DNA from: a virus
Direction: 5' to 3' (one strand)
IMG/VR virus record: IMGVR_UViG_2919361683_000002
Location: 81,711-145,710 of that record
Length of the DNA: 64,000 bases
The notes beneath the pieces were generated by a model. It was not told the origin of the DNA. It searched no databases and worked only from the letters and a program-made list of their open reading frames with translations. The translations under genes were made by a program, and so were the position numbers. Within the stretch, counting starts at the first letter, position 1. Every line of letters starts with the position of its first letter. Below, one piece after another: positions 1 through 64,000 of this stretch.

Positions 1-18
1 GGGTTATCAGATGGTCAA

Positions 19-708
19 GTGAAGGCAGAGCGAAAGAAAATCAAAGAAGATATAGTACTAAATCAAGGGGGACGAAATTTCGTCCTCCCCACTAATGGTG
101 GACAACAGGATATACTGACACTAGATATTGATTTTCTACCTCTATGGCTTGCTAAAATCACTATCACCCCAAACATGCGAAAGAATCAACCAGAACTAAC
201 TAGTAAACTAGTTCAGTATCAATTAAAAGCCAAAGATGTTTTAGCTGAAGCGTTTGTACATAATCCAGCACAACAATACTTATCTTTATCGGAGGAAGAC
301 CGTGCGATTGCTTATTTTACGGTTAAGAAAGAACAGAAGCAGTTACAGTTGCAGATTGAAGAGAATAAACCACTGGTTACATTTGCCGAAACCGTTCTTA
401 AATCAAAGGATAATATTCTGGTGCGAGAAATGAGTAAACTTATACAGGATGAAGGAATTAATATTGGCGAAAAGAAATTATATCAGAAACTGCGTGACTG
501 GAATCTTGTATTAACTAATAGGAACGAGCCAACTCAGTATGCAATGAATCAGAAGTTGTTTGTTGTTGAAGAAAAGAGCATAGATACAGCATATGGGGTC
601 AAACTGGTTAAAACAATGAAAATTACTCCAAAAGGACAAATCCGCATAGTAGAGAAGATTAAAAAAGAATACAGTAAGAGTGTTGCCGAAGTAATTCAAA
701 ATACATAA
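19..708 (+). CDS. Phage antirepressor (P22_AR-N-like segment plus KilA-C/ANT domain); probably starts upstream of the window
   Basis: LPLWLAKI...KLVQYQLKAKDVLAEAF, and a C-terminal KPLVTFAETV...IGEKKLYQKLR...PTQYAM...KITPKGQ. Confidence 0.85.
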   Translation: MKAERKKIKEDIVLNQGGRNFVLPTNGGQQDILTLDIDFLPLWLAKITITPNMRKNQPELTSKLVQYQLKAKDVLAEAFVHNPAQQYLSLSEEDRAIAYFTVKKEQKQLQLQIEENKPLVTFAETVLKSKDNILVREMSKLIQDEGINIGEKKLYQKLRDWNLVLTNRNEPTQYAMNQKLFVVEEKSIDTAYGVKLVKTMKITPKGQIRIVEKIKKEYSKSVAEVIQNT

Positions 709-837
709 AAATAAAAGTCTGTATTTGGTGTGAACACTAAAAATTCAAAAAAGATGAATTTTGAAACTGCATTTTATTGAGTTTTGGAGTAAAATAATTA
801 GTCTATGATATACATACAAAATACTTAATCCAAAAGT

Positions 838-1449
838 TTGGGGGTGGCATTATTGAATATTAAAAATCGAGACATGTCATATATGAAAAAATATCAAGAG
901 GTCAACCCCAAACTGTACCTTAGCAAAGGGGTTAAAGTACCTCGTTTCAGAAAAACAAAAAAACAAATAAAGAACAGAATCTTGTACTCTTTAATGTTAT
1001 CAAAAGATATTAAAGTTTCAGAGATGGCTAATTTGGTTGGTGTGACACACAGAACAGCCAACGCATGGATTGTCGATGGAATTATCCCTGCTGATAGCAA
1101 TGTCGAGAAAGTTTGTTCAATTATGGACTATCCTTCTCATATATTATTTAACGATGGTATATTAAAGAGCAGTCCAATAATTTGTTTACCCAAACAGTCC
1201 AAACACTATAAAAGAGTTGTCGCTGTTTCACCAGTCAATAATCATATTCTTTATGGTTTAATGATATTATATGATATTTCATTGAAAGATTTAGCCTCAT
1301 TTTTAAACATAAATATTTCAACGCTCAGAAAATATCTACACAATAATTTTCTACCAGACGAAACAAATCGGAAGAATATATCTGACTTTTTTAAAGTTTC
1401 TGAATCCATACTTTTCTACGATTTTATAGTTAACTCAAATTTGAAGTAA
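838..1449 (+). CDS. Tandem XRE-like HTH DNA-binding protein
   Basis: Two internal repeats, each ending in ILF: ILYSLM..KVSEMANLVGVTHRTANAW and ILYGLM..SLKDLASFLNINISTLRKY. Confidence 0.65.
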   Translation: MGVALLNIKNRDMSYMKKYQEVNPKLYLSKGVKVPRFRKTKKQIKNRILYSLMLSKDIKVSEMANLVGVTHRTANAWIVDGIIPADSNVEKVCSIMDYPSHILFNDGILKSSPIICLPKQSKHYKRVVAVSPVNNHILYGLMILYDISLKDLASFLNINISTLRKYLHNNFLPDETNRKNISDFFKVSESILFYDFIVNSNLK

Positions 1450-1527
1450 AAGATTAATTTGACCAAAACCTTACGCCTGAGATACGATACTAAAGACAGA
1501 ACGAAATCAGACTGAGGCGATTACAAC

Positions 1528-1791
1528 ATGACTTTGCAAAAGTGTAAGAACGAGTTTTGTAATAATGTTATTACTTCTCAATACCCAGAGGCAGAATGTT
1601 GCGATAATTGTTACATGGAGATACTAAGCATTCTCCCTATATTTCACCAGCCTGAAAGTTTAATGCCCTATAAAAAATCTTGGGAAATTAGAGCAAACCC
1701 AAGAATTTGTAAAATGCGACTATGTAAGAATAAGGTATTAGTTCGAGGAATGTGTAGAAAATGTTACTTAGAGTATATGACCAAAAAGTAG
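1528..1791 (+). CDS. Cys-rich (zinc-binding) hypothetical protein
   Basis: Several CxxC/CxxxxC clusters; RBS GAGG upstream. Confidence 0.55.
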   Translation: MTLQKCKNEFCNNVITSQYPEAECCDNCYMEILSILPIFHQPESLMPYKKSWEIRANPRICKMRLCKNKVLVRGMCRKCYLEYMTKK

Positions 1792-1813
1792 ATCGCTTAG
1801 GCGGTCTTTTTTT
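1790..1813 (+). terminator. Intrinsic terminator
   Basis: AGATCGC-TTAG-GCGGTCT followed by a T run. Confidence 0.7.
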
Positions 1814-1920
1814 ATTCAAATAAATAAATATAATGAAATATAGTATTATCTATATACAAAAATAATTAAATGATATATAATAAACACATAGAGAAGGACA
1901 ATACATATGAGGTGATAAGT

Positions 1921-4246
1921 ATGTACAAGGTAACGGTATTTGAGGAGGTATTGGATAATTTTGAGGCGAATATGTATTCGTTCGATGATAAAATAGAAAT
2001 GATTAAATTTGCTGCATTGCGTGAAAATGAAGGTGCAATGGTTGTCATGAGCATTGGTTTAAAACAAATTGTGTAAAACTATATTTTTATTACAATAACG
2101 AAAAAAATGTAAAAATAAAGGAGCCGATTATTATTATGAAAGTGAAATTGACAATTACTATCGAGATTGATGAGAAGAAATATCCTAATCTCACTAAAGA
2201 AACTATTCGGACAGAATTGCAAGGGAACTTTGATCTTTACATGCAGCAAGTCGAAGAGGAAACAAAGAATTTGCTTACAGATATGAATAGAAATGCATCT
2301 AAATGAGGTTTTGTTGGTCTCGATGAAGTTTGTGCTTTGCTGAAAGATTGAATTGAGCCTAAGGAAAATAAAATGATCCTTTTAGAAGGAGAGATTAATA
2401 ATGTCTCAAAGAAAACAATGGTTTGAAAAGTTCATTGGCTGCTGCTTTGGTATAGATGGTGAGGAATACATATTTCAAGGGACATTTACTAATACCGAAA
2501 CGAGCAGTGGCAAACCTTATCAGTATGTATTTGAAGCAGAGGGTAAACCTCAAGTCATCATGACATATAAAGAAGCTCGTACAACTATGGGAGCTATGAT
2601 TGATAAGTATAGTTAATCAAATGAATATTTTAAAGGAAGATAGAGTTAGGAGTGATACAAATAGCTGATATGGAGAAAATGATGAAATTGGCAAAAGAGC
2701 AAGGGATAAAAGTTACAGAGAATAGCGATCAGCCGGGTTTCTTTGTAACTAAAGATGGAGTTAAGAAAAGGGTTGGTACTAAAGAGTTACTCAGCATTTG
2801 TTTTGATCTTGAAAGCCAGTAAAAAGATTATTTCATAAGGGGGCGGAAAAATGTACATGATGTTTGTTTATGTTAACGGTGTAGCTCATAATCACATGGG
2901 GATCAGAGGAGACCTGGAAGAGTTACATGTGAAGGCAGCGGATATATCTAAAGAATACTTTAGAAAAGACTCACATGCTGAAATCAGCACAAAAATTACC
3001 AAGTATATTTGATAAAAGGATTCTTTGATCATGTAAAGTTGAAAAGAAGAGGTGAACAAATGAGTTTGGTTTTTATTAATGATGAAGATACAAGAGAGTT
3101 AATTATGAGTCTTCCAAGTATCAATATTAGAAGGTATGCTTCAGTACTGGGGGTCTATCATCCAAATGGAAATGATATCATCGTCCTGAAAACTAGGTTC
3201 AATAAAGTGATGACAGAAGAAATAAAAGAAAAAGATTTTGAAATATACTCAGACACTAAGCCATGGGGTTACGATTATAGTGAAATGGTATCAAAATTTA
3301 TAATTATAGATCGAAAATTATTAAATAAGCGCCGAAGCGAGAGAATTTTTGATAAGTATCAATAAATGAAATTGAATAGGAGTAATCAGATGAGTAAATT
3401 TGATTTATGGGAACACGGAATTGATTCGTGGACAGGGTATTTTATTATTGAGGCATTAAGTACAGCAGGGGAAAGCAGCCCACTATATCAAAAAGGGTAC
3501 GATCCTTCATCTATGGAAGCAAAATTAATTATTAATGGAGTAGACTTGCCATTAGCTAAAGTATTCGAACACATTGGTGGACAATTCGAAGATATGGTAA
3601 AGAAGAGGGCTGAAGGAATGATTGAGGATAAATTAGACAAAGATTTTATGGATTCACTTCGTTCAATTTCTAGATTAACAGATGAACTTGAAGATAAATT
3701 GAAAATAAAAATAAATAATATTCTTAGTGAATAGAAGTGTTTCTTATGAGGAGATGATCGAATGAATATTAATGAGAAACGAAGGAAGAATTACGAAGAT
3801 GTTAAGAGTCGCTTAAGTGAGATGGAACATGAAGAGTTTATGGAGATCATTGATAAGGTATTTCGATTAATTGAAGCACAAGATAAGAACCCAAAGAATG
3901 ACGATTTTGAATACTTCTTTGAACTACGTGGAAATATCGAACTCTACGAATTGTTGTTACTTGAGCTATCAAAACGAAAAAATCAAGCCATTGCTAACTA
4001 TCAAGATTATTTATAAAAGAAGTATTTTACGGGGAGGAGAGTAATATGAAAGACAAAGAAGAGATGCATAATCAAATACATGATAATTATTATGATGTAT
4101 ATGGAACTGTACCAAATGATGAACAGATAGCAAAAATAGTCGATTCAATACCAGACAAGATCAAAGCTTTAGCGATGAATTGGGGATGGTATGACACAGA
4201 GGTAAGAGAGAGTGTGTATGTGTGGATGAAACAAAATAAAAAGTGA
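1921..4246 (+). other. Array of small hypothetical genes (about 1921-2076, 2136-2306, 2401-2616, 2661-2822, 2851-3012, 3060-3365, 3390-3734, 3762-4016, 4046-4246)
   Basis: Each has a purine-rich RBS. Most are separated by TAAAA-N6-TTTTA or a variant. Confidence 0.7.
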
Positions 4247-4293
4247 GTAAAAGAGTATTTGATAATAAAAAAAGAAGCGACATAAGTCGCAAC

Positions 4294-4548
4294 TTAATCA
4301 AAGTATTTATTAGCAATAACAATTGCTATGCCAATCGCAAGGAAAGTAAAAGCAAACGGCATAGACACAGTGTAGTCATTTAATACTTGAACAAAATCCT
4401 TGTTAAACGAATTGTTGATTTGTGAACTCATAAACTCTTTTGTATCGGGAGTAGTTTTCACTAAATATCTAATTAAATAAACGTAAAAAAGATAAACAAA
4501 GGATAATGCACTTAATCCATAACCCAGATTTTTGATTTTTACTACCAT
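4294..4548 (-). CDS. Small two-TM membrane protein, reverse orientation
   Basis: ATG at 4548 with RBS GGAGAGAGG; two hydrophobic segments. Confidence 0.6.
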   Translation of the reverse strand: MVVKIKNLGYGLSALSFVYLFYVYLIRYLVKTTPDTKEFMSSQINNSFNKDFVQVLNDYTVSMPFAFTFLAIGIAIVIANKYFD

Positions 4549-4649
4549 TGTTATTTTCCTCTCTCCATTTAAGACTAATTTAATTATACTAATATATTTG
4601 TATGATATGCAAATATTGGATTGCAATCAAAGAAGAAGGAGCGAAGAAA

Positions 4650-5045
4650 ATGAAGACAAATATTTTTATATGTGCTGACGGGAAAGAGTTGATTGTTAAA
4701 CATAAAAAGTCAGTAGTGATTTTTGAAATGAATCAAAACCAGATTAACAATAAATATAATGTTACATATAATTTTGAGCTAAAGGATTTCGTTGAGCTGC
4801 TTACTTACATCGAAATGATTGCGAATGAAGTTTGGACTAATTTATTGCCCAAGGAAGCTAACAGTTTAGGATCAGACTATTACGAATACTATGACAAAGT
4901 GCTCGACAATAATGGCTATCTTCGTATCCGAGAAAACACAATTTGTATAGATAGACCAGTATTAGATGGACATAAACTCTATCAATTCAATAAGAAAAGA
5001 ATGGAGTCATTTATTTTTGACTTTAGAAAGCTTATTGCAATCTAG
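4650..5045 (+). CDS. Hypothetical protein
   Basis: RBS AAGGAG; start refined to ATG 4650. Confidence 0.6.
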   Translation: MKTNIFICADGKELIVKHKKSVVIFEMNQNQINNKYNVTYNFELKDFVELLTYIEMIANEVWTNLLPKEANSLGSDYYEYYDKVLDNNGYLRIRENTICIDRPVLDGHKLYQFNKKRMESFIFDFRKLIAI

Positions 5046-6202
5046 TTTTAAATAATGATTTAGAGCATAAGACAAGGGGTTAGGAATGATGATGAAGAGA
5101 ATGTCTGAACAAACCTTGGATGAGTTTAAGATGGATATCTTTAAACAAGCGATTGAATTGAGCGAGATTAAGTCACTTGAAGAAACACTTGAATATGTGT
5201 TCAAGCAAGCTCATGAACGAGACCAGTGGGCTGAAAGCAAAGGAATTATAGAATAGTTATGTTTCGAAAATTATAAGAAAAAGTTGTAGATAAAATAAGT
5301 CTTTTAATAACAATAGTTCATATAACAACGGAGGAATAAACATGTTTACAGTGATCAATACAGAAACCAAACAATACCTTAGAGCAGATTGGGAAGAACA
5401 TCGCGGTCAACTATATACTCATGACATTGATCTAGCTGCCAAGTTCGAAAGTTGGCACGATGCTGAAGATATTACAGAAGTAACAGAACAAGTAGTACCT
5501 CTGTCTAACTAATAAAAATATAATAAAAGGAGAATATTAGATGGATACTTACATGATAGTTGTAGATGGAAAAGTAAAAGAAGAAATCGAAACCGCTGGA
5601 CGTTCCAAAGAAGCAATGAGTTTTGTGTTAATAGATCGTTTCTATCATTGGAGTGGTTTTTCTGCTAATGTGAACATTTACAGTTCTTTAACGGGGAGTG
5701 AGTATCATTATGTTTAAAGCTGGAGCATTAAAAGACAATAAGCTGTGTGTTAGAAATTATGAGGGCAAGTGGATTGAATTACATGTAGCGGCGAAACAAT
5801 ATGAACAGCATAGAAATTTGAAACATACATAATAAAGATAGCCGTAATGTGGTCTTTTTAATAAACAAAAATAATGAATATATTGAAATATATAAAGAAA
5901 TATGTTATGATTTATTTATCGATAGGGAAACATTGTAAAGAAACTAGTAACATAGTATTGTAGAGTTTGAAGAATATTGTATAGAGGTGATACAGAATGA
6001 GTCAGGATAAAAAGAAGATATTTGTTTACGACGAAGCAACTAAAAAGGAAATGGAAGTAGATGTTTCACGCATTGTCGCCTTTCAAGCTAGGACTATTAA
6101 AAGGAAGTCATTGTTGGTGGCTTTCATGGATGATGGCAATCAATACATTATGTTGTAGTAAAAGGTTTATTTTATTCAGTTAATAAAGGAGAGTAAATAA
6201 AA

Positions 6203-6448
6203 ATGGAAAAGAAAACTGCGCATACTTCAGATCGGAAAGAAGCCTATAAATTTGCTTCATTAATAAATGTCTGTTGTGGTGTTGATAATGTCAAAGTTAG
6301 GGTCGAGAATGATACTGAATTTTATGTTGATTTTGATTGTGAGCCAACAGCAGAAAATGAGGTTGCAACTCTGATTTTGACATATGCTTTAAATGGATTG
6401 ATTTTTTATGGTAATGGAGAAATAGAAAGAATTATCTCACAAGGATAG
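6203..6448 (+). CDS. Hypothetical protein
   Basis: ORF with RBS AAGGAG. Confidence 0.55.
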   Translation: MEKKTAHTSDRKEAYKFASLINVCCGVDNVKVRVENDTEFYVDFDCEPTAENEVATLILTYALNGLIFYGNGEIERIISQG

Positions 6449-6478
6449 AACTTTAAAAATTATAAAAGGGGCATTAGT

Positions 6479-6997
6479 ATGTTTGATAAAAATTTATGGA
6501 ATGCACTTAATCCCGGTTCTCATTCATATGATTCATTTGGGGAAAGAGCTGAGAGTTTGGAGAGTTATATAAAGAAAGTTTCCGATTTGGGTTTAAATAT
6601 TCCTACTGATGTAATCGAACAATGGATTTATCGGCATTACGAATATATTGATGCTCGTTATATCAGCCTTGGAATTGAAAAAATGAAATTTGAAAGGGAA
6701 ATATGGGATAGCAATAAGGTTTATTCTAAAATCAATACATTTGAATTCGATAAACTTGGTGGAATGGGGCATAACGTATATGAGGAAGAAAACTGGTTGA
6801 TCAGTTTTATGCTTAAAAATCGTACTTGGCCCAAACCCATTATTGTTCTAGAAAATAATACATTTCCTTCTTGGGGAACTCCCTATCATTTGCTAGAAGG
6901 TCATCAAAGGTTGGATTTTTTTAGAGAAATTTATCAAGAAGAAAGAGATACATTAAAGGATCAACATGAAATTTGGGTTGTGAAACTGATCAAATGA
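6479..6997 (+). CDS. ParB/Srx-fold-like hypothetical protein
   Basis: PKPIIV...YHLLEGHQRL resembles the ParB N-terminal motif. Confidence 0.5.
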   Translation: MFDKNLWNALNPGSHSYDSFGERAESLESYIKKVSDLGLNIPTDVIEQWIYRHYEYIDARYISLGIEKMKFEREIWDSNKVYSKINTFEFDKLGGMGHNVYEEENWLISFMLKNRTWPKPIIVLENNTFPSWGTPYHLLEGHQRLDFFREIYQEERDTLKDQHEIWVVKLIK

Positions 6998-7038
6998 CTG
7001 TTTTACCATGAAAATCTACTGAGGAAAGAGGTATACAT

Positions 7039-7398
7039 ATGTCTAAAGCGCCTTACGGATATCAGATTGTAAATGGAGAAGTGGTTGCACATCCATTTGA
7101 ATCTAAGATAGTTAGGTTAACTTATGGGCTTGCACAGATTGGACTTGATTCTGCTAATATTCAATCTCTGTTGAATGAATTTAAGGTTCCAAGCCGTGGA
7201 AAAGATTATAACTATGACATCGACGGGAATTTACATAAAATATACGTTGCTGGAGCTAAAGTTCTTATTGATCTAATTCAAGAAAAAATCGATAATGAAA
7301 TTGTTTATTTAGATGAAGAAAAAACACAGCCAATCATATCCGCTATTAGTTTAGCAGATATATTAAACAAATACAGAGATTCTGATGAAACTTTGTGA
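7039..7398 (+). CDS. Protein with a large-serine-recombinase DNA-binding (recombinase) domain only
   Basis: APYGYQ...FESKIVR...IQSLLN...VPSRGK; no catalytic resolvase domain. Confidence 0.55.
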   Translation: MSKAPYGYQIVNGEVVAHPFESKIVRLTYGLAQIGLDSANIQSLLNEFKVPSRGKDYNYDIDGNLHKIYVAGAKVLIDLIQEKIDNEIVYLDEEKTQPIISAISLADILNKYRDSDETL

Positions 7399-7768
7399 AT
7401 TGGCTATTTCAAAGGAGACGAACAACTCTGTGGATATAAGTAAAATACAACTAGGTTACACCTACCAAATCAATAATGTTAACAAGAACAACGGCAGAAA
7501 ATGCATTGTCCTTGAGTTTGCGGATAATAACAAAGCAAAAATCAAATTTGTGGACAATAGAAGAATCGGAAAAGTGTCACTACATGATCTGGAAGAAGTA
7601 TCTGAAGTAATGACAAGAGAAGAAAAAGTTACTCAAATGCAGAACAAAAAACTCGAAATAAATATGCTAATTGCAGAAGAGTATGAAAAAATCAAACAAA
7701 TTGAAAAACAAATCGAGGAATATAGAATCGAACTGTTGTGTTGTGAAAATGAATTAACTCAGTTATAG
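7385..7768 (+). CDS. Hypothetical protein (SH3-like N-terminus, coiled-coil C-terminus)
   Basis: ORF overlapping the previous stop; heptad-rich tail. Confidence 0.5.
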   Translation: MKLCELAISKETNNSVDISKIQLGYTYQINNVNKNNGRKCIVLEFADNNKAKIKFVDNRRIGKVSLHDLEEVSEVMTREEKVTQMQNKKLEINMLIAEEYEKIKQIEKQIEEYRIELLCCENELTQL

Positions 7769-7824
7769 TCGTTATCCTAACATACGTTCGGTAAAAGATG
7801 GTTTTATAGAAAGGGTGTGCGACC

Positions 7825-8187
7825 ATGACAGATAAGATCAATCTATACGTAGACGACCTCAGAGACTGTCCAGAAGGCTTTGTGGTCGCTCGTACATACT
7901 ATGAAGCGATACGCATTCTAGAGCACAGAAACGTTGGTATACTTACATTAGACCATGATCTGGGTGAGGATGTGTTTGGTAATGAAATGCCCAATGGATA
8001 TGACTTAGTGAAGTACTTCTGTGAGCATGGACTGAAGGCTGATAAGATTTACATACATACTGATAATCCTGTAGGACGACAGAACATGTATGAGACTCTG
8101 TTGGCTGCTCAGCGGAGAGGATTTATCGATGAGGATATTGAGATATATCATTATCCTATAACGGCGAATAAGTATTCAGGAAATTGA
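7825..8187 (+). CDS. Cyclic-phosphate-processing receiver-like domain protein
   Basis: LYVDDLRDCP...RTYYEAI...LTLDHDLG...GYDLV...HTDNPVG. Confidence 0.7.
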   Translation: MTDKINLYVDDLRDCPEGFVVARTYYEAIRILEHRNVGILTLDHDLGEDVFGNEMPNGYDLVKYFCEHGLKADKIYIHTDNPVGRQNMYETLLAAQRRGFIDEDIEIYHYPITANKYSGN

Positions 8188-8227
8188 TGAAAAACATTCT
8201 TTATAAGATTGACTGGGAGTGAATTAA

Positions 8228-8860
8228 ATGCTAAACATGGGATTAGCTGAAAACGGAGTAGATTCGTTTAAAGCTGCTTTTTTAACAATGAAAAAAATAA
8301 AAGTGCTAGAAGACGGCATAGTACATAATTTAAAAGATGCTGTAATGTCTTTAAATCATGGAATCGAAATACTATTTAAGCTGTTTTTGAAAAGTTATGA
8401 TGAATATCTTATATTTGCAGACATTGATAAATATATGACGGCAAGAAAGACAATGATAGCAAAAAGTTTAGCTAATGTCTTTGAGGCAAACCCACTTCTT
8501 AAAACTGTTACATTAAATGAGGGAATTAGACGAGCCAAGTATTTATGCGGCTATGACATATCGGAAGATTTCGAAACAGTAGTTCAGTACTTAAACAAAA
8601 TAAGAAATCAATTTATGCATTATGAAATAAGTCTCTCTGGCGAAGAGGTTGACGAGCTTCTCTTAAAATTACGAATAGGTTATGAATTGGCTTATGAGTT
8701 TTTTGTTGAATACAATGAAGATCTTAGGGATTTGTTTGATGATGCAAGATATGAAATTACCATAGATGATTATACTGACGAAATTGCTGAGATGCATCGG
8801 AGTTTAATGGAGGAAGAATTAGCTGAGCAGAGATACTTAGTAGAAAAATACGGGATTTAG
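8228..8860 (+). CDS. HEPN-like putative RNase
   Basis: LKDAVMSLNHGIEILFK and the RxxxxH motif RNQFMH. Confidence 0.6.
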   Translation: MLNMGLAENGVDSFKAAFLTMKKIKVLEDGIVHNLKDAVMSLNHGIEILFKLFLKSYDEYLIFADIDKYMTARKTMIAKSLANVFEANPLLKTVTLNEGIRRAKYLCGYDISEDFETVVQYLNKIRNQFMHYEISLSGEEVDELLLKLRIGYELAYEFFVEYNEDLRDLFDDARYEITIDDYTDEIAEMHRSLMEEELAEQRYLVEKYGI

Positions 8861-9161
8861 ATATGGTAAAAGGCATGTTTCATTAAATAATAATTAATTC
8901 ACTTTATAGGGAGGCAATAACTTGGAAGAAGATGTTATGCATAATACGGTGAAACAAATTATCAAAGATATGTTTGAAACTGGCGAGATTTCAATTAAAG
9001 TAGACCAAAAAGATAAATGGGATGCGAGATACTTAGTTGTATCTGTTGATATTGATAGCAAAGTAGTGTTTGAGCACGAGGAATATATCGGTTCAAGTGG
9101 CTGGAGAGATGAGTAAGAGACTGTAAAATGCAAGTTTTACAAGAATGAGTGGAAGTGGGGA

Positions 9162-9947
9162 TTGATTTTTTTGAAAAGGTTTGTGTATTTAGTCCTATTG
9201 ATTGTAGGGCTACCAATCATCTTGAATTATGGTTTATTCTCATGGAGTGCTCCAGGGTTGAATGTAGATGAGAACGCTTGGTTGGGGTTCTTTGCCAACT
9301 ATGTTGGTTTGATTTCTGCTGTGTGTATTGCACTCTACCAACAGTACAATCAAAGAAAGAAAGATAAAGAAGATGAGCATACTCAAAAACTAAAAGAAGA
9401 TGAGCAAGACAGAAAGAGCAATCGTTCCTTTTTGGTACTTCATGATTTTTACGCCAATATAAAATTGAACAATGTTAAAACTCATGAAAACAGCAGAGTA
9501 ATTGAAACGGATGGCTACAAATGGTTGATTGATCACCTAAAACCAGTGGTAAACGTTGATGATGTTAGTACGTCATTTATTAAGCTTTCCCACTATGGCA
9601 ATCCAGGAGTTATATTAGATTGCAAAGTAAATATTGAGGTTAAAAGCTTAAAAGGATTGACTAAGATTAATGTGGATATCGGAGTTTTTGAAAAGGGGAT
9701 AGAAATATTTATCCCTATTGTAACAAGAGATGCCGAATTTGGAGAGACAGTTGATCTTATGCTGGTTAAAGTTACTTATTGTACATTAAGAAATGAGAAA
9801 ATTGAATATACTCACGATCTCTCACAGAAAAAAGATATTTGTAAAGTTCTCCATGAAGGCTATGAAGAAACGTTATATGAATTTCAATTGGATGAATCCA
9901 GTTGGACTTACCCAAACAAACTTATACATGAACAAAATTCACAGTGA
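9162..9947 (+). CDS. Membrane-anchored hypothetical protein
   Basis: Two N-terminal TM segments (WLGFFANYVG), then a soluble domain. Confidence 0.6.
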   Translation: MIFLKRFVYLVLLIVGLPIILNYGLFSWSAPGLNVDENAWLGFFANYVGLISAVCIALYQQYNQRKKDKEDEHTQKLKEDEQDRKSNRSFLVLHDFYANIKLNNVKTHENSRVIETDGYKWLIDHLKPVVNVDDVSTSFIKLSHYGNPGVILDCKVNIEVKSLKGLTKINVDIGVFEKGIEIFIPIVTRDAEFGETVDLMLVKVTYCTLRNEKIEYTHDLSQKKDICKVLHEGYEETLYEFQLDESSWTYPNKLIHEQNSQ

Positions 9948-10215
9948 AATGTAGATTTAATTAAAAAGAATAGGTGATTTACAGAATGCATTGTGAGAAG
10001 TGTGGTAAGAAACTAGAGGATGTGTTAGAACACGTTAAGCACATCCTCCATGAGTGCAATGGATAAAATACATACAAGTAAGGGGAAGCAGCAATAGTGG
10101 ATGAGAAGACAAGAGAAGCACTTAGGAAGGCTGTGTATCCAATTGGTATTGGGGAAGGGTTGAAGGCAAGCGAATTGATCAAAAAGTTGTTGGATCAACA
10201 AAATCAAAATACGAG

Positions 10216-10244
10216 TTGATTTCATGTTTAACGAAAAGTATAAT
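10216..10244 (+). promoter_or_regulatory. sigma-A promoter for a short non-coding transcript
   Basis: TTGATT-17bp-TATAAT. Confidence 0.65.
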
Positions 10245-10250
10245 TAAATC

Positions 10251-10352
10251 AACAAAGAACGAAGCCGTAATGGCAAAACGTACAGCTTCCGTTTTATAAA
10301 ATTATCCGTAGAAGTAGCCTAGTCCCCGCCAAGAGATAGGCTATTTTCTTTT
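10251..10352 (+). ncRNA. Candidate sRNA of about 100 nt with two hairpins
   Basis: Own promoter; hairpin GAAGCCGTA..TACAGCTTC; terminator hairpin TAGCCTA..TAGGCTA plus T tract; no ORF with an RBS. Confidence 0.5.
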
Positions 10353-10391
10353 TTGTAGATAAAATATAATTTTTATTAAAAAGCCTGCCAA

Positions 10392-10913
10392 TTAAATGGC
10401 AGGTTCTTCTTTATGTCCAATGGTTTTTGGAAACCCTAATTGCTCAGCTCTGTGTATAATTTTAATTAATGTATCTAAATCCTCGCTTGCGATAGGTCTT
10501 TCTTTTCTGCCATCACTAATTTCGATTTTCAACTCATTTATTTTATTTGTTTGCATTCGAATTGTTTCCTGCATATTTAGAAATTCCAATCGCAAGTTAT
10601 TTAGTGCGTCGATTGCTTTATCTATTTCTGTCATATAATTTATGTCAGCTTTCATAGTTGTGTTGGTATTTGTATTTTTTATTTTTGTATTTGTCTTATT
10701 ATTCATTCTTTCTTCTTTAGCTGCTTTTATTTCATTCTTATAGTTATGTCTCAAAGCACTGTTCCAGCGAAAACCACATGCTGCCGCTGTACGATTTAGT
10801 TCTCTCCCAACCTCCTGAAATGCGGTTAATTGGGTTTTGTTGCTGCGTATATTGGCTATCACTGTTTTAGCTAGCAGATCGTCATCGGATCGAGACCAAG
10901 CGTCTTGTCGCAT
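10392..10913 (-). CDS. rsfA: RsfA-family (prespore) transcriptional regulator
   Basis: MRQDAWSRSDDDLLAKTV..IR...QL.AF.EVG..LNRT.AACGFRWNS.LR signature. Confidence 0.9.
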   Translation of the reverse strand: MRQDAWSRSDDDLLAKTVIANIRSNKTQLTAFQEVGRELNRTAAACGFRWNSALRHNYKNEIKAAKEERMNNKTNTKIKNTNTNTTMKADINYMTEIDKAIDALNNLRLEFLNMQETIRMQTNKINELKIEISDGRKERPIASEDLDTLIKIIHRAEQLGFPKTIGHKEEPAI

Positions 10914-11019
10914 CTATATTCCTCCCTGAAGATATCCTAAATGCTATGTATATCCAGTTGTCAATAGAATTATGCACTTAGCTATGGAAATATTCGTATG
11001 ATACGAAAAAAACTTGACA

Positions 11020-11031
11020 GAACAAACGTTC
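11020..11031. promoter_or_regulatory. LexA (SOS/Cheo) box
   Basis: GAAC-AAAC-GTTC just upstream of the -35 (TTGTTT-17-TATAAT) of the mazF-like gene. Confidence 0.65.
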
Positions 11032-11181
11032 CATCTTGTTTTTAATTATTTTTGTTAGTATAATAACAAATAGAAAGAGCGAAGATAGGTTTAGAAAAGT
11101 ACATAATAGAATTTAACTAGTAGTAAAAATAAAAATAAGATGAGAAGTTAACAATAAGGTTAAATGAGGAGTGATTACATA

Positions 11182-11550
11182 ATGGCGGTAGCAATGGAAA
11201 GAATGACAAAAGAAATTAAACGTTTGGATATGTGGAATGTACATTTGGGGAGTAATAAAGGGAGTGTACAAAGTGGTGAAAGACCATGTGTGGTGATTGG
11301 TAACAATATGGGAAACAAGTATTCTCCAGTAGTTATAGTGGCTCCTGTAACATCACGTGTAAAAAAAGAAATGCCTACTCATGTAAAAGTAAGTGGAACA
11401 GACACAGGACTATATAGCGATAGCATCATTTTGCTGGAACAAATTATGACTATATCCAAAGATCAATTAGATTTTAAAATTACCGAACTTCCAGATAAGT
11501 ATAGTCATGAAATTGTGGATGCATTATCAGTTTCATTGGCAATGAGATAA
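11182..11550 (+). CDS. mazF: MazF/PemK-family endoribonuclease toxin (no adjacent MazE)
   Basis: GSVQSGERPCVVI.N..GNKYSP..IVAPVTS...PTHV...DSIILLEQI.TI.K; start refined to ATG 11182. Confidence 0.88.
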   Translation: MAVAMERMTKEIKRLDMWNVHLGSNKGSVQSGERPCVVIGNNMGNKYSPVVIVAPVTSRVKKEMPTHVKVSGTDTGLYSDSIILLEQIMTISKDQLDFKITELPDKYSHEIVDALSVSLAMR

Positions 11551-11562
11551 AGAAACGGGAAA

Positions 11563-11784
11563 CTAATCCCGTTTCTCTTCTTTATGTAAAAGGATTATCT
11601 CATCAAGATCTATATCCAAGACTTCGCAAATAGTAGCCAAGTTGTCGAAAGATAGTTGTTTTGCAGTGTTATTGCATAGGCTATTTATTGTTGCAGGTCT
11701 AATGCCAGTTCTGCGCGCCAACTCCCTATTACTAATACCCTTTCTATCTAATATATGAGAGAGTGTAATTTCAAACCACCACAT
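11563..11784 (-). CDS. Cro/C1-type HTH regulator (HTH_26-like)
   Basis: GISNRELARRTGIRPATINSLCNN...LATICEVLD. Confidence 0.8.
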   Translation of the reverse strand: MWWFEITLSHILDRKGISNRELARRTGIRPATINSLCNNTAKQLSFDNLATICEVLDIDLDEIILLHKEEKRD

Positions 11785-11802
11785 ATTTCACCAAAAAAGC
11801 AG

Positions 11803-11864
11803 TTGACATGTAAAATAACCCCTTTTATAATAAATTAAGAGCAAGTGGAACGAATTTCGTTCCA
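11803..11864 (+). promoter_or_regulatory. Consensus sigma-A promoter followed by a 19-bp palindromic operator
   Basis: TTGACA-17-TATAAT (11803-11831); TGGAACGAA-T-TTCGTTCCA (11846-11864). Confidence 0.75.
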
Positions 11865-11967
11865 TAAAGAAGACATAACAAAATCTCCCTACTTTTGTAG
11901 AGGGAGTAATTTGTCATTTTATTCTATCAGATTAACGGCATAATAGACAACATCATGGAGAGCAGCT

Positions 11968-12183
11968 ATGAAAAATAAAAGATTTTGTTTAATGAAGCTA
12001 ACCGAGTATGACAGAGAACATAAACTCGAAACTTGGGTATTTACGAACACAAATGCCGATAGCGAGCACACACTAAGCAATTTTATGGCAAATGGGTTCC
12101 GTATATGGGATTCTAAGAAAAACTGGGTAGTGAGAACGAACCTTGATATTGACAAATGGTTACATGTTAACCAAAAGGAGTGA
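11968..12183 (+). CDS. Hypothetical protein
   Basis: ORF with RBS GGAG. Confidence 0.55.
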   Translation: MKNKRFCLMKLTEYDREHKLETWVFTNTNADSEHTLSNFMANGFRIWDSKKNWVVRTNLDIDKWLHVNQKE

Positions 12184-12184
12184 A

Positions 12185-12565
12185 ATGATGGGTCAAGTCA
12201 TAACAGATTTAATGATAAAAACATCATATGATTACGCAAAAAGAGTATTTCATAATCAGATTGAATTAAATCATGCACTTAACGACATTGTAACTCTATC
12301 CGGCATGTATAGAGGATTAGCTTTAGCTTACGTTTCAGCTTTCAGATCAATGATAGAAGGAAAAGTTTATAAGATTGCAATAAAGACAGAAGCGACAAAG
12401 TATTTTCTTGTTAATATTTATAGAGATTATGGCGCTTTATGTTTTAGCAAGGCTCTAGAGTCCGTAGTTCTACATATAGATTATTACAAAAAAAACAAGG
12501 GCATAAAATTAAACAAAGTAAAGGAAATTGTTGAGAATTTAAAATATAAGGAGGTTATTGCATGA
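12185..12565 (+). CDS. Hypothetical protein resembling the N-terminal domain of some HNH nucleases, without the HNH domain
   Basis: AKRVF...SGMYRG.A..YV..F..M..GKVYK......TKYFL.NI..DYG....KAL.....HIDYY. Confidence 0.45.
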   Translation: MMGQVITDLMIKTSYDYAKRVFHNQIELNHALNDIVTLSGMYRGLALAYVSAFRSMIEGKVYKIAIKTEATKYFLVNIYRDYGALCFSKALESVVLHIDYYKKNKGIKLNKVKEIVENLKYKEVIA

Positions 12566-12705
12566 AGTGTATGTATTGTAGAAAGGAATTTTTCACAACT
12601 GTTGAGAATCGAAAATTGTGTGATATCTGTCTCCCCATTGTAAGAAAAGAGTTAATAGCAAATCCACATAAATACACAAAATTAGATTTTGGTAATTTAT
12701 TGTGA
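12562..12705 (+). CDS. 47-aa zinc-finger peptide (not in the ORF track)
   Basis: MKCMYCRKEFFTTVENRKLCDICLP...; RBS AAGGAGG. Confidence 0.6.
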   Translation: MKCMYCRKEFFTTVENRKLCDICLPIVRKELIANPHKYTKLDFGNLL

Positions 12706-12913
12706 CACAAAGAGGACGATGAGTCTAGAAACTATAATATACATCAAAAAACACTGCTGGACAAAATAGAGATTTATAGAGAGTTCTGTAACAACTATTT
12801 AGAAGTATATGAACACGAACGTGGGCGAACATGAAAAGAGTTCGCTTTTTTGTGTTTTTTAAAATTTATTGTTTTGATAATAACTATCGCTTATAGTATA
12901 TTAATCATAGGAG

Positions 12914-13393
12914 GTGTTTGCGATTAATTCTCAATATTACACAATGACCTACACGCTAAACAGCGGTATTAAAGGAAGTGTAAATCTGTCCACCAAACAA
13001 ATACAGGACTGGATAGAATCTTATCGTGTAGGTAGTAAATATGTAACAACAGTAGGTAAAGAATACTTTGGATTGAATCCTGAGCTTGTGGCAGACTTTA
13101 AAGTACATAATGAATTTAGTGAGCAGAGGGAATATGTAGCAGCAATACAGCAACCAACAGTAGCAAGTAAGGTCAATCAACTTCTAACAGATGCATACAG
13201 CCAGCATAAAGTATGGATACAAGTAGAATGTAAATGTGGAGCTTCCTATATCAAAGATTCGGTGTATAAGAGAAGTAAATGGGGTTGTAAAGAATGTGGT
13301 GATATTGTATTTTTGGATAACAAGAAGGATATGGTGGAAACAGAGAAGGGTAAGGCTTGGTATATGACCAACAGGTATTTTGTTGAGAGGTGA
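12914..13393 (+). CDS. Hypothetical protein with a C-terminal Zn ribbon
   Basis: CKCG...CKECG; promoter TTGATA-17-TATATT at 12874-12902. Confidence 0.65.
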   Translation: MFAINSQYYTMTYTLNSGIKGSVNLSTKQIQDWIESYRVGSKYVTTVGKEYFGLNPELVADFKVHNEFSEQREYVAAIQQPTVASKVNQLLTDAYSQHKVWIQVECKCGASYIKDSVYKRSKWGCKECGDIVFLDNKKDMVETEKGKAWYMTNRYFVER

Positions 13394-14163
13394 TTCATAT
13401 GGATAATGAGATCGTTGCTCAGGCAAGGCTTGCGGCAGAAAAAGCAGGTGGATATTTGACAACTGAGCTTTTTGATAAATACAGAGATAAGGATAAAACT
13501 GTAACGTGGGATACTTATAACAGAAAACACAAAATTGGATTCAAGGAATTTTTAAAAATTGCAAACATACCAAGTAAAGATGAGTTTCAACTAAAAGAAA
13601 ATAGAACAAAAGCCATAAGTAATTTGAAGTTATTAAATGTAACACAAGGCTATATTGATAAGCAAGGATATGAAAAAGAGGGCTTTAGTCCTAGCTGGGA
13701 TTATATATCTGAGCATTTTGGAATAGAAAATCTCGCAGAAATAGCAAAGGTCAACTTAAAGAATAGATATTTAAACATCGATACAATGATAAGCGATTTG
13801 AAACAGGCAATAAAAAGGCTAGGCTATATCCCAACTAGAAAACAGTATGGGGATCTAAAACTTAAACCTTCATTGTCTACGATTGCAAATAACAATATGA
13901 CATGGGAAGTGGCTATGGCAAAGGCCGAGTTTAATGCTAAAGGCGCTAAAACACACGACAAAGTTTGTAACAACGAAAGGTGCTATACGCAATTCACACC
14001 AGTTAATAATGAGCTATTTTGTGATAGCTGCTACAAACAAATCAGGGAAGAAATTATAAAAAAGATACAAAACTATTCTTTAAGTGATGTAAGAAAAATG
14101 GCTATCGATCTAGTTTTATTTGGTAATAGCCATCAAAAGTTGGACGAATATCGGCGACTATAG
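13390..14163 (+). CDS. Homing-endonuclease-associated-repeat DNA-binding protein with a Zn finger
   Basis: Repeats such as ISDLKQAIKRLGYIPTRKQY..LKLKPSLSTI; CNNERC...FCDSC. Confidence 0.55.
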   Translation: MIHMDNEIVAQARLAAEKAGGYLTTELFDKYRDKDKTVTWDTYNRKHKIGFKEFLKIANIPSKDEFQLKENRTKAISNLKLLNVTQGYIDKQGYEKEGFSPSWDYISEHFGIENLAEIAKVNLKNRYLNIDTMISDLKQAIKRLGYIPTRKQYGDLKLKPSLSTIANNNMTWEVAMAKAEFNAKGAKTHDKVCNNERCYTQFTPVNNELFCDSCYKQIREEIIKKIQNYSLSDVRKMAIDLVLFGNSHQKLDEYRRL

Positions 14164-14218
14164 TCATGTATATTTATTATTTTTTTATGTTATAATGAAA
14201 ATATAATCAATACAAAGG

Positions 14219-15538
14219 GTGACGATATTGAAAAAAGAGAGAAGCGAATTAGAACAACGTCTAACTGAAATTGTTGAATCAAATAAAAATGATAAGAAAA
14301 GCATTTTAAAAATTAATGATCGTTTGAGTGCATTGGGAGTTCCATACGGAGAATATAATAAAATAATAATCAACACAAAACTGTTACAAGATACTGATAT
14401 TTCACTTATATGTGTGATTACAGAAGTATTGCAAAGTGTACTTGGTAATACAATAATTGATGTAATGGACTATTTTAGCCATAATGAAATAAACGAAGCA
14501 AAAGAAAACATTAAATTGATCTATCAAAAAGATTATTTAAAACTGCCTATTACTTTTGAAGACGTAATACAAATAGATGAAAGATCGTATTCTACAAAGA
14601 TTACTATACAGATGTTGGTACAAATGTTCAATTCTCAATTAATTAATTATGACCCACGTTCCCAACGTGGTATGAGATACAAAGGTAATACTCGCGATGG
14701 TGTAGTGGAGTCACCCATTGTTAACCAAACGAGTGTAAAAAAAATTGCTCAAAAAATTCTAAATCAAAGCTATCTTGCAGATACAATTACTTTTAATGTA
14801 TTCGCATACGAGCACCAACCTGTGACATATGATAAAGAAAATTATACTCTCACAATAAACGAAAAAAGTATAATTTCCATACTCGATGGATACCATCGTT
14901 TTCAAGGTCAAATTAAAGCTTTGAACACAAAAGAAGACATTGATTTTGTATCTCCTCTTTCAATAAGAGTATATGACAACACCACCGCAGAACAATATTT
15001 TGGTCAAATAAATACCATAAACCCCTTGTCCAAGGAAAGAAGAAAAGAACTACAAGCGGAAAAGAAGTCAGATAACGTGGTAAAAGAATTACAAAATAAT
15101 CCAAATAGTGAACTAAGAGGGATTAGAATTGCTTCTAGCAAAAAGGCAAATAAAGAAGTTGGTCAACTTACAACTTTCAGTATTTTGTCATTCGGAATTG
15201 AAAAAACATTTAACCCAACTAATTATGTTGAGTACAGAGAAGTCTCAGAATATTTAATTAAATTTTTTGGTTATTTAATTGGCTTTTATTACGACGAATT
15301 TATTGAAAATCCCAATAAACACACTTATATCAACAATCCTTTTATGTTCCTTGGGTATACGGTTATTGCTAAACGTTTTTACGATGAGAATAGAGAATTG
15401 AAAAGTTTGAAGAGTGTTGTAGATGAGATCAATTTTGAAGATAATGATTTGATTGAAATTCTTGAATCGAAGAGAATTTACGACAATAAGAAATTACAGG
15501 GAGAACTTATAAAATATTTTGAGCGCACTATAAAATAA
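14219..15538 (+). CDS. DGQHR/DndB (ParB-like) protein, SPbeta YopQ-like
   Basis: ISILDGYHRF motif; directly upstream of the YopR-like gene as in SPbeta; likely TTG start at 14228. Confidence 0.7.
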   Translation: MTILKKERSELEQRLTEIVESNKNDKKSILKINDRLSALGVPYGEYNKIIINTKLLQDTDISLICVITEVLQSVLGNTIIDVMDYFSHNEINEAKENIKLIYQKDYLKLPITFEDVIQIDERSYSTKITIQMLVQMFNSQLINYDPRSQRGMRYKGNTRDGVVESPIVNQTSVKKIAQKILNQSYLADTITFNVFAYEHQPVTYDKENYTLTINEKSIISILDGYHRFQGQIKALNTKEDIDFVSPLSIRVYDNTTAEQYFGQINTINPLSKERRKELQAEKKSDNVVKELQNNPNSELRGIRIASSKKANKEVGQLTTFSILSFGIEKTFNPTNYVEYREVSEYLIKFFGYLIGFYYDEFIENPNKHTYINNPFMFLGYTVIAKRFYDENRELKSLKSVVDEINFEDNDLIEILESKRIYDNKKLQGELIKYFERTIK

Positions 15539-15555
15539 CAAGAGGTGTCTTATTA

Positions 15556-16545
15556 ATGAACCGTATATATGGAGACAATCTATATAATCCAGATATAAAA
15601 CAAAGGTTTTTAGAGGGATATAGAAAAGCAACAAGAGGTAATTATGAAAGTAAATTAAAACGTGCAAGCAAGGTTGAAATGAAATACAACAAAGATTTGT
15701 ATAATTTTAGTTTGTCCGAAATCGAAGAGGTTATGTATTTGTTGGCTCCCAATAAATTGAGTTCGGCAACTATATATGGATCGGTAATTAAAAAATACAT
15801 CGAGTGGGCTATTTCTCAAGATCTTAGAGCTGATAATCTGAATCCACTTGATGTTGTTAATGGTAAGGAATTTTATGAAAAGTTTATTCCAAAGCAAATT
15901 CTTATAAGAGATGACGATCTTGAGTTAGCGCTTGGTAAAATTGATAGCAATAGAGATATTGTTATAATTCAAAGTATATTTGAAGGCATTCTAGGACGTG
16001 AATGCTCCGAAATCAGGAACTTGAAAAAGCAAGATATAAATCAAGCCAATGGGACAGTAAAACTGACAAACGTTGGACGATATGGGGAAGTGGAAGAACG
16101 AGAAATAGAGATAAGCGAATTTTTATTGGAAGCAATGCTTAGAGCCGATGAGGAGACAGCTTATAGCTCGAATTTCGGTGAAGGGAGTCTCAGTAATAAA
16201 AAAATCAGCAGCCTTAAAGACAGTTCTTATATCATAAAAAGCACTAAAGACGAAAAAGTTAAACAGACCCTTATATCTCAAACTATCACAAAGTTTGCTA
16301 CAAAGCTAAATATGGATAGATTGTCTCCAGTAGACATAAGGAATTCAGGAATGCTAAAAATGGCGAAAGATTTTTATGTTGATAATAAGGGTAAACTGGA
16401 GAGAAGCGATATACATGAAATAAGCAAAAAGTTTAATGTGGGCAGTAAAGATGGAGAGATCTTCTATACAACAATGTACACAAAAGACTTTTTAAATATA
16501 GAAACAATAATAAGAATATATCCAGAAGTACTTGAAGTAGAATAA
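15556..16545 (+). CDS. Tyrosine-recombinase-fold repressor, SPbeta YopR/MrpR-like
   Basis: LYNPDIKQRFL..., KYNKDLYNFS, YIEWAI, IFEGI.G...SEI.NL, LSP.DIRNSG match YopR as I recall it; the HxxR His is lost. Confidence 0.75.
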   Translation: MNRIYGDNLYNPDIKQRFLEGYRKATRGNYESKLKRASKVEMKYNKDLYNFSLSEIEEVMYLLAPNKLSSATIYGSVIKKYIEWAISQDLRADNLNPLDVVNGKEFYEKFIPKQILIRDDDLELALGKIDSNRDIVIIQSIFEGILGRECSEIRNLKKQDINQANGTVKLTNVGRYGEVEEREIEISEFLLEAMLRADEETAYSSNFGEGSLSNKKISSLKDSSYIIKSTKDEKVKQTLISQTITKFATKLNMDRLSPVDIRNSGMLKMAKDFYVDNKGKLERSDIHEISKKFNVGSKDGEIFYTTMYTKDFLNIETIIRIYPEVLEVE

Positions 16546-16569
16546 GTTTTTTCTTATTCTACTTTTTTT
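16536..16569 (+). terminator. Intrinsic terminator after the YopR-like gene
   Basis: AGTAGAATAAG-6-CTTATTCTACT plus T tract. Confidence 0.75.
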
Positions 16570-16580
16570 ATGTTTAGATG

Positions 16581-16609
16581 TTGACAGATCTGATTACTCA
16601 TGATATATT
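16581..16609 (+). promoter_or_regulatory. sigma-A promoter of the agr-like operon
   Basis: TTGACA-17-TATATT with an extended TG. Confidence 0.7.
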
Positions 16610-16656
16610 CACTATATAAATTAATTATATTTGTATTTAGGGAGAGAAACAGCAGA

Positions 16657-17298
16657 ATGGAAACAATCAAATACATATTATTGTCTATGTTTGATGGAGT
16701 AGCAATTTTTACATTTGGTTTTGGGATGTACCAAGTTAAGCTTCGTGAGTATTGGATACAGTTTGTGGTGGCGAGTTTATGTATATCTGTTGCTACTTAT
16801 CTATACAGAGATTATGGACTACCAGAGAACTTTGCTCCCATTGTAAATATAGGTTTGATGATCGTTTTTCTCATTTCTTTGTTTAAGATATCGCTACTTT
16901 CATCACTTAGAATTTCTGGAATTAGTTTTTTGTTTTCATTTATTGCTCAAACAATAATCGCAGTCCTTTTTATGGTATCAACATCGAAGTCATTAGATTC
17001 AACACTTTTTACATATGGATATATAGTACAAATAGCAGGGGACAGTATAGTAATCTTTACAAGTCTATATTTAAGAAAAAAATCTATCTGGTTTACTACA
17101 TTACCCTATCAATACTCCTTAAAATTCAAATTAAATTTCTCGAATATCACTTTGTTAATTGCGTCACTTTTAGGCGTAACATTTATGAGTAAATCTATTT
17201 TCAATAATATATATGTAAGTGGTCTTTTTTGGCTGGCAATATTCGTCATTATGATAATGATTGAATTTAGAAAGGAATTAAAAGATGAGAATAATTGA
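16657..17298 (+). CDS. Polytopic membrane protein, AgrC-like sensor region without a kinase domain
   Basis: 6-7 hydrophobic helices; no HisKA/HATPase motifs; overlaps agrB; ATG 16657 with RBS AGGGAG. Confidence 0.7.
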   Translation: METIKYILLSMFDGVAIFTFGFGMYQVKLREYWIQFVVASLCISVATYLYRDYGLPENFAPIVNIGLMIVFLISLFKISLLSSLRISGISFLFSFIAQTIIAVLFMVSTSKSLDSTLFTYGYIVQIAGDSIVIFTSLYLRKKSIWFTTLPYQYSLKFKLNFSNITLLIASLLGVTFMSKSIFNNIYVSGLFWLAIFVIMIMIEFRKELKDENN

Positions 17299-17824
17299 TC
17301 ATTTTGTTGACAAAGTGAGCCACCAATTAAAAAATAAATATCCAGACGAGTTGCCTTCATATGGTATCATCCGATATGCTTTAAAGTTCATAATTACAAA
17401 TACTATACCTATTCTTTTGATAATATTGTTTTCTCTGATTTTTGGAAATTTAAAAGAAAGTTTAATGGCGATACTTGGCTTCTCACTACTAAGAATATTT
17501 TCGGGAGGGTTTCATTTTCAAACTCCCGAAAAGTGCATAATTTTTTCGACAGTAATGATTATTCTTATTTCTGAACTTGGCTACTATTTTACTGCACATA
17601 CTTTTATAATGTTTATAGTTAGTTTGCTTTTAGTTCTAATTTACGCACCAAGCGATATACAAAATCAAACAAAAGTAAAAAAAGAAAATTATAAATGGTT
17701 TAAAATTATTTCATTGTTGTTAGTTTCAATATTTTATTTAATAAACAACCCAATATCTAATCTAGCTATATTAGTTCAAAGTATTCTTCTTATTCGCCTG
17801 AAGGGAGGTGAAAAGGAAGAATGA
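17285..17824 (+). CDS. agrB: AgrB-family peptide-processing membrane protease
   Basis: LLRIFSGGFHFQTPEKC retains the catalytic His/Cys; IYAPS. Confidence 0.92.
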   Translation: MRIIDHFVDKVSHQLKNKYPDELPSYGIIRYALKFIITNTIPILLIILFSLIFGNLKESLMAILGFSLLRIFSGGFHFQTPEKCIIFSTVMIILISELGYYFTAHTFIMFIVSLLLVLIYAPSDIQNQTKVKKENYKWFKIISLLLVSIFYLINNPISNLAILVQSILLIRLKGGEKEE

Positions 17825-17940
17825 AAAGCAAATTGATTATGTTAGTTGGCTTCGTTTTTACGATGCTGACTGTAGCAGAAGTAAATCTCGCTAGTTGGAC
17901 GCTGGTATGCAGTGAGCCAGTGCCTGATGAATTGAAATAA
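17821..17940 (+). CDS. agrD: AgrD-like cyclic-lactone autoinducer precursor, 39 aa: MKSKLIMLVGFVFTMLTVAEVNLASWTLVCSEPVPDELK
   Basis: ATGA overlap with the agrB stop; RBS GGGAGGTG; amphipathic leader, Ser core, acidic PxPDELK tail. Confidence 0.88.
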   Translation: MKSKLIMLVGFVFTMLTVAEVNLASWTLVCSEPVPDELK

Positions 17941-18016
17941 TTAAGTGAAACAAATGTTTACCGCCTTGTACTGAATAAAACTTGCAAGGCGAGTAAACGA
18001 ATCGAGGTGAATTCCA

Positions 18017-18382
18017 ATGAAGTTGACAGATACAATCAAGGTAGTAAAAAGAGAAGGTAAAAAAACACATGACCAAGCGATAATGCTTCAAGTTGGAGAA
18101 ATCCGAGCTTTTAAACCTGAAACAAAAAATGGACGAACTACGCTTGTATATTTGACTGATGACGGTGAATACATAGACGAGACCAGAGTAGATCAAACGA
18201 TGAAATTATTTCAAGAACTACCTGAGTTTGAAAAAGCAAGTAGAGGAAGTATGGTTCAGATCGGAAAAATTGAACATATAGATGAAAAGAGTTATAAGAT
18301 TTATGTCAATAAACTTAAAACTCATTTCGTAGATGTAACAGCAATACACTTGAAAAAAATACTAAGTTATTTCAAAAGGTAA
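18017..18382 (+). CDS. LytTR-domain-only regulator (no receiver domain)
   Basis: FEKASRGSMVQIGKIEHID resembles the LytTR motif F.R.hRS.iVN...I; follows agrD. Confidence 0.7.
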   Translation: MKLTDTIKVVKREGKKTHDQAIMLQVGEIRAFKPETKNGRTTLVYLTDDGEYIDETRVDQTMKLFQELPEFEKASRGSMVQIGKIEHIDEKSYKIYVNKLKTHFVDVTAIHLKKILSYFKR

Positions 18383-18422
18383 AATATAATTATCAATAAT
18401 ACATATAAATAACGGTAACTTC

Positions 18423-18600
18423 TTGCATTTTACCTTTTGGTATTGGTATAATGAAGTAAATCAGAACAAACGTTCTTGTTTATTGGCTATTCGACATTTT
18501 GCGACATAAATATTGTAGCTCATTCCATATAAAGGGTTTTGTCAAGAAATATTCGTATGATATGAATTTCAGTTGCCTAACTCTGGAAATATCATATAAT
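18423..18600 (+). promoter_or_regulatory. Regulatory region: extended -10 promoter, LexA box, tandem 0A-like boxes, palindromic operator, second promoter
   Basis: TTGCAT..TGGTATAAT; AGAACAAACGTTCT 18463-76; TTCGACA 18490 and TGCGACA 18500; ATTCGTATGATATGAAT 18551-67; TTGCCT-16-TATAAT. Confidence 0.6.
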
Positions 18601-18636
18601 TAATGTATAGAAAAAATATTACAGAGGAGAAAAGTT

Positions 18637-19017
18637 ATGCAGCATGAAGAGCTAGTCGAAGCATTACAGATTCCTGAAAAGGCAGATATAGTTATCAATT
18701 TGATGAACTTTCTTTTACGTTCAAATGACGATAGAAGTGAAATGTTCTTTTACTGTTGTAAACAAAAAGGCTTAGAGTTGGAGTTTCTTGGGAAGAAAAG
18801 AAGGGCATTAATCGACCAATATGGATATAAAAATAAAGAAGATTTTGTTGCTGATTACTTAGAAGACAAAGTTAGAGCTTTAGAGAAATTATGCCAAGAA
18901 AAAGCGGAAAAATATATATTGGTTAAATTTAAAACGAATAATCCTGACAAGATTTATAATGCCTACACTAAAAACGGAAAATATACAGCAATGATTAGAT
19001 TAGCGTACTTAGCCTAG
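18637..19017 (+). CDS. Hypothetical protein
   Basis: ORF with RBS AGAGGAG. Confidence 0.6.
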   Translation: MQHEELVEALQIPEKADIVINLMNFLLRSNDDRSEMFFYCCKQKGLELEFLGKKRRALIDQYGYKNKEDFVADYLEDKVRALEKLCQEKAEKYILVKFKTNNPDKIYNAYTKNGKYTAMIRLAYLA

Positions 19018-19206
19018 AAGTATAATGCCGACATAGATTCGGCAAATTACATAAGAGAATTTAAAATATAAAAATAATTAAAATAACTATTGACTACACT
19101 CATTAATGCTGATATATTTAAATAGAACCAAAGATTAAGTGAAAGATAATATGAGTAAAAGAATACTTTTATCACGAAGTTATATTTACCAAAAGGCAAT
19201 GAATAA

Positions 19207-19283
19207 GGGTCTTTAGCTCAGTTGGTTAGAGCGGTCGGCTCATAACCGATTGGTCGGGGGTTCAAATCCCTCAAGACCCACCA
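19207..19283 (+). tRNA. tRNA with CAT anticodon, most like tRNA-Ile2 (lysidine, reads AUA); Met not excluded
   Basis: Acceptor GGGTCTT/AAGACCC-A-CCA; D-arm AGCTCAGTTGGTTAGAGC; anticodon arm GTCGG-CTCATAA-CCGAT; T-loop GTTCAAATC. Confidence 0.9.
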
Positions 19284-19583
19284 AAAATAACACACAGTGA
19301 TGTGTGATTATATAGATAAAATATAATTGAAAGGAGATGTTGAAACATGAACAGGTCTTACAATAGCGGGTTTACTTAGTTTCAATGAAGAAGCTAACAA
19401 TAACTATTAAAGAAGTACATACAACAATAACGCCAAGCGCGATTATATAGATGCAGCTCATCTCACTTTGCAAAGGTGGTGATATGAATCAAAAATAAGC
19501 TGAGAAGCCCTCCTTTTTATGATTGATCAGGCCTAGATTAATCAAAAAAATAATCAAACATAAAAGGGAGATATAAAATACAT

Positions 19584-20771
19584 ATGGCAGACTATAAGAT
19601 TAAGGTAAATAAAAAACATGGCGGTAAAGAGTTTAAAGCACCATTTCGATTCATTGGTAAGGTAAGTAAAATTAGCAAAAAGAATCAGGAAACCGACAGT
19701 TATGAAGAGCTTTCATACTATGAAGAAAAAATGACTCGCTCAGCGAATCCAAAGCCACGACGAGTATTGCAATTCAATATTGAGACAGCCCTTAGTAATA
19801 AGCTAAAAGTTGAAGTTGCAGGGATGGAACAAAAGTTTGTATTTGCTTATAGTATGAAACACAAAAAAACGATTAAGATTGATTGGAGTGTTCGCTTCGA
19901 GAAAGACAAATGGACGGATTTGAACGGTAAAATTCAAGATATCGATAGCACTTACCACTTAATTGATTCTCCTTGGGACAAAGCGCAAGAATTTTCAGAA
20001 TATATAAAAGACGATGTGTGGGTTGAAGTAAGAGGGGAATATGAATTCGAAGCTATTTTGGGGGAAGAGCGAGAAGTTGAATTCCGAAAAAGAACTATTA
20101 CATCCGTAAGACCAATTATTGATGGCAAACTTATTGACGAAGAAGGAAAACCGTTGCCTATCAAAGTAAACAATAAAGAGATTGATTATGTGATGGATTT
20201 TAATTCTCCTAATTTTATTGAAGTGAATAGTTTTAATATGCAACTTGGCATTAAAAGTACCTATCAAGACGAGACCACTGGCGACACAAAAATCAACGCA
20301 GTATTCCTGAAAAATGGAAAAGAACGTTCAGAACCAATGGATGTTGAGCTGATTGTTTACCAGACAGAAGCAGGAGAAGGCAAGAAGTCAATGGCAGACG
20401 CATTTGCTTCGCTGAACACGTACGACTTTATTGAAGTAACTGGTCAAGACAATAACCGAGCAACATACGCGTACGTAGACATTGTAGAAGAACTGCCATC
20501 CGATGATCCATTCAATGATGTAGATGACTCTCAAAAGGAAACAAGACAAGAGCGAGTTGTTAATGGAGACAAAAAAGGACTTGAAGTAATTAGCTATGTA
20601 CAGGGAAGCATAATGCGTGAATTGTTGACAGAAGAAGAATTTAGAAAGACAGCAACGTTGACTAACGATAATCCTTTTAGTGAAAGTCTTCCAAGCGATG
20701 ATCCGTTTAATCAAACAGCTAATCCTTCCGAAGATCCATTTGCAAAAAATAACAACAATCCTTTCGCGTGA
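19584..20771 (+). CDS. Putative ssDNA-binding (OB-fold) protein, YorF-like position
   Basis: Acidic tail with repeated DDPF/NNPF; precedes the AAA_24 gene. Confidence 0.5.
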   Translation: MADYKIKVNKKHGGKEFKAPFRFIGKVSKISKKNQETDSYEELSYYEEKMTRSANPKPRRVLQFNIETALSNKLKVEVAGMEQKFVFAYSMKHKKTIKIDWSVRFEKDKWTDLNGKIQDIDSTYHLIDSPWDKAQEFSEYIKDDVWVEVRGEYEFEAILGEEREVEFRKRTITSVRPIIDGKLIDEEGKPLPIKVNNKEIDYVMDFNSPNFIEVNSFNMQLGIKSTYQDETTGDTKINAVFLKNGKERSEPMDVELIVYQTEAGEGKKSMADAFASLNTYDFIEVTGQDNNRATYAYVDIVEELPSDDPFNDVDDSQKETRQERVVNGDKKGLEVISYVQGSIMRELLTEEEFRKTATLTNDNPFSESLPSDDPFNQTANPSEDPFAKNNNNPFA

Positions 20772-20860
20772 GAGTAGATAGCTATAACTAATTAGAAAAT
20801 GGTCTGTGTGTAAAAGCGCAGACCATACATAAATACATATAATAGGGAGAGATTTGTTTA

Positions 20861-22039
20861 ATGAATTGGAGAAATAAAATTGTAGGTAATACGCCTAAAG
20901 TTGAACTGCATTCGATCACAAGTCTAGTTGCTGGTACGTATAAAACAGGAAAAACGCGACTTTGGAAAGAACTAACTGAAATGCACTACAAAAACCCAGT
21001 AGAAGAAACGCTACTTATCGCGTGGGAGCCGGGATTCGAGACTTGGGAATTGGAGGAAAATGTTCTACCTATTTTTGAAGAAGGGTCGGATGAAGACGCT
21101 TGGAAACAATGGGAGTTTTTTAAAAAAGATGTGGTTCCCGGTCTTGTTCAAGAAGCAAAAGAAAACAAAAAAGTTAAGTTGATAGGATTTGATACGGCAG
21201 ATCGTTGTATTGATGCGGCAACGGCTTGGCTGCTTAAAGATAGAGCTAAAAAATATGGGGTCGCTCGACTTGTTTCATTGCAAGAACTAACTGAAGCTTC
21301 TAAGGGAGCAGAGAATGGATACACTGCACTCTATGATGAAATGAAAAAGCCTATCGATGCTCTTAAAGCAGCCAAATATGGAATTATGGCAATGGCATGG
21401 ACAAAGGAAAAAGAAACTACTCTATACAATGGTATGAAATATAATTCTGTTGAACTTATGATGCATCAAACAGGAAGAAAAATCTTTGAATCTCAAGCAA
21501 GATTGATTTGTTGTCTATTTAATGAAGTTGTGGTTACAGATAAAACAGGTAGTGAGGTTTCAGAAAATGTCAAAACTAAAGCAGGAAAAGAAAAGGGTCA
21601 TAACTTCCATGAAACTCGTACGGTAATGGTTTTTAGACCAACTGAGTATATTTCTATCGCTGGTGGGAGCTATACAGATCTTCCAGAAGAGCCAGTAGTG
21701 TATAGTGCAGAAAACTTCATGAAGGTGTTTGAGAATGCAGTTAAGGGGCAACTAAAAAAAACAAAGAAGAACATTGAAGAATTGAAGGTAGAACAAGAAC
21801 AAGAACGTAATGAACAAGCTAAGGAATTTGCAACACAAGAGGTAGAGAAACTAAATGCTGAAGATTTGATTAATCAAATTAATCAACAAAAAGAAAGATA
21901 TACTAATGATCAACTAACAAAATACATTGTTCCTGAGTTCAAAAAAATTCTTGGAACAGCAGCATACCCAACAGTTTCAGATGTGGATGGTCTAACCAAA
22001 GCACTTAAATTAATTACCGAGTTCCAGTTGCCAGCTTAA
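20861..22039 (+). CDS. AAA_24/Sak4-like ATPase, YorG-like (recombination/annealing)
   Basis: Walker A GTYKTGKT; LIGFDTAD Walker B-like. Confidence 0.7.
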   Translation: MNWRNKIVGNTPKVELHSITSLVAGTYKTGKTRLWKELTEMHYKNPVEETLLIAWEPGFETWELEENVLPIFEEGSDEDAWKQWEFFKKDVVPGLVQEAKENKKVKLIGFDTADRCIDAATAWLLKDRAKKYGVARLVSLQELTEASKGAENGYTALYDEMKKPIDALKAAKYGIMAMAWTKEKETTLYNGMKYNSVELMMHQTGRKIFESQARLICCLFNEVVVTDKTGSEVSENVKTKAGKEKGHNFHETRTVMVFRPTEYISIAGGSYTDLPEEPVVYSAENFMKVFENAVKGQLKKTKKNIEELKVEQEQERNEQAKEFATQEVEKLNAEDLINQINQQKERYTNDQLTKYIVPEFKKILGTAAYPTVSDVDGLTKALKLITEFQLPA

Positions 22040-22126
22040 TACATAGATTCACTAAAAGACAGAGTTTATCAGAAAATAGCCTCACTATAAAAGTGGGGCC
22101 TCATACTAAAACAGGAGCGTGATACG

Positions 22127-22606
22127 TTGGGTGAGCTAATCCTCTCTCTGCTATTGGCGCTATCAGTATGTAACAACACTGAAGCACAAAGTGTCAATCA
22201 AGTACGAGAAATGAAAAACACGACCATTAAGCAAGAAGTAAAGGTTACTAAGTTGGATAAGATTGAAAAAGTTAAGAACAAGAAAGATACATACAAATGG
22301 GATCGCTTTGAATTGACAGCATACACCAACAATCAAGGAAGAAGCGTACATAGTAAAGATTATGGAAGAACAGCTTCAGGTACGATGACCAAGGCTGGCG
22401 AAACAATAGCTGCTGACTGGAGGGTGCTCCCTAAAGGTACGGTAGTTTACATAGATGGTGTAGGTAGAAGAGTAGTGCAGGATAAAGGTGGAGCAATTAA
22501 GGGTCACAAAATTGATGTATATGTCAGAACAGAAAGTGAAGCAAGACAATTCGGTAGAAAGAAACATGTAAAAGTACGAGTGATTAAGTGGGGAGATAAC
22601 AAATGA
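22127..22606 (+). CDS. 3D-domain cell-wall protein (YorM-like)
   Basis: LTAYT..., TIAADWRVLPKGT.VYI, VQDKGGAIKG.KIDVY; N-terminal signal. Confidence 0.88.
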   Translation: MGELILSLLLALSVCNNTEAQSVNQVREMKNTTIKQEVKVTKLDKIEKVKNKKDTYKWDRFELTAYTNNQGRSVHSKDYGRTASGTMTKAGETIAADWRVLPKGTVVYIDGVGRRVVQDKGGAIKGHKIDVYVRTESEARQFGRKKHVKVRVIKWGDNK

Positions 22607-22935
22607 AAAATATGGTATTGGGCGTAGGTAAAGATGCTCCAACAGTAACTAATGAATTGGGTGGTAAGCAATCTCAAGTATTGTATCGATTCGACCTACT
22701 CAATCCTTCTGCGATGTTTGAGATGACGAAAGTATTAAAGTATGGTGCTGATAAATATGGTGCCGATAACTGGATGAATATTGATGTTAGAGATCACATC
22801 AATCACATGCTTATTCATGCTTATGCATACTTAGCAGGTGACACATCCGATGAACATTTATCTCATATTATGTGTCGGGCAATGTTCGCACAAGCAGTAG
22901 AATTACGAAATCAGAAAGAGGGATTGAATGGCTAA
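22603..22935 (+). CDS. dATP/dGTP diphosphohydrolase-like (DUF5664) protein
   Basis: RFDLL...VLKYGADKYG..NW...HL.H..C..MF. Confidence 0.75.
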   Translation: MKNMVLGVGKDAPTVTNELGGKQSQVLYRFDLLNPSAMFEMTKVLKYGADKYGADNWMNIDVRDHINHMLIHAYAYLAGDTSDEHLSHIMCRAMFAQAVELRNQKEGLNG

Positions 22936-23464
22936 GAAAGTATTAGCTGTCGATCAGGATAATGTTATTGCCGACCTGCTCAGTGAGTGGGTACGGCGTT
23001 ACAATCTTGATTACAATGATGATTTACATCCAGAACAAATTAACGCTTGGAATTGGCATCATTTATGTAAGGAGGAATGTGGGAATAAAATTTACAAATA
23101 TCTGGATGAACCTGATTTCTTCTATAACCTGCCCGTAATGGAGGGATGTCAAGAAATACTGAAAGAATTGAACTACAATTATGACATTTATATTGTAACA
23201 GCTCCATTCAACTTAAATAATGTTGTACCTAAATATAAATGGCTGGTAAAACATTTCCCTTTTTTAGATGAAAATAAGTTTGTGTTTACTAGAGATAAAT
23301 CAATAATAGCAGCCAATTATTTAATTGACGATAAGCCTAACAATTTAGAGAACTTCAAAGGGAATAAGATTCTGTATAATGCACCACACAATCTTGACGA
23401 GAAGAGATTTTTTCGAGTAAACAACTGGAATGAAGTAAGAGAAATTTTATTGGATTGGAAGTGA
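22928..23464 (+). CDS. 5'(3')-deoxyribonucleotidase (HAD/NT5C)
   Basis: AVDQDNVIADL; KYKWL..HFPF; LIDDKP.N. Confidence 0.88.
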   Translation: MAKKVLAVDQDNVIADLLSEWVRRYNLDYNDDLHPEQINAWNWHHLCKEECGNKIYKYLDEPDFFYNLPVMEGCQEILKELNYNYDIYIVTAPFNLNNVVPKYKWLVKHFPFLDENKFVFTRDKSIIAANYLIDDKPNNLENFKGNKILYNAPHNLDEKRFFRVNNWNEVREILLDWK

Positions 23465-24026
23465 TAAAGTGTTGTCATTTAATTTTGAACGGCTATCTGA
23501 TTTATATAAGTATTTAGAGATGGATGATATTGATTATGGAGAGCTTCAAGAGTTGCGAGATAAGATTGATGATTTGAAGCAGATTGTTGAAGATAAGATG
23601 GAAGTATATTGATGAGTAATAGAAGCAAAACGATTAAATACATAAATGAGACTTCCGTAGATGAGATGGTTAAGCAAGTATTAACTAAAGGTTCAAACAT
23701 CAATCAAGTTATTGAAGCAGCCAAGGAGTCAAGGACTGAATATGGGTTAAAAGTACAGGAATTTATCGAACGACTAGGCGAGGTAGAGGGGAATGTATAA
23801 GTGGATAGCATATGGCCTAACTATGCCTAAGGATATTCTTTTTATCGACAAAAATAATGACGATATATGGGCATCACATGATAAAGCGTTGGAACATTTA
23901 AAAGATAATCGTATAGAATTTGATACTTTAAGTAATTATGATCCAAAGATAGACGTGGATATTGACCTGATGTTGGTAATAGAAATTTAGTAAAACCTGT
24001 ACTTTATCAGAAACGGAGAGGGATAA

Positions 24027-24428
24027 ATGAGTGAACTTTTTACCAAGACAGGAGCACTAAAAGCGCGACCCCCCAAGAAATATGAATGCAGGAGCTGTGG
24101 CTACATTGGCTCAAAAATAGCTAGTATCAAATTAACGGGGTTTACTTTTGCTGCTTGTAGTGTGTGTGGAGGAAGTATTAAGGAGCGAGACGTGCACAAA
24201 GAATGGCAAAAAAGAAACAATGGGCAATGGGATATCGAGAAAGAAATGCTTAAAATCATAAAATCAGAGGAACGTGTAGAGAGAAGTACTCTTTTAAAAC
24301 GATTCGATACGCAGCAGAAGTGGCTTGTTAAAGCATCGCTTGGCGATCTTATATGGAATCGCATACTGGAAGTTAAAAAAGAAAGTGACCAGTATTATTA
24401 TAGTTTAAACGATAAACCAATGTGTTAG
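24027..24428 (+). CDS. Zn-ribbon hypothetical protein
   Basis: CRSCG...CSVCG. Confidence 0.55.
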   Translation: MSELFTKTGALKARPPKKYECRSCGYIGSKIASIKLTGFTFAACSVCGGSIKERDVHKEWQKRNNGQWDIEKEMLKIIKSEERVERSTLLKRFDTQQKWLVKASLGDLIWNRILEVKKESDQYYYSLNDKPMC

Positions 24429-24864
24429 TGAAAGTGAACATGAAAAACAGAGATTATTTGTGAAATAAGGTGGCCCTAATGAAAATTATAAACAATAAAG
24501 ATATTAAAAAAGTAAAGGCTGAAGACGGGGATATTCTAATTACTGCTCAAGGAAGTTATATCTTGATTGTGTACGATAAGAATAGTCAGTTGTATGGATT
24601 TGTTTACTTAGAGCATCGAGGCGCAGTTTTATTGAAATGGACTGACAATATTGATGATGTTGCTATTGGAACAATAGTGAATGAAGATGATGTCATTGAA
24701 ATTGTTAAAAATAAAGAAGTTCAGTTGACTTTGGGTTAATGGAGAGTCTAAGAAATATACATAAAATAAAGATTTTAATGAAATACAACTTCAACAAATA
24801 TGCGAGGTTAAAACCTCCTCAAATATATAAAAATACTCAAGGAGGTCTTATACAGTTTTAAATA

Positions 24865-25188
24865 TTAATAAGTAACCCATCCAGCATAAGTGACTGTCCA
24901 AGTGTAACCAGTTTGTCCATCAACTGAACTCAGCGTTAATGTTCCACGATATGGATCTACGTTATAACTAGTAGTTGTTGGAATATCTCCAAGGGTAGGG
25001 AACTGAGACTTTGGTAAAACAATTTGCCAAGTGATATATTTTGTCGCAGAAGGAGTTATAACACTTGCCGTTGATACATTGTTGGGGTTTGCTGTTTCAG
25101 TGCTTGCAGCAAAAGATGTTGATCCAAGAGTGAAACACGCAACAACAGTCAACAAACCAACTAAAAGTTTCTTTTTCATCTCAATCAT
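24865..25188 (-). CDS. Small secreted protein, reverse orientation
   Basis: Sec signal (..GSTSFA|AS); beta-rich Tyr/Thr mature part. Confidence 0.7.
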   Translation of the reverse strand: MIEMKKKLLVGLLTVVACFTLGSTSFAASTETANPNNVSTASVITPSATKYITWQIVLPKSQFPTLGDIPTTTSYNVDPYRGTLTLSSVDGQTGYTWTVTYAGWVTY

Positions 25189-25738
25189 CCTCTCTTATTT
25201 GGGATACAGATCTATCATAGAGAAAAAATTACCATAAGTAAACAATAGTTTGAAATAAATGTAACGATAGTGAATATAATGTGAACAACATATTAAATTT
25301 AAATTATATCGTGTGTGAAATTGATATTTAATTTGAAAAGGAGAATGCTCATGCTAAGAGGCTGGATTAGTGCTGATGTAGAAGATAGAGAAGAACTTGA
25401 AAAATTCGGAATTAGATTGGGGCAATATGACTATGAAAATTGCGAATTTACAGAATGCCTTGTGAACGAAGAGGCTTTTACCCTACTTGAGCCGCTGTGG
25501 GGAGAATATGTATGGGGACTTGAGCTTGAAAAAAATTAAAAAGAAAGGAAGATAACCTACGTTTAAAAAATTCAAAGAGTGTGTGTTGAATAAGGAGTAT
25601 CGTAAAAGTGTTATTGAGATTTATATTCTTTTGTACGCTTCTATTACGCTATCTCTAATCAACTTGTTACTGATAATTTTCAAATAAAATCGATCTTTTA
25701 AGAAAAAAAGAGGAAGAAGTTCTTCCTCTATAATTAAA

Positions 25739-26380
25739 TCATTGAGAAACATTTTGTTTTTTCTTAAAAAGTTTATCGATCAGCATAAATAGTATTTTCG
25801 TTAGGCGAAATTGATCGTTTCGTATTGAATAAATTTTAGTATTAAGTAAAATGCTTGTGTCTTCTTTTATTACATAGAACCCTTCTTCATTATTTGGATT
25901 TGGTTCGGAATAAAGTATTAATTTACCTTCACTACTAACATTCTGTAAGTATAATTTTCCATGTATATTATCTTCAATATAAAGTATAGGTTTATACATC
26001 ATTTCCCTAATAGATAAGACGATTAAAAAGAAGAAGAGATAAACTAAGAAGATAAATGCTAAAAAATACGGATCTTTAATCATAAGTCCCATTACTAAAA
26101 AAAATACATATGCTATTAATGTGGCAGCGGTTGAGTGTAAAACAAGATTTGCAGTCCGAGTATAGATTTTTTGTTTAGGATTAAACATATGTTTTTCTAA
26201 TTTTGATGCGGTCAACATTCCCAACAACTTTACAACTAACGGAACAAAAAGTATTGCAAAAGAAATCCAATTATGTTCTTTGAATGTAGTATAAATAGTA
26301 TTTGCATCCATCAAATTACCTGCTTTCTCTAATAAATTATAAGTAAAAAGTACCATCTTATTGTCAGGGTAGTCAATCAA
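25739..26380 (-). CDS. Multi-TM membrane protein
   Basis: Three hydrophobic helices; divergent from the XRE gene. Confidence 0.6.
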   Translation of the reverse strand: MIDYPDNKMVLFTYNLLEKAGNLMDANTIYTTFKEHNWISFAILFVPLVVKLLGMLTASKLEKHMFNPKQKIYTRTANLVLHSTAATLIAYVFFLVMGLMIKDPYFLAFIFLVYLFFFLIVLSIREMMYKPILYIEDNIHGKLYLQNVSSEGKLILYSEPNPNNEEGFYVIKEDTSILLNTKIYSIRNDQFRLTKILFMLIDKLFKKKQNVSQ

Positions 26381-26526
26381 TTAAGTGTTCTACCTTGCTC
26401 GATAAGTTATCCGTTTAAAAAGTGACCCAGAATTTGATCAAATCAGCATTATATATTCGGTAATATAGCGGTATTTACAATATGTCTATGTAATGTTAAA
26501 ATCGATTTATAAAAGGAGGGTGTAAA

Positions 26527-27225
26527 ATGATACCAAAATTAATAGACATAATTAAGAATTACAGAGAATCAAGAGGGTTATCGAGGAGAGAAATGGCAAA
26601 TATGACAGGTTTATCTGAAAGAAGCATTCAAAACTATGAGACTGGAGCTTCAGATTTAACTTTAAATAGCGCCTTAATCTTTGGGAATCTCATGGGTATG
26701 AACAAATACAATGTACTCATTTCGTATCATTATCATGAGAATAACCCTGTAATTGGAGAAGACATTACTGGCAACTTGATTTCCGAAGAACAAATGTTTG
26801 ATGAGATTAAATGTAATTACAAAGTATCAGCTCTTAGTTCCTTGTATCACCATAATAAAGACGAAGAAGCTTTAATCGATTTATCGGTTGAAAGTGGAAT
26901 ATCGAAAGAAAGATTGGAAGAAATAGGATTAAGTTATTTCAATGAATGCAATATTGATTTAAACGAAGTAGTATCAATATGTTCCGCGTTGGGCAAAAAA
27001 TTCAGTGAATTGTTTGCGTTGGTGGCTATCGACTTCGTAAGCGATCAAAAAGTGGTAGACGTAGTTTATACACTTCAAAAATATATACAACGTCTTTTGA
27101 TCACTAAGAATAATAAGCCACTAATTTCGCTAGATCAAGGGAATATTCCTATTACTGAGGATGAAGAGAAATTCTTAAAGGAGTCACTTAAGGTCTATAG
27201 AAAATTGAAGTTAACTTCACAATAA
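26527..27225 (+). CDS. XRE-family HTH transcriptional regulator
   Basis: IKNYRESRGLSRREMANMTGLSERSIQNYETG. Confidence 0.8.
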   Translation: MIPKLIDIIKNYRESRGLSRREMANMTGLSERSIQNYETGASDLTLNSALIFGNLMGMNKYNVLISYHYHENNPVIGEDITGNLISEEQMFDEIKCNYKVSALSSLYHHNKDEEALIDLSVESGISKERLEEIGLSYFNECNIDLNEVVSICSALGKKFSELFALVAIDFVSDQKVVDVVYTLQKYIQRLLITKNNKPLISLDQGNIPITEDEEKFLKESLKVYRKLKLTSQ

Positions 27226-27299
27226 AACACACACTTGATCCTTGACGGGATAGGGATTCAAGGATCAAGTAAAATGAAACTTTTACAACAAAAGGGGAA

Positions 27300-29171
27300 T
27301 TGCAAATGAAGTCAATTGTTATAGCTAAAAGACACAAGAATGAATTTTACATGGGAACTCATATTAGTTGGTATAGAGATTTATTGCCAAAGATTGATGA
27401 GGTATTGAAGTATGATTACGTATTAACTGACTCGCCGGGAGTTTTGCGCACAAACACCAAGAAACTTGAGGATATTGTTATTAAAGAAACTTTTGACTTT
27501 CATAGTTTATTGAAAGTAGGTGATTTTATTGAGGTTGATGAAAAAGAGTATGCAATTTCAAAGGTGAAACATGGTGCCGATGGGACGATGTACTATTATG
27601 TAAATATTGAATATGAAGACAAGGAAAGCAAAAAAGAAGCCGATAAGCAAATTGAATTGAGAAAAGCGTATTTGAAAGGAAGAGAGGATGAACGGCGTAT
27701 AAATCGAGAACTTCAACATGAAAAAATATTCAGCAAAGATGAGACAATATGTGAGAATGTACAAGTTCCAAAAACACAAAACGCACAAATAGCACAAAGA
27801 ATTATTGATTCGCTTAGAGGTAAAAAGAGTGAAATCAGAAAGAATACATATTAGTTGTTTTTTGTTTTGAGTCTGTAATGAAGTTTTACTAGAGGAGGTA
27901 CAATGAAGATTTATCACACACAAACCGCTAAAAATAAACAACATAAGTATCATATTTTGAGTAATATCGGTGAACGTGTATATCATTCACTATGCAACTC
28001 TGGGAGCTTTTGGGTGGGGGGATATCATAATGATAAGCCAGTAATTAACCCCAATTTAATTGATTTTGATAGTAATTATGCGAATGAACTATGTCCTTCT
28101 TGTGTATTACAAGCCTATAAAAAAGGAATGATTGGGATCTATGAAAGTCAGGGTGAACAAATGAATCAATTCACTAATCAAGAACTAAAAATGATAATTG
28201 ATCAATGCGACAGAATAGAAGAGGAATATGGAAGTATTCGAAGCAACTCAGAACGACTACTGTCATTTCAAATTGCACAAAAAGCAAATAATTTACTGGG
28301 TGAGGAATCAGTTGATCTTGAACATATGAAAATAAATTTAGAAGATATTATTAAGTGAAGTTTAAAACGAGCAAATAGAGAGGATATGGAAAATGGCTAC
28401 AGCAGAAGAGCGTGAAACAGTATGTGTCTGTAACGATGAAACAAATGAGTGGGAAGTGTATAGTTGTTCCCCTAAAACAATCACAAAAATCAAAAAGGCT
28501 GGTTTAGAACTGCTTCGAGTTGATGCAGATGGTGGTCACTATTTTAAAGGTGATTATGGGCAGGTATCATTTCGTACCAAGAGTAGTGGACGTAACTGGA
28601 CACCCGAACAGAGAAAGGCTGCTGCCGATAGAATGGCTAAAGCTAGATCAAATAAAAATACATAGGAAGTGGTTTAATGAAGAAATTAAAAGAGATTTTG
28701 TTTGGTTTAGAGAATTGTGAATCTTTATCGATTGATGCCAAATACATAGGAAATTTTAGTGTTACTAATGTTAGAAAAAGCATTATTCGACATTATGGCG
28801 ACATTAGATTTATGGATATATGCGATACTTTTTCAATTGTTGTTAATAAAAATGCAAATACAGACTATCAAGTATTTGGTGTGGAAGATGAAGGTTTTAA
28901 ACAAAACACCTTTGACCGTCTTACTAGTGGTGATATTGTTGTTATCGATATTGTGTACGATGATGACTCAAAGGATGAGGTATATGTCCATTGGGAAGGT
29001 GAAAGTGATTATTCAAACGAAGCTCAAAAAAATTACATAAGTAAACTTGGTGATTTATTCATAGTCATATCAAAGGAAGAAACAGTAGAGTCGATTTTTG
29101 AAGATTGGGGAATTGATAGTCAAGATGGATACATGGATTTAATGTGGAGGTCTAATCAAAAAATACTGTAA
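27300..29171 (+). other. Four hypothetical genes (27300-27854, 27903-28358, 28393-28665, 28677-29171)
   Basis: Co-oriented ORFs with RBSs. Confidence 0.65.
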
Positions 29172-29210
29172 AATAAGAATTTTACATAGAAAAAACCGAG
29201 CATGGCTCGG

Positions 29211-29564
29211 TTAGGAAACTTTCTTCACTTTGGGCAATCTTAATGAATGAAGCAGGTTGCGCTTTATGTATCTTTGATTCCTGCTCTGTTCGTAAGAGTA
29301 GGCAATATAACAATTTTTGAAATAATGGGAATGCTCTTTTGATAATTCAGTTATCCTTCTACTTATATTACATGAGGTGCTTACATAATCAACAACTAGT
29401 TTGTTGTCGCAATCATAAGAGTAAAAGATTATAATCCCAGGCCTACTTCCAATTTTAGAGAGATCGCTTTTCCAAGAGAGATGCTTAATTGTTGTTGCAA
29501 CATGAGCGTGAAAGTATTTGTTTTTAGGGTTCCAGAATTTTTCAACAGTAAAGATTCCATACAA
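29211..29564 (-). CDS. Reverse-oriented hypothetical protein (possibly GIY-YIG-like) with its own promoter and terminator
   Basis: TTG start with RBS AGGAGG; minus-strand TTGACT-16-TATAAT at 29620-29593; terminator at 29190-29212. Confidence 0.65.
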   Translation of the reverse strand: MYGIFTVEKFWNPKNKYFHAHVATTIKHLSWKSDLSKIGSRPGIIIFYSYDCDNKLVVDYVSTSCNISRRITELSKEHSHYFKNCYIAYSYEQSRNQRYIKRNLLHSLRLPKVKKVS

Positions 29565-30313
29565 ATTAATCGCCTCCTATATTGTGGCAATGATTATACG
29601 CTTTTAGTTTATAAAGTCAATATAAAATCGCAATTTTAGTTGAAGCAAATAGAAGCAATGCTAATTGCTTAGAAAGGAGTGGTTATATTCTTGGTTAACT
29701 TTTTTACTGGCACACTTCTTTTTATCATTGATTTTATTAATGTATTGGTAATTTACTGCGTGATAGGTCTTCTATGGACGATTGCAGAAAAAATATTTTA
29801 TGGCACAATCACACCTAGAACTATCGACGATATTGTAGCTTTTATTCTAGCTTGTTCTATTTATTTGAATCTAATCAAATAGAAATTTGATTAAAACTAA
29901 AGGAGCTGGATGTCTTGGAAAATGTATTAACAATAGTGTCAGGAGACGATTGGTCTTCTGTATATATTAATTATAATAAAGAATTTAGCGGTCATAGTAT
30001 TCCTGAACATGTTTTTATTAAATTAATTAATGATCATGTGCCAGAAAGAGCAGAAAGTTATTATATGATCCAGAATGGTCAAGAGTGGCTTGAAGATCAT
30101 GGTGATTTTCCTGATAACTTCAATGACATACCGAAAGAATATTTATCTAATTAAAAGAGGACTTTTATTAAGTCAAAATTAAACAACAAAGTTTTGATTC
30201 TTTTGAACTTTATCTTTCAAAAAGCTGGAAAAATGGAGCACTCTTCTTAAGTCGAACAAAAACAACAGAGAAAGACCACCTTATCAAAAAGGTGGTCTAG
30301 ATATTAAAAAATG

Positions 30314-30784
30314 TTACTTGGAAGTTGTAATGTTCACATTCAATGTTCCATCAATTTTTTTAGCATCAACTTTAGCTCCCAATACTTCAGAAACAATTCG
30401 CAATGGAACTTGAATGCGAGTTGCCGGACTTTGCGGTGCAACAAGCAAGGTTTTCTTTTCACCATTGACATACGCAGTTTTGCTACCGACCGCTAATTTA
30501 ATTACAGTTCCGTCTTTCGATTGGATGGTGACTTGTTGCAAAGCTTTATTCCAATCTGTTACTTTGCCACCTAAATTTTCAGAAACAAAACGAAGAGGAA
30601 CAAAAGCTGTATTTGTAGCATTATCAATATACGGAGGCGCATCTGAATTAGTTCCGAAATTAACGGGAACATTGTTTACCTCCACATTAATTGTGTAATT
30701 ATAAGGATGTTTTGTTGCACTGGCTTGTACGCTTAATGCAAGTGAAAAAATAAGAAACACAGAAACCATAAAGAATCTTTTCAT
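30314..30784 (-). CDS. Secreted copper-amine-oxidase N-terminal (stalk) domain protein
   Basis: Signal peptide; APPYI...TAFVPLRFVSENLG..V.W; VPLR.VSEVLGAKV. Confidence 0.85.
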   Translation of the reverse strand: MKRFFMVSVFLIFSLALSVQASATKHPYNYTINVEVNNVPVNFGTNSDAPPYIDNATNTAFVPLRFVSENLGGKVTDWNKALQQVTIQSKDGTVIKLAVGSKTAYVNGEKKTLLVAPQSPATRIQVPLRIVSEVLGAKVDAKKIDGTLNVNITTSK

Positions 30785-30815
30785 GATGTCTTTCTCCTTT
30801 TAATTCAAAGTACAA

Positions 30816-31976
30816 TCAATTTACTGAAAAGACATATCTTTCTGACTGCCCTGACTTGGTATAGTCTATTTTTCCTCCGTGAGTCCATACGTCGTTGCTT
30901 AACCCTGAGACGCTACTTGGGTAAACAGAACTGGAACTATTGTTAGTTAGAAATTTCATATTGTTCCAAATAGCAGGTGTAGTGTATCCATAGTGGAATG
31001 GGCTGGTGGTTGAAGTGGCAGAACCCATAGCTATTGCAGTTAGCCGCTTAACTGATCTACCTGTGCTTCCTAGTCCATTAAATCTAACAACATAAATATC
31101 CGAGTAATTTATTTGCTCTCTAATGGTGAGCGTTGAGTCTGTTGAGTAATAATATACTTTATAGCCGTTAATTTTGTCACCACCATAGAACTTTTTAGTT
31201 GTATCATAGTAATATTTACCACTACTAGGTTGTGGTATGCCATTGGTATTTCCTGAATCAACAGTATGATTTGATTTGGCATGGAACATTGGATACCACC
31301 CAGCTGGAGTAAACTGAGAAGCAATTCCTTCAAATCCAACTTCAGCTACTCCATCAACACCAGTGTATAAGTAGGCTGCCTCTGAATATTTCAAAGCATC
31401 AGTGATATTATAAGTTGGCAAAACAACAGAGTCTGCAACTACGCCATTATATATTTTATTAGTGTTACTAGCGGGAGTTTGAAGGCGATGGAATGCCCCT
31501 GTTTCTTTGCCTGCTGTGTTTCCTTGGTTACCTAAGTAAGATTGTGTAGAGATTCTTTCATGTGGTTCAGTTCCGTATGTAGATTCTGTAGTTGTGATTT
31601 CTCTTGTTTCAAAATTTGATCGGATATCGCCTTTATCGGAGGAGGTTGCGTTAATTAATTCTCCATCTGAATCGAAGTCTAAAAGAACAACTTCTGCATT
31701 TTCCAATTTTTTGATGTTTTCCTTTGTGGTTTGACTAATGCTAGAACTTTCTGTGATGTTGTCTAAAGTTTTATCGAATTCCTTATTGCTCAAAGTTGAC
31801 ATGCCTTTTGCAGTACTAGATGCACCTTTATCTAGTAAGATTTCTTGTTCAATCGCTTCTTTAATATACTGGTCATAGTTGTTGGGAGTAGCATTTTCTT
31901 GGGCATTTGCCATTAAAGAAGGGATTGATGCAGATAGGAGCAAAACAGATAAAGCAACTTTGGCTACTTTTAACAT
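30816..31976 (-). CDS. Secreted YrpD/neprosin-like protein
   Basis: Signal peptide, acidic linker, then GAFHR...LPT...AYLYTG...EVG...GWYP. Confidence 0.5.
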   Translation of the reverse strand: MLKVAKVALSVLLLSASIPSLMANAQENATPNNYDQYIKEAIEQEILLDKGASSTAKGMSTLSNKEFDKTLDNITESSSISQTTKENIKKLENAEVVLLDFDSDGELINATSSDKGDIRSNFETREITTTESTYGTEPHERISTQSYLGNQGNTAGKETGAFHRLQTPASNTNKIYNGVVADSVVLPTYNITDALKYSEAAYLYTGVDGVAEVGFEGIASQFTPAGWYPMFHAKSNHTVDSGNTNGIPQPSSGKYYYDTTKKFYGGDKINGYKVYYYSTDSTLTIREQINYSDIYVVRFNGLGSTGRSVKRLTAIAMGSATSTTSPFHYGYTTPAIWNNMKFLTNNSSSSVYPSSVSGLSNDVWTHGGKIDYTKSGQSERYVFSVN

Positions 31977-32151
31977 AGTATATCCTCCTTGATATTGGGT
32001 TTATATAGTAAGCTGGCCAGCATTACTTCCCAAAAAAACTTACTGAAAAAGTATAATATGAATAAAAATATATAGCAAGGAAAAGTTTTGTTACTATTTA
32101 CTAGTATAAAACATAGATTTTACCATAATACATACAAAAGGATGATAAAGT

Positions 32152-32664
32152 ATGAGTAAGTTATATGAGCTTGGGGAGCAGTATAGAGTATTTAACAATT
32201 TTGTAGATTCTGCGTGGGACAATGACGATTTAACGGAAGATGATTTGCAACTGTACATTGAGACACTAGAATCTATTGAAGATGAGATTAGTAATAAGGC
32301 AGAGAATATCGCTAAGTTCATGAAAAACATCGAGGGAGATATCAAAGCCTTAAAAGAAGAAGAGGATCGTTTGGCTAAAAAACGCAAATACCTTCAGAAC
32401 AAAGTAGAAGGATTAAAGAGCTACACTCAAGCTGTATTAGAAGTAAATAAGATTGACAAAATAGACGCAGGTCTATTTAAGGTTAGACTACAAAAGAATC
32501 CCCCATCCATTAATATTGTAAATGACAGAGCTATTCCTAATACATACAGAATTCCGCAACCCGATAAGATTGATACCAAGGGGTTATTGGCTGCTGTAAA
32601 ACAGGGTGAAGTTGTTGAAGGTGTTGAATTAGTGACAGATAAAAAGCATTTGCGTATTAGTTAG
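32152..32664 (+). CDS. Siphovirus Gp157-family protein
   Basis: MSKLYEL...TLESIE.EI..KAENI...IKALKEEE.RL..KRK...LQKNPPS...PQPDKIDTK. Confidence 0.9.
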   Translation: MSKLYELGEQYRVFNNFVDSAWDNDDLTEDDLQLYIETLESIEDEISNKAENIAKFMKNIEGDIKALKEEEDRLAKKRKYLQNKVEGLKSYTQAVLEVNKIDKIDAGLFKVRLQKNPPSINIVNDRAIPNTYRIPQPDKIDTKGLLAAVKQGEVVEGVELVTDKKHLRIS

Positions 32665-32814
32665 TGTAAAGCCTCCTATAATGGAGGTTTTTTTATTTTA
32701 ACAAACAAAAATAATTAAATTTATTGATATATAATAAGACAGATGCTATAATTGATTTATGGAAAGATACATACTTTAAAAGAGTTCTTTTATTAAGAAA
32801 GGAGAATTGGCAAA

Positions 32815-33180
32815 ATGAAAAGAGATACTTGGATTGTAACTAAATCGTCATCTAGACCAGCAGGCAAACCCGATAGATGCTTCTATTGTAGTAATTTGAT
32901 AGGCGAAGAACACAAACAGGAATGTGTTATTAGAAATAAGACAGTTGTAATGGATTTTACCATTAGATTAGTGGTCGATGTTCCTGAATATTGGGCAGAA
33001 GATGACATTGAGTTTAAATACAATAAAGGTACTTGGTGTGCAGATAATTTAGTCCAAATGATAACAAGAGAAGATAATAGCTGTTTATGCCCTCATGTTG
33101 AAGCTAAATTTATTAGAGATGCTACACGAGACGATGAAGAAAATTGGGGACTGATCAGGGTAGAAGATTTAGAATCATAA
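32815..33180 (+). CDS. Hypothetical protein with a Zn-binding motif
   Basis: CFYC...HKQEC; downstream of promoter TTGATA-17-TATAAT (32724-32752). Confidence 0.55.
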   Translation: MKRDTWIVTKSSSRPAGKPDRCFYCSNLIGEEHKQECVIRNKTVVMDFTIRLVVDVPEYWAEDDIEFKYNKGTWCADNLVQMITREDNSCLCPHVEAKFIRDATRDDEENWGLIRVEDLES

Positions 33181-33418
33181 TCACATAAAAGGTCTGTTTT
33201 ACTTGAAAATCATGAAGGTGACTAAATTGTCTGATTGTTTACACACAAAAAGGATGGAAGTTATTCTGTCTAAAGAACCTGAATTTCTTGTTCAGATGCT
33301 TGCTTATATAAGCGGAGCTATGGGAGAAGATTTGGTTTTTCATGAGTCATTTGAAGATGCTCTCGATGTATTAAATGAGGTTAGTATAGATATGAAATAA
33401 AAATATAGGAGGCAATCA

Positions 33419-33868
33419 ATGATTAAAATTGTCGAAGGTAATCTGCTTAATGCAACTGAAGATATTATTGGACACCAGACGAACACCAAAGGTGTGTGGG
33501 GATCAGGAGTAGCTAAAGCGATAAAAGATAAATATCCAAATACATATCCCGCCTACCGTGATCTTTGTCATGAGTACGGTGATAAGTTGCTCGGTAGCTG
33601 TTGGACAATTAAAGCGAGTGATAATAAGTTTATAGCTAATTTGTTTGGTCAAACAAACTATGGGAGAGACAAAAACAAGGTATATACATATTATGAAGCG
33701 TTAAAGTTAAGTTTAGAAATCTTAAAAACCAGAGCTGAGAGGTTCGGATATTCGGTGGCTTTACCATACAATATTGGCTGCGGATTAGCTAATGGAGAAT
33801 GGGATATTGTATATGAGATTATTGATACAGTGTTTAGTGATTATAAAGTAACACTCTACAGAATGTGA
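33419..33868 (+). CDS. Macrodomain (ADP-ribose binding/hydrolase) protein
   Basis: KIVEGNLL...HQTN..GVWGSGVAKAIK.KYP...ANLFGQ...ALPYNIGCGLA.G.W. Confidence 0.9.
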   Translation: MIKIVEGNLLNATEDIIGHQTNTKGVWGSGVAKAIKDKYPNTYPAYRDLCHEYGDKLLGSCWTIKASDNKFIANLFGQTNYGRDKNKVYTYYEALKLSLEILKTRAERFGYSVALPYNIGCGLANGEWDIVYEIIDTVFSDYKVTLYRM

Positions 33869-34507
33869 GGAGAAAGTAAATTGAAGATTATTTGTGAGGA
33901 TAATTTTGGCAGGGAAATTGTTAGTGATTTTCTAGTGTGTGAAAATGTAAGTCAATACTATGGTGAGGCTTTTGTTGAATTTTTGAATGAAAATTTATCA
34001 GGAGATCATAGTTTTAATTTTTACAGACTCGTAGAAGATGAATATGAGCTTTATAAATGGGAGCCGTAAAACATGCCATATATAAAAAAAGACGACTTTA
34101 AGCAGTTGTGCCATTACTTCTTCGTACAAGGATGTAATGCTGGTTATGGAATAGATGTCTCAGAAACTTTGTGGAGACAGGAAGAAGAGGCGTTTAGGTC
34201 GATATATGAAGATTATTTACTGAATTTTAACTCCAAGAAGGAGGAAATTGATGTATAAGAAGTATTGGAACGAAGATGGTAAACGATACATGATAAAAAT
34301 TGATGAAGTCAGAGTTAATACGAGTAGAGAACATGGGATGACTTACTACAAACTTGTTCAAAAACTAAAAATATATCAGAAAAAGTTCTTGGGTTGGAGG
34401 TGTATTTATTTAAATCAATGGGACGAAGAAAAGGGCATAGATTTAATTAAAAGAATCCGTGAGAGCACTAACGATTGTTTTGGTAAATAAAGGAGAGAAA
34501 ACTTTTA

Positions 34508-36437
34508 TGACTATAAGTGTGCCAATTGAAATTATCAGAAATAATAAAACTCAGGAGTTTGTAGAGCTGCAATTAGTGTATGAACGTTTAGACAACGAAT
34601 TACAAAGATATGCTATAAAACTGGAAGAATTATATGTTGAACTTAAAAGGATAATTAGTCCAACTGATCGCTATGGTCATTCATATACTTATAACTACGA
34701 ATACTTTAAAGAACGCAAAGCATGGAGAGAAGCCTTGCTTATGCAAGATGCGATTAACGAAGTCGTGAATGTTGAAGGTGAAATTCAAGAAGTAAACGCG
34801 GCATACATAGAAGTCAGAGAGAAACTTAGAGTTATTTATAGGAAATGTGGTATGACAGATGTGGTTATTTAAGTGGTGGCTACAAGCAACCGGGTTAATG
34901 TTATTAGTAGGATTGTTTATTGAGCTTCTATTGTTATGCAACCCCTCTTTGAAAATGCCGTACAGTCACTGGTTAATTGAAAGCATGATTTTGTTTATGC
35001 CCACTTTTTTAGGAGTATCACATTATATTCATGTACGTGTAAATAAAAGAAGAAAGAAGTGATGGATTTGAAATAAAAATATGCTTTATTCGCTTTCGCT
35101 GCGTATAGCGAGGATGGAGGGATCAGATGAATAAAACAATTAGAGTTAGTGGACGCATTTCAAAGGATGCAGAAGGAATTCTGCTTGGTCATAAGGTTCT
35201 TGGTGAATTTATAGTTAATGAATTAACGCACGAAGAATTTCCTAAGTATGGTGAAAATCGCTATTCTGGTAAGGACAGCAATGGAATATGGAAATTTTAC
35301 AATCACCCATTAGCCTTCGTTCAAATTTATTTAAGCAACAAAGAAATTACATATGAAGAGGCCATTGATTATCAAATCTTGAGTTCGATAGGTGAGCTGG
35401 ATATTCAAGTGGATTGGGTGGGTTATTCTGAACTAACAATTTCTTACTTCAGCACAGAGCACATGACTGTAGGTGGACATGATATAGAGAAGATCTTGTC
35501 TTCATATCTTGGTAAGTATGCAATAGTTAATATTGAAATAAAAGACAAACGCTAAGTGTCGGTAAAATGCGTGTTTGATTAAGAATTTTAATGTAGTAAA
35601 ACTAGAGGAAATATGAGGTGATTAAAATCAAAGTTAACACAAGCAGTATTTGTTTGAAATGTACACATTTCTGGCATGAATGTGGAGATGTAGCCCAACA
35701 GGATGAATACGAATGTATTGAGACTTGCAGTAATTCAGATGAAGCTGTTCAAGAATTTTTTGAGGATGAGCATGAAATAAAAGAATGTAGAGGATTTGAA
35801 AGTGAATATTAATTAAAGTTTTCTTAAAAATGGGAGGTACTGAATGGATTTAGATTTAATGAAAACAGAATATAAACAAGTGAAATTGGATTATAAGACT
35901 GTATTGTCTAAAACGGCAAAGTTGAGCATTAGCGAAGAGTTAAGAAGATTAAAAAAGAAAATTGATGATGAAGAACGTAGGCTGAATGCCGAACTAAAAG
36001 CTGTAAACATCAATGGAGTTAATTATGAAGTCCCAAATGGATTTGGTTTTTATCGAGAAGTTGAGGGTTATACATATGAAGTAAAAGACGAATGTTTATA
36101 TAGATTTGAAAAAATGAATTTGGGTTCAGATGGAAGTTTTCACTTGCACCACCATGTATGGATTCCACAGAGAAAGGATAAATTTGTAGATCTCTGTGTA
36201 CGTGTTCTGGGTGGTGACAGGTTCGGAGAAAGATACTTTATAAGTGCAAGTTACTATAAGCATCCATCTGATTCGTTTCCATATATGCATAAGGATGTTC
36301 GGACTGACAATTACGGATACAAACCCATCTATTCATATGTTATTGCTAAGATGGGACTAAAGCATAAAAAGGATAATTGGGACACTAATAAGCTTGAGTG
36401 GATTGAAAAGGAGAAGAGAAATGAAGCAGAAAAATGA
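34508..36437 (+). other. Hypothetical gene cluster (34508-34872, 34859-35062, 35127-35555, 35618-35812, 35844-36437)
   Basis: Co-oriented ORFs with RBSs. Confidence 0.6.
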
Positions 36438-37252
36438 ACAAAGTATTTATGTAGTACAAGGGAGAAGTGGAATTGTATTTTCCGCAACTTTAAATTACGA
36501 AGAAGCCTTAAATGTTATGAACAATTTGAATGAGATGGAATACGGTAGAGCCAGAATGGAACATTGGGAAAATAATAGAGTTGTGCTTCGGGAGTCGTGA
36601 TAAATTTATGCAAAGGTGGTGCCAAAGTGGATATTGACACTTGCCCATATTGTAGTGGTAGGCCGTTGGCAGACAGAAAGCCATTAATGAGAAATCATAG
36701 TGCAGACTATTCAGTTTTCATTAATAGCTGCAATTATCTAGAGGATAGTGTTATTGGTGGAAGCGAATTTCATTCATTGTATGGAGTGAAAATATATTTC
36801 TGTCCTGTGTGCGGTAGAAGACTGTAGGTTGATAAAATACATACTTTTTCAATTGAGTAATTATAACCGATATTAAAAAAGTATAAAACTAAGAAGGGAT
36901 GATTATATTGAAAATCACTGGTAAGCATGTTTGCAATAGTAGTTTCAATGATTGTAATTACGAATACAATTGGGAGGCGCAAATCTCACAACATGTGTCA
37001 TCGTCATCTTTTGAAGTAGAATTAATTGATGAAAATAAAGCTCAAGCATCAATTAAATCAAGTGATGATGGCGAGTTTTATGAGGTTAAAACCATCTGTC
37101 CAAGATGTTATCAGGATAATTTATTCAGATATCCAAAATCTCTAAACTAAAAATATACCACCTGATCTGTGTCAAATATTCTAAACTTCTCATTTTTACA
37201 GATCGGGTGGGATCAAAATAAAATGAACATTTTAATATAAAGGGTGACAAAA

Positions 37253-37423
37253 ATTCTAATTACTTATCTTAATACTGCTTTGGGTATGTTGGCGGCGATG
37301 GCAATATTATACCCACCTTGTCGCCTCATAAGTTTCACTAACAAGTCAAAATTCTCTCATAAAACATATTTCTATGTAATGATGGGGTCATTTATTTTAA
37401 TTGCAGTGCTACAGAGATTTTAG
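37253..37423 (+). CDS. 56-aa two-TM peptide with a probable ATT start
   Basis: RBS AAGGGTGA 5 nt before ATT; open to TAG 37423; hydrophobic. Confidence 0.45.
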   Translation: MLITYLNTALGMLAAMAILYPPCRLISFTNKSKFSHKTYFYVMMGSFILIAVLQRF

Positions 37424-37447
37424 ATTTTTATGAAAGAGGTGATACTC

Positions 37448-38112
37448 ATGGTTGACTTCGCATGACTAAATTCCCCTGAAGGAAGAGAAGAAATAAACAA
37501 AAGACGTGAAGAACGCAGAGTACAGGAGAAGCTAGAAAGTAGAACACTATCATTCACAGGACACCGCCCGAATAAATTAGGAAATTGCTACAGCCTTATG
37601 GATAAACAATCAAAATACATAAAGAGCAAAATTGAAACAGTGTTAATTGACTTAATTAAGAACGAGGGAGTGAACGTTTTATTACTGGCGGTGCTGTCGG
37701 CTTTGACCAAATAGCATTCTGGACAGTTCAGGGGCTAAAGAACACAGATTATTCTGAAATCAAAAACATTGTAGCGATACCATTCAAAAATCAAGCAAGT
37801 AAATGGACTGATCGTGTAACTCAGCACTGGTGCACGAAGATGCTTGATACAGCAGATGAAGTTGTTTATGTAGACGAGCTGCCACTATATAGAGTAGAGG
37901 GAGTGCCGATTGGCGAGTATCATGTAGCGAAAATGCAAAAGAGAAATGAATACATGGTAGATAAATCACGGATTGTTGTCGCTGCTTGGGATGGAACGAA
38001 GGGTGGTACTGGTAACTGTTGTAGATATGCAAGAAAAGTGGGAAAGACACTCTATACACTAAGACCACAAAATGATTTTGAATTAGACATATTGTATGGA
38101 TTCAATGGATAA
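37448..38112 (+). pseudogene. YspA/YoqJ-like SLOG (DUF1273) gene disrupted by a nonsense codon and a frameshift
   Basis: SFTGHRP.KL in one frame (after TGA at codon 6); FITGGAVGFDQ...MQKRNEYMVD...WDG..GGT.NC in another; junction near 37672. Confidence 0.82.
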
Positions 38113-38466
38113 ACGAATTTATGATGGAGGAATGATAACAATGATTACGAAAGTTCAGGATTACGTTGATACTATGATCAAAAAATTGGAAAGCGAAGGA
38201 CATCGCGACATTCAATTTCTAAGCGCTTCTGATTGTACGTTTGTGAAGAATGGAATTAAAGAAGGCTATTTAATGGAAGAAACAAATTTAAATAAAATAT
38301 GTTCTGGAATAAACTTGAACGAAATAGAAGACGGAGTTGAAGTTGTGGGAAGCAAACTAAGAATCTTTAGTATTCCAAAAAGAAAACGTAAAGGCGTAAC
38401 TTCTGTTTATTATGTAGTAATTCAATAATACTAAACTGATAAAATTGGGCTTTTAGAAGGAATGAA

Positions 38467-39057
38467 ATGACGAGGAGGCTACTGTTAATGGAAGTCATAT
38501 ATTCTAAGTGGCATAATAACTATGATGAATTGGTACTTGGACAAGAATATAACGCTCAGTATTATAAAAAAGGATGGTTGTTAATTGATACAGTTTTGTA
38601 CAGAGAGGACTGTTTTCAGATGGTAAACAACTTAAACAAAGCAATCTCAATTGCTGCAACTATGCATAATGGTCAACATGATAAGGGTGGTAATCCATAT
38701 ATCTTACATCCATTGCGTGTAATGATGAATATGAAATCAAATGAAGAACAAATTGTGGCTGTACTACATGACATCCTAGAAGATACAACCATGACTGAAG
38801 AAAAGCTGTCAGAAGATTTCACGGGTCAAATCATTGATGCAGTTATTGCTTTGACAAGACAAGAGAATGAAACGTACTGGGAGTTCATTGCACGTTGTAA
38901 ACAAAATGAATTGGCACGAAAAGTTAAGATTGTTGATATTGAAGATAACATGGATTTGAGTAGAATTGAGCAGCCAACAAAGAAGGATTATGACCGAGCA
39001 AACAAATATAAGAAAGCACTAATCGAACTAAAGGAGAATATTTCAATTGAAATTTAA
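38467..39057 (+). CDS. HD-domain phosphohydrolase (RelA/SpoT-hydrolase/Mesh1-like)
   Basis: AISIA..MH.GQ.DKGG.PYILHPLRV...AVLHDILEDT...KVKI.D..DN.D.SR. Confidence 0.85.
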   Translation: MTRRLLLMEVIYSKWHNNYDELVLGQEYNAQYYKKGWLLIDTVLYREDCFQMVNNLNKAISIAATMHNGQHDKGGNPYILHPLRVMMNMKSNEEQIVAVLHDILEDTTMTEEKLSEDFTGQIIDAVIALTRQENETYWEFIARCKQNELARKVKIVDIEDNMDLSRIEQPTKKDYDRANKYKKALIELKENISIEI

Positions 39058-39334
39058 AATGGTTATCGCTATTTCATTAGTTTTAATTCTAATGGGATGT
39101 GAAAAAAGTTATAAGACGTATTACGATCAGGAGTATATTGAAACGATCAGAACGAGTAAGGGAGACATCATGGTGTTTACAGATAAAGAAGGACAAAAAA
39201 ATGGCTATATCGTTAGCTCAGACACAACATTTAAAGCTGAGAAGGGCAAAACATACAATGTTGATATTTCACTTGAATCAATCAGTCAATATGAAGGTTT
39301 TATACAGCAACTATCAGAAATCAAATCTAAGTAA
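39047..39334 (+). CDS. Putative lipoprotein
   Basis: Lipobox LMGC. Confidence 0.6.
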   Translation: MKFKMVIAISLVLILMGCEKSYKTYYDQEYIETIRTSKGDIMVFTDKEGQKNGYIVSSDTTFKAEKGKTYNVDISLESISQYEGFIQQLSEIKSK

Positions 39335-39676
39335 AAGCATCGTTTTACCAAGATAGGAGAATACATAATGTCAAAACAGAAGACTAATGTTCAGTATCAG
39401 TTTCAACCCAAAACAGACACTGTTTTTAGAATTTACCTTAAAACAAATCACATGAACAATCTAATTGTTGTTCGGTTTGAGTTGCCATCGGGAGAAGAAT
39501 ACACGAGAAATTACGGGAACATCCCTTCAAATGCTCTCTTGGTTGAATACAAAGGTAATGAATTTGAATTACACATAGATGGCGAATATGTTGGACAAAG
39601 AGTTCTTGTTGAAGCAGCTAGGAACATGTTTAGATACGATGCTATTGAATAGTTAATTAGTTAGTTGTACACTATA

Positions 39677-39690
39677 AGAACAAACGTTCT
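39677..39690. promoter_or_regulatory. LexA box
   Basis: AGAAC-AAAC-GTTCT abutting the RBS of 39699-40091. Confidence 0.7.
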
Positions 39691-39698
39691 AGGAGTGT

Positions 39699-40091
39699 GT
39701 GTTCAGCATGAGCAATTATAAAACATCTAATGAAGACACTCAGCTTGTAATTGATTTTATACAGCTACCTTATGTGTTGGATGTATTAGAGCTTAACCTT
39801 AAAAAGATTAAACAGTCTGACTTAAAGATGAAGGAATTGTTTGTTTTATATCTAGAGGGCTTGCAAAGTAGAGTGTTAACGGATTTGAAAGTTGTTCGTC
39901 AAAAGATGAGACAGAGAGGCATAAAAGTTTTTGACGGGGTTAGGTCGGACAAGGATTTAGTAACTGATTACTTATGTCGTGGATATACTCACACCATGCG
40001 ATTCCTTTGGTCTAAAATTAGGAATGATGTAGAAGTAAGGATAGCTGCATATATGGATGTTGACTTGAGTAAATTGGTCAGGCTGGAATAA
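39699..40091 (+). CDS. YhjD-like SOS-associated protein
   Basis: LPYVLDVLE...YLCRGY resembles B. subtilis YhjD as I recall it; LexA box upstream. Confidence 0.55.
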   Translation: MFSMSNYKTSNEDTQLVIDFIQLPYVLDVLELNLKKIKQSDLKMKELFVLYLEGLQSRVLTDLKVVRQKMRQRGIKVFDGVRSDKDLVTDYLCRGYTHTMRFLWSKIRNDVEVRIAAYMDVDLSKLVRLE

Positions 40092-40280
40092 TTCAGCTTG
40101 ACTTAAACAAACAAAAATAATAAAATTATATGTATAAACCGTTGAAATAAATAGAGTAGTACATAGTAAAATGCTATATAATATTATAGTAACGACAGTA
40201 GTATGAAAAAAAGAAGTGACTTTTAAAGTAAACGATTTTTTTGTAAAAAGGAGGGCTAATATAAAGGTGGAGTATCTTTA

Positions 40281-40991
40281 TTGTCAGTATACATTGATAT
40301 TTTGGATGGCAAAAGGAGGAGATTTCCGGACGGTACTTGGGACCCAGTAGAGAATGGGAAAGAAAATTTGAAGGCTTTGCTGCTTTATCTATTTGAAGAA
40401 AGGTTGGATTGGACAAAGCAAGAGGTATTACAAAATTTCAATAAAATTTTTTTTGTCAAGTGGAAGGTGCGCGGTGGTACTCAAAAACTATTCAATGACA
40501 GCCCTTACGAAATTTTAAGATATGTATATCCCGACTGGGATATTAAACCTTGGGAACTAACCCGAGCAGGCAATAAGACTTGGGAGAAAAAGGAAGATAT
40601 TAAACAGGCTATTCGCTGGCTTGTTTTTGATAAAATGAAATGGAACAAAGAACAGATTTGTAGCGATTTTAACTTAAAAGTGTTAGAGGAAAATGGATTA
40701 ATTGGAGCGTTGACTAAATACCGTGAGTACAATGAAACAGGAGAGATATACGAATTAATTACGTATTGCATCCCTGAATTTAATTTTAAGGCAGATGATT
40801 TTGAACATCTAAATCGATGGTACGAAAGACAATATAGATTCGGGAAAAAATTTAATGATGACGAAATATTAGAAATAAGAAACCTTGACAAAAAAGGGGT
40901 GCCTACCAAAATAATTGCTGAAAAGTTTGATGTTACGGCTAGTGCAATTCGCAGAATTGTAACTCACACAACCTACGGAAATGTAAAATGA
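40281..40991 (+). CDS. DUF4046-like protein with a C-terminal HTH
   Basis: RRRFPDGTW...LKALL.YLFEE.L...FN.SPYE.L..VYP..IKPWEL; IAEKFDVTASAIRRIV. Confidence 0.65.
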   Translation: MSVYIDILDGKRRRFPDGTWDPVENGKENLKALLLYLFEERLDWTKQEVLQNFNKIFFVKWKVRGGTQKLFNDSPYEILRYVYPDWDIKPWELTRAGNKTWEKKEDIKQAIRWLVFDKMKWNKEQICSDFNLKVLEENGLIGALTKYREYNETGEIYELITYCIPEFNFKADDFEHLNRWYERQYRFGKKFNDDEILEIRNLDKKGVPTKIIAEKFDVTASAIRRIVTHTTYGNVK

Positions 40992-41015
40992 CGTTTTAAG
41001 GAGAGAGAATTTACA

Positions 41016-44000
41016 ATGAACAGGGATATATTTAGAATTCATATGGATTATCGTAATCTTGAAAATGATTTATATTTTAAACTTGAGAAAGAAATTGGTG
41101 CAGAGAAAGCAGATGAACTTTTGGATGCATTCATGGAATATAGGGAACAATATTTGAAAATCGGTAAATACTTAGATGAAAATAAGTATATCGGAAAAAT
41201 GGGATATTTATCAAGTCAGTTTGAGGATTTTGAGAGATATCTTAGAGTAGAAGTTATCTACAATTATGAAGACGGGTTTTCATTATGCGAAACTACGACA
41301 GGATTAATTAAACTGGTACCGACTGAATTAATTAGTTTTGAAACAGAATAAAACGAATCTTTTATTGAGATTGGAGGCATAGAGAGTTGATTAGATTTAT
41401 ACTTACAAGCAAAAAAGATAAATATGACAATGCAGAAATTATTACTGATATTGATAAACCAACTATTAAATTCGAGTTCACAAAATGGCTAGAAAACCAT
41501 GTAGAAGAGGGTTCGTTTTCTGATTATCTGCGAAATAAATTCCCGACAAAAACAATTATTGATTTAGATGATATTGAGGATAGTAGCTTTGAGGCATAAG
41601 GTTATGAAATGTGAGTTTGATTGAGAAGGGACTGAATATTGAATGTGGAAAAAATATCTTAAAGATGAAAATGGCGACTATGGTTTTGTGAAGTTGATTT
41701 CTGATGATTACACGACATGGAGAGAAAATGCAGAGGTAATCCTAGTAGATCATTTTCCTAAGGTAAAGGATGGCGAAACAAAAGTTTTACTCTCAAGACG
41801 AACAATAAGATTTACGCAGTTTTTTGGAAGTGGGGATATAGAGGAAGAGTTTGAAGAATTAAAGACAGAGTATGTATTGCATTATGGGAAAGAACCGACT
41901 GATGTGACCGATATGGCCTTTTTTTGTGCAGATGGTTGGTCTAGATGGAGCGCTGATGAGCGTATTGAGAATCCATCAGAAGAAGCCATAAAAGAATATT
42001 TGAAGAAACATGGTGTTTTAGATAACTATAAGTAAAATATGACTTTTATATTAAAAAAATCATACGAATTATTTTTGGTGGGAGATAGATGATGAAAAAG
42101 CTAATGTCTGATCAAGTCTTTTTGCCTCTAAAGATGTGTATTATAGCTTTAATATTATTTAGGGCATATTACTATTTCAAAGGCTATGATTTTGCCTACT
42201 TCAATGCTATAGCTTACATATTTGCTGGGTTCATACTTTACTCATTACTTCGAGTGATTGCCAACTTTTTATCGTTTAATCCTGATAAAATCAACTCAGA
42301 TCCCTATTTTATGAGTAGCGCAATTGACAAAAGAATAAAAAATGAATTATCACAATATCATTTACTAGAGAATAGAATTGGAGTCTTTACTCAGAGTGTA
42401 AAGTATGATCCAAATAGTGGAGTCCAGTTGTATTATAATGAGATCGAACATCCTGAGAAGCTGTTCTCTAAATTAGAGGCATACGAAGAAGTTCTTAGAG
42501 CAACCGGGACATACTCTGCTGAATTAATTATTGGTAAGATAAGACTTTATAAAGAGCAACTTGATGTAATGATTAAGTAAAACAAATATTTTACGAAAAA
42601 TAAGAGAAGGGGAATTCAGATATGAAACTATATGAGGAAATACTCAACTCAGACACAAAACTTGTTGAAGCTCTCAAGTATGCTGCTGAAACAGAAGGTG
42701 TTCTCAAATTTGTTAGTTACGAACGTATAAATGAATACAGACAATTAAGTAGATTGGGTTGCATTGATTTAGAACAAAAAGGACTTAGTGGTGGGGTAGT
42801 TTATTTAACCCAAGAAGGCAGGGATTATTTAGATCAAAACACCTGATGTCTTCAATGAAATAAATCGTACATTTTACGAGAAGAAAAGAGGTTGGCTAGA
42901 TGAAATATAAAAAGGCAACAAAGAGTTTTATCAAAACTCGGTATTACTATGAGGTAATAATAAATATCCATGTTGAAAACAGCGATAAAGAAGAAAATAT
43001 TACTCGTGATCTAATCATTACTTCAGAAGAAAAAATGACAATTGATGATTTACTTCAAGAAGCAGCTAACTCCATTAATGATATGGTTGAAGAAAAAAGG
43101 GATTTCTATCAGTATAATCTAGTGCAAGTTACTGGGTTGACCGTAGTAGGAGCATATGACCGAAAATTGTAACACAATAAAATTTTCCTTTACATAGAAT
43201 ACAGAAAGGAGCAACAATGAAAAATTTACAGGAGAGTGCTTTTGCATTATTCTTGCTGTCCAACTGTGCCTTTGGTGATCGGTTGGCGTTGAAAGCAGAC
43301 GAATATGGAACAGACTTAACTCCAATATCCAGAGGAATGTGCAGAGTAGTTAAGGAAGTGTATGACACCGATTTTTCTGTTTTCTCTAACCTTGGTACAT
43401 ACAATTTTATTAGAAAGCAGACTCAAAGTAGTAAATTATTTAAGCAACTAGAACCCTTTCTTAGTTGTTATTACATTCGCAAAAACAAAACTAGAGTGAT
43501 TTATATTGATTTCTCTCACGACGACAAAATCAAGATTCATAGTTTGTTAAGAAGAATTGCTGCATACTCTGAGTTAGAATTAGACGAGCTTAAATCAAGT
43601 TATAAGAAGTATCTCATCAAACATATGGCAATCAATGAACTTCAAGCCCATGAACAGTTAATGTTTTTTGATAGGGTTAATTACAGAGACTATTTAATGC
43701 CACAATTTGAATGTTTGTAAAATCTTTCTTTTACTAAGAATGGAGGCTTAGGTATGCAGAACGAGAACAAGCATATGGTTGAAGAGTGCTATGATGCTTT
43801 AGAATGGGTCATAATTCAATTTAAAAAAGTTCTATCTGGAGAAGTCGCAGGGAATGTACAAGAAAGCCTATCCTATGCTGAATCAATCCTTAGAAACAGA
43901 TAAAAGTTTACTTTTACCACAAGAGAGGAGAGACATGCAACAATATCATCTATTCAAAAAACTCAAGTCAGAAACATGGTGTTGGTATAACGAGAAGGAT

Positions 44001-44913
44001 AATGAACTTTGGGATTTGATCGGAAAGGAGTTTGACAACGAACGTTGGAAATCTATCATGCAGTTGTTAGTTAATCAAAACATGTCAAAGAAAAATAAGG
44101 ATATGATAACTAAGAACTCATATAGGCTGGCTGTAAAAATTAAGGAGGAAACTGGGATAGAAGTCTTTCCCGTAATCATTCAAATCAATTATGGAGCAAC
44201 ATCAAAGATGGAAAGGTATGGATGGAAAATGTATTCCTTAGCTGAAGATCAGTTAAGATACGTGTACTCCAATTGGTCACCAAAGGATTTGTTACCAAGG
44301 AAATATGAAATTGAAGATGAAGTAATTGGTGTACTAGATGTTGAACTGAACAGAAAATTGAAATAATAACTTGCTTTGATTCAATTGCGCTAAGCAATAA
44401 TGCAATGTTTATACGACAACAAGGAGACTACATCGATGAGTGAACAAGAATATAAGTTTAAGCTACTTACCAGCAATCAATACAGTGAATTTTATTTTTA
44501 TGCCTCTATCAATGAGCTAGAAGAGTATTTAAATGAAACGTTGGCAATAACTCCAGAACAGTTTTTAGAGTGTTACACAGTGGCGCAGTCACGACAGTTT
44601 TTTGAGTGGATTAAAGCGAAATCTAATCAAAAAACTCAGAATGAACAAAAGGAATCAAATGAAGAATTAAAAGAAGCAGAAGAACAAGAATAGTAAAAGG
44701 TTGATTCTACTACGAGAAGGAGGTGATAATTTGAGTCTATATGAAAATCTGTCGGAACTTTACCATCAATTAGGTTGGAAGTACGAGGAACTACATATCG
44801 CAGTAGAAGATGATAATAAAAATGAAATATTGCGACTTAATGATGAAATTAATTCATTAATGCAACAAAGTGAAGAATTATATATTGAAAAAATACATAC
44901 AAAATTACCGTGA
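41016..44913 (+). other. Array of hypothetical genes (41016, 41387, 41643, 42089, 42622, 42900, 43217, 43754-43903, 43935-44366, 44400, 44731)
   Basis: Nearly every gene is bounded by TAAAA-N6-TTTTA or a variant. Confidence 0.7.
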
Positions 44914-45025
44914 AAATGTAGATTGGATATAGAAGCAGTAATTAAATAATATTAAATATACAAAAATAATGAAATATGTTATTATTAATATGCGAGATAA
45001 TTCAAATACATAGAGGAGATATTGA

Positions 45026-46240
45026 ATGAAACATACTTTTGAAAAGAATAAGTTGTACGATATCTTAGGAAGTCATCTTGTAAATACTCTAAAGGAACAT
45101 GAGGTGTTTGTTGCAGGAGGAACTATAACAAGTTTGTTTAGTGGAAATCCGATCAACGATATCGATTTATATTTCCGTAGTGAAGCCTCGTTGGTTGAAT
45201 TAGTTGAAAGGATTTATGAAGACAGTGGTGATTGGGTTCATGCGTTGACCAAAAAGGCGTTATTGGTAAAAGTTGACGATAAAGAAGTTCAATTGATTCA
45301 TTTTAAGTACTTTGAGAATGCCGAACAGATATTTGATAGCTTTGACTTTACGATCTGCATGGGAGCATTTGATTTTAAAACAGAAGAATTTGTCCTACAT
45401 AATGATTTCCTAAAGCATAATGCACAGAGACAGCTTAGATTTAATAAAGATACAGCCTTCCCAATTGTATCACTGTTGAGAGTTCAAAAATATAAAGACA
45501 AAGGATATTACATTTCGAAACCTGAATTCTTACGAATAGCTTTACGCTGTATGGACTTAACAATTGACAGCATCGAGAAACTAAAAGAGCATTTAGGTGG
45601 AATGTACGGGATTAATTATGATAAGCTGATTAGTTTGGATGAAGGAGAAGAGTTCAGTCTTTCTAATGTGATTGATAAAATTGCGGACTTGTCGCTAAGT
45701 GAAGATTATTTCAAAAAACCTGAAGGAGTCAGCTTTGATAGCGTAGATGATATTCTAGAATTACTGGAAAAAGGTATCCCTAAAGTTACAGAAATCAAAG
45801 GTAATAAATACAGACTTTCAAGCAAAGGTGCACTTAAAGATTTTAATAGAGATACAGAGGAAATCGAAGAGTTTGATGGTAAACAATACATAGAATCTCG
45901 TAAGTTTTATAAGTTTGTTGATAAACGTGATGGTCGTTATTTTAGTCACTGGGACAAGAATTATGAATATAAAATTGCGCAAATGGCCATTCCAGAAAAT
46001 GAATACCTGTATTTCAATGAGCGCGCAGAGATAGAAGAATCCAATTACGCATATCAAGGCGTTTTAATTGAAGTCATTATTCCTTATGAAGGCTTTAGCC
46101 ACAAAGATGATCATAAGATTTTTGCTAAGAAGTGTTTTGTAGTACGTGAAGTACCAAAAGAAGAATATGAGGCATGGATAGATAACAAAGATCCTTTAAC
46201 AAAATACATAGCGGAGGAAAATAAACGGTGTATGAAGTAA
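45026..46240 (+). CDS. Nucleotidyltransferase (poly(A) polymerase/CCA-adding head-like) protein
   Basis: FVAGGTITSLF...INDIDLYF...VQLI...IFDSFDFTICM. Confidence 0.7.
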   Translation: MKHTFEKNKLYDILGSHLVNTLKEHEVFVAGGTITSLFSGNPINDIDLYFRSEASLVELVERIYEDSGDWVHALTKKALLVKVDDKEVQLIHFKYFENAEQIFDSFDFTICMGAFDFKTEEFVLHNDFLKHNAQRQLRFNKDTAFPIVSLLRVQKYKDKGYYISKPEFLRIALRCMDLTIDSIEKLKEHLGGMYGINYDKLISLDEGEEFSLSNVIDKIADLSLSEDYFKKPEGVSFDSVDDILELLEKGIPKVTEIKGNKYRLSSKGALKDFNRDTEEIEEFDGKQYIESRKFYKFVDKRDGRYFSHWDKNYEYKIAQMAIPENEYLYFNERAEIEESNYAYQGVLIEVIIPYEGFSHKDDHKIFAKKCFVVREVPKEEYEAWIDNKDPLTKYIAEENKRCMK

Positions 46241-46407
46241 CTAAGGGAGCTAAATACAAGCATTATAAAGGAAATTACTACACAATTGTCAGTATGGCTA
46301 CACACACTGAAACAGTGGATGGTTTGGTGATTTACAAGGATAAAAATAATAACATTTGGGCTAGACCAGTAGATATGTTCTTTGGATATACAGATGATGG
46401 CATTTGA
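46228..46407 (+). CDS. DUF1653-like protein, possibly C-terminally truncated (not in the ORF track)
   Basis: GTG start with RBS GGAGG; YKHYKGNYY.IV.MA.HTET...VIY...WARPVDMF. Confidence 0.7.
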   Translation: MYEVTKGAKYKHYKGNYYTIVSMATHTETVDGLVIYKDKNNNIWARPVDMFFGYTDDGI

Positions 46408-46675
46408 GCTAATTGAGGAGGAGATTGAATGACAGCAGGATATACTCTAAGTCTAGAAGAGGTCAGGAAGATCATTGTAAAGCACCTCAATGAAACGGGT
46501 GTCTATATTCCAATGGATGATTCATTCATTATGGTATTGGATGAACACGATCAATTAATCGACAACGCAAATGTTTTACAAGTGTACCATGAGATTGAAT
46601 AAAATCTTCATTTTAAACGATATACATAACTTACCGCAGAAATAGTATATACTAATTTGATATACTGTTAAATGG

Positions 46676-47512
46676 GTGATGAATATGTTTGTATCTCCAA
46701 TGCTTCTGCATAAGGCAGATAACAATGAGCCATTTAACAGTAATTTGCATTTAACAGAGTTAAAGCTTGATGGGATAAGACTTCTTGTAGATACACGAGA
46801 TGGAGTAAGGCTATATACACGACATAAGAACGAAGTAACTGGCAAGTTCCCTGAGCTTATTGATAATATTCCAATTGAAAATGGAACAACTCTAGATGGG
46901 GAACTAATTGTTACTGACTCAGAAGGAAAACCAAATTTTGAATCAGTTATGGAAAGGTTTAAATCAAGAAAAAGTAAACACAAAGTAGCTTTTTGTGCAT
47001 TCGATATCATTAATTATAATGGAAAAAGTGTTACCCACTTGCCGTTAATTGAGCGCAAAGAGATACTGGAGTCAGCATTTAAGGATAATGATTATTACAA
47101 AAAGACAAAGTTTATCTTAGGTCATGGAGTTGAGTACTTCAATCTTACTAAGCAACAAAAGCTTGAAGGAACTGTTCAGAAAGAAATAAATTCGAAATAT
47201 GAGATTGACAAAAGATCAGACAAGTGGCTTAAAGTAATTGCCTATGATGTTGGTGAGTACTACATTGCTGGCTATAAAAAAGATGAATTTGGTTGGCTAC
47301 TATCTGATGGTGAACGAATAGTAGGTGTCTTAACTTTAGCAGTAGGCTCAAATGAGAGAAAAGCAGGGTACAAGGTATTCCAGCAGCTTAAAGTAAAGGA
47401 AACAGAAAGTACAGTCTACATTAAAGAAGTTATTAAGTGCGTAGTTAAACATAGAGGATTTACGAAAAACAATTTGTTGAGATTGCCTGAGTTTGAATGT
47501 TTTAAATTCTAA
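46676..47512 (+). CDS. ATP-dependent DNA ligase
   Basis: Motif I ELKLDGIR; LDGELI; AFDII; EGTVQK...KRS.KWLKV. Confidence 0.9.
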   Translation: MMNMFVSPMLLHKADNNEPFNSNLHLTELKLDGIRLLVDTRDGVRLYTRHKNEVTGKFPELIDNIPIENGTTLDGELIVTDSEGKPNFESVMERFKSRKSKHKVAFCAFDIINYNGKSVTHLPLIERKEILESAFKDNDYYKKTKFILGHGVEYFNLTKQQKLEGTVQKEINSKYEIDKRSDKWLKVIAYDVGEYYIAGYKKDEFGWLLSDGERIVGVLTLAVGSNERKAGYKVFQQLKVKETESTVYIKEVIKCVVKHRGFTKNNLLRLPEFECFKF

Positions 47513-47517
47513 AGGGG

Positions 47518-48099
47518 GTGATTAAACTGGCAAGACCAGTTAAGTGTCCGATTTGTAGTCAGTATGGACTTAGAGAAGATATGATTTTAGAAAACAGGAG
47601 ATATTACCACAAAGAATACTGCTTTGATAGGTTTAAGAAAGAGCAAGAGGCAACTAGAATTGAAAACGAACAATGGGATGATCTATATCAATACATAATA
47701 AAGTTTCACGATTTAGTTACACTATCAGTAGCAAATATAACAAGACTGAAGCATCTTCGAGCTGGCTTTGAGTATAAAAAAGGCAAGAAAATTCCAAAGT
47801 GGAGAACGGGGCCTGACTATGCTCTAATGCTTGAAGCTTATAGGCTATCTGAGAAAAATAACTTACATGCAATGTCTACAAAGATTGGAGATTGGAACGA
47901 TGTTAATCAGGTCAACTATACAATCTCTACTATGATGGGGCATTTAAATGATGCTTGGAGAATAAGACAGAATAAAAAGAAACAATTAGAAGTGGCAAAG
48001 AGAGTTGAAAAACAAGAGTCAAAAAGAGACCAATCTCTTACAAACAAAAATACATATAGCAATAAACGGGATGATTTAGACATTTCTGATTTTGTGTAA
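47518..48099 (+). CDS. YorH-like helicase-associated protein with a Zn finger
   Basis: CPIC...YHKEYC; coupled to the helicase as in SPbeta. Confidence 0.55.
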   Translation: MIKLARPVKCPICSQYGLREDMILENRRYYHKEYCFDRFKKEQEATRIENEQWDDLYQYIIKFHDLVTLSVANITRLKHLRAGFEYKKGKKIPKWRTGPDYALMLEAYRLSEKNNLHAMSTKIGDWNDVNQVNYTISTMMGHLNDAWRIRQNKKKQLEVAKRVEKQESKRDQSLTNKNTYSNKRDDLDISDFV

Positions 48100-49609
48100 T
48101 TCGTTAGGAGTGGTAACAATAGAATATATCAAAGAATTTGTAGATCCATCAAAAGTTCATGAGTCTATATTTATCGGTTATTTATGGAATACGCCCACCT
48201 TATACGGTAAATATAAAACCCATAAAATCAGTAAAGAAACTTTTACAGAAGGAATATGGTGGTACTACTTTTATATTGGAAAAGAGATGTATGAAAGTGG
48301 CATTCGATTATTTGATGATGTAACCACTTACTCATTTATTACATCTAAACCTTCTGAAAACGGCAAGAAGTCATACTTTGATTATTATAATGATTATGGC
48401 GGCTTCTCAACAATTGATGAAGTCGTATCTGAGTGTGACGGAGACAAAGGAAATGATGAATATCATTTTAGCGAAGTACAAAAATATGAGTCACTTCGTA
48501 ATCTTCAAAAGCAAGGATTGTTGGATATAAGTAATACAAATCTGGTTTCAAAATTGGCTAATATGTCACTTAAACAGATGCAAAGCTTCTTTCAATTTAA
48601 ACATAAAGAATCCTTTTCTCACGTAAATAGTGGAGAAGTAATTGAATACAATCTTATAGATAACCTAGATGAAACCATTGATCAATTGGAGGCAGGTGAA
48701 GATGCAGGAATACCGCTATTCGAGTCTCCTAGGCTAAATAAGAAGATCAATGGTCAGAAGCTTGGGAACTTAATGTATCTCGTCCTTCCTTCAGGTGTGG
48801 GGAAATCGAGCATATTAACTGAGAAAGGTGTTTTGGGGTTACTTGAGAGCGGAGAAAAAGGAATTATCTTTGCAAATGAAGAAGGGATAAAAAGATGGAG
48901 AACAAGACTTCTAGTGACCGTTGCCGCAAGAATTTTGAAAAAGCCAGTGGCACGAGATACGGTTAACAGGGGTGGATTTAGTGCAGAGATTAAACAGACA
49001 CTTAAGGAAGCTGCCGAATGGTTGCAGACACACCGTCCAGACTTTATTAAGTTTGTACAACTTAAAAAGTATCGGATTGAAGATGTCATTAATAGGATTG
49101 AACTTTATAGACCGTTAGGTTATAAGCATATTTATTTCGATACATTTAAACCTGACTTATCACAGAACGTAGAACGATGGCTTGCTTTCTCCAACTCAGC
49201 TCAAGAACTGTATGACTGTATCAAAGAAGAGTCTAATAATTGCGCCACAATAGCAACAGTTCAACTTAAAATTGGTAAAGAGTTTAGATACATAGATTTA
49301 GATTGTATTGGTAAATCACCAGAGATTGTAGAAGTAGCAGCCGTTGTAATGGCTGGCAGATTGATTTTTGCAGACGAATATCCCGGTGGAAAAAACGAAT
49401 TAGATCCATATAACTGGGAGAAGGATAGTGGTTTTGGTGGATGGCACAAGAAACCGTATAAATTAGACCCGGGGAAAAAATATCTCATTCTGTTCCTACC
49501 TAAAAACCGTGAAGGATCTGAGGATGAGCAAATAGTGTTTGAAGTGAATTATGATTTTAATATTTGGAAAGAGGTAGCATTAGTAGTCGTACCTAATAAT
49601 GGACGTTAA
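48092..49609 (+). CDS. DnaB-like replicative helicase (YorI-like)
   Basis: Walker A LPSGVGKSS; YFDTFK; ATVQL; KNREG. Confidence 0.88.
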   Translation: MCNSLGVVTIEYIKEFVDPSKVHESIFIGYLWNTPTLYGKYKTHKISKETFTEGIWWYYFYIGKEMYESGIRLFDDVTTYSFITSKPSENGKKSYFDYYNDYGGFSTIDEVVSECDGDKGNDEYHFSEVQKYESLRNLQKQGLLDISNTNLVSKLANMSLKQMQSFFQFKHKESFSHVNSGEVIEYNLIDNLDETIDQLEAGEDAGIPLFESPRLNKKINGQKLGNLMYLVLPSGVGKSSILTEKGVLGLLESGEKGIIFANEEGIKRWRTRLLVTVAARILKKPVARDTVNRGGFSAEIKQTLKEAAEWLQTHRPDFIKFVQLKKYRIEDVINRIELYRPLGYKHIYFDTFKPDLSQNVERWLAFSNSAQELYDCIKEESNNCATIATVQLKIGKEFRYIDLDCIGKSPEIVEVAAVVMAGRLIFADEYPGGKNELDPYNWEKDSGFGGWHKKPYKLDPGKKYLILFLPKNREGSEDEQIVFEVNYDFNIWKEVALVVVPNNGR

Positions 49610-49628
49610 ACTCCTTTGGAGGAGCAGC

Positions 49629-50702
49629 ATGAGCAATGATCTGAAGTTAATAAAGGAAAGAATCATAGAGGAATCAAGGGTTGGAGAACTTTTAGAAGCA
49701 ATGGGTTGCGAATATGTAGAAAAAAAGAATAATCGCTACGAGGCGCAACTCCCCCACAAATTTGAATCGCCAAATAAAAGATCAGTTCAAGTTTATTTAA
49801 ATGAAAGCCTATCAAGCAGAATTAGGACGCTTGGAGAGTCAGACATAGATATTTATGGATTAGTGTCTTATATTGTTTTTGATCAAATATCGGAAGATGA
49901 AAGACAAAGAGGACTACCTAAAGCTAAAAGATGGATATGTGAACAATTAGGTTATAAAGAATTTTTAGACAACAACTATATACCTCCACCTAGTTTAATC
50001 CAGCTTGATTGGCTCAAGGATGTTAGACGGAAACGTAAGAAAAAAAGAGAGTTAAATAACCTTGAAAACGACACTTATGCTGACGAAATATTGAATCAAT
50101 ATGTCATGTACCCTCATCAATTTTATCTAGATGAGGGGGTGTCATGCGAAATACAGCGAGAATTTCAAATAGGGTTTGATTTAAGAAGTCAGCGAATCAT
50201 TTTCCCCATACACAATCGCTTTGGGGATATAGTATCTATAAAAGGAAGAACCATATTTAGTGATTATGAAGAGAAAAATATATATAAGTTCTTGTATCTT
50301 ATCAACTTCAATAAGATGATTGAGCTTTATAATTGGCATCGAGCCTTGTATTACATATTAGAAAGAAAAGAGATATTGATATTTGAAGGTGAAAAAACTT
50401 GCTGGTTAATTAGTCAATACGGTCATCGAAACTGCGTTGCTATTAGTGGCGATGATCTAAGTGAATGGCAGGTTAAGATGATAAAAGAATTAGATCATGA
50501 TGTAGAGATAGTTATAGCGTTAGATAAAGACAAGCCAGTAGAAGCAGTAAAAAAACAAGCAGCTAAGTTCGGGAAAACTAGAAATGTGTATGCCTTATAT
50601 GACAATAGAAACTTGTTTAAAGATAAAGATAGTCCATGTGACAGAGGGGAAGAGGTATTCAATATTCTTTATACAGAGTGTAAATACAAAGTATCAGTCT
50701 GA
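49629..50702 (+). CDS. DNA primase (TOPRIM, YorJ-like)
   Basis: RIIFPIHN..G.IVSIKGR; IFEGEK; IALDKD; KDSP.D. Confidence 0.88.
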   Translation: MSNDLKLIKERIIEESRVGELLEAMGCEYVEKKNNRYEAQLPHKFESPNKRSVQVYLNESLSSRIRTLGESDIDIYGLVSYIVFDQISEDERQRGLPKAKRWICEQLGYKEFLDNNYIPPPSLIQLDWLKDVRRKRKKKRELNNLENDTYADEILNQYVMYPHQFYLDEGVSCEIQREFQIGFDLRSQRIIFPIHNRFGDIVSIKGRTIFSDYEEKNIYKFLYLINFNKMIELYNWHRALYYILERKEILIFEGEKTCWLISQYGHRNCVAISGDDLSEWQVKMIKELDHDVEIVIALDKDKPVEAVKKQAAKFGKTRNVYALYDNRNLFKDKDSPCDRGEEVFNILYTECKYKVSV

Positions 50703-50735
50703 GTAAAATATAGTTTTTACTCAGATTATTTTTTT
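50699..50735 (+). terminator. Terminator hairpin built around a TAAAA-N6-TTTTA copy
   Basis: CTGAGTAAAA-TATAGT-TTTTACTCAG followed by a T-rich tract. Confidence 0.65.
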
Positions 50736-50814
50736 GATGAAGCTTGTTTGAAAAGAAGACATAGCAGCTATCAGATTTACTAAAAGTAGAACTATAAAGT
50801 TATAAAATTAGCAG

Positions 50815-50843
50815 TTGACAACATTCCAACATACAAATATAAT
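50815..50843 (+). promoter_or_regulatory. Consensus sigma-A promoter
   Basis: TTGACA-17-TATAAT. Confidence 0.75.
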
Positions 50844-50872
50844 TAAATTATGAAACAGAGAGGTGTGGTTCC

Positions 50873-53800
50873 ATGCATGAAGAGCAACCTGCAAATCTTA
50901 TTCCTACGGAGAATATAGATGAAGCAACTCATGTTTTTATTGCAGACAAGAAATTCAACATCAAGACCACGGTGGGTAAGTTTTATAAATTATACAGATG
51001 GGAGGCAAACGCAAGTTCATGTGGTGTAGCTGAAGCATATATTATTGATGATGAAGGAAAAGATTCAACGGGGTTCATGTATTATTGTAAAGCTAAGTTT
51101 TATATACAAAAATAAATAATAATACATATAAGAGGTTGATCATAGATTATTCATAGCCAACAACCTCTCAAACTCTCAAACTCGTAAACAAGCTTGTAAA
51201 GGTTGGATTTTATATAAAGAAAAGGAGACAAACAAATGAAATTTTACAACCCTGGATATTCTAATAATCATCAAGTGAAAGTTACCCTAATGTTTGAAGA
51301 TTATAAAGGAGCAATAATATATGAAGTTGGAGGAAACACAATGGGGAGTTCAATCCTTAAGACGGCTATCAGTTCTGTAGCAGACGGAGATTTTATTCCC
51401 ATTGAACATGAACTCAACAAGAAGCATATTAACAGCGTAGATGAAGCTGGATATATTCAGGAAGTAGTATTGTTTAATGGTAAGAAAAGAGTACTAATAG
51501 ATATTGGAGACGTTGAAGATTCTATCATTAGTGCTGAGATCATTTCGTATAAAATTGAAAAATAAATAAAATTTGAATTTTAAACAAAAGTTAAGGAGAT
51601 CGTCAATTGAAAACAATTAAATTCAAAGCAGTCAATTCTGGTGATGGAGAGTCTTTTTGCTTCGATATTGATAGGGAAACTTTTACGCTGATTACTGGAA
51701 GAGAACCAGAGGACTGGATGGATTATCAATCAGGAGAATACGTAGAACAAGACGATGAACTGGTGTTTGTTTCAAGTGATCCAAATAAATGCAGGGTTTA
51801 TCCAAATGATATTTTTGGTCGTTCTGGCGAGGAAGTTGAAATTGAAGTGAAGGTAATAACTCTGTAATTCAAGTAAAAGAAGAGTTTTACTAAGACATAA
51901 AAGGGGATATGAAAATGAAAATAAATATGGAAGATGTCATTAAGCTTATGAAGAAAACAGTAAATGATAACTGGCTAAATCCATCAATGACAACAGTTGA
52001 TAACTACGAAAGAGCAATTACGATTCTATCAGGTAATAACGATTATGAGGGCAAAGAAGAAGATTGGAAGGTGATTATGCACTATATTAATGATTTTGAT
52101 GATTTTAAAATCGACAATGTGTATCAGATCATCTACGAACATCAACCCTTCCACTTCATGAAGGTTATGAACTAATGTTTTACAAAGAAAGGCGGTGTCG
52201 TCTTGGTGAAATTTTGGAATAAGATTTGGCTTCGTAGTGATGATGAAATAGGCGAAATGCTTATGTTCCTTCTAAAATGGTCTGTTCTAGTTTGTCTAAT
52301 CATTCTTACTATTAGTGGAACAGTTAAGGCAATGCAACTTCTATTTTAAAATAAGTGAAAAGGTGAGAAATATGCTTTGGGACGCAATTAAAGAGTATAC
52401 AAAATTGATAAGAAATAAAATGAATATAAAATGGTTACATATTGCTCTGCTAGTCGTTCTCAATATGATTGTGACTTCACTATTAACGGATAGAATTTCA
52501 ATAATTATTTGGTTGCTAATTTGGCTTGTCACAGTGCCACCATTTGCAGGTTGGTATCTTGCATGCCACAAACCAAAAAAGAAAGATGATAAACAAGCCA
52601 TTTAGAAAAGAGGATTATACATATGAACATTAAACAGGCGAAACAAACAACTGAGGAATTAACAAAATTACTTTGGAAATTAAAAATTATTAGTTGGGAT
52701 GAAGTTTTTGGGCATCTGCCCGATAGCAAAGAAATTGAAGAAGAAGTTGATGAAACTCTGAGAAGATTATCTAACGGTATTGAAGACTTAAAACAATTTT
52801 TTGAATAAAAATATACTTTTACATAGTTAAAGGAGAATAATCTATATGCCTAAAGTAGCATTAGTGAAACATAATGGAAGTTCAGTTCTTTACGAATTCT
52901 ACACTGATCTAGATTTAAAAAAAGGTGACTTGGTAGTTTGTGAAACCCACAGAGGATATGAAACAGCCAAAGTGGTAAGTTGTAAGGAACACGAAAAGTG
53001 TAAGGCAACGAATTGGATTGTTTCCAAGGTGGACACCAAGAGCCATACAGAACGAATACAGAAAGAAAAACGGATTAGTTATTTAAAACAGCAAATTGAC
53101 TTGAGAAGAAATGAATTTACTGATGAATATATTAATGAGTTGATTTCTTTGAAAGATAAAGCGATGTATTCTCTGCTTAAAGAGTTTGATGAACTAACAA
53201 ACAAAAATAATACCAAGAACGAAATTGAACTAAAAGATTCATTTTATTTTAAAAATGTAGCTGGCGGGGAATTTCTTGCAGTCAAACATAACGAAGAATA
53301 TGTTGTTAAATCAGCCTTTTCACCATCTGTTTTTAATTATTTTACTGTTAATCAAGTACGATACTGGATTCGAAATGGTAACTGGAAGGTGATTGACTAA
53401 TGGAAGGAATTAATGATTTTTGGATTAGCACGAAGAAGATATACACTGAAATTCGAAAAAATAAAATCTTGTACTTCTTTACGAGAAGAAAAAAATACAA
53501 GGATAAGATAAATTGTTTATACGAGATTATCTCGAAAAGAAAAGGGCAATTTTTCAAAATAAGATGTAAATATAAATACTAAGATAAAAAGGGGAAAATA
53601 TACATGCAATTTTTTAAGATTAAAAAAGGTACAAAGTATCATGAAGCAGTAAAACAACATCTGACCCTACTTCCAAAATGGAAGCCGATTTATGGGAAAG
53701 TAAGTGAATTGCTCAACGAGAAAATTACACGAATGGTTCAAACCCCAAACTACCTTCAAATTGAATACTCAGAACTAAAAAAAGATGAGAACAAGAAAGT

Positions 53801-54963
53801 TTTCAAAAAAGATGGCACTTTAAAAGCAAACATGAAGAAAGCAAAAAAAATTCAAGCAGCATACAAAGAGATTATTGAAGAAGCTGGTCTAGATGAATAT
53901 GAAAGTTTGGGACACATTAATTTTTGTTACGGTGTAATGCGTTATCATCATGGTGAGACCCTTAAAACCTTTAAGACCAGTGATCAAGAGTTGTACTATG
54001 AAGCAAATTTCGATCTAGAAGAAAGAGTTAAAAATTCATACGGAGAAAGTCTTGTAATTCCAATTACAGAAATTGAGCATCAAGAAAAATATCTTGAAGA
54101 GATCAAGAAACAGACTGCGTAAAACTACAAAACTACTATTTTATAAGGAGTGATGATAGCGATGACACAAGATTTAGAACCAACAGCCACACTAAAAGAA
54201 AAAGCAGATATAGTGTTTATTAAAGTAGATTCAGGAATCTATCAGATACATAAAGACAGAAATGGTAGATTTGCAGGAAGAGTTTATGTAGGCACGCAGG
54301 AAGTTTTGGTTGCACTGAATTTTGATGATGTAGTTATTATAAGAAAACATAAAAACGGATTATCCTTGCATGATAATTTCAGTGATTTTTGAAAAAGGAG
54401 AGGAGATAGAGAACAATGGATGAACTCGAATTAAAATTAGGGATTTACACAGACGTTTTGTATTCAAAAGTGGAACTGTTTCGGAAGCAAGGCAAGGAAG
54501 AAGTGGCACATGAAATCATGAATATAATCAACGAACTGCTTGAAATTCAAGGAATGATCTAAGAGAGGGGACAGGGGAATGAAAAAGGACATAGAAAAAA
54601 TCATCGAAGACCTGAAGCAAGAACGAGAAGAGTACGGAGAACGAATCGTATCCTTATCCCATGCCTATGACAGTGCCTTAGAAAAGCTTTGTGATTTGGT
54701 AGGTCAAGAGTTTGTTGCTTACGAGGATAGCTACTAATACAGCCCCAAAAGGGCAAGGAGAGGAATAAAGGATGATTAGAATATCGGGAACAGCAACTGT
54801 GCGTGTGGATTATGAAGTGGAAATCGAATTGACGGAAGATGAATTTTATGAACTAACCGAGAAGAAACAAACCGAACTAATTGAATCTGCAATTGACTGG
54901 CGGGATGCTTTACGGAATGGACAAACAGACGAAATTGAAGTCGATGACATTGAGGAGGCCTAA
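50873..54963 (+). other. Array of hypothetical genes (50873, 51236, 51607, 51909, 52623, 52846, 53604, 54150, 54416, 54579, 54772)
   Basis: Co-oriented ORFs with RBSs, several bounded by the palindrome. Confidence 0.65.
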
Positions 54964-55200
54964 ACCATGGATAAGAAGATAAACAAAAGGCAGAATACTG
55001 AATCGTATGTCTTTAAACTAACCTGAACTGAGGAGTGATTAGATATGGCAAGTATCAAAATCATAAACAAACAGACAGGAAGGGAGAACAGGCATCTCAC
55101 CCACAACTTTATGAAAGCAATTGACAATAACCTTAAAATTACACTACCTGAAAAATTCAAAATAAGTATTCAATAAATTGGAGAAAGGAATGATTCAACC

Positions 55201-56847
55201 ATAGCTTGGAAGCAAAAGCAACCTAAAATCCCATTTGAACCTTATGACAATACATATAGTAAACTCGCCAAGATTAATGGAATTGAAGATATAGATCAAT
55301 TTCTAAATCCACTCTCTAATGTTGTTCACAGTCCGTATTTGTTAAAGAACATTGATGCACTGGTGTCGAGGATTATTAAGGCAATCAAAAACAATGAAAA
55401 GATTATTATTTATGCTGATGTGGATTATGATGGAATTACTTCGGCAGTTATTCTATACAAATGGCTAATTAACTTCACTGACAATGTTTTCATTAAACAT
55501 GTAGAGAGATCAGTCGGTCACGGTTCGGAGTATATAGTTGATAAAGTTGAAGATGATACAGATTTATACATAGCAGTAGACAGTAGTAGTAATGATGTAG
55601 AACCGTTGAAGATGTTGGTAGATAAGGGTATTGATTGTCTAGTTATCGACCATCATAGAGTCGATGTATACAATCCATATTGCATCTTGGTTAATCCACA
55701 ACAACCAGAATGTAAGTATCCAAATAAGAATGCTTCAGGTGGACTGCTAGTGTTCAAGGTGTGTCAAGTGTTAGATGACTATATGGACACATCATTTACC
55801 TTAGAACTAAGTGATTTACCGGGATTTGCTTTAATGGCAGATATGATGTCCATGATGGAAATGGAAAATAGGTATTATGCTAAGTTGTCACTTAAAGGGT
55901 TGCGTCATGAAGGATTGAAACTTCTGTTCGAGTCTATGAATTCTGACTTGAAGACTCTAACTTCAACAGATTTTCTTTATGGTGCAAGTCCTGCCGTTAC
56001 TGCTGCAACAAGAGCTGATAATATGAAATTAGCTATAGACTTTTTAATGAGCGATACTATTTCTTCAGACACAAAAAAATATGTAAAAGAATTAATTAAG
56101 TTGAACGAAAACAGGAAGATAGTTCAATCTGAAGCACTAGAAGCCATGAAAACTGGGTTATGTGAAAGCGATAAAGTAATAATTGTTTTTGATCCCACTC
56201 TAGGCAGAGGGATAAACGGATTAGTGGCACAAGAAATTTCAAAAAAATATAGTAGGCCTGCAATCGTGCTTGGATTTGGAGATGACAAAGATACATATTC
56301 AGGTAGCTTTAGAGGCTTGGATGACTTTTCAATGTTAGAGTTGCTGAGTAGATGTGAGAATACTACATATGCGGCAGGACATGACGGTGCCGGTGGTGTA
56401 GGAGTGTTGGTGACCCATCTTGAATTACTGCGTCAGGAACTAAATTCTAAATTAAGAGATTTCGTACCAGACAACACAATGTACTATGATTTAGAGTTTA
56501 GTGCGAACGATGTAGATGAAAGATTCATCAACCATCTAACAGAGTTCTATCGCTACTCAGGAAACAACTTTAAGCCGGGATCATTCCTAATTAAAGATTT
56601 ATTCATTTCAGACAAGAAACTAATGGGTAAAGCGAAAAATACAGTTAAGATTGATTGTGGAAAGCTACAATTAATGAAGTTCAAAACAGGCGAAGAATAT
56701 TATGAGCAAGTACCCGTGTTCACTGAGATCGAAGCATTGGGTTCATTAAATGTGAATGTTTGGACTCAGTATAGGCCAAAGAAGAAGATAATTAAGACTT
56801 GTCAGTTATTCATTGAAGATTATAAAGAAGTAAATCAAACAAAATAA
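55201..56847 (+). CDS. recJ: RecJ-like DHH ssDNA exonuclease (YorK-like); frame is open well upstream of the called TTG, probable ATA start
   Basis: YADVDYDGITS, IAVDSS, IDHH, NP, ADMM, GSFRG, AGHDGAGG. Confidence 0.88.
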   Translation: MAWKQKQPKIPFEPYDNTYSKLAKINGIEDIDQFLNPLSNVVHSPYLLKNIDALVSRIIKAIKNNEKIIIYADVDYDGITSAVILYKWLINFTDNVFIKHVERSVGHGSEYIVDKVEDDTDLYIAVDSSSNDVEPLKMLVDKGIDCLVIDHHRVDVYNPYCILVNPQQPECKYPNKNASGGLLVFKVCQVLDDYMDTSFTLELSDLPGFALMADMMSMMEMENRYYAKLSLKGLRHEGLKLLFESMNSDLKTLTSTDFLYGASPAVTAATRADNMKLAIDFLMSDTISSDTKKYVKELIKLNENRKIVQSEALEAMKTGLCESDKVIIVFDPTLGRGINGLVAQEISKKYSRPAIVLGFGDDKDTYSGSFRGLDDFSMLELLSRCENTTYAAGHDGAGGVGVLVTHLELLRQELNSKLRDFVPDNTMYYDLEFSANDVDERFINHLTEFYRYSGNNFKPGSFLIKDLFISDKKLMGKAKNTVKIDCGKLQLMKFKTGEEYYEQVPVFTEIEALGSLNVNVWTQYRPKKKIIKTCQLFIEDYKEVNQTK

Positions 56848-57103
56848 AAATACATATAAGAACGGAGAAAAATACATATGAAATTTTACGGAATCGCAGT
56901 AAACACACAAAACAAAAACGTGGTAATCAACAACCTGCCAACTGACTATCTTGGAGCAGTAAATGAAGCAAAACGCATTGCAATTACTCAAGGATTGAAG
57001 TTTCAATTTGTTAAACCAGCAGTAAATGGACAAAAAGAAGGGTCTGTACTCACGAAATTTGCAAAAATTCGCAAAAATCGCAAGTCTGTAAAACGGTGAT
57101 TTT

Positions 57104-57343
57104 ATGAGAATCAAGATCTCCGATCATGCGAGAACAAGATGTGAGCAAAGTAATGTTGGAGTGGGTCGCCTCATTAAAGAGGTGGCTTCCATTCCTAATA
57201 TTGTGGGAAAGATTAGCTGGAAGACTAAATTTGGAGTAATAGTTGTGGAAAGAGTTAATGAAGGATTACTACTGATCAAAACGTTCATTGCTCGATTTAA
57301 GTATAGAGGTAAACAGTATCACAAGGGTTGTCGAACAATTTAA
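57104..57343 (+). CDS. Small RelE/DUF4258-like-fold hypothetical protein
   Basis: IKISDHARTRC...IVVE....LIKTFI. Confidence 0.4.
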   Translation: MRIKISDHARTRCEQSNVGVGRLIKEVASIPNIVGKISWKTKFGVIVVERVNEGLLLIKTFIARFKYRGKQYHKGCRTI

Positions 57344-57586
57344 CAAAAGATATAACAAAGGGGATAAAAATGAGGAATCAAGAAAAGAGAGTCTATTCAC
57401 TAGATTTTAAAAAGAAGCATAAACAAGTGAAAATGTATGAATGGATGAAGCATATTATTGATAAGGAAGGACTAAATCTTGAGGTTTACACAAGGGAAGG
57501 AGAAAATGTGATAACCAACAAAACTGTCTATTCTTTACTTGTAGAATCTAAAAATGATGAGAGTCCAATCAATGAGGTGAAAAATA

Positions 57587-57955
57587 ATTCAAGCCATACA
57601 TAAGCTTTATAAAGTCAGAAACAAAGAAACTGGGCTGTTTTCAAGAGGTGGAACTAGTACAACCAACTTATGGAGTAAAGAAGGTAAATCGTGGTCGAAT
57701 ATTGGTCATCTTAAAAACCACTTAAATCAATTCACAAATCATTGGAGTAACACAGACCCTTATACCAATGCCGAAATTGTAGAAGTTGAAATTAACTATG
57801 ACACGTGTATGAAGATGGATGTAAGTGAGTTATTTGATGAAATCAAAGCCAATAAAGCAAAGATTGAAGAGAAGTATAGGTTGCAGGCTATAAAATGGAA
57901 AGAAGAGCAGGAAAGGAAGCAGTTAGAAGAACTAAAAATCAAGTATGAATCTTAA
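57587..57955 (+). CDS. 122-aa hypothetical protein missed by the ORF track (ATT/ATA start)
   Basis: RBS GAGGTGA; open frame IQAIHKLYKVRNKETGLFSRGG...KIKYES; ends just before a palindrome variant. Confidence 0.7.
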   Translation: MQAIHKLYKVRNKETGLFSRGGTSTTNLWSKEGKSWSNIGHLKNHLNQFTNHWSNTDPYTNAEIVEVEINYDTCMKMDVSELFDEIKANKAKIEEKYRLQAIKWKEEQERKQLEELKIKYES

Positions 57956-58617
57956 TAAAATACAAGTTTGATGAGAAGTGAGTGTGTAGCTAATTGACTA
58001 AAAATAGACATCTTTTAATTACTATAGAAGAAGTCGTAGAAAAAAAGAATCCATCTCAACCATACATGACAGGGAATCATGTTGCTCAAACAACATCAAT
58101 TTACACGGAAATAAATCATAACAATGAAATTGTAAATATGGTTGTTGATAATACTCTTGTTCATGAGGAAGAAAAAGAAGAATCTGTTGGGGTCGGTAGT
58201 GAAGATAAGGAACTTTTTAAGCGAATCTTGAATAAATATCTCAAGATAAAATAATGCTTTCACTTATATAGGTGAGATAGGAGGTGTGGGCTTGAAATAT
58301 ATCTATCTACCTAGGAGATCAGGAAAACCAGATACAATCATGGATTTAATCACAGAAATGATAAAAAAGGATGAACGTTTCATCGTGTTAAATGATATGA
58401 ATTATCTTGATATCACCAAACGTTTGGAGAAGTTACGCAAGGATCGGATAAAGATTGACCGGGAGATATACGATTTAGAAAATTTGAAAAGCAGAAAACT
58501 ATCTGAAGAATCGAATTTCTGGAATCAAATTCAAAGAGTTCGGAAAGATTGTGAAGCAAGACAAACTACAACAATTAGATTTTAAAAGAATGATTAAAAA
58601 GGAGAACTTGAATACAT

Positions 58618-59553
58618 ATGATTTTTTGGACAGTTGTGTTTTTTGCAATTAATTTTTATGGAATGATTAAAGGTAGTATTTTCTACAGTGCATATAGAAA
58701 TTTAGAATTGATTAGCATTAGAGAGGCACAGGGCGAAGATAAACAGAAAATTAATCTCGAATTTGCAAAAAAGGGATGCTTCCCTATTTTTATTCTATTC
58801 ATGTTGGCAGTTATTGAAATTATTTATTTGATTAACGCAATTGGATACGACATTTACAAGTATCCAAGCATTCTAATCATTCTTTATTTGATCATTTCTT
58901 TTATTACAGGCAAAAAGAAGAAGTCCTATAAGAGCATGAGTGACAATGAGCTGCTTAAGGCAAAAGAAAATCTACAAAAAGAAAATAAACAGACTCTGAA
59001 ATCGTTTCTTAAAAATTTTGTATGGGTCGTTTATTTCGGATACATGTTCTACTGCCTTGTGTTTTAGGTAAAAGATATATTTTATAAAGACAAGGAGAAT
59101 GTAAGCATGAAGAAATACGCTGACTGGTATTATGTGCGAGAGGCAGAGAACGAAGGGTTAGTTGCTTCTATGGATAACATAATTGAGAGAAATCGGACAG
59201 ACCTAAACAAAAAGCTTAGTGCCTACTTTATAAACAAATTGCCCAATTATGATTCGGTTTTTAATGAGAATGAAAGTGAAGATGTTTTGTATGCTATCAA
59301 TGAATATATCCAAGAAAATAATATTGATAAACGTGAAATTGATTTTCCTATTATGGAAGGCAGCGACGTTCATTTATTGAAGATCACAGACAACCTCCAA
59401 TTAAAAATCATTGTTGCTGATGAATATTATGGTAGTGGAGATTACAGCAAATACATAGCTATTGATCGCTTTATTATCAATGAAAATACTACAGAGCAAG
59501 ATGTAGATTCATTAATTGAGTTTATTAAAAAATACCTCAATAGCGTTCGGTAA
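58618..59553 (+). other. Membrane protein (58618-59067) and acidic hypothetical protein (59107-59553)
   Basis: ORFs with RBSs, separated by the palindrome at 59069. Confidence 0.6.
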
Positions 59554-59592
59554 AAGGCGTATTTCATCAAAATTTTATAGGGGGCATATTGA

Positions 59593-61129
59593 TTGAAATC
59601 TAACATAATAATTCCTGAAACAATTAAGGTTGGCTTTCAAGATAGAGACGACACATACACCAAGAAACTAGCTTATGTAATCTATTATGATCATAAAGGT
59701 GTTTTAAGAAAAGAAGCTTCATGGAATAGCTGGAGAGATAAAGATATTCCTGATTTATCATTATCAAATGTCCCAACATCAGGCTTTGTGCTAAATAAGA
59801 AAGCTGGCGGATATTCAAGTGGCTGGAATCACCGCCAAACCTACATAAGAGTGTATGACCCAAGAGATTTTGAATTTGAAATTAGTGTGTTCAACTTACT
59901 ATACATATTAGAAAATACCAACTCTATTAAAGGTAAAGGTTTGGAAGGTGAATTTGTTTATGGTTGGGATGGTAAAGAATTAGTATTACTACCTATTGGT
60001 TCTCCTGACTATCACGAAATTAACTCTTTCAATAAGATTTTGCAAGATAAAAATTTTGTTAAAACAAAAGACTTGATCATCGGTGCTACATATAAAACAA
60101 AAGACAATCAAGAGTGGATTTATATGGGGAGATTCGATTTAAAAGATACAAAATCGGAGAGAGTTGAAGACGGTAGATCGAACGATTATTGGAATAGACC
60201 ACAATACAAATATACCTATCACAAAATTTCAAAAGGAAAGTATCATTTCTTTGTCAGAGAAGCAGAGTATAGTTGGGGCGAAAAATATAAGTCTTTACTA
60301 ACTCTAAAATCTCTTGGAGAAAAATTTATTGATGTTGTATCTAGCGAATGTGTAAGCAATTATTCTGATTTATTTGACTGGCTGGAACGACAAACAGAAT
60401 ATTCCCACAGAGATGAATCAAAGGATGAGTGGGTTAATTTCTCTTTTCAGGAATTTGAAAGACATGTGAATAGCAAAAAATTTAGAGATGATCGTTGGGG
60501 TAGCGAATTCAAATTATACTCTAGTCCTGATGAGCGGGAAACAATCTACTATGATATAAATTCTAAACAGTTCTACAACGCTGGAAAATGGATTAAAGAA
60601 AAGATGGATTACGAGAAGATATATATTGGCGATATCACAAAGGTTTTTAATCAATATTCACCAGTTTATAAAAATGAATATTTAGAGAATGGAAAAATAT
60701 ATCGGAGGATTAATTAGAATGGCAAATAACAATGATCAAAAAATTCTTGAACTAAAAAAGCAGATTGAAACCAAAAAGAAACAAATTAGCAAGTCAAAAA
60801 AGTTTTCTCCAGTAACAAATTGCTCAATTGAGTTGGATGGGATCAGACATAACATTCAAGTGTTAACGAAAGAACAGGTCATCTCTTTAATGGTTAAACT
60901 TAATTCATATGCTATGTCGGCAGATAATTTGGGACTATTACATAATTACACTATTAGCGGTTTTAATGTAGCGGAATGGATCGATGATCTAAAGTCTAAG
61001 CTTGAGTTCATGTCCAGAAAAGAAGAAGAGCTAAAACTTAAAACAATGGAATCAAAACTTGATAAGTTGCTCTCAAATGATAAAAAAGTTGAACTCGAAA
61101 TTAGTGAAATTGAATCATTGCTTAATTAG
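59593..61129 (+). other. Coupled pair of phage hypothetical genes (59593-60717; 60719-61129)
   Basis: Adjacent stop/start; long open frames; palindrome variants at both outer ends (59551, 61129). Confidence 0.7.
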
Positions 61130-61171
61130 CAAAGTTGTATTTGATTAAAAATTGTAAAGGAGAATGTTGAA

Positions 61172-61429
61172 GTGGCACTTTACCGTAAAAAACCTGTAGA
61201 AGTTGAAGCATTTAGATACTGGATTGAAGATAGACCCGATTGGTTTTGTGATAAAGTTTCATCAAACGATATAATTACTCACTCTACTCATTGTGAAATC
61301 AACACACTTGAAGGCATTATGCGTGGAGAAGTTGGTGATTACATCATCCAAGGTGTTAACGGAGAAGTTTATCCGTGTAAACCAGATGTATTTGAGAAGA
61401 CATATGATTACATAAAAGAAATTTATTAA
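61172..61429 (+). CDS. Conserved phage protein (PGDYG-like)
   Basis: YRKKPVEVEA...TLEG.M...GDYII.GVNGE.YPCKPD.F.KTY. Confidence 0.75.
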   Translation: MALYRKKPVEVEAFRYWIEDRPDWFCDKVSSNDIITHSTHCEINTLEGIMRGEVGDYIIQGVNGEVYPCKPDVFEKTYDYIKEIY

Positions 61430-61460
61430 GCAAGTAAAAGTCAAATTTTAATAAGAAAGA

Positions 61461-61898
61461 GTGGATTTAATGAAATTAAAGAATCTCACATTGGATCAGT
61501 TGGAAGAGATGCAAAAAGAAATCGATAAAGAAATTGAACAAGTTAAAAGAGCAATGGAAATGGAAAAGTGCGGGCATTTTAAAGAGGAAATTGCCATTTG
61601 GGGCTCTTCTTTTGGAGCGGACGAGTTGGATGAGATTGTTGATCCACTAGAAAAAAACTTTCTTCGATGGTTTTTAATAACAAAAGTAAATCACAATGTT
61701 GACTTAGAGAAATATTTTATGATTTATAAAGTTGCTGATTCAAGCATAAAAGAAGGCTACAGAGACATATCTGTGTATGGCTTCTTCGATGTTAATCCTA
61801 TGGTGACCTCAGCAGGAGTAAAATATCCCACAATTCAAATTGGTTTAAAAGGAAGAGAATATTTACTTCAAGAATACGTGAAATATAAGTTTGTGTAA
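61461..61898 (+). CDS. Hypothetical protein with a degenerate KilA-C/ANT-like C-terminus
   Basis: GFFDV...PTIQIGLKGREYL resembles the ANT tail. Confidence 0.35.
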   Translation: MDLMKLKNLTLDQLEEMQKEIDKEIEQVKRAMEMEKCGHFKEEIAIWGSSFGADELDEIVDPLEKNFLRWFLITKVNHNVDLEKYFMIYKVADSSIKEGYRDISVYGFFDVNPMVTSAGVKYPTIQIGLKGREYLLQEYVKYKFV

Positions 61899-61925
61899 AA
61901 TGCACATTTGAAGGGGGGATATGAG

Positions 61926-62123
61926 ATGGACTTTAACAAAAAGTTGATGTTTGAATATAAGAATTATAAAGGTGAAGTGAGTCTGAGACATGTGTATCCT
62001 CAAGGTATCCGCTATGGGTCTACAGAATGGCACCCAGAAGAACAGTGGTTACTTAAAGCTTGGGATTATGCTAAAGGAGAATATCGAGAGTTTGCAATGA
62101 AAGACATCTTAGAATTCATGTAA
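61926..62123 (+). CDS. Stand-alone WYL-domain protein
   Basis: FEYKNYKGEVSLRHVYP..I.Y...W.L.AWDY.KGEYREF.MKDI. Confidence 0.7.
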   Translation: MDFNKKLMFEYKNYKGEVSLRHVYPQGIRYGSTEWHPEEQWLLKAWDYAKGEYREFAMKDILEFM

Positions 62124-62155
62124 AATGTACCTTTTAAATAGAACATGAATAGGAG

Positions 62156-62534
62156 ATGTTTACTATAAAATACGGTCAACAAGTATGGGGTAGTGTAGCA
62201 ATCGATAAAAAAATATCAATCACTTCAAGTACCAATACGTTTGGATTTTGATGTTGATGGTAGATCTTACTCAATTACAATTCCTAATGGCACATATAGT
62301 ACAAACCGCGAAAGACATGAGTCAGAGTTAATTCAGGTGATTATCACAGCATCCTCAAATCAAAACATTCCTGTAGAATTTAAATTGGGAGGGATGCATT
62401 ACGATGAGAGGTATAATGTTCTAATTATAGAACACACAGATAAAGAAAAAGCGCATGTGTTAGATAATTTTACTGGTACCGCAAACGATATACTTTTTGG
62501 AAGTATTAAGTTTGACTTGAAGCCTAGAGACTAA
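62156..62534 (+). pseudogene. Hypothetical gene split by a +1 frameshift in a T run
   Basis: ..KYGQQVWGSVAIDKKISITSSTNTFGF* continues as DVDGRSYSITIPNGTY if one T of GGATTTTGAT is removed. Confidence 0.6.
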
Positions 62535-63416
62535 GTAATGTGGGGACATATAGTAAAGTAGAAATAAATAAAACCAATAAGTAAAAATAAATAAATTATT
62601 GACATTATTAATTAAATGAATATAATGAAATATATAAAAGAAAAGAGGTGATTAAGATGAATCAGATTGTTAGTACATTGAGCTTGTCTGCGAATACTTC
62701 TCTGCTTTATTCTGATTATACATGCCATCGAAGGTGGGATAATAAAAATGAGTAAAGTGACCAACAAGTTACTGGATAATGTCGCAAAGCTTCGAGAATC
62801 ATTAGATAGACTTAGCAAGAGTAATGAGAAATTAACCAATGCTCGTATCGGCCTAGAAAAGGCTCAAAGAGATAAGATCAATATGATTAATGAACGAATG
62901 AGACATATAAATATTAAGAAGTGGATTGAAAAAAATGGACGTAAGTGATGAATTGGCTGAAATACTCATTAATTGTTTTATATGTGATATAGACACAGAG
63001 CAAGAAAAGAAACTACATGAAGACGGATATGTAAAAAAGAAACTTAAACAGTACTTGGGGAAGAAGAATTTTGACAAGTATGATGAACTAAAAGAACAAA
63101 TTTGGAAAGACGCTTGGCGAGAATTCGATAAAGTGGCATCAAACAAAAATACATAAAAGAGGACAACTTAATATGAATGATGAATTAAAAAGGTTTATCG
63201 TTGAAGACATGCTGCCTCGTGAAGTCGAAGCTTTGACTATTGCTGCTGATTCATTATATCTAAAGAGAGATAAAGATAGAGAGTATTTAGATGACTGGTG
63301 GCTCGTGGTTAGAGCATTGCTAGGAGTGAGAGTAGAAGAATTTAGAAACTGTCGGATTGTAAATGAATTATATAATTTTTTAAACCATAGACAGGAAAGT
63401 GAGGAGGCAAGGAAAC

Positions 63417-63878
63417 ATGAATTATGGTGTTAGAGATATTATTGAGCTACATGTGTTTGATGAGGCTGGGAATTTTGTTTCAACTATCAGTTCCTTAAAA
63501 AAGGGGAGCATAAGTGTAGTAAATAGAACGATCAGAGTTAAAGACGCTCTGTTGAATGGCGACATGCTCAAGTTTCTAAATAAATCGGAAGACACGAAGT
63601 CAGATTATGATAAGTTCTTTAGTAAAACTCAAAATTGTGAAACCATAGTTTTTAATCGTAGGGTTGTCAATTGTAAACTTATAGCTGAAGGTTTTTATAG
63701 AAAACAAGAAAATCAAGAAGATATTCTAGTACAATATGAAATACCAAAGTGCAGTATTGTAAGTGCTTATAACTTCAACCATTCTTATATTGGCGATGCA
63801 GATGAGTTTGATTATGTATTTGAAATAAAAGAGTTTAATGAAGAAGGCGATTTATTCAAGCTTCATATTGAGAAGTAA
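63417..63878 (+). CDS. Hypothetical protein with weak resemblance to SPbeta-like tail-tube proteins
   Basis: MNYGVRDI..., VKDALL, GDADEFDYVFEI. Confidence 0.35.
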   Translation: MNYGVRDIIELHVFDEAGNFVSTISSLKKGSISVVNRTIRVKDALLNGDMLKFLNKSEDTKSDYDKFFSKTQNCETIVFNRRVVNCKLIAEGFYRKQENQEDILVQYEIPKCSIVSAYNFNHSYIGDADEFDYVFEIKEFNEEGDLFKLHIEK

Positions 63879-64000
63879 TACATAGCATTTTAGATAAAAC
63901 AGTTCTTTTACGTAGACAAAGGAGAGATAAAAGTTGGAGAAGATTGATATCAAAATTGAAAATAATAAGCTATTTATAAAGGCAGATAAAGAAATGTGTA

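Follow-up and report, generated by a model that had tools for sequence, protein, structure and literature searches.

The locus analyzed here raises the question of what an agr-type gene cassette is doing immediately downstream of a phage repressor gene, and in particular whether it could make and sense a peptide without phosphorylation and so contribute to the choice between lysis and lysogeny. The window, i.e., the whole stretch of 64,000 nt that was analyzed (positions 81,711 to 145,710 of IMG/VR record IMGVR_UViG_2919361683_000002), comes from a large SPbeta-like Paenibacillus prophage, whose provirus is 177 kb long and 100% complete by CheckV. The features of the repressor operon and of the cassette, in coordinates of the window, are the following:

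14219-15538, + strand: DndB/YopQ-like gene, lying ahead of the repressor gene as its partner (PF14072 DndB, E 1.3e-7; phrog_5732, E 7.7e-93)
15556-16545, + strand: MrpR/YopR-like gene for the putative master repressor, with an integrase fold (PF22822 MrpR_N_CB, E 2.8e-24)
16534-16572, + strand: intrinsic terminator of the repressor operon (stem at 16534-16565, 13 pairs, plus a T run), kept in relatives
16581-16609, + strand: sigma-A promoter of the cassette, TTGACA-17-TG-n-TATATT (11 of 12 consensus matches, with the TG)
16657-17298, + strand: gene for a stand-alone, 7-helix AgrC-sensor-like protein without kinase, the putative peptide receptor (AF2 model, family profile)
17285-17824, + strand: agrB, AgrD-processing membrane peptidase (PF04647, E 1.1e-27)
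17821-17940, + strand: agrD, precursor with predicted ring S-W-T-L-V, linker CS and tail EPVPDELK (TIGR04223 family)
17956-17998, + strand: hairpin between agrD and lytTR (-20.7 kcal/mol, z -4.2; no U tract)
18017-18382, + strand: lytTR, gene for a LytTR-only DNA-binding protein with no receiver (PF04397; AF2 model)

The initial annotation had described an operon with its own sigma-A promoter, situated 35 bp after a YopR-like gene, that encodes a multi-TM protein without a histidine-kinase domain, an AgrB with catalytic His and Cys, an AgrD and a LytTR-only protein lacking a receiver, with the first three genes translationally coupled. All of these features held up in our analyses, as detailed below, with the AgrD copy from the window giving a weak match to its family.

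The MrpR-like protein is 26% identical to SPbeta yopR across 97% of its length, and the order of a YopQ/DndB-like gene followed by a gene with an MrpR core-binding domain is shared with SPbeta; that is, features of the SPbeta-type YopR/SroF repression module are present. The DndB/YopQ-like gene is located immediately 5′ of the MrpR-like gene in all the related prophages. A comparison at the DNA level of positions 15500-19100 with 50,697 phage records retrieved no match. Searches for AimR (PF22871 and the SPbeta AimR protein) identified none in the provirus or in five related proviruses and did find the B. subtilis control; a 386-aa ORF (30816-31976, - strand), with the same size as AimR, was discarded because it is unrelated.

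The cassette promoter starts at position 16581, 35 bp past the mrpR stop (the gene ends at 16545), and its hexamers and spacing are identical in eight relatives. It is followed by the 7-helix membrane gene, agrB, agrD, the hairpin and the LytTR-only gene, with overlaps of 14 nt between the membrane gene and agrB and of 4 nt (ATGA) between agrB and agrD. The membrane gene starts at the ATG in 16657, behind the ribosome-binding site AGGGAGAG, and its product has 213 aa; the ATG at 16600 lies inside the -10 box. We found no LytTR-type direct repeats (9 bp, with a spacing of 19-24 bp) at the cassette promoter or nearby, in a search that divergent sites could escape, and none that were convincing upstream of the chromosomal cassettes described below. 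The stretch of ca. 15 nt between the terminator stem and the -35 box likewise contains no repeats; the terminator of mrpR comes so close to the -35 box that an upstream activator site would not fit. The palindrome ATTCATATNATATGAAT was considered as a repeated operator and rejected, since it occurs in a single copy. The system is small and modular.

The membrane protein had no match in Pfam (E up to 1) or in NCBIfam. Foldseek comparisons of its model with the PDB and with Swiss-Prot models gave nothing significant, a PDB profile search with the family produced no match, and a protein-language atlas contained no usable match. The AF2 model (pLDDT 92.5) comprises seven helices, and the chain ends approximately five residues after helix 7. 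An exhaustive profile search gathered a family of 144 clusters, all of them stand-alone and mostly of 190-240 aa: the 147 full-length rows span 190-245 aa, a few others being shorter, and none is kinase-sized or fused to a kinase. The model could be superimposed on PF14501 kinases, over their N-terminal membrane region, with TM scores of 0.71 and 0.66, the first over 202 residues with 431-aa PF14501 kinases as partner, and GHKL proteins match too. An hhalign comparison of the family with the AgrC sensor from phiCDHM1 was not significant (E 0.22 and 0.33), an AgrC-sensor homology search returned only close C. difficile relatives, and a scan of genome contigs with the membrane-protein alignment yielded no confirmed relative. 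The protein is thus likened to the sensor part of AgrC by its modeled shape alone, homology in sequence not being detected.

The residues Arg, SGG, His and Cys of AgrB (R..SGG.H......C, with the H-x6-C spacing) are invariant in 11 AgrB proteins from these cassettes. The 39-aa AgrD from the window matched TIGR04223 with E 0.17 and 12.1 bits, under the cut-off of 19, and this family was matched by 11 of 11 AgrD members (best E 1.5e-10). Its parts are as in the family, namely a leader, a five-residue ring, a two-residue linker and an E-x-V-P-x-E-L tail. Across the AgrD alignments A-S-W is conserved, and the position of the ring nucleophile is a Ser in most members and a Cys in two chromosomal ones. 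A thiolactone formed on Cys30 of the window copy was rejected because this residue is His or Gly in relatives, and because Ser25 is conserved and aligned with the chromosomal Cys. The product is therefore predicted to be, probably, the Ser lactone SWTLV. Of the earlier proposal of a cyclic (thio)lactone peptide, the features of a cyclic precursor were borne out, the ring being probably a lactone and not a thiolactone. Six ring variants are predicted among the phages (SWTLV, SWTLI, SWTIL, SWMLF, SWLWL, and SWALF), and this variation around a constant A-S-W resembles a pattern of pherotypes. It had also been proposed that the phage peptide could jam the agr system of the host, which found no support: the autoinducing peptide ICFGLF from P. 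polymyxa (PMC12180512) is unlike SWTLV.

The hairpin separating agrD from lytTR has a conserved structure built from unrelated sequences: ten phage and two chromosomal cassettes each have a stem of 10-20 bp there, with z values of -2.4 to -6.4. The LytTR-only protein has 121 aa and is too short to house a receiver. The window copy scored 20.8 bits against a PF04397 cut-off of 22.6, and all of seven orthologues matched this family (best E 4.4e-9). Additionally, its profile matches the LytTR domain of AgrA (3bs1), and its AF2 model (pLDDT 92.8) aligned to 4g4k with TM scores of 0.63/0.75; the best Foldseek matches of the model were LytTR domains of AgrA, with probability 1.00. Domains PF14501, PF02518 (histidine-kinase ATPase) and PF00072 (receiver) are absent from the whole 177-kb provirus. 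With neither a kinase part nor a receiver in the cassette, phosphotransfer is impossible. That the cassette is a phosphorylation-free module for making and sensing a peptide, with a producer, a putative sensor and a DNA-binding output, is well supported.

The cassette shares with canonical agr systems (agrBDCA from Staphylococcus aureus, Listeria and the paenibacillin-linked locus of P. polymyxa) the His/Cys site of AgrB, the single operon, an AgrD made up of a leader, a ring of five residues and an acidic tail with P-x-E-L, the AgrC-sensor shape of the membrane protein and the LytTR fold of AgrA. It differs from them in the absence of the DHp/HATPase kinase part of AgrC and of the receiver of AgrA, in a ring nucleophile that is Ser and not Cys, in the order sensor-B-D-regulator with a hairpin before the regulator, and in being borne by a phage next to a repressor gene; P2/P3-type repeats were not found in it. 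Known agr cassettes from temperate phages (phiCDHM1 and the Brevibacillus phages Abouo, Davies, and Emery) have agrB and agrD behind a membrane gene of sensor type, in the same order. However, phiCDHM1 from C. difficile carries agrC-agrB-agrD, with a complete kinase of 453 aa, and lacks a regulator gene, whereas the cassette from Abouo is a separate capture flanked by the integrase and a CI/Cro-type switch, unlike the MrpR-linked cassette. The novelty originally suggested for SPbeta-like phages stands in that the previous description (Hargreaves 2014, PMC3901668) is not about those phages, but has to be narrowed, because kinase-less membrane proteins in the agr cassettes of Abouo, Davies, and Emery were already remarked on there. 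The LytTR-only partner, the four genes as a unit, the SPbeta-like phages and MrpR are all outside that remark.

A receiver-less LytTR regulator cotranscribed with a membrane protein, and signaling free of phosphorylation, are also found in the HdrRM and BrsRM systems from Streptococcus mutans, where direct repeats precede the -35 box of the operon by 4-11 bp (Zou 2018, PMC6193735). No repeats occupy that position in the cassette, which further differs in a 7-helix, AgrC-sensor-like membrane protein without DUF2154, in a reversed gene order and in a dedicated peptide signal, encoded by agrBD. Likewise, in MHYT-LytTR proteins such as CoxC (PMC11347149) a membrane sensor controls a LytTR domain without a kinase, but this is one fused, gas-sensing protein and not two proteins with a presumed peptide ligand. 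As for arbitrium (AimR-AimP-AimX, from SPbeta-group Bacillus phages), both systems have a phage-encoded secreted peptide (a predicted one in the cassette) beside a yopQ/yopR-type repression operon, variants of the peptide between related phages and, proposed for the cassette, a role in lysis-lysogeny. They show no homology, and the linear hexapeptide of arbitrium enters the cell through Opp and meets its TPR receptor in the cytoplasm, whereas sensing of the cyclic peptide would take place at the membrane; moreover, arbitrium is upstream of the repressor gene and the cassette downstream.

The survey of synteny suggested in the initial annotation revealed the order DndB/YopQ-MrpR-cassette in every one of the approximately 14 distinct related Paenibacillus prophages examined. 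The full cassette is directly 3′ of MrpR in 10 of 11 IMG/VR loci with at least 42% MrpR identity, plus one at 33%; further linked prophages show 32 and 26% identity in the membrane protein, and the linkage thus reaches down to 26% for this protein and 33% for MrpR. The components diverge together (identities of 26-62% for the membrane protein, 32-56% for AgrB, and 25-71% for LytTR), none of the four reading frames is disrupted in any relative, and a LytTR-type gene was found 3′ of agrD in all of some 20 contexts with the membrane gene. In a quick tree, the membrane proteins from all the MrpR-linked prophages fell in a single clade of 30 rows (SH-aLRT 91). One relative, L031, contains MrpR, the LytTR-only gene and the next gene, and lacks the other three cassette genes. 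Because the cassette is tied to MrpR in relatives, it does not appear as a recently captured host locus with no association to the repressor.

The same four-gene module occurs as gp44-gp47 in the Brevibacillus phage Abouo, with 133 bits for gp44 against the membrane-family profile and 29.4 bits for the LytTR protein gp47. This link is through the family profile only, as BLASTP of the window proteins against the membrane or LytTR proteins from Abouo gave nothing, and an IMG/VR scan with gp44 retrieved Abouo itself only. In the quick tree gp44 falls outside of the MrpR-linked clade, so that the module was captured at least twice, each time at a lysogeny control region. The module is also present on chromosomes of several Paenibacillus species, away from phage genes and near housekeeping or cellulase genes; these copies indicate that the module alone does not imply a phage-specific role. 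The cassette is a general host-type signaling module captured by phages.

We consider that the best overall explanation is that of a phage agr-type module, working without phosphorylation, through which density biases the decisions of the phage, and we give it about an even chance of being correct. From its position, we infer that the cassette steers lysis versus lysogeny, and it may be the gauge by which this phage group follows its own density. According to this model, AgrB would make a Ser lactone with ring SWTLV, possibly with no exocyclic tail if it is cut after Ala, that would accumulate outside phage-carrying cells. Binding of the peptide by the membrane protein would change the amount of LytTR protein held at the membrane, as with the HdrM/BrsM inhibitors, an analogy from which the proposed holding of the regulator in an inactive state is borrowed; the hairpin before lytTR would keep the regulator below its membrane partner in amount. 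Freed LytTR protein would then act on phage promoters, the nearest candidate being the conserved, SOS-controlled region just downstream:

18383-18636, + strand: region controlling the next operon, a candidate LytTR target outside of the cassette, with P1, a LexA-type box and P2, all kept in relatives
18423-18452: promoter P1, kept in relatives
18463-18476: LexA-type box AGAACAAACGTTCT, kept in relatives
18490-18506: TTCGACA/TGCGACA, kept in relatives
18573-18600: promoter P2, kept in relatives

Phage density would thereby bias lysogeny, maintenance or induction, which is the job of arbitrium in SPbeta. It can be argued that the LytTR protein is part of the control region of the phage itself, because L031 retains lytTR without the other three genes. 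A more specific version, that SPbeta-like Paenibacillus phages have their own arbitrium-like language, in which a Ser-lactone pentapeptide acts on a bare seven-helix receptor gating a bare LytTR protein and the ring variants are pherotypes setting lysogeny or induction, is put forward tentatively, as we judge it more likely wrong than right. Agr peptides are thought to act via a histidine kinase and, to our knowledge, the setting of lysis versus lysogeny by a peptide is known so far mainly from arbitrium. If this more specific version is true, agr peptides would have a new route of signal transduction, and phages would take decisions in a second peptide language unrelated to the first. A second, unrelated system in the same SPbeta-like regulatory slot would mean that density signals are recruited there repeatedly, and the widespread family of kinase-less AgrC-like receptors (at least 144 clusters, from chromosomes and two phage lineages), together with receiver-less LytTR proteins, would be a new route from cyclic peptides to DNA.

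Among the alternatives, the one that survives best, although we consider it rather unlikely, is lysogenic conversion: a captured host-type circuit, expressed from the prophage, whose LytTR protein controls host genes, or which serves as a private signal among kin, instead of acting on phage decisions, and which lies near the repressor solely as this site is transcribed in the lysogen and tolerates insertions. It would agree with the chromosomal copies of the four-gene module in several Paenibacillus species, with the location of the cassette behind a terminator and with its own promoter, and with the control of antibiotic production by the host agr system in P. polymyxa (PMC12180512); additionally, the membrane protein matches phrog_15604 (E 2.7e-10), of the PHROGs class "moron, auxiliary metabolic gene and host takeover". 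Nevertheless, the position of the cassette is fixed in all of the ca. 14 related prophages, down to 33% MrpR identity and from a single inferred capture. Morons are usually patchy in distribution. The LytTR gene by itself at the same site in L031, the independent second capture in Brevibacillus phages, also at the lysogeny switch, and the lack of a chromosomal copy of the membrane family among the P. polymyxa-group matches also argue against conversion.

It is less probable still, and in our opinion improbable, that the membrane protein is not a receptor but participates in the making, export or immunity of the peptide (as a MroQ- or exporter-like protein), the LytTR protein then working separately without extracellular sensing or a host kinase being the sensor. 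This would be in line with the translational coupling of the membrane gene to agrB and agrD, with the hairpin parting them from lytTR, with the undetectable sequence homology to AgrC sensors, with the LytTR gene of L031 deprived of the other three, and with the extra membrane factors required for staphylococcal AIP production (PMC9388083; bioRxiv 10.64898/2026.09.29.755489). Conversely, the modeled structure agrees with that of the sensor region in PF14501 kinases, whereas CPBP or PrsW protease signatures are absent from the protein, which has no Pfam match and to which a PrsW cluster aligned with a TM score of only 0.43. Furthermore, the LytTR-type gene follows agrD in all of those ca. 20 contexts with the membrane gene, phiCDHM1 shares the order sensor-agrB-agrD, and a host kinase would be unable to act in the usual way on a LytTR protein devoid of a receiver domain. 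Finally, it is highly improbable that the captured locus is decaying or inert and serves no function at present, since, even though the AgrD and LytTR copies from the window are under curated cut-offs, their orthologues exceed them, the frames are intact in every relative, the catalytic residues of AgrB are invariant, and conservation extends to the promoter, the ribosome-binding sites, the overlaps and the hairpin despite protein identities of 26-62%.

The window forms bases 81711-145710 of an IMG/VR provirus of 176,963 bp (34% G+C, CheckV completeness of 100%) whose host is Paenibacillus. A protein from Paenibacillus sp. CMAA1739 is 97% identical to the membrane protein encoded in the window, and proteins from P. 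polymyxa and P. peoriae are 57-62% identical to it. The initial annotation had described a promoter followed by translationally coupled genes for a membrane protein, AgrB and AgrD, plus a gene for a LytTR protein, and these observations were borne out at every point:

14219 onward, plus strand: DndB/YopQ-like gene, upstream of the MrpR/YopR-like gene
15556-16545, plus strand: MrpR/YopR-like gene (PF22822, E 2.8e-24)
between this gene and the cassette promoter, plus strand: terminator with a stem of 13 pairs
16581-16609, plus strand: cassette promoter, TTGACA-17-TG-n-TATATT
16657-17298, plus strand: membrane protein, 213 aa
17285-17824, plus strand: AgrB
17821-17940, plus strand: AgrD
17956-17998, plus strand: hairpin between agrD and lytTR
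18017-18382, plus strand: LytTR protein, 121 aa

The membrane protein gene and agrB overlap by 14 nt, and agrB and agrD by 4 nt. An ATG at 16600 was rejected as the start of the membrane protein because it falls within the -10 box and the relatives begin at the equivalent of 16657.

The synteny survey proposed with that annotation found the association with the repressor gene to be kept in relatives: in a survey starting from MrpR, 11 loci reach an identity of 42% or more, and in 10 of these the full cassette lies directly 3' of the gene, as it does in one metagenomic phage with 33% identity; no cassette was found downstream of MrpR relatives below 30%. Every prophage-borne relative of the membrane protein in IMG/VR, NCBI and Logan shows a single gene order (MazF-like, HTH, DndB, MrpR, terminator, promoter, cassette, a gene of ca. 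126 aa, YorF-type genes, AAA_24 gene), and the components have co-diverged across the clade (identities of 26-62% for the membrane protein, 32-56% for AgrB and 25-71% for LytTR). In the related phage contig L031 (6995-9148), MrpR is followed immediately by a LytTR-only gene and then by the 126-aa gene, with the membrane protein, agrB and agrD absent. A 152-kb metagenomic phage contig (L032 and L035) contains two MrpR paralogues ca. 13 kb apart, with the cassette behind only one of them and a weak second LytTR-like ORF in between; likewise, locus L006 has a second LytTR-only gene (1927-2268). The MazF/PemK-like toxin gene (11164-11550, plus strand; PF02452, E 1e-24) has no obvious antitoxin gene upstream and lies beside a divergent HTH gene, a position kept in all related prophages.

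The active-site Arg, SGG, His and Cys of AgrB, with the spacing H-x6-C, are invariant in 11 cassette copies. The LytTR copy from the window scored 20.8 bits, below the cut-off (22.6 bits); PF04397 was matched by all seven LytTR orthologues (best E 4.4e-9), the best solved relative of their profile being the AgrA DNA-binding domain. The LytTR model (pLDDT 92.8) matches AgrA, ComE and a B. cereus LytTR domain with a probability of 1.00. Pfam and NCBIfam gave no match for the window membrane protein, and a profile search run exhaustively over 1.84 billion representatives delimited a family of 144 clusters, all of them stand-alone and none kinase-sized. PF14501 is the AgrC-type ATPase domain; neither this domain nor PF02518, PF00072 or the AimR domain was found across the whole provirus, and AimR was not found in five related proviruses either (completeness of 99% or more for four of the five). 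The modeled membrane protein has seven helices (pLDDT 92.5) and, in a shape search, matched over 192-202 residues the N-terminal membrane part of PF14501 kinases of 353-431 aa (TM 0.66-0.71); in AlphaFold DB clusters, the shape matches also include several GHKL proteins. A sequence-profile comparison of the family with the AgrC sensor from the C. difficile phage phiCDHM1 was not significant, so that the resemblance to an AgrC sensor is one of fold and any homology is putative. Basic residues fall in the tail and in loops 25-28, 75-79 and 142-160; on our reading of the sequence, the N-terminus would be outside and the most conserved motif, W/F-F-T-T-L-P-Y, would fall in a 19-residue cytoplasmic loop.

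AgrD from the window is weak when searched alone (TIGR04223, E 0.17), and this model was matched by 11 of 11 aligned family members (best E 1.5e-10). We aligned it with AgrD from ten related prophages, four chromosomal cassettes and Brevibacillus phage Abouo, revealing a common layout: a hydrophobic leader with a small-residue end, a five-residue block, two linker residues and E/P-x-V/T-P-x-E-L. All phage copies begin the block with Ser, and two chromosomal copies begin it with Cys; the position of Cys30 from the window is occupied by His or Gly in other members. The alignment therefore favors a lactone on the Ser, most likely with the ring SWTLV, and disfavors a thiolactone on Cys30. The prophage blocks (SWTLV, SWTLI, SWTIL, SWMLF, SWLWL and SWALF) keep A-S-W constant and vary at positions 3-5, a pattern similar to that of pherotypes. 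The predicted SWTLV is unrelated to ICFGLF, the AIP of the host P. polymyxa (PMC12180512).

A strong hairpin separates agrD and lytTR in every phage cassette and in two chromosomal cassettes (-20 to -28 kcal/mol, z -2.4 to -6.4), with unrelated sequences and no U tract after it. Since lytTR lacks a promoter of its own, transcription must read through the hairpin, from which we infer that it probably reduces LytTR relative to the membrane protein, as sequestration would require. We identified the following features 3' of lytTR:

18383-18636: control region, 3' of lytTR, conserved in all relatives
18423-18452: promoter P1, TTGCAT-18-TATAAT
18463-18476: LexA-type box AGAACAAACGTTCT, GAAC-N4-GTTC
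18490-18506: TTCGACA/TGCGACA boxes, one helical turn apart, Spo0A-box-like
18573-18600: promoter P2
18637-19017: conserved 126-aa gene, driven by the control region

The cassette thus has the repressor gene on one side and, with the LexA-type box and P1/P2, an SOS-controlled promoter on the other. The sequence CCTTTTGGTA occurs only twice in the 64 kb (0.25 expected by chance), at 18433-18442 (plus strand), within the P1 spacer, and at 19187-19196 (minus strand); these inverted copies, both conserved in polymyxa-group relatives, flank the 126-aa gene and are a candidate regulator site. The 17-mer GAAATATTCGTATGATA lies directly 5' of a -35 box twice, around 10990 (before the MazF-like gene) and 18548 (before P2), and may be a shared operator. 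The 567-nt gap 3' of the 126-aa gene contains a tRNA-Met (19207-19283, plus strand, anticodon CAT), identical in sequence and placement in most related prophages.

The best-supported reading is that the cassette is a phosphorylation-free relay. AgrB and AgrD would produce a peptide, as their family membership suggests; the AgrC-like membrane protein would sense it and hold or release the LytTR protein, which would act on promoters, steps suggested by fold, gene order, strict co-occurrence and analogy to the streptococcal membrane-inhibitor/LytTR pairs HdrRM and BrsRM (PMC6193735). The order agrC-agrB-agrD in phiCDHM1 is the same as that of membrane protein, agrB and agrD here. LytTR-type repeats were searched for and none were found. 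A role in choosing between lysis and lysogeny is argued only from the position of the cassette, its persistence, the L031 variant and the absence of arbitrium, and the leading alternative is that the cassette is a lysogenic-conversion module whose target is the host. Second to this, the membrane protein could serve peptide production or export, rather than sensing.

Carriage of agr genes by phages is known from phiCDHM1, and one sentence in Hargreaves 2014 (PMC3901668) mentions AgrB, AgrD and membrane proteins, the last as possible AgrC homologues that lack the ATPase domain, in phages Davies, Emery and Abouo. A 2025 review (PMC11945551) refers in passing to agrB/agrC homologues in SPbeta-like phages, citing an irrelevant paper (on cinnamaldehyde and Listeria AgrA), with no visible source for the claim. 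In a full-text literature search, no paper took the four genes as a unit, mentioned the LytTR-only partner, or linked agr to MrpR or SPbeta-like phages.

On Paenibacillus chromosomes, more distant members of the membrane family are likewise encoded in this four-gene module, in neighborhoods that lack phage genes: beside dnaE/ytrH, tig/clpPX or a cellulase gene. Abouo gp44-gp47 is again the same module, between an integrase and a CI/Cro-type pair (gp44, 133 bits against the membrane-family profile; gp47, LytTR above cut-off). In an unrooted tree from a quick maximum-likelihood search with 147 full-length rows (190-245 aa; gene context known for 12), all seven membrane proteins known from MrpR-linked prophages grouped in one 30-row clade (SH-aLRT 91), with Abouo in another part and chromosomal members elsewhere. 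The simplest reading of these sequences is that temperate phages captured a host-type module at least twice, each time at a lysogeny control region; the single capture in the SPbeta-like Paenibacillus lineage would be an old one. In the Paenibacillus chromosomal modules L016, L017, L018 and L044, the predicted rings are CWGFS, SAYYI, SFVYV and CAGLL, and the AgrD tail is P-E-T/V-P-x-E-L-L-K; in L017, the precursor is much longer, with about 80 additional aa at its N-terminus.

Follow-up and report, generated by a model that had tools for sequence, protein, structure and literature searches.

Large temperate SPbeta-like phages carry more than 100 small accessory genes, the turnover of which is unexplained. 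One locus in a 177-kb Paenibacillus prophage offers a clean case of such turnover: in two prophages, a reverse gene predicted to drive its own expression lies between the same two short marks that elsewhere enclose three unrelated forward genes. How does a gene come to lie backwards between such marks, and what are the marks themselves? The DNA analyzed here, referred to as the window, is a stretch of 64,000 nucleotides that contains the locus. The favored answer, with a probability of about 0.68, is that an SPbeta-like prophage carries the reverse gene as a moron-like accessory cassette, in an exchange slot that the marks delimit.

The minus strand of positions 29185-29622, between two exact palindromes at 29169 and 29623 (denoted site 1 and site 2), carries a promoter, a ribosome-binding site, a reading frame of 117 amino acids (ORF117), and a terminator (Table 1). 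An earlier note on this DNA had described the two motifs and all four parts, and a re-reading of the sequence together with promoter and terminator scans finds each of them where it had been placed. The note had also remarked that the unit fills the space between the palindromes, which is borne out: the expression unit covers 29188-29620 of a 438-nt interval, leaving only 3 nt free at its left end and 2 nt at its right end. The predicted promoter agrees with the consensus at 11 of 12 positions and is the top scorer of the region; relative to it, site 2 occupies roughly -38 to -53. The terminator has a stem of 8 pairs (5 GC), a loop of 3, and a T-rich tail, with a folding energy of -18.3 kcal/mol (z = -5.5). 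It is 100% identical in L006, a P. polymyxa prophage, to which the promoter-plus-RBS segment has 94.8% identity. On the left, the stop codon of the upstream forward gene is the TAA of site 1. The GC content of the cassette is ordinary (0.34 vs 0.33), the unit is single-copy with no second copy in the genome, and no transposase or recombinase is encoded within it. Judged by its predicted signals, the reverse unit is laid out like a moron, with its own predicted promoter and terminator around one gene between backbone genes.

Table 1. Positions of the cassette parts, the bordering backbone genes, and the MrpR homologue in the window.
Feature	Position	Strand	Basis
MrpR homologue	15556-16545		PF22822, 86 bits
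Upstream backbone gene, 164 aa, no family	28677..29171	+	ORF list; homologues
Junction palindrome site 1, TAAAA-TAAGAA-TTTTA = TAAAATAAGAATTTTA	29169-29184		read in sequence
Intrinsic terminator of the reverse unit	29188..29212	-	stem 29212-29194, T tract TTTTTT 29193-29188
ORF117, 117 aa, TTG start	29564..29211	-	ORF list
RBS AGGAGG	29578-29573	-	read directly; 8 nt ahead of the TTG start codon (29564)
Predicted sigma-A-type promoter, TTGACT (29620-29615), 16-nt spacer, TATAAT (29598-29593)	29593..29620	-	pattern match
Junction palindrome site 2, TAAAA-TCGCAA-TTTTA = TAAAATCGCAATTTTA	29623-29638		read in sequence
Downstream backbone gene, 67 aa, hydrophobic	29679..29882	+	ORF list; travels with site 2

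ORF117 is a genuine gene and belongs to a very small family, given its homologues, a dN/dS of 0.53 against the L006 copy, and the evidence on its fold. The homologues have 76% and 43-45% identity and fall into only about five clusters. The protein probably adopts a GIY-YIG-like fold in which the first catalytic tyrosine is missing. Atlas features call it GIY-YIG with a score of 0.95, and its structure model is of moderate quality (pLDDT 63.8); a single-sequence AlphaFold model (pLDDT 39) was discarded as unusable. A Foldseek comparison of the model with the PDB returned the GIY-YIG domain of UvrC as nine of the top ten matches, with E-values of 7e-3 to 3e-2 and TM scores of at most 0.66 by target; the exception, at rank 8, is a plant Grx domain. 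GIY-YIG also predominates among the AFDB cluster matches. Relatives of ORF117 match TIGR01453 (E 0.016) and PF01541 (E 0.028), both sub-threshold. ORF117 itself has no match above threshold in Pfam, PHROG, NCBIfam, or PADLOC, and its profile search against PDB sequences found nothing. Alignment A1, compared by eye with the UvrC pattern, has Ile, Leu, Met, or Val at the GIY tyrosine in all aligned full-length members, retains the YIG tyrosine in three of four, and keeps R70, E92, and N103 invariant. If the modeled fold holds, the product may be an accessory nuclease or what remains of a nuclease.

The slot that holds ORF117 here holds other genes elsewhere. Homologues of the 164-aa upstream gene (84-98% amino acid identity) are found in five loci, L003, L004, L005, L021, and L006, and each is followed by site 1 with the same centre. 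As an identical, syntenic 16-mer, site 1 is present in L006 and in two close relatives of the prophage, G2 and G3, and it has one arm mismatch in a third, G1. The gene behind it is the reverse ORF117 in the window and L006. At this place L003/G1 has a forward gene of 263 aa, L004 one of 236 aa, and L005/L021 a forward gene of the Rha family; these last four loci are otherwise syntenic and lack ORF117. Homology to the cassette-less relatives ends at 29192, 8 nt after site 1, and restarts at 29622, 1 nt before site 2. The same two joints appear in contigs of four public runs, all four representing one allele, that of G1, and the only matching RNA runs likewise carry the G1-type allele, without the cassette. 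A search of 27900-30200 against a phage collection with blastn found nothing.

Site 2 is identical in G1/L022, L023, L024, and L006. Five loci with the 67-aa gene have homology that starts at the first base of site 2, with a different left neighbor in each, and in L006 homology stops at its last base. The site keeps its centre with five different left neighbors and one different right neighbor, and on these sequence comparisons it has recombined on both of its sides.

The earlier note had proposed a mobile unit with symmetric ends and had named, as the observation that would count against it, breakpoints away from the motifs in relatives lacking the gene. The breakpoints of those relatives lie at the two palindromes, and the part of the proposal that stands is a replaceable interval bordered by them. 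The palindromes stay when the content changes, however, so they are not the unit's own ends. Nor are they private to it, as both are members of a 64-copy genome-wide element that also flanks ordinary forward genes. Two further forms that the note had thought worth seeking did not appear: an empty site, with a single motif joining the 28677 and 29679 genes, is absent from viral contigs, GTDB genomes, and public runs, and no inverted unit was found, with no inverted homologous segment of at least 150 nt between palindromic copies among four genomes. No circle junction of the unit was seen either, the four public runs with matching contigs all carrying the G1 allele.

The element, TAAAA-N6-TTTTA, has 64 copies in the 177-kb prophage where about 3 are expected, mainly in the early region, and TAAAATNNNNATTTTA with at most one mismatch has 27 copies in the window against 2.8 expected. 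Its spacing is strict, since every spacing from 0 to 12 other than N6 has 0-6 copies. The invariant part of each arm is 5 bp, with weak R/Y preferences at the adjoining positions, and each copy has its own 6-base centre. The motif is also enriched in Bacillus SPbeta (30 copies in 94 kb), Goe14 (13 copies in 41 kb), Perkons, and Geobacillus E3 (8 and 14 copies, in 41 kb each). The host chromosome is not enriched, and a related lysogen has at least 40 of its 86 copies on a 155-kb prophage contig. Two centres are identical to SPbeta centres where 0.7 are expected, and the sharing of centres with SPbeta, Perkons, or E3 does not exceed chance. The two copies flanking the cassette fold with -4.6 and 0 kcal/mol, and pairing beyond the fixed arms is below the expectation for independent positions; the weakness of the RNA hairpins and the lack of pairing covariation together favor recognition of duplex DNA. 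No conserved -35/-10 pair stands at a fixed distance from the palindrome. Promoter-like sites lie within 150 nt of 14 of the 56 early-region copies, with no positional preference, and the other 42 are without a strong one. Eleven neighboring pairs of sites in the window are less than 800 nt apart, most of them around forward genes, and the 454-nt spacing of the pair at the cassette is not special.

The 36 sites of the window were compared with the three close relatives. As identical 16-mers, 24 recur in G1, 23 in G2, and 25 in G3, in perfectly colinear order, compared with only 0-7 of the 36 directly adjacent 16-mers. Control 16-mers are conserved in 8-16 of 110 cases (RBS-region) and 9-75 of 400 (random), and the difference between site and RBS-region 16-mers gives Fisher p-values from 1e-8 to 4e-13. 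For 17 of the 69 identical-site pairs, neither of the two genes beside the site in the window is matched by a homologous protein on the corresponding side in the relative. Wholly different DNA lies between the members of several conserved site pairs, such as 29169-30152 compared with G3. An empty-site example does exist at another position: the cassette at 4030-4247 has two near-identical flanking sites, and G1 has a single hybrid site in its place. By these alignments, the sites form a conserved colinear scaffold with gene content swapped between them. Recent common ancestry alone could suffice for the conservation of the centres.

The favored reading, a moron-like cassette in an exchange slot, can then be given as a sequence of steps. 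A reverse gene points against the surrounding early genes of the prophage and would be expressed from its own predicted sigma-A promoter and RBS, with transcription ending at its own terminator. Its slot is one part of the TAAAA-N6-TTTTA scaffold, the sites of which belong to the phage backbone and not to the cassette. The cassette would be gained or lost by recombination ending at the two sites, in crosses between related phages or prophages, and its movement would not be autonomous. We infer that the crossovers take place in the sites themselves. Evidence against this reading comes from the many breakpoints at site-less gene junctions, from the breakpoint enrichment at sites, most of which is accounted for by intergenic length, and from identity steps, which are not significantly different at sites and at other junctions (n=9 usable cases).

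Whether a dedicated enzyme acts at the sites is a more tentative matter. SPbeta-like phages carry orphan tyrosine recombinases besides their serine integrase, and the palindromes may conceivably be crossover sites of a phage-encoded enzyme of this kind (YopP-like or YomM-like) or of a candidate cut-and-rejoin system cleaving in the variable centre. Such site-specific exchange would suit two 5-bp inverted arms around a strict 6-bp centre, a geometry like that of Xer/dif-type sites. The fixed-spacing inverted arms around a 6-8 bp centre of an Xer/dif-like core site are present here, with N6 alone enriched, and candidate recombinases with catalytic residues that appear intact by eye are encoded. 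These two proteins have the complete R-K-HxxR-H/W-Y signature and match Phage_integrase with 42 (YopP-like) and 75 bits (YomM-like); phmmer of the YopP-like protein against the PDB found nothing at E 1e-3. The apparent recognition of duplex DNA, the letter-identical centres of close relatives whose flanks have both been replaced, and the hybrid site at 4030-4247 point the same way. A trio of integrase, DndB-like, and MrpR-like genes co-occurs with the motif in SPbeta, Perkons, and E3. Yet core-site arms of tyrosine recombinases are about 11-13 bp, with cleavage at the edges of the centre, and arms of 5 bp are short for such an enzyme. Sites are not involved in about half of the 200 pairwise indels or replacements, and some exchange junctions lie beside a site rather than inside it or have microhomology only. 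The lack of inversions between palindromic copies also speaks against a dedicated enzyme.

Site-specific exchange could be position-addressed in SPbeta-like Bacillales phages, a proposal that we put forward with reserve. Each unique centre would let a site recombine only with the same-position site of a co-resident relative, the catalyst would be a YopP/YomM-type recombinase or a cut-and-ligate activity in the centre, and 29169-29638 would be a cassette swapped in reverse. Because centre identity would limit exchange to sites of the same position, cassettes would be swapped while gene order stayed unscrambled. If the marks are true crossover points, phages would have a built-in trade in single genes with gene order kept, and the ‘extra’ tyrosine integrases of SPbeta, Perkons, and E3 would gain a testable role. 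The motif is also present in SPbeta of B. subtilis 168, which makes the exchange idea testable in a model system. The literature still asks what the extra integrases do (PMC13245101).

A purely regulatory or architectural motif is rather unlikely. The palindrome would then be the site of a dimeric phage DNA-binding protein that serves as a roadblock, an insulator, or a nucleoid-type factor, and would meet module borders merely by sitting in the intergenic spacers where viable exchanges end. Conserved DNA-binding proteins are indeed encoded, candidate binders being an HU-like YonN homologue and a DndB-like YopQ homologue, and the symmetric arms, the strict spacing of one helical turn, the absence of covariation, and the restriction of the enrichment to phage DNA are what such a protein site would display. 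Site-bearing junctions are enriched for breakpoints (OR 4.8, p 3e-4), but most of this enrichment vanishes once stratified by intergenic length, as expected of a motif that merely shares the spacers with the exchanges, and the many exchanges without a site agree. Left unexplained are the exact retention of site-specific 6-base centres while adjacent 16-mers are lost, and the persistence of sites after replacement of both neighbor genes. The absence of a fixed distance to sigma-A promoters, with no strong promoter-like site near 42 of 56 early copies, is also at odds with regulation, and the palindrome is not the MrpR operator. Were the marks nothing but protein-binding sites, they would still constitute an undescribed regulatory or architectural element, conserved in phages of four host genera.

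ORF117 might instead be a selfish gene of the homing type, encoding a free-standing homing endonuclease of the GIY-YIG kind or what is left of such an enzyme, beside which the palindromes would be incidental. It would cut cassette-less alleles near the slot and then be copied in during repair. The modeled fold, the intergenic place with its own promoter and terminator, the presence/absence polymorphism among syntenic phages, and the resolvase or recombinase genes that adjoin relatives of the protein in other contigs all lend themselves to this account. It is nevertheless improbable: the protein has only 117 amino acids and no DNA-binding domain, and the GIY tyrosine is replaced throughout the aligned family. 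Divergence is moreover higher in the gene than in its flanks (dS 0.20 vs 0.04), where co-conversion predicts the opposite, and alleles without ORF117 hold other genes and not an empty target. Least probable by far, and largely refuted, is the strict form of the earlier proposal, in which the palindromes are the termini of an element that moves or inverts on its own, for although the unit fills the space between exact palindromes and is reversed relative to its neighbors, each palindrome remains linked to backbone genes in several relatives when the content changes, the two centres differ, neither a transposase nor a target-site duplication is present, and there is no inverted copy in any relative and no second copy in the genome.

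Morons are known from lambdoid and other temperate phages (Juhala et al. 2000; Hendrix et al.). The classical ones usually share the orientation of their neighbors and often differ from them in composition. The reverse unit resembles them as one accessory gene with its own promoter and terminator, placed between backbone genes and absent in close relatives, and differs in being reversed, having ordinary GC content, and bordering on a repeated junction motif. Integrons also come to mind, in which attC sites are folded single-strand substrates of 57-141 bp, one per cassette, the cassettes are promoterless and co-oriented, and IntI acts next to attI and Pc. The likeness is that small genes stand in a row with imperfect palindromes between them and turn over one at a time, by gain, loss, or replacement; the attC structure, the IntI with attI and Pc, and the promoterless co-oriented cassettes are all absent here. 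An integron cassette with attC was accordingly rejected, the site being 16 bp and symmetric, the unit reversed with its own promoter, and no IntI-attI arrangement being seen.

The PeSLs of T4-type phages combine a strong sigma-70 promoter with a stem-loop terminator, recombine by homology, and have been shown to yield mini-circles (Arbiol et al. 2010, PMC2839356; Comeau et al. 2014, PMC4122927). As with PeSLs, short conserved motifs are repeated among small accessory genes in the variable regions of a large phage, two copies surround single ORFs, and the motif is where the indels and replacements that separate close relatives end, a result partly confounded here by intergenic length. The motif of the prophage is by contrast a 16-bp AT palindrome, with no fixed-distance promoter, no stable hairpin, and a variable centre conserved by position. 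A boundary cassette of the PeSL type was rejected, as no sigma-70-type promoter or stable stem-loop terminator is built into the motif. The pdif sites of Acinetobacter plasmids have 11-bp arms bound by host XerC/XerD (PMC6449649). Such dif modules are similar in that short sites with inverted arms and a 6-bp centre stand on both sides of accessory genes, and in that the modules turn up in different contexts. They differ in that pdif sites travel with the module, whereas the sites here have 5-bp conserved arms and form an ordered scaffold in Bacillales phage genomes.

Further identities of the palindrome were tried and set aside. An RNA element was rejected on the weak or absent hairpins, the lack of pairing covariation, and the lack of an Rfam match, and a part of a sigma-A promoter or an UP element on the absence of conserved upstream hexamers and of any positional link to promoter-like sites. 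A host-factor site is contradicted by the host chromosome not being enriched, and an IS- or MITE-type element by sites that stay on content change, a single-copy unit, and no transposase. YonO initiates its late operon from one site only, which lies upstream of yonK (PMC5467207); a YonO promoter was discarded, the motif lying mainly in the early region and the YonO start being single. Finally, because the window encodes an MrpR homologue, SPBRE, the operator of MrpR (YopR) in SPbeta (Kohm et al. 2023, PMC10516654), was considered first. SPBRE is likewise a repeated intergenic element of SPbeta-like phages but has another sequence: the six MrpR ChAP-seq peak promoter regions of SPbeta share a AAATATGTATA-type word instead. 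The palindrome itself lies in one of the six, upstream of aimR.

A reverse-oriented unit lies between two palindromes, site 1 (TAAAA-TAAGAA-TTTTA) and site 2 (TAAAA-TCGCAA-TTTTA), which differ in the centre formed by their six inner bases. The promoter, ribosome-binding site (RBS), reading frame for a 117-aa protein (ORF117) and terminator described in the earlier note were all found in place by sequence reading, a promoter and terminator scan, and folding. The unit stops 3 nt short of the left palindrome and 2 nt short of the right one. Relative to the cassette's own promoter, site 2 falls at about −38 to −53, where UP elements or activator sites usually lie, and a protein bound there could therefore control the cassette.

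Elements of the reverse unit and its bordering palindromes, in window coordinates
Feature	Position	Strand	Remarks
Site 1	29169-29184		Supplies TAA stop codon of gene 28677..29171
Intrinsic terminator	Stem 29212-29194 + T tract	minus	
ORF117	29564..29211	minus	TTG start
RBS AGGAGG	8 nt upstream of TTG start	minus	
Promoter TTGACT-16-TATAAT	29620-29593	minus	Predicted; 11/12 consensus matches
Site 2	29623-29638		Adjoins promoter end of unit

Relatives were located via the flanking genes and via the cassette protein. In the window and in L006, a Paenibacillus polymyxa prophage locus, the slot that follows the 164-aa gene and site 1 holds the reverse ORF117 unit. The occupant of this slot is a 263-aa forward gene in the close relative G1 (locus L003), a 236-aa forward gene in locus L004, and a Rha-family gene in loci L005 and L021. 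Breakpoints of these cassette-less relatives fall at the motifs, as a unit bordered by them had led the earlier note to expect: homology to G1 stops at 29192 and restarts at 29622, and in other loci the breaks lie at the edges of site 2. Contigs of four public runs (two DNA, two RNA-library) have identical joints, with 429 nt replaced by 803; all four are the G1-type allele and not independent of the G1 comparison. Five loci have site 2 (centre TCGCAA) in front of the 67-aa backbone gene (29679..29882, plus strand); the left neighbour is different each time, and homology begins at the site's first base. In L006 site 2 also follows the cassette, with another right neighbour, and homology ends at its last base. 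Since neighbours differ on the left and on the right, site 2 has served as a junction on both sides. No empty site for the cassette was found in viral contigs, GTDB genomes or public runs, no inverted copy among the compared genomes, and no second copy in the genome.

The palindromes are members of a genome-wide family. The conserved core, TAAAA-N6-TTTTA, usually preceded by a purine and trailed by a pyrimidine, occurs 64 times in the genome against about 3 expected. When spacings of 0-12 were scanned, N6 alone was enriched, with 0-6 copies at each of the others. Roughly 80% of copies are intergenic, typically adjoining or including the upstream stop codon, 10-40 nt 5′ of the next start codon. 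SPbeta has 30 copies of the strict motif in 94 kb (1.7 expected), which is also enriched in Goe14, Psychrobacillus phage Perkons and Geobacillus virus E3; the one host chromosome counted showed no enrichment. Eleven pairs of neighbouring copies less than 800 nt apart are present in the window, most around forward genes, and two copies bracketing one gene is a common arrangement. At 50695-50735 a longer hairpin (CTGAG ... CTCAG) with a T tract behind it carries a palindrome in its loop, and the palindrome is thus embedded in a terminator-like structure. No description of the palindrome was found in the searchable SPbeta literature.

Exact window sites recur as identical, perfectly colinear 16-mers in three close relatives, 24 of 36 in G1, 23 in G2 and 25 in G3, while the share of the window with any nucleotide homology is 51%, 40% and 32%, respectively. 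Control 16-mers are far less conserved: 8-16 of 110 from RBS regions, 4-11 of 103 from stop regions and 9-75 of 400 random ones recur, as do 0-7 of 36 that immediately flank the sites on one side or the other. The palindromic sites thus behave as a conserved scaffold. In 17 of 69 identical-site pairs, no protein-level homologue of either neighbour lies on the corresponding side of the site in the relative. Conserved site pairs enclose unrelated DNA at 42033/42578, at 51567/51874 and, against G3, at 29169/30152, with the cassette inside.

Sites also border other intervals. At 42033-42593 and 51567-51889 a pair of sites encloses a single forward gene; the exact 16-mers of both pairs occur in G3, and those of the second also in G2, around unrelated DNA of other length. 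At 4014-4250, a 66-aa gene (4046..4246) is bordered on one side by site TAAAAGAAGTATTTTA and on the other by a near-copy that has decayed, TAAAAGAGTATTTGA; at this place G1 carries a single hybrid site but no gene, forming an empty-site/occupied-site pair. Sites at 30152 and 32107 bound a two-gene minus-strand unit (30152-32122) encoding a 156-aa Cu_amine_oxidN1-domain protein, signal-like at its N-terminus, and a 386-aa protein without a family match. This unit is present in G1, and in G2 and G3 homology restarts exactly at 32107.

The cassette is moron-like and occupies a single slot within a conserved junction-palindrome array; the palindromes are phage backbone and mark places of content exchange. 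Of the symmetric-ended mobile unit favoured in the earlier note, the replaceable content bordered at palindromes is retained, but an autonomous element is rejected for the cassette, the palindromes being part of the phage backbone. Among described systems, the nearest are the PeSL cassettes of T4-type phages (PMC2839356, PMC4122927) and pdif-flanked dif modules (PMC6449649).

The exchange reading has limits. Of 200 pairwise indel or replacement events, about half do not touch a site. In segments of at least 85% identity, breakpoints occur at 21 of 31 site-bearing junctions versus 33 of 109 others, an enrichment most of which is removed by stratifying by intergenic length. Identity steps did not differ between sites and other junctions in nine usable cases, and no inversion between palindrome copies was seen among the compared genomes. 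Site centres coincide with those of SPbeta no more often than chance predicts, and centre conservation among the Paenibacillus phages could therefore stem from recent ancestry of a scaffold with replaced flanks rather than from selection on centres. Outside the window, the whole record encodes two tyrosine recombinases (35862-36908 and 60278-61327, YomM-like and YopP-like), both with a complete R-K-HxxR-H/W-Y signature by eye and additional to an inactive-type MrpR homologue. The literature leaves the function of their counterparts in SPbeta, Perkons and E3 unexplained (PMC13245101).

The palindrome's symmetry as DNA and its one-helical-turn spacing point to recognition of the duplex by a dimeric protein. 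The palindrome is rejected as the SPBRE operator of MrpR: only one of six examined SPbeta promoter regions with MrpR peaks (PMC10516654) carries it, and these regions share a AAATATGTATA-type word. A selected RNA hairpin is rejected as well; the cassette's two copies fold at −4.6 and 0 kcal/mol, arm-adjoining positions pair less often than independence predicts, and Rfam gave no match. No fixed relation to sigma-A promoters was found, and identity as a YonO promoter is likewise rejected. In the SPBc2 record (40001-90000), the word common to the six MrpR-peak regions is of the type ACAAA(A/T)AATATGTATA, and at aimR it lies just upstream of the −35 element. This derived word provides a sequence for SPBRE, which the searchable text of PMC10516654 does not spell out.

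ORF117 is a genuine coding gene, as its dN/dS against the L006 copy is 0.53. Nucleotide identity between the two copies is 88% (window 29211-29564, L006 6001-6354), compared with 98-100% for the flanking gene, the terminator and both sites. Synonymous divergence is 0.20 for ORF117 and 0.04 for the flanking gene, with an identical terminator, and this five-fold difference suggests a mosaic history within the cassette. The family comprises about five clusters, from Paenibacillus and from sequencing-run contigs, where its members adjoin resolvase or recombinase genes. ORF117 had no match in curated families. A GIY-YIG-like fold is indicated by protein-language features, by a fold search with an AlphaFold model built from six sequences, and by sub-threshold matches in relatives. 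The GIY tyrosine is replaced in all aligned full-length members, and the same alignment shows no variation at the Arg, Glu and Asn positions. We infer that ORF117 may serve as an accessory nuclease or be a homing-type endonuclease that has degenerated.

The IMG/VR provirus record is 176,963 bp long, of which the window covers bases 81711-145710, with a GC content of about 33% and nearly all genes of this part on the plus strand. The phage is SPbeta-like. Proteins in common with SPbeta, at 25-56% identity, include the terminase, portal, YonO RNA polymerase and HU-like YonN, as well as the YopP-like and YomM-like integrases, YorL polymerase and ligase. The host is Paenibacillus; the closest cassette copy is in a P. 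polymyxa chromosome, and another relative is in Paenibacillus sp. PvR008. An MrpR/YopR homologue (15556-16545; PF22822, 86 bits) lies directly 3′ of a DndB-like YopQ homologue, so that 14219-16545 has the DndB-like gene and integrase-fold gene in the same order as SPbeta, Perkons and E3. Those three all have a YopP-type integrase 5′ of the pair, whereas in the present record the YopP-like gene is elsewhere, at 60278-61327.
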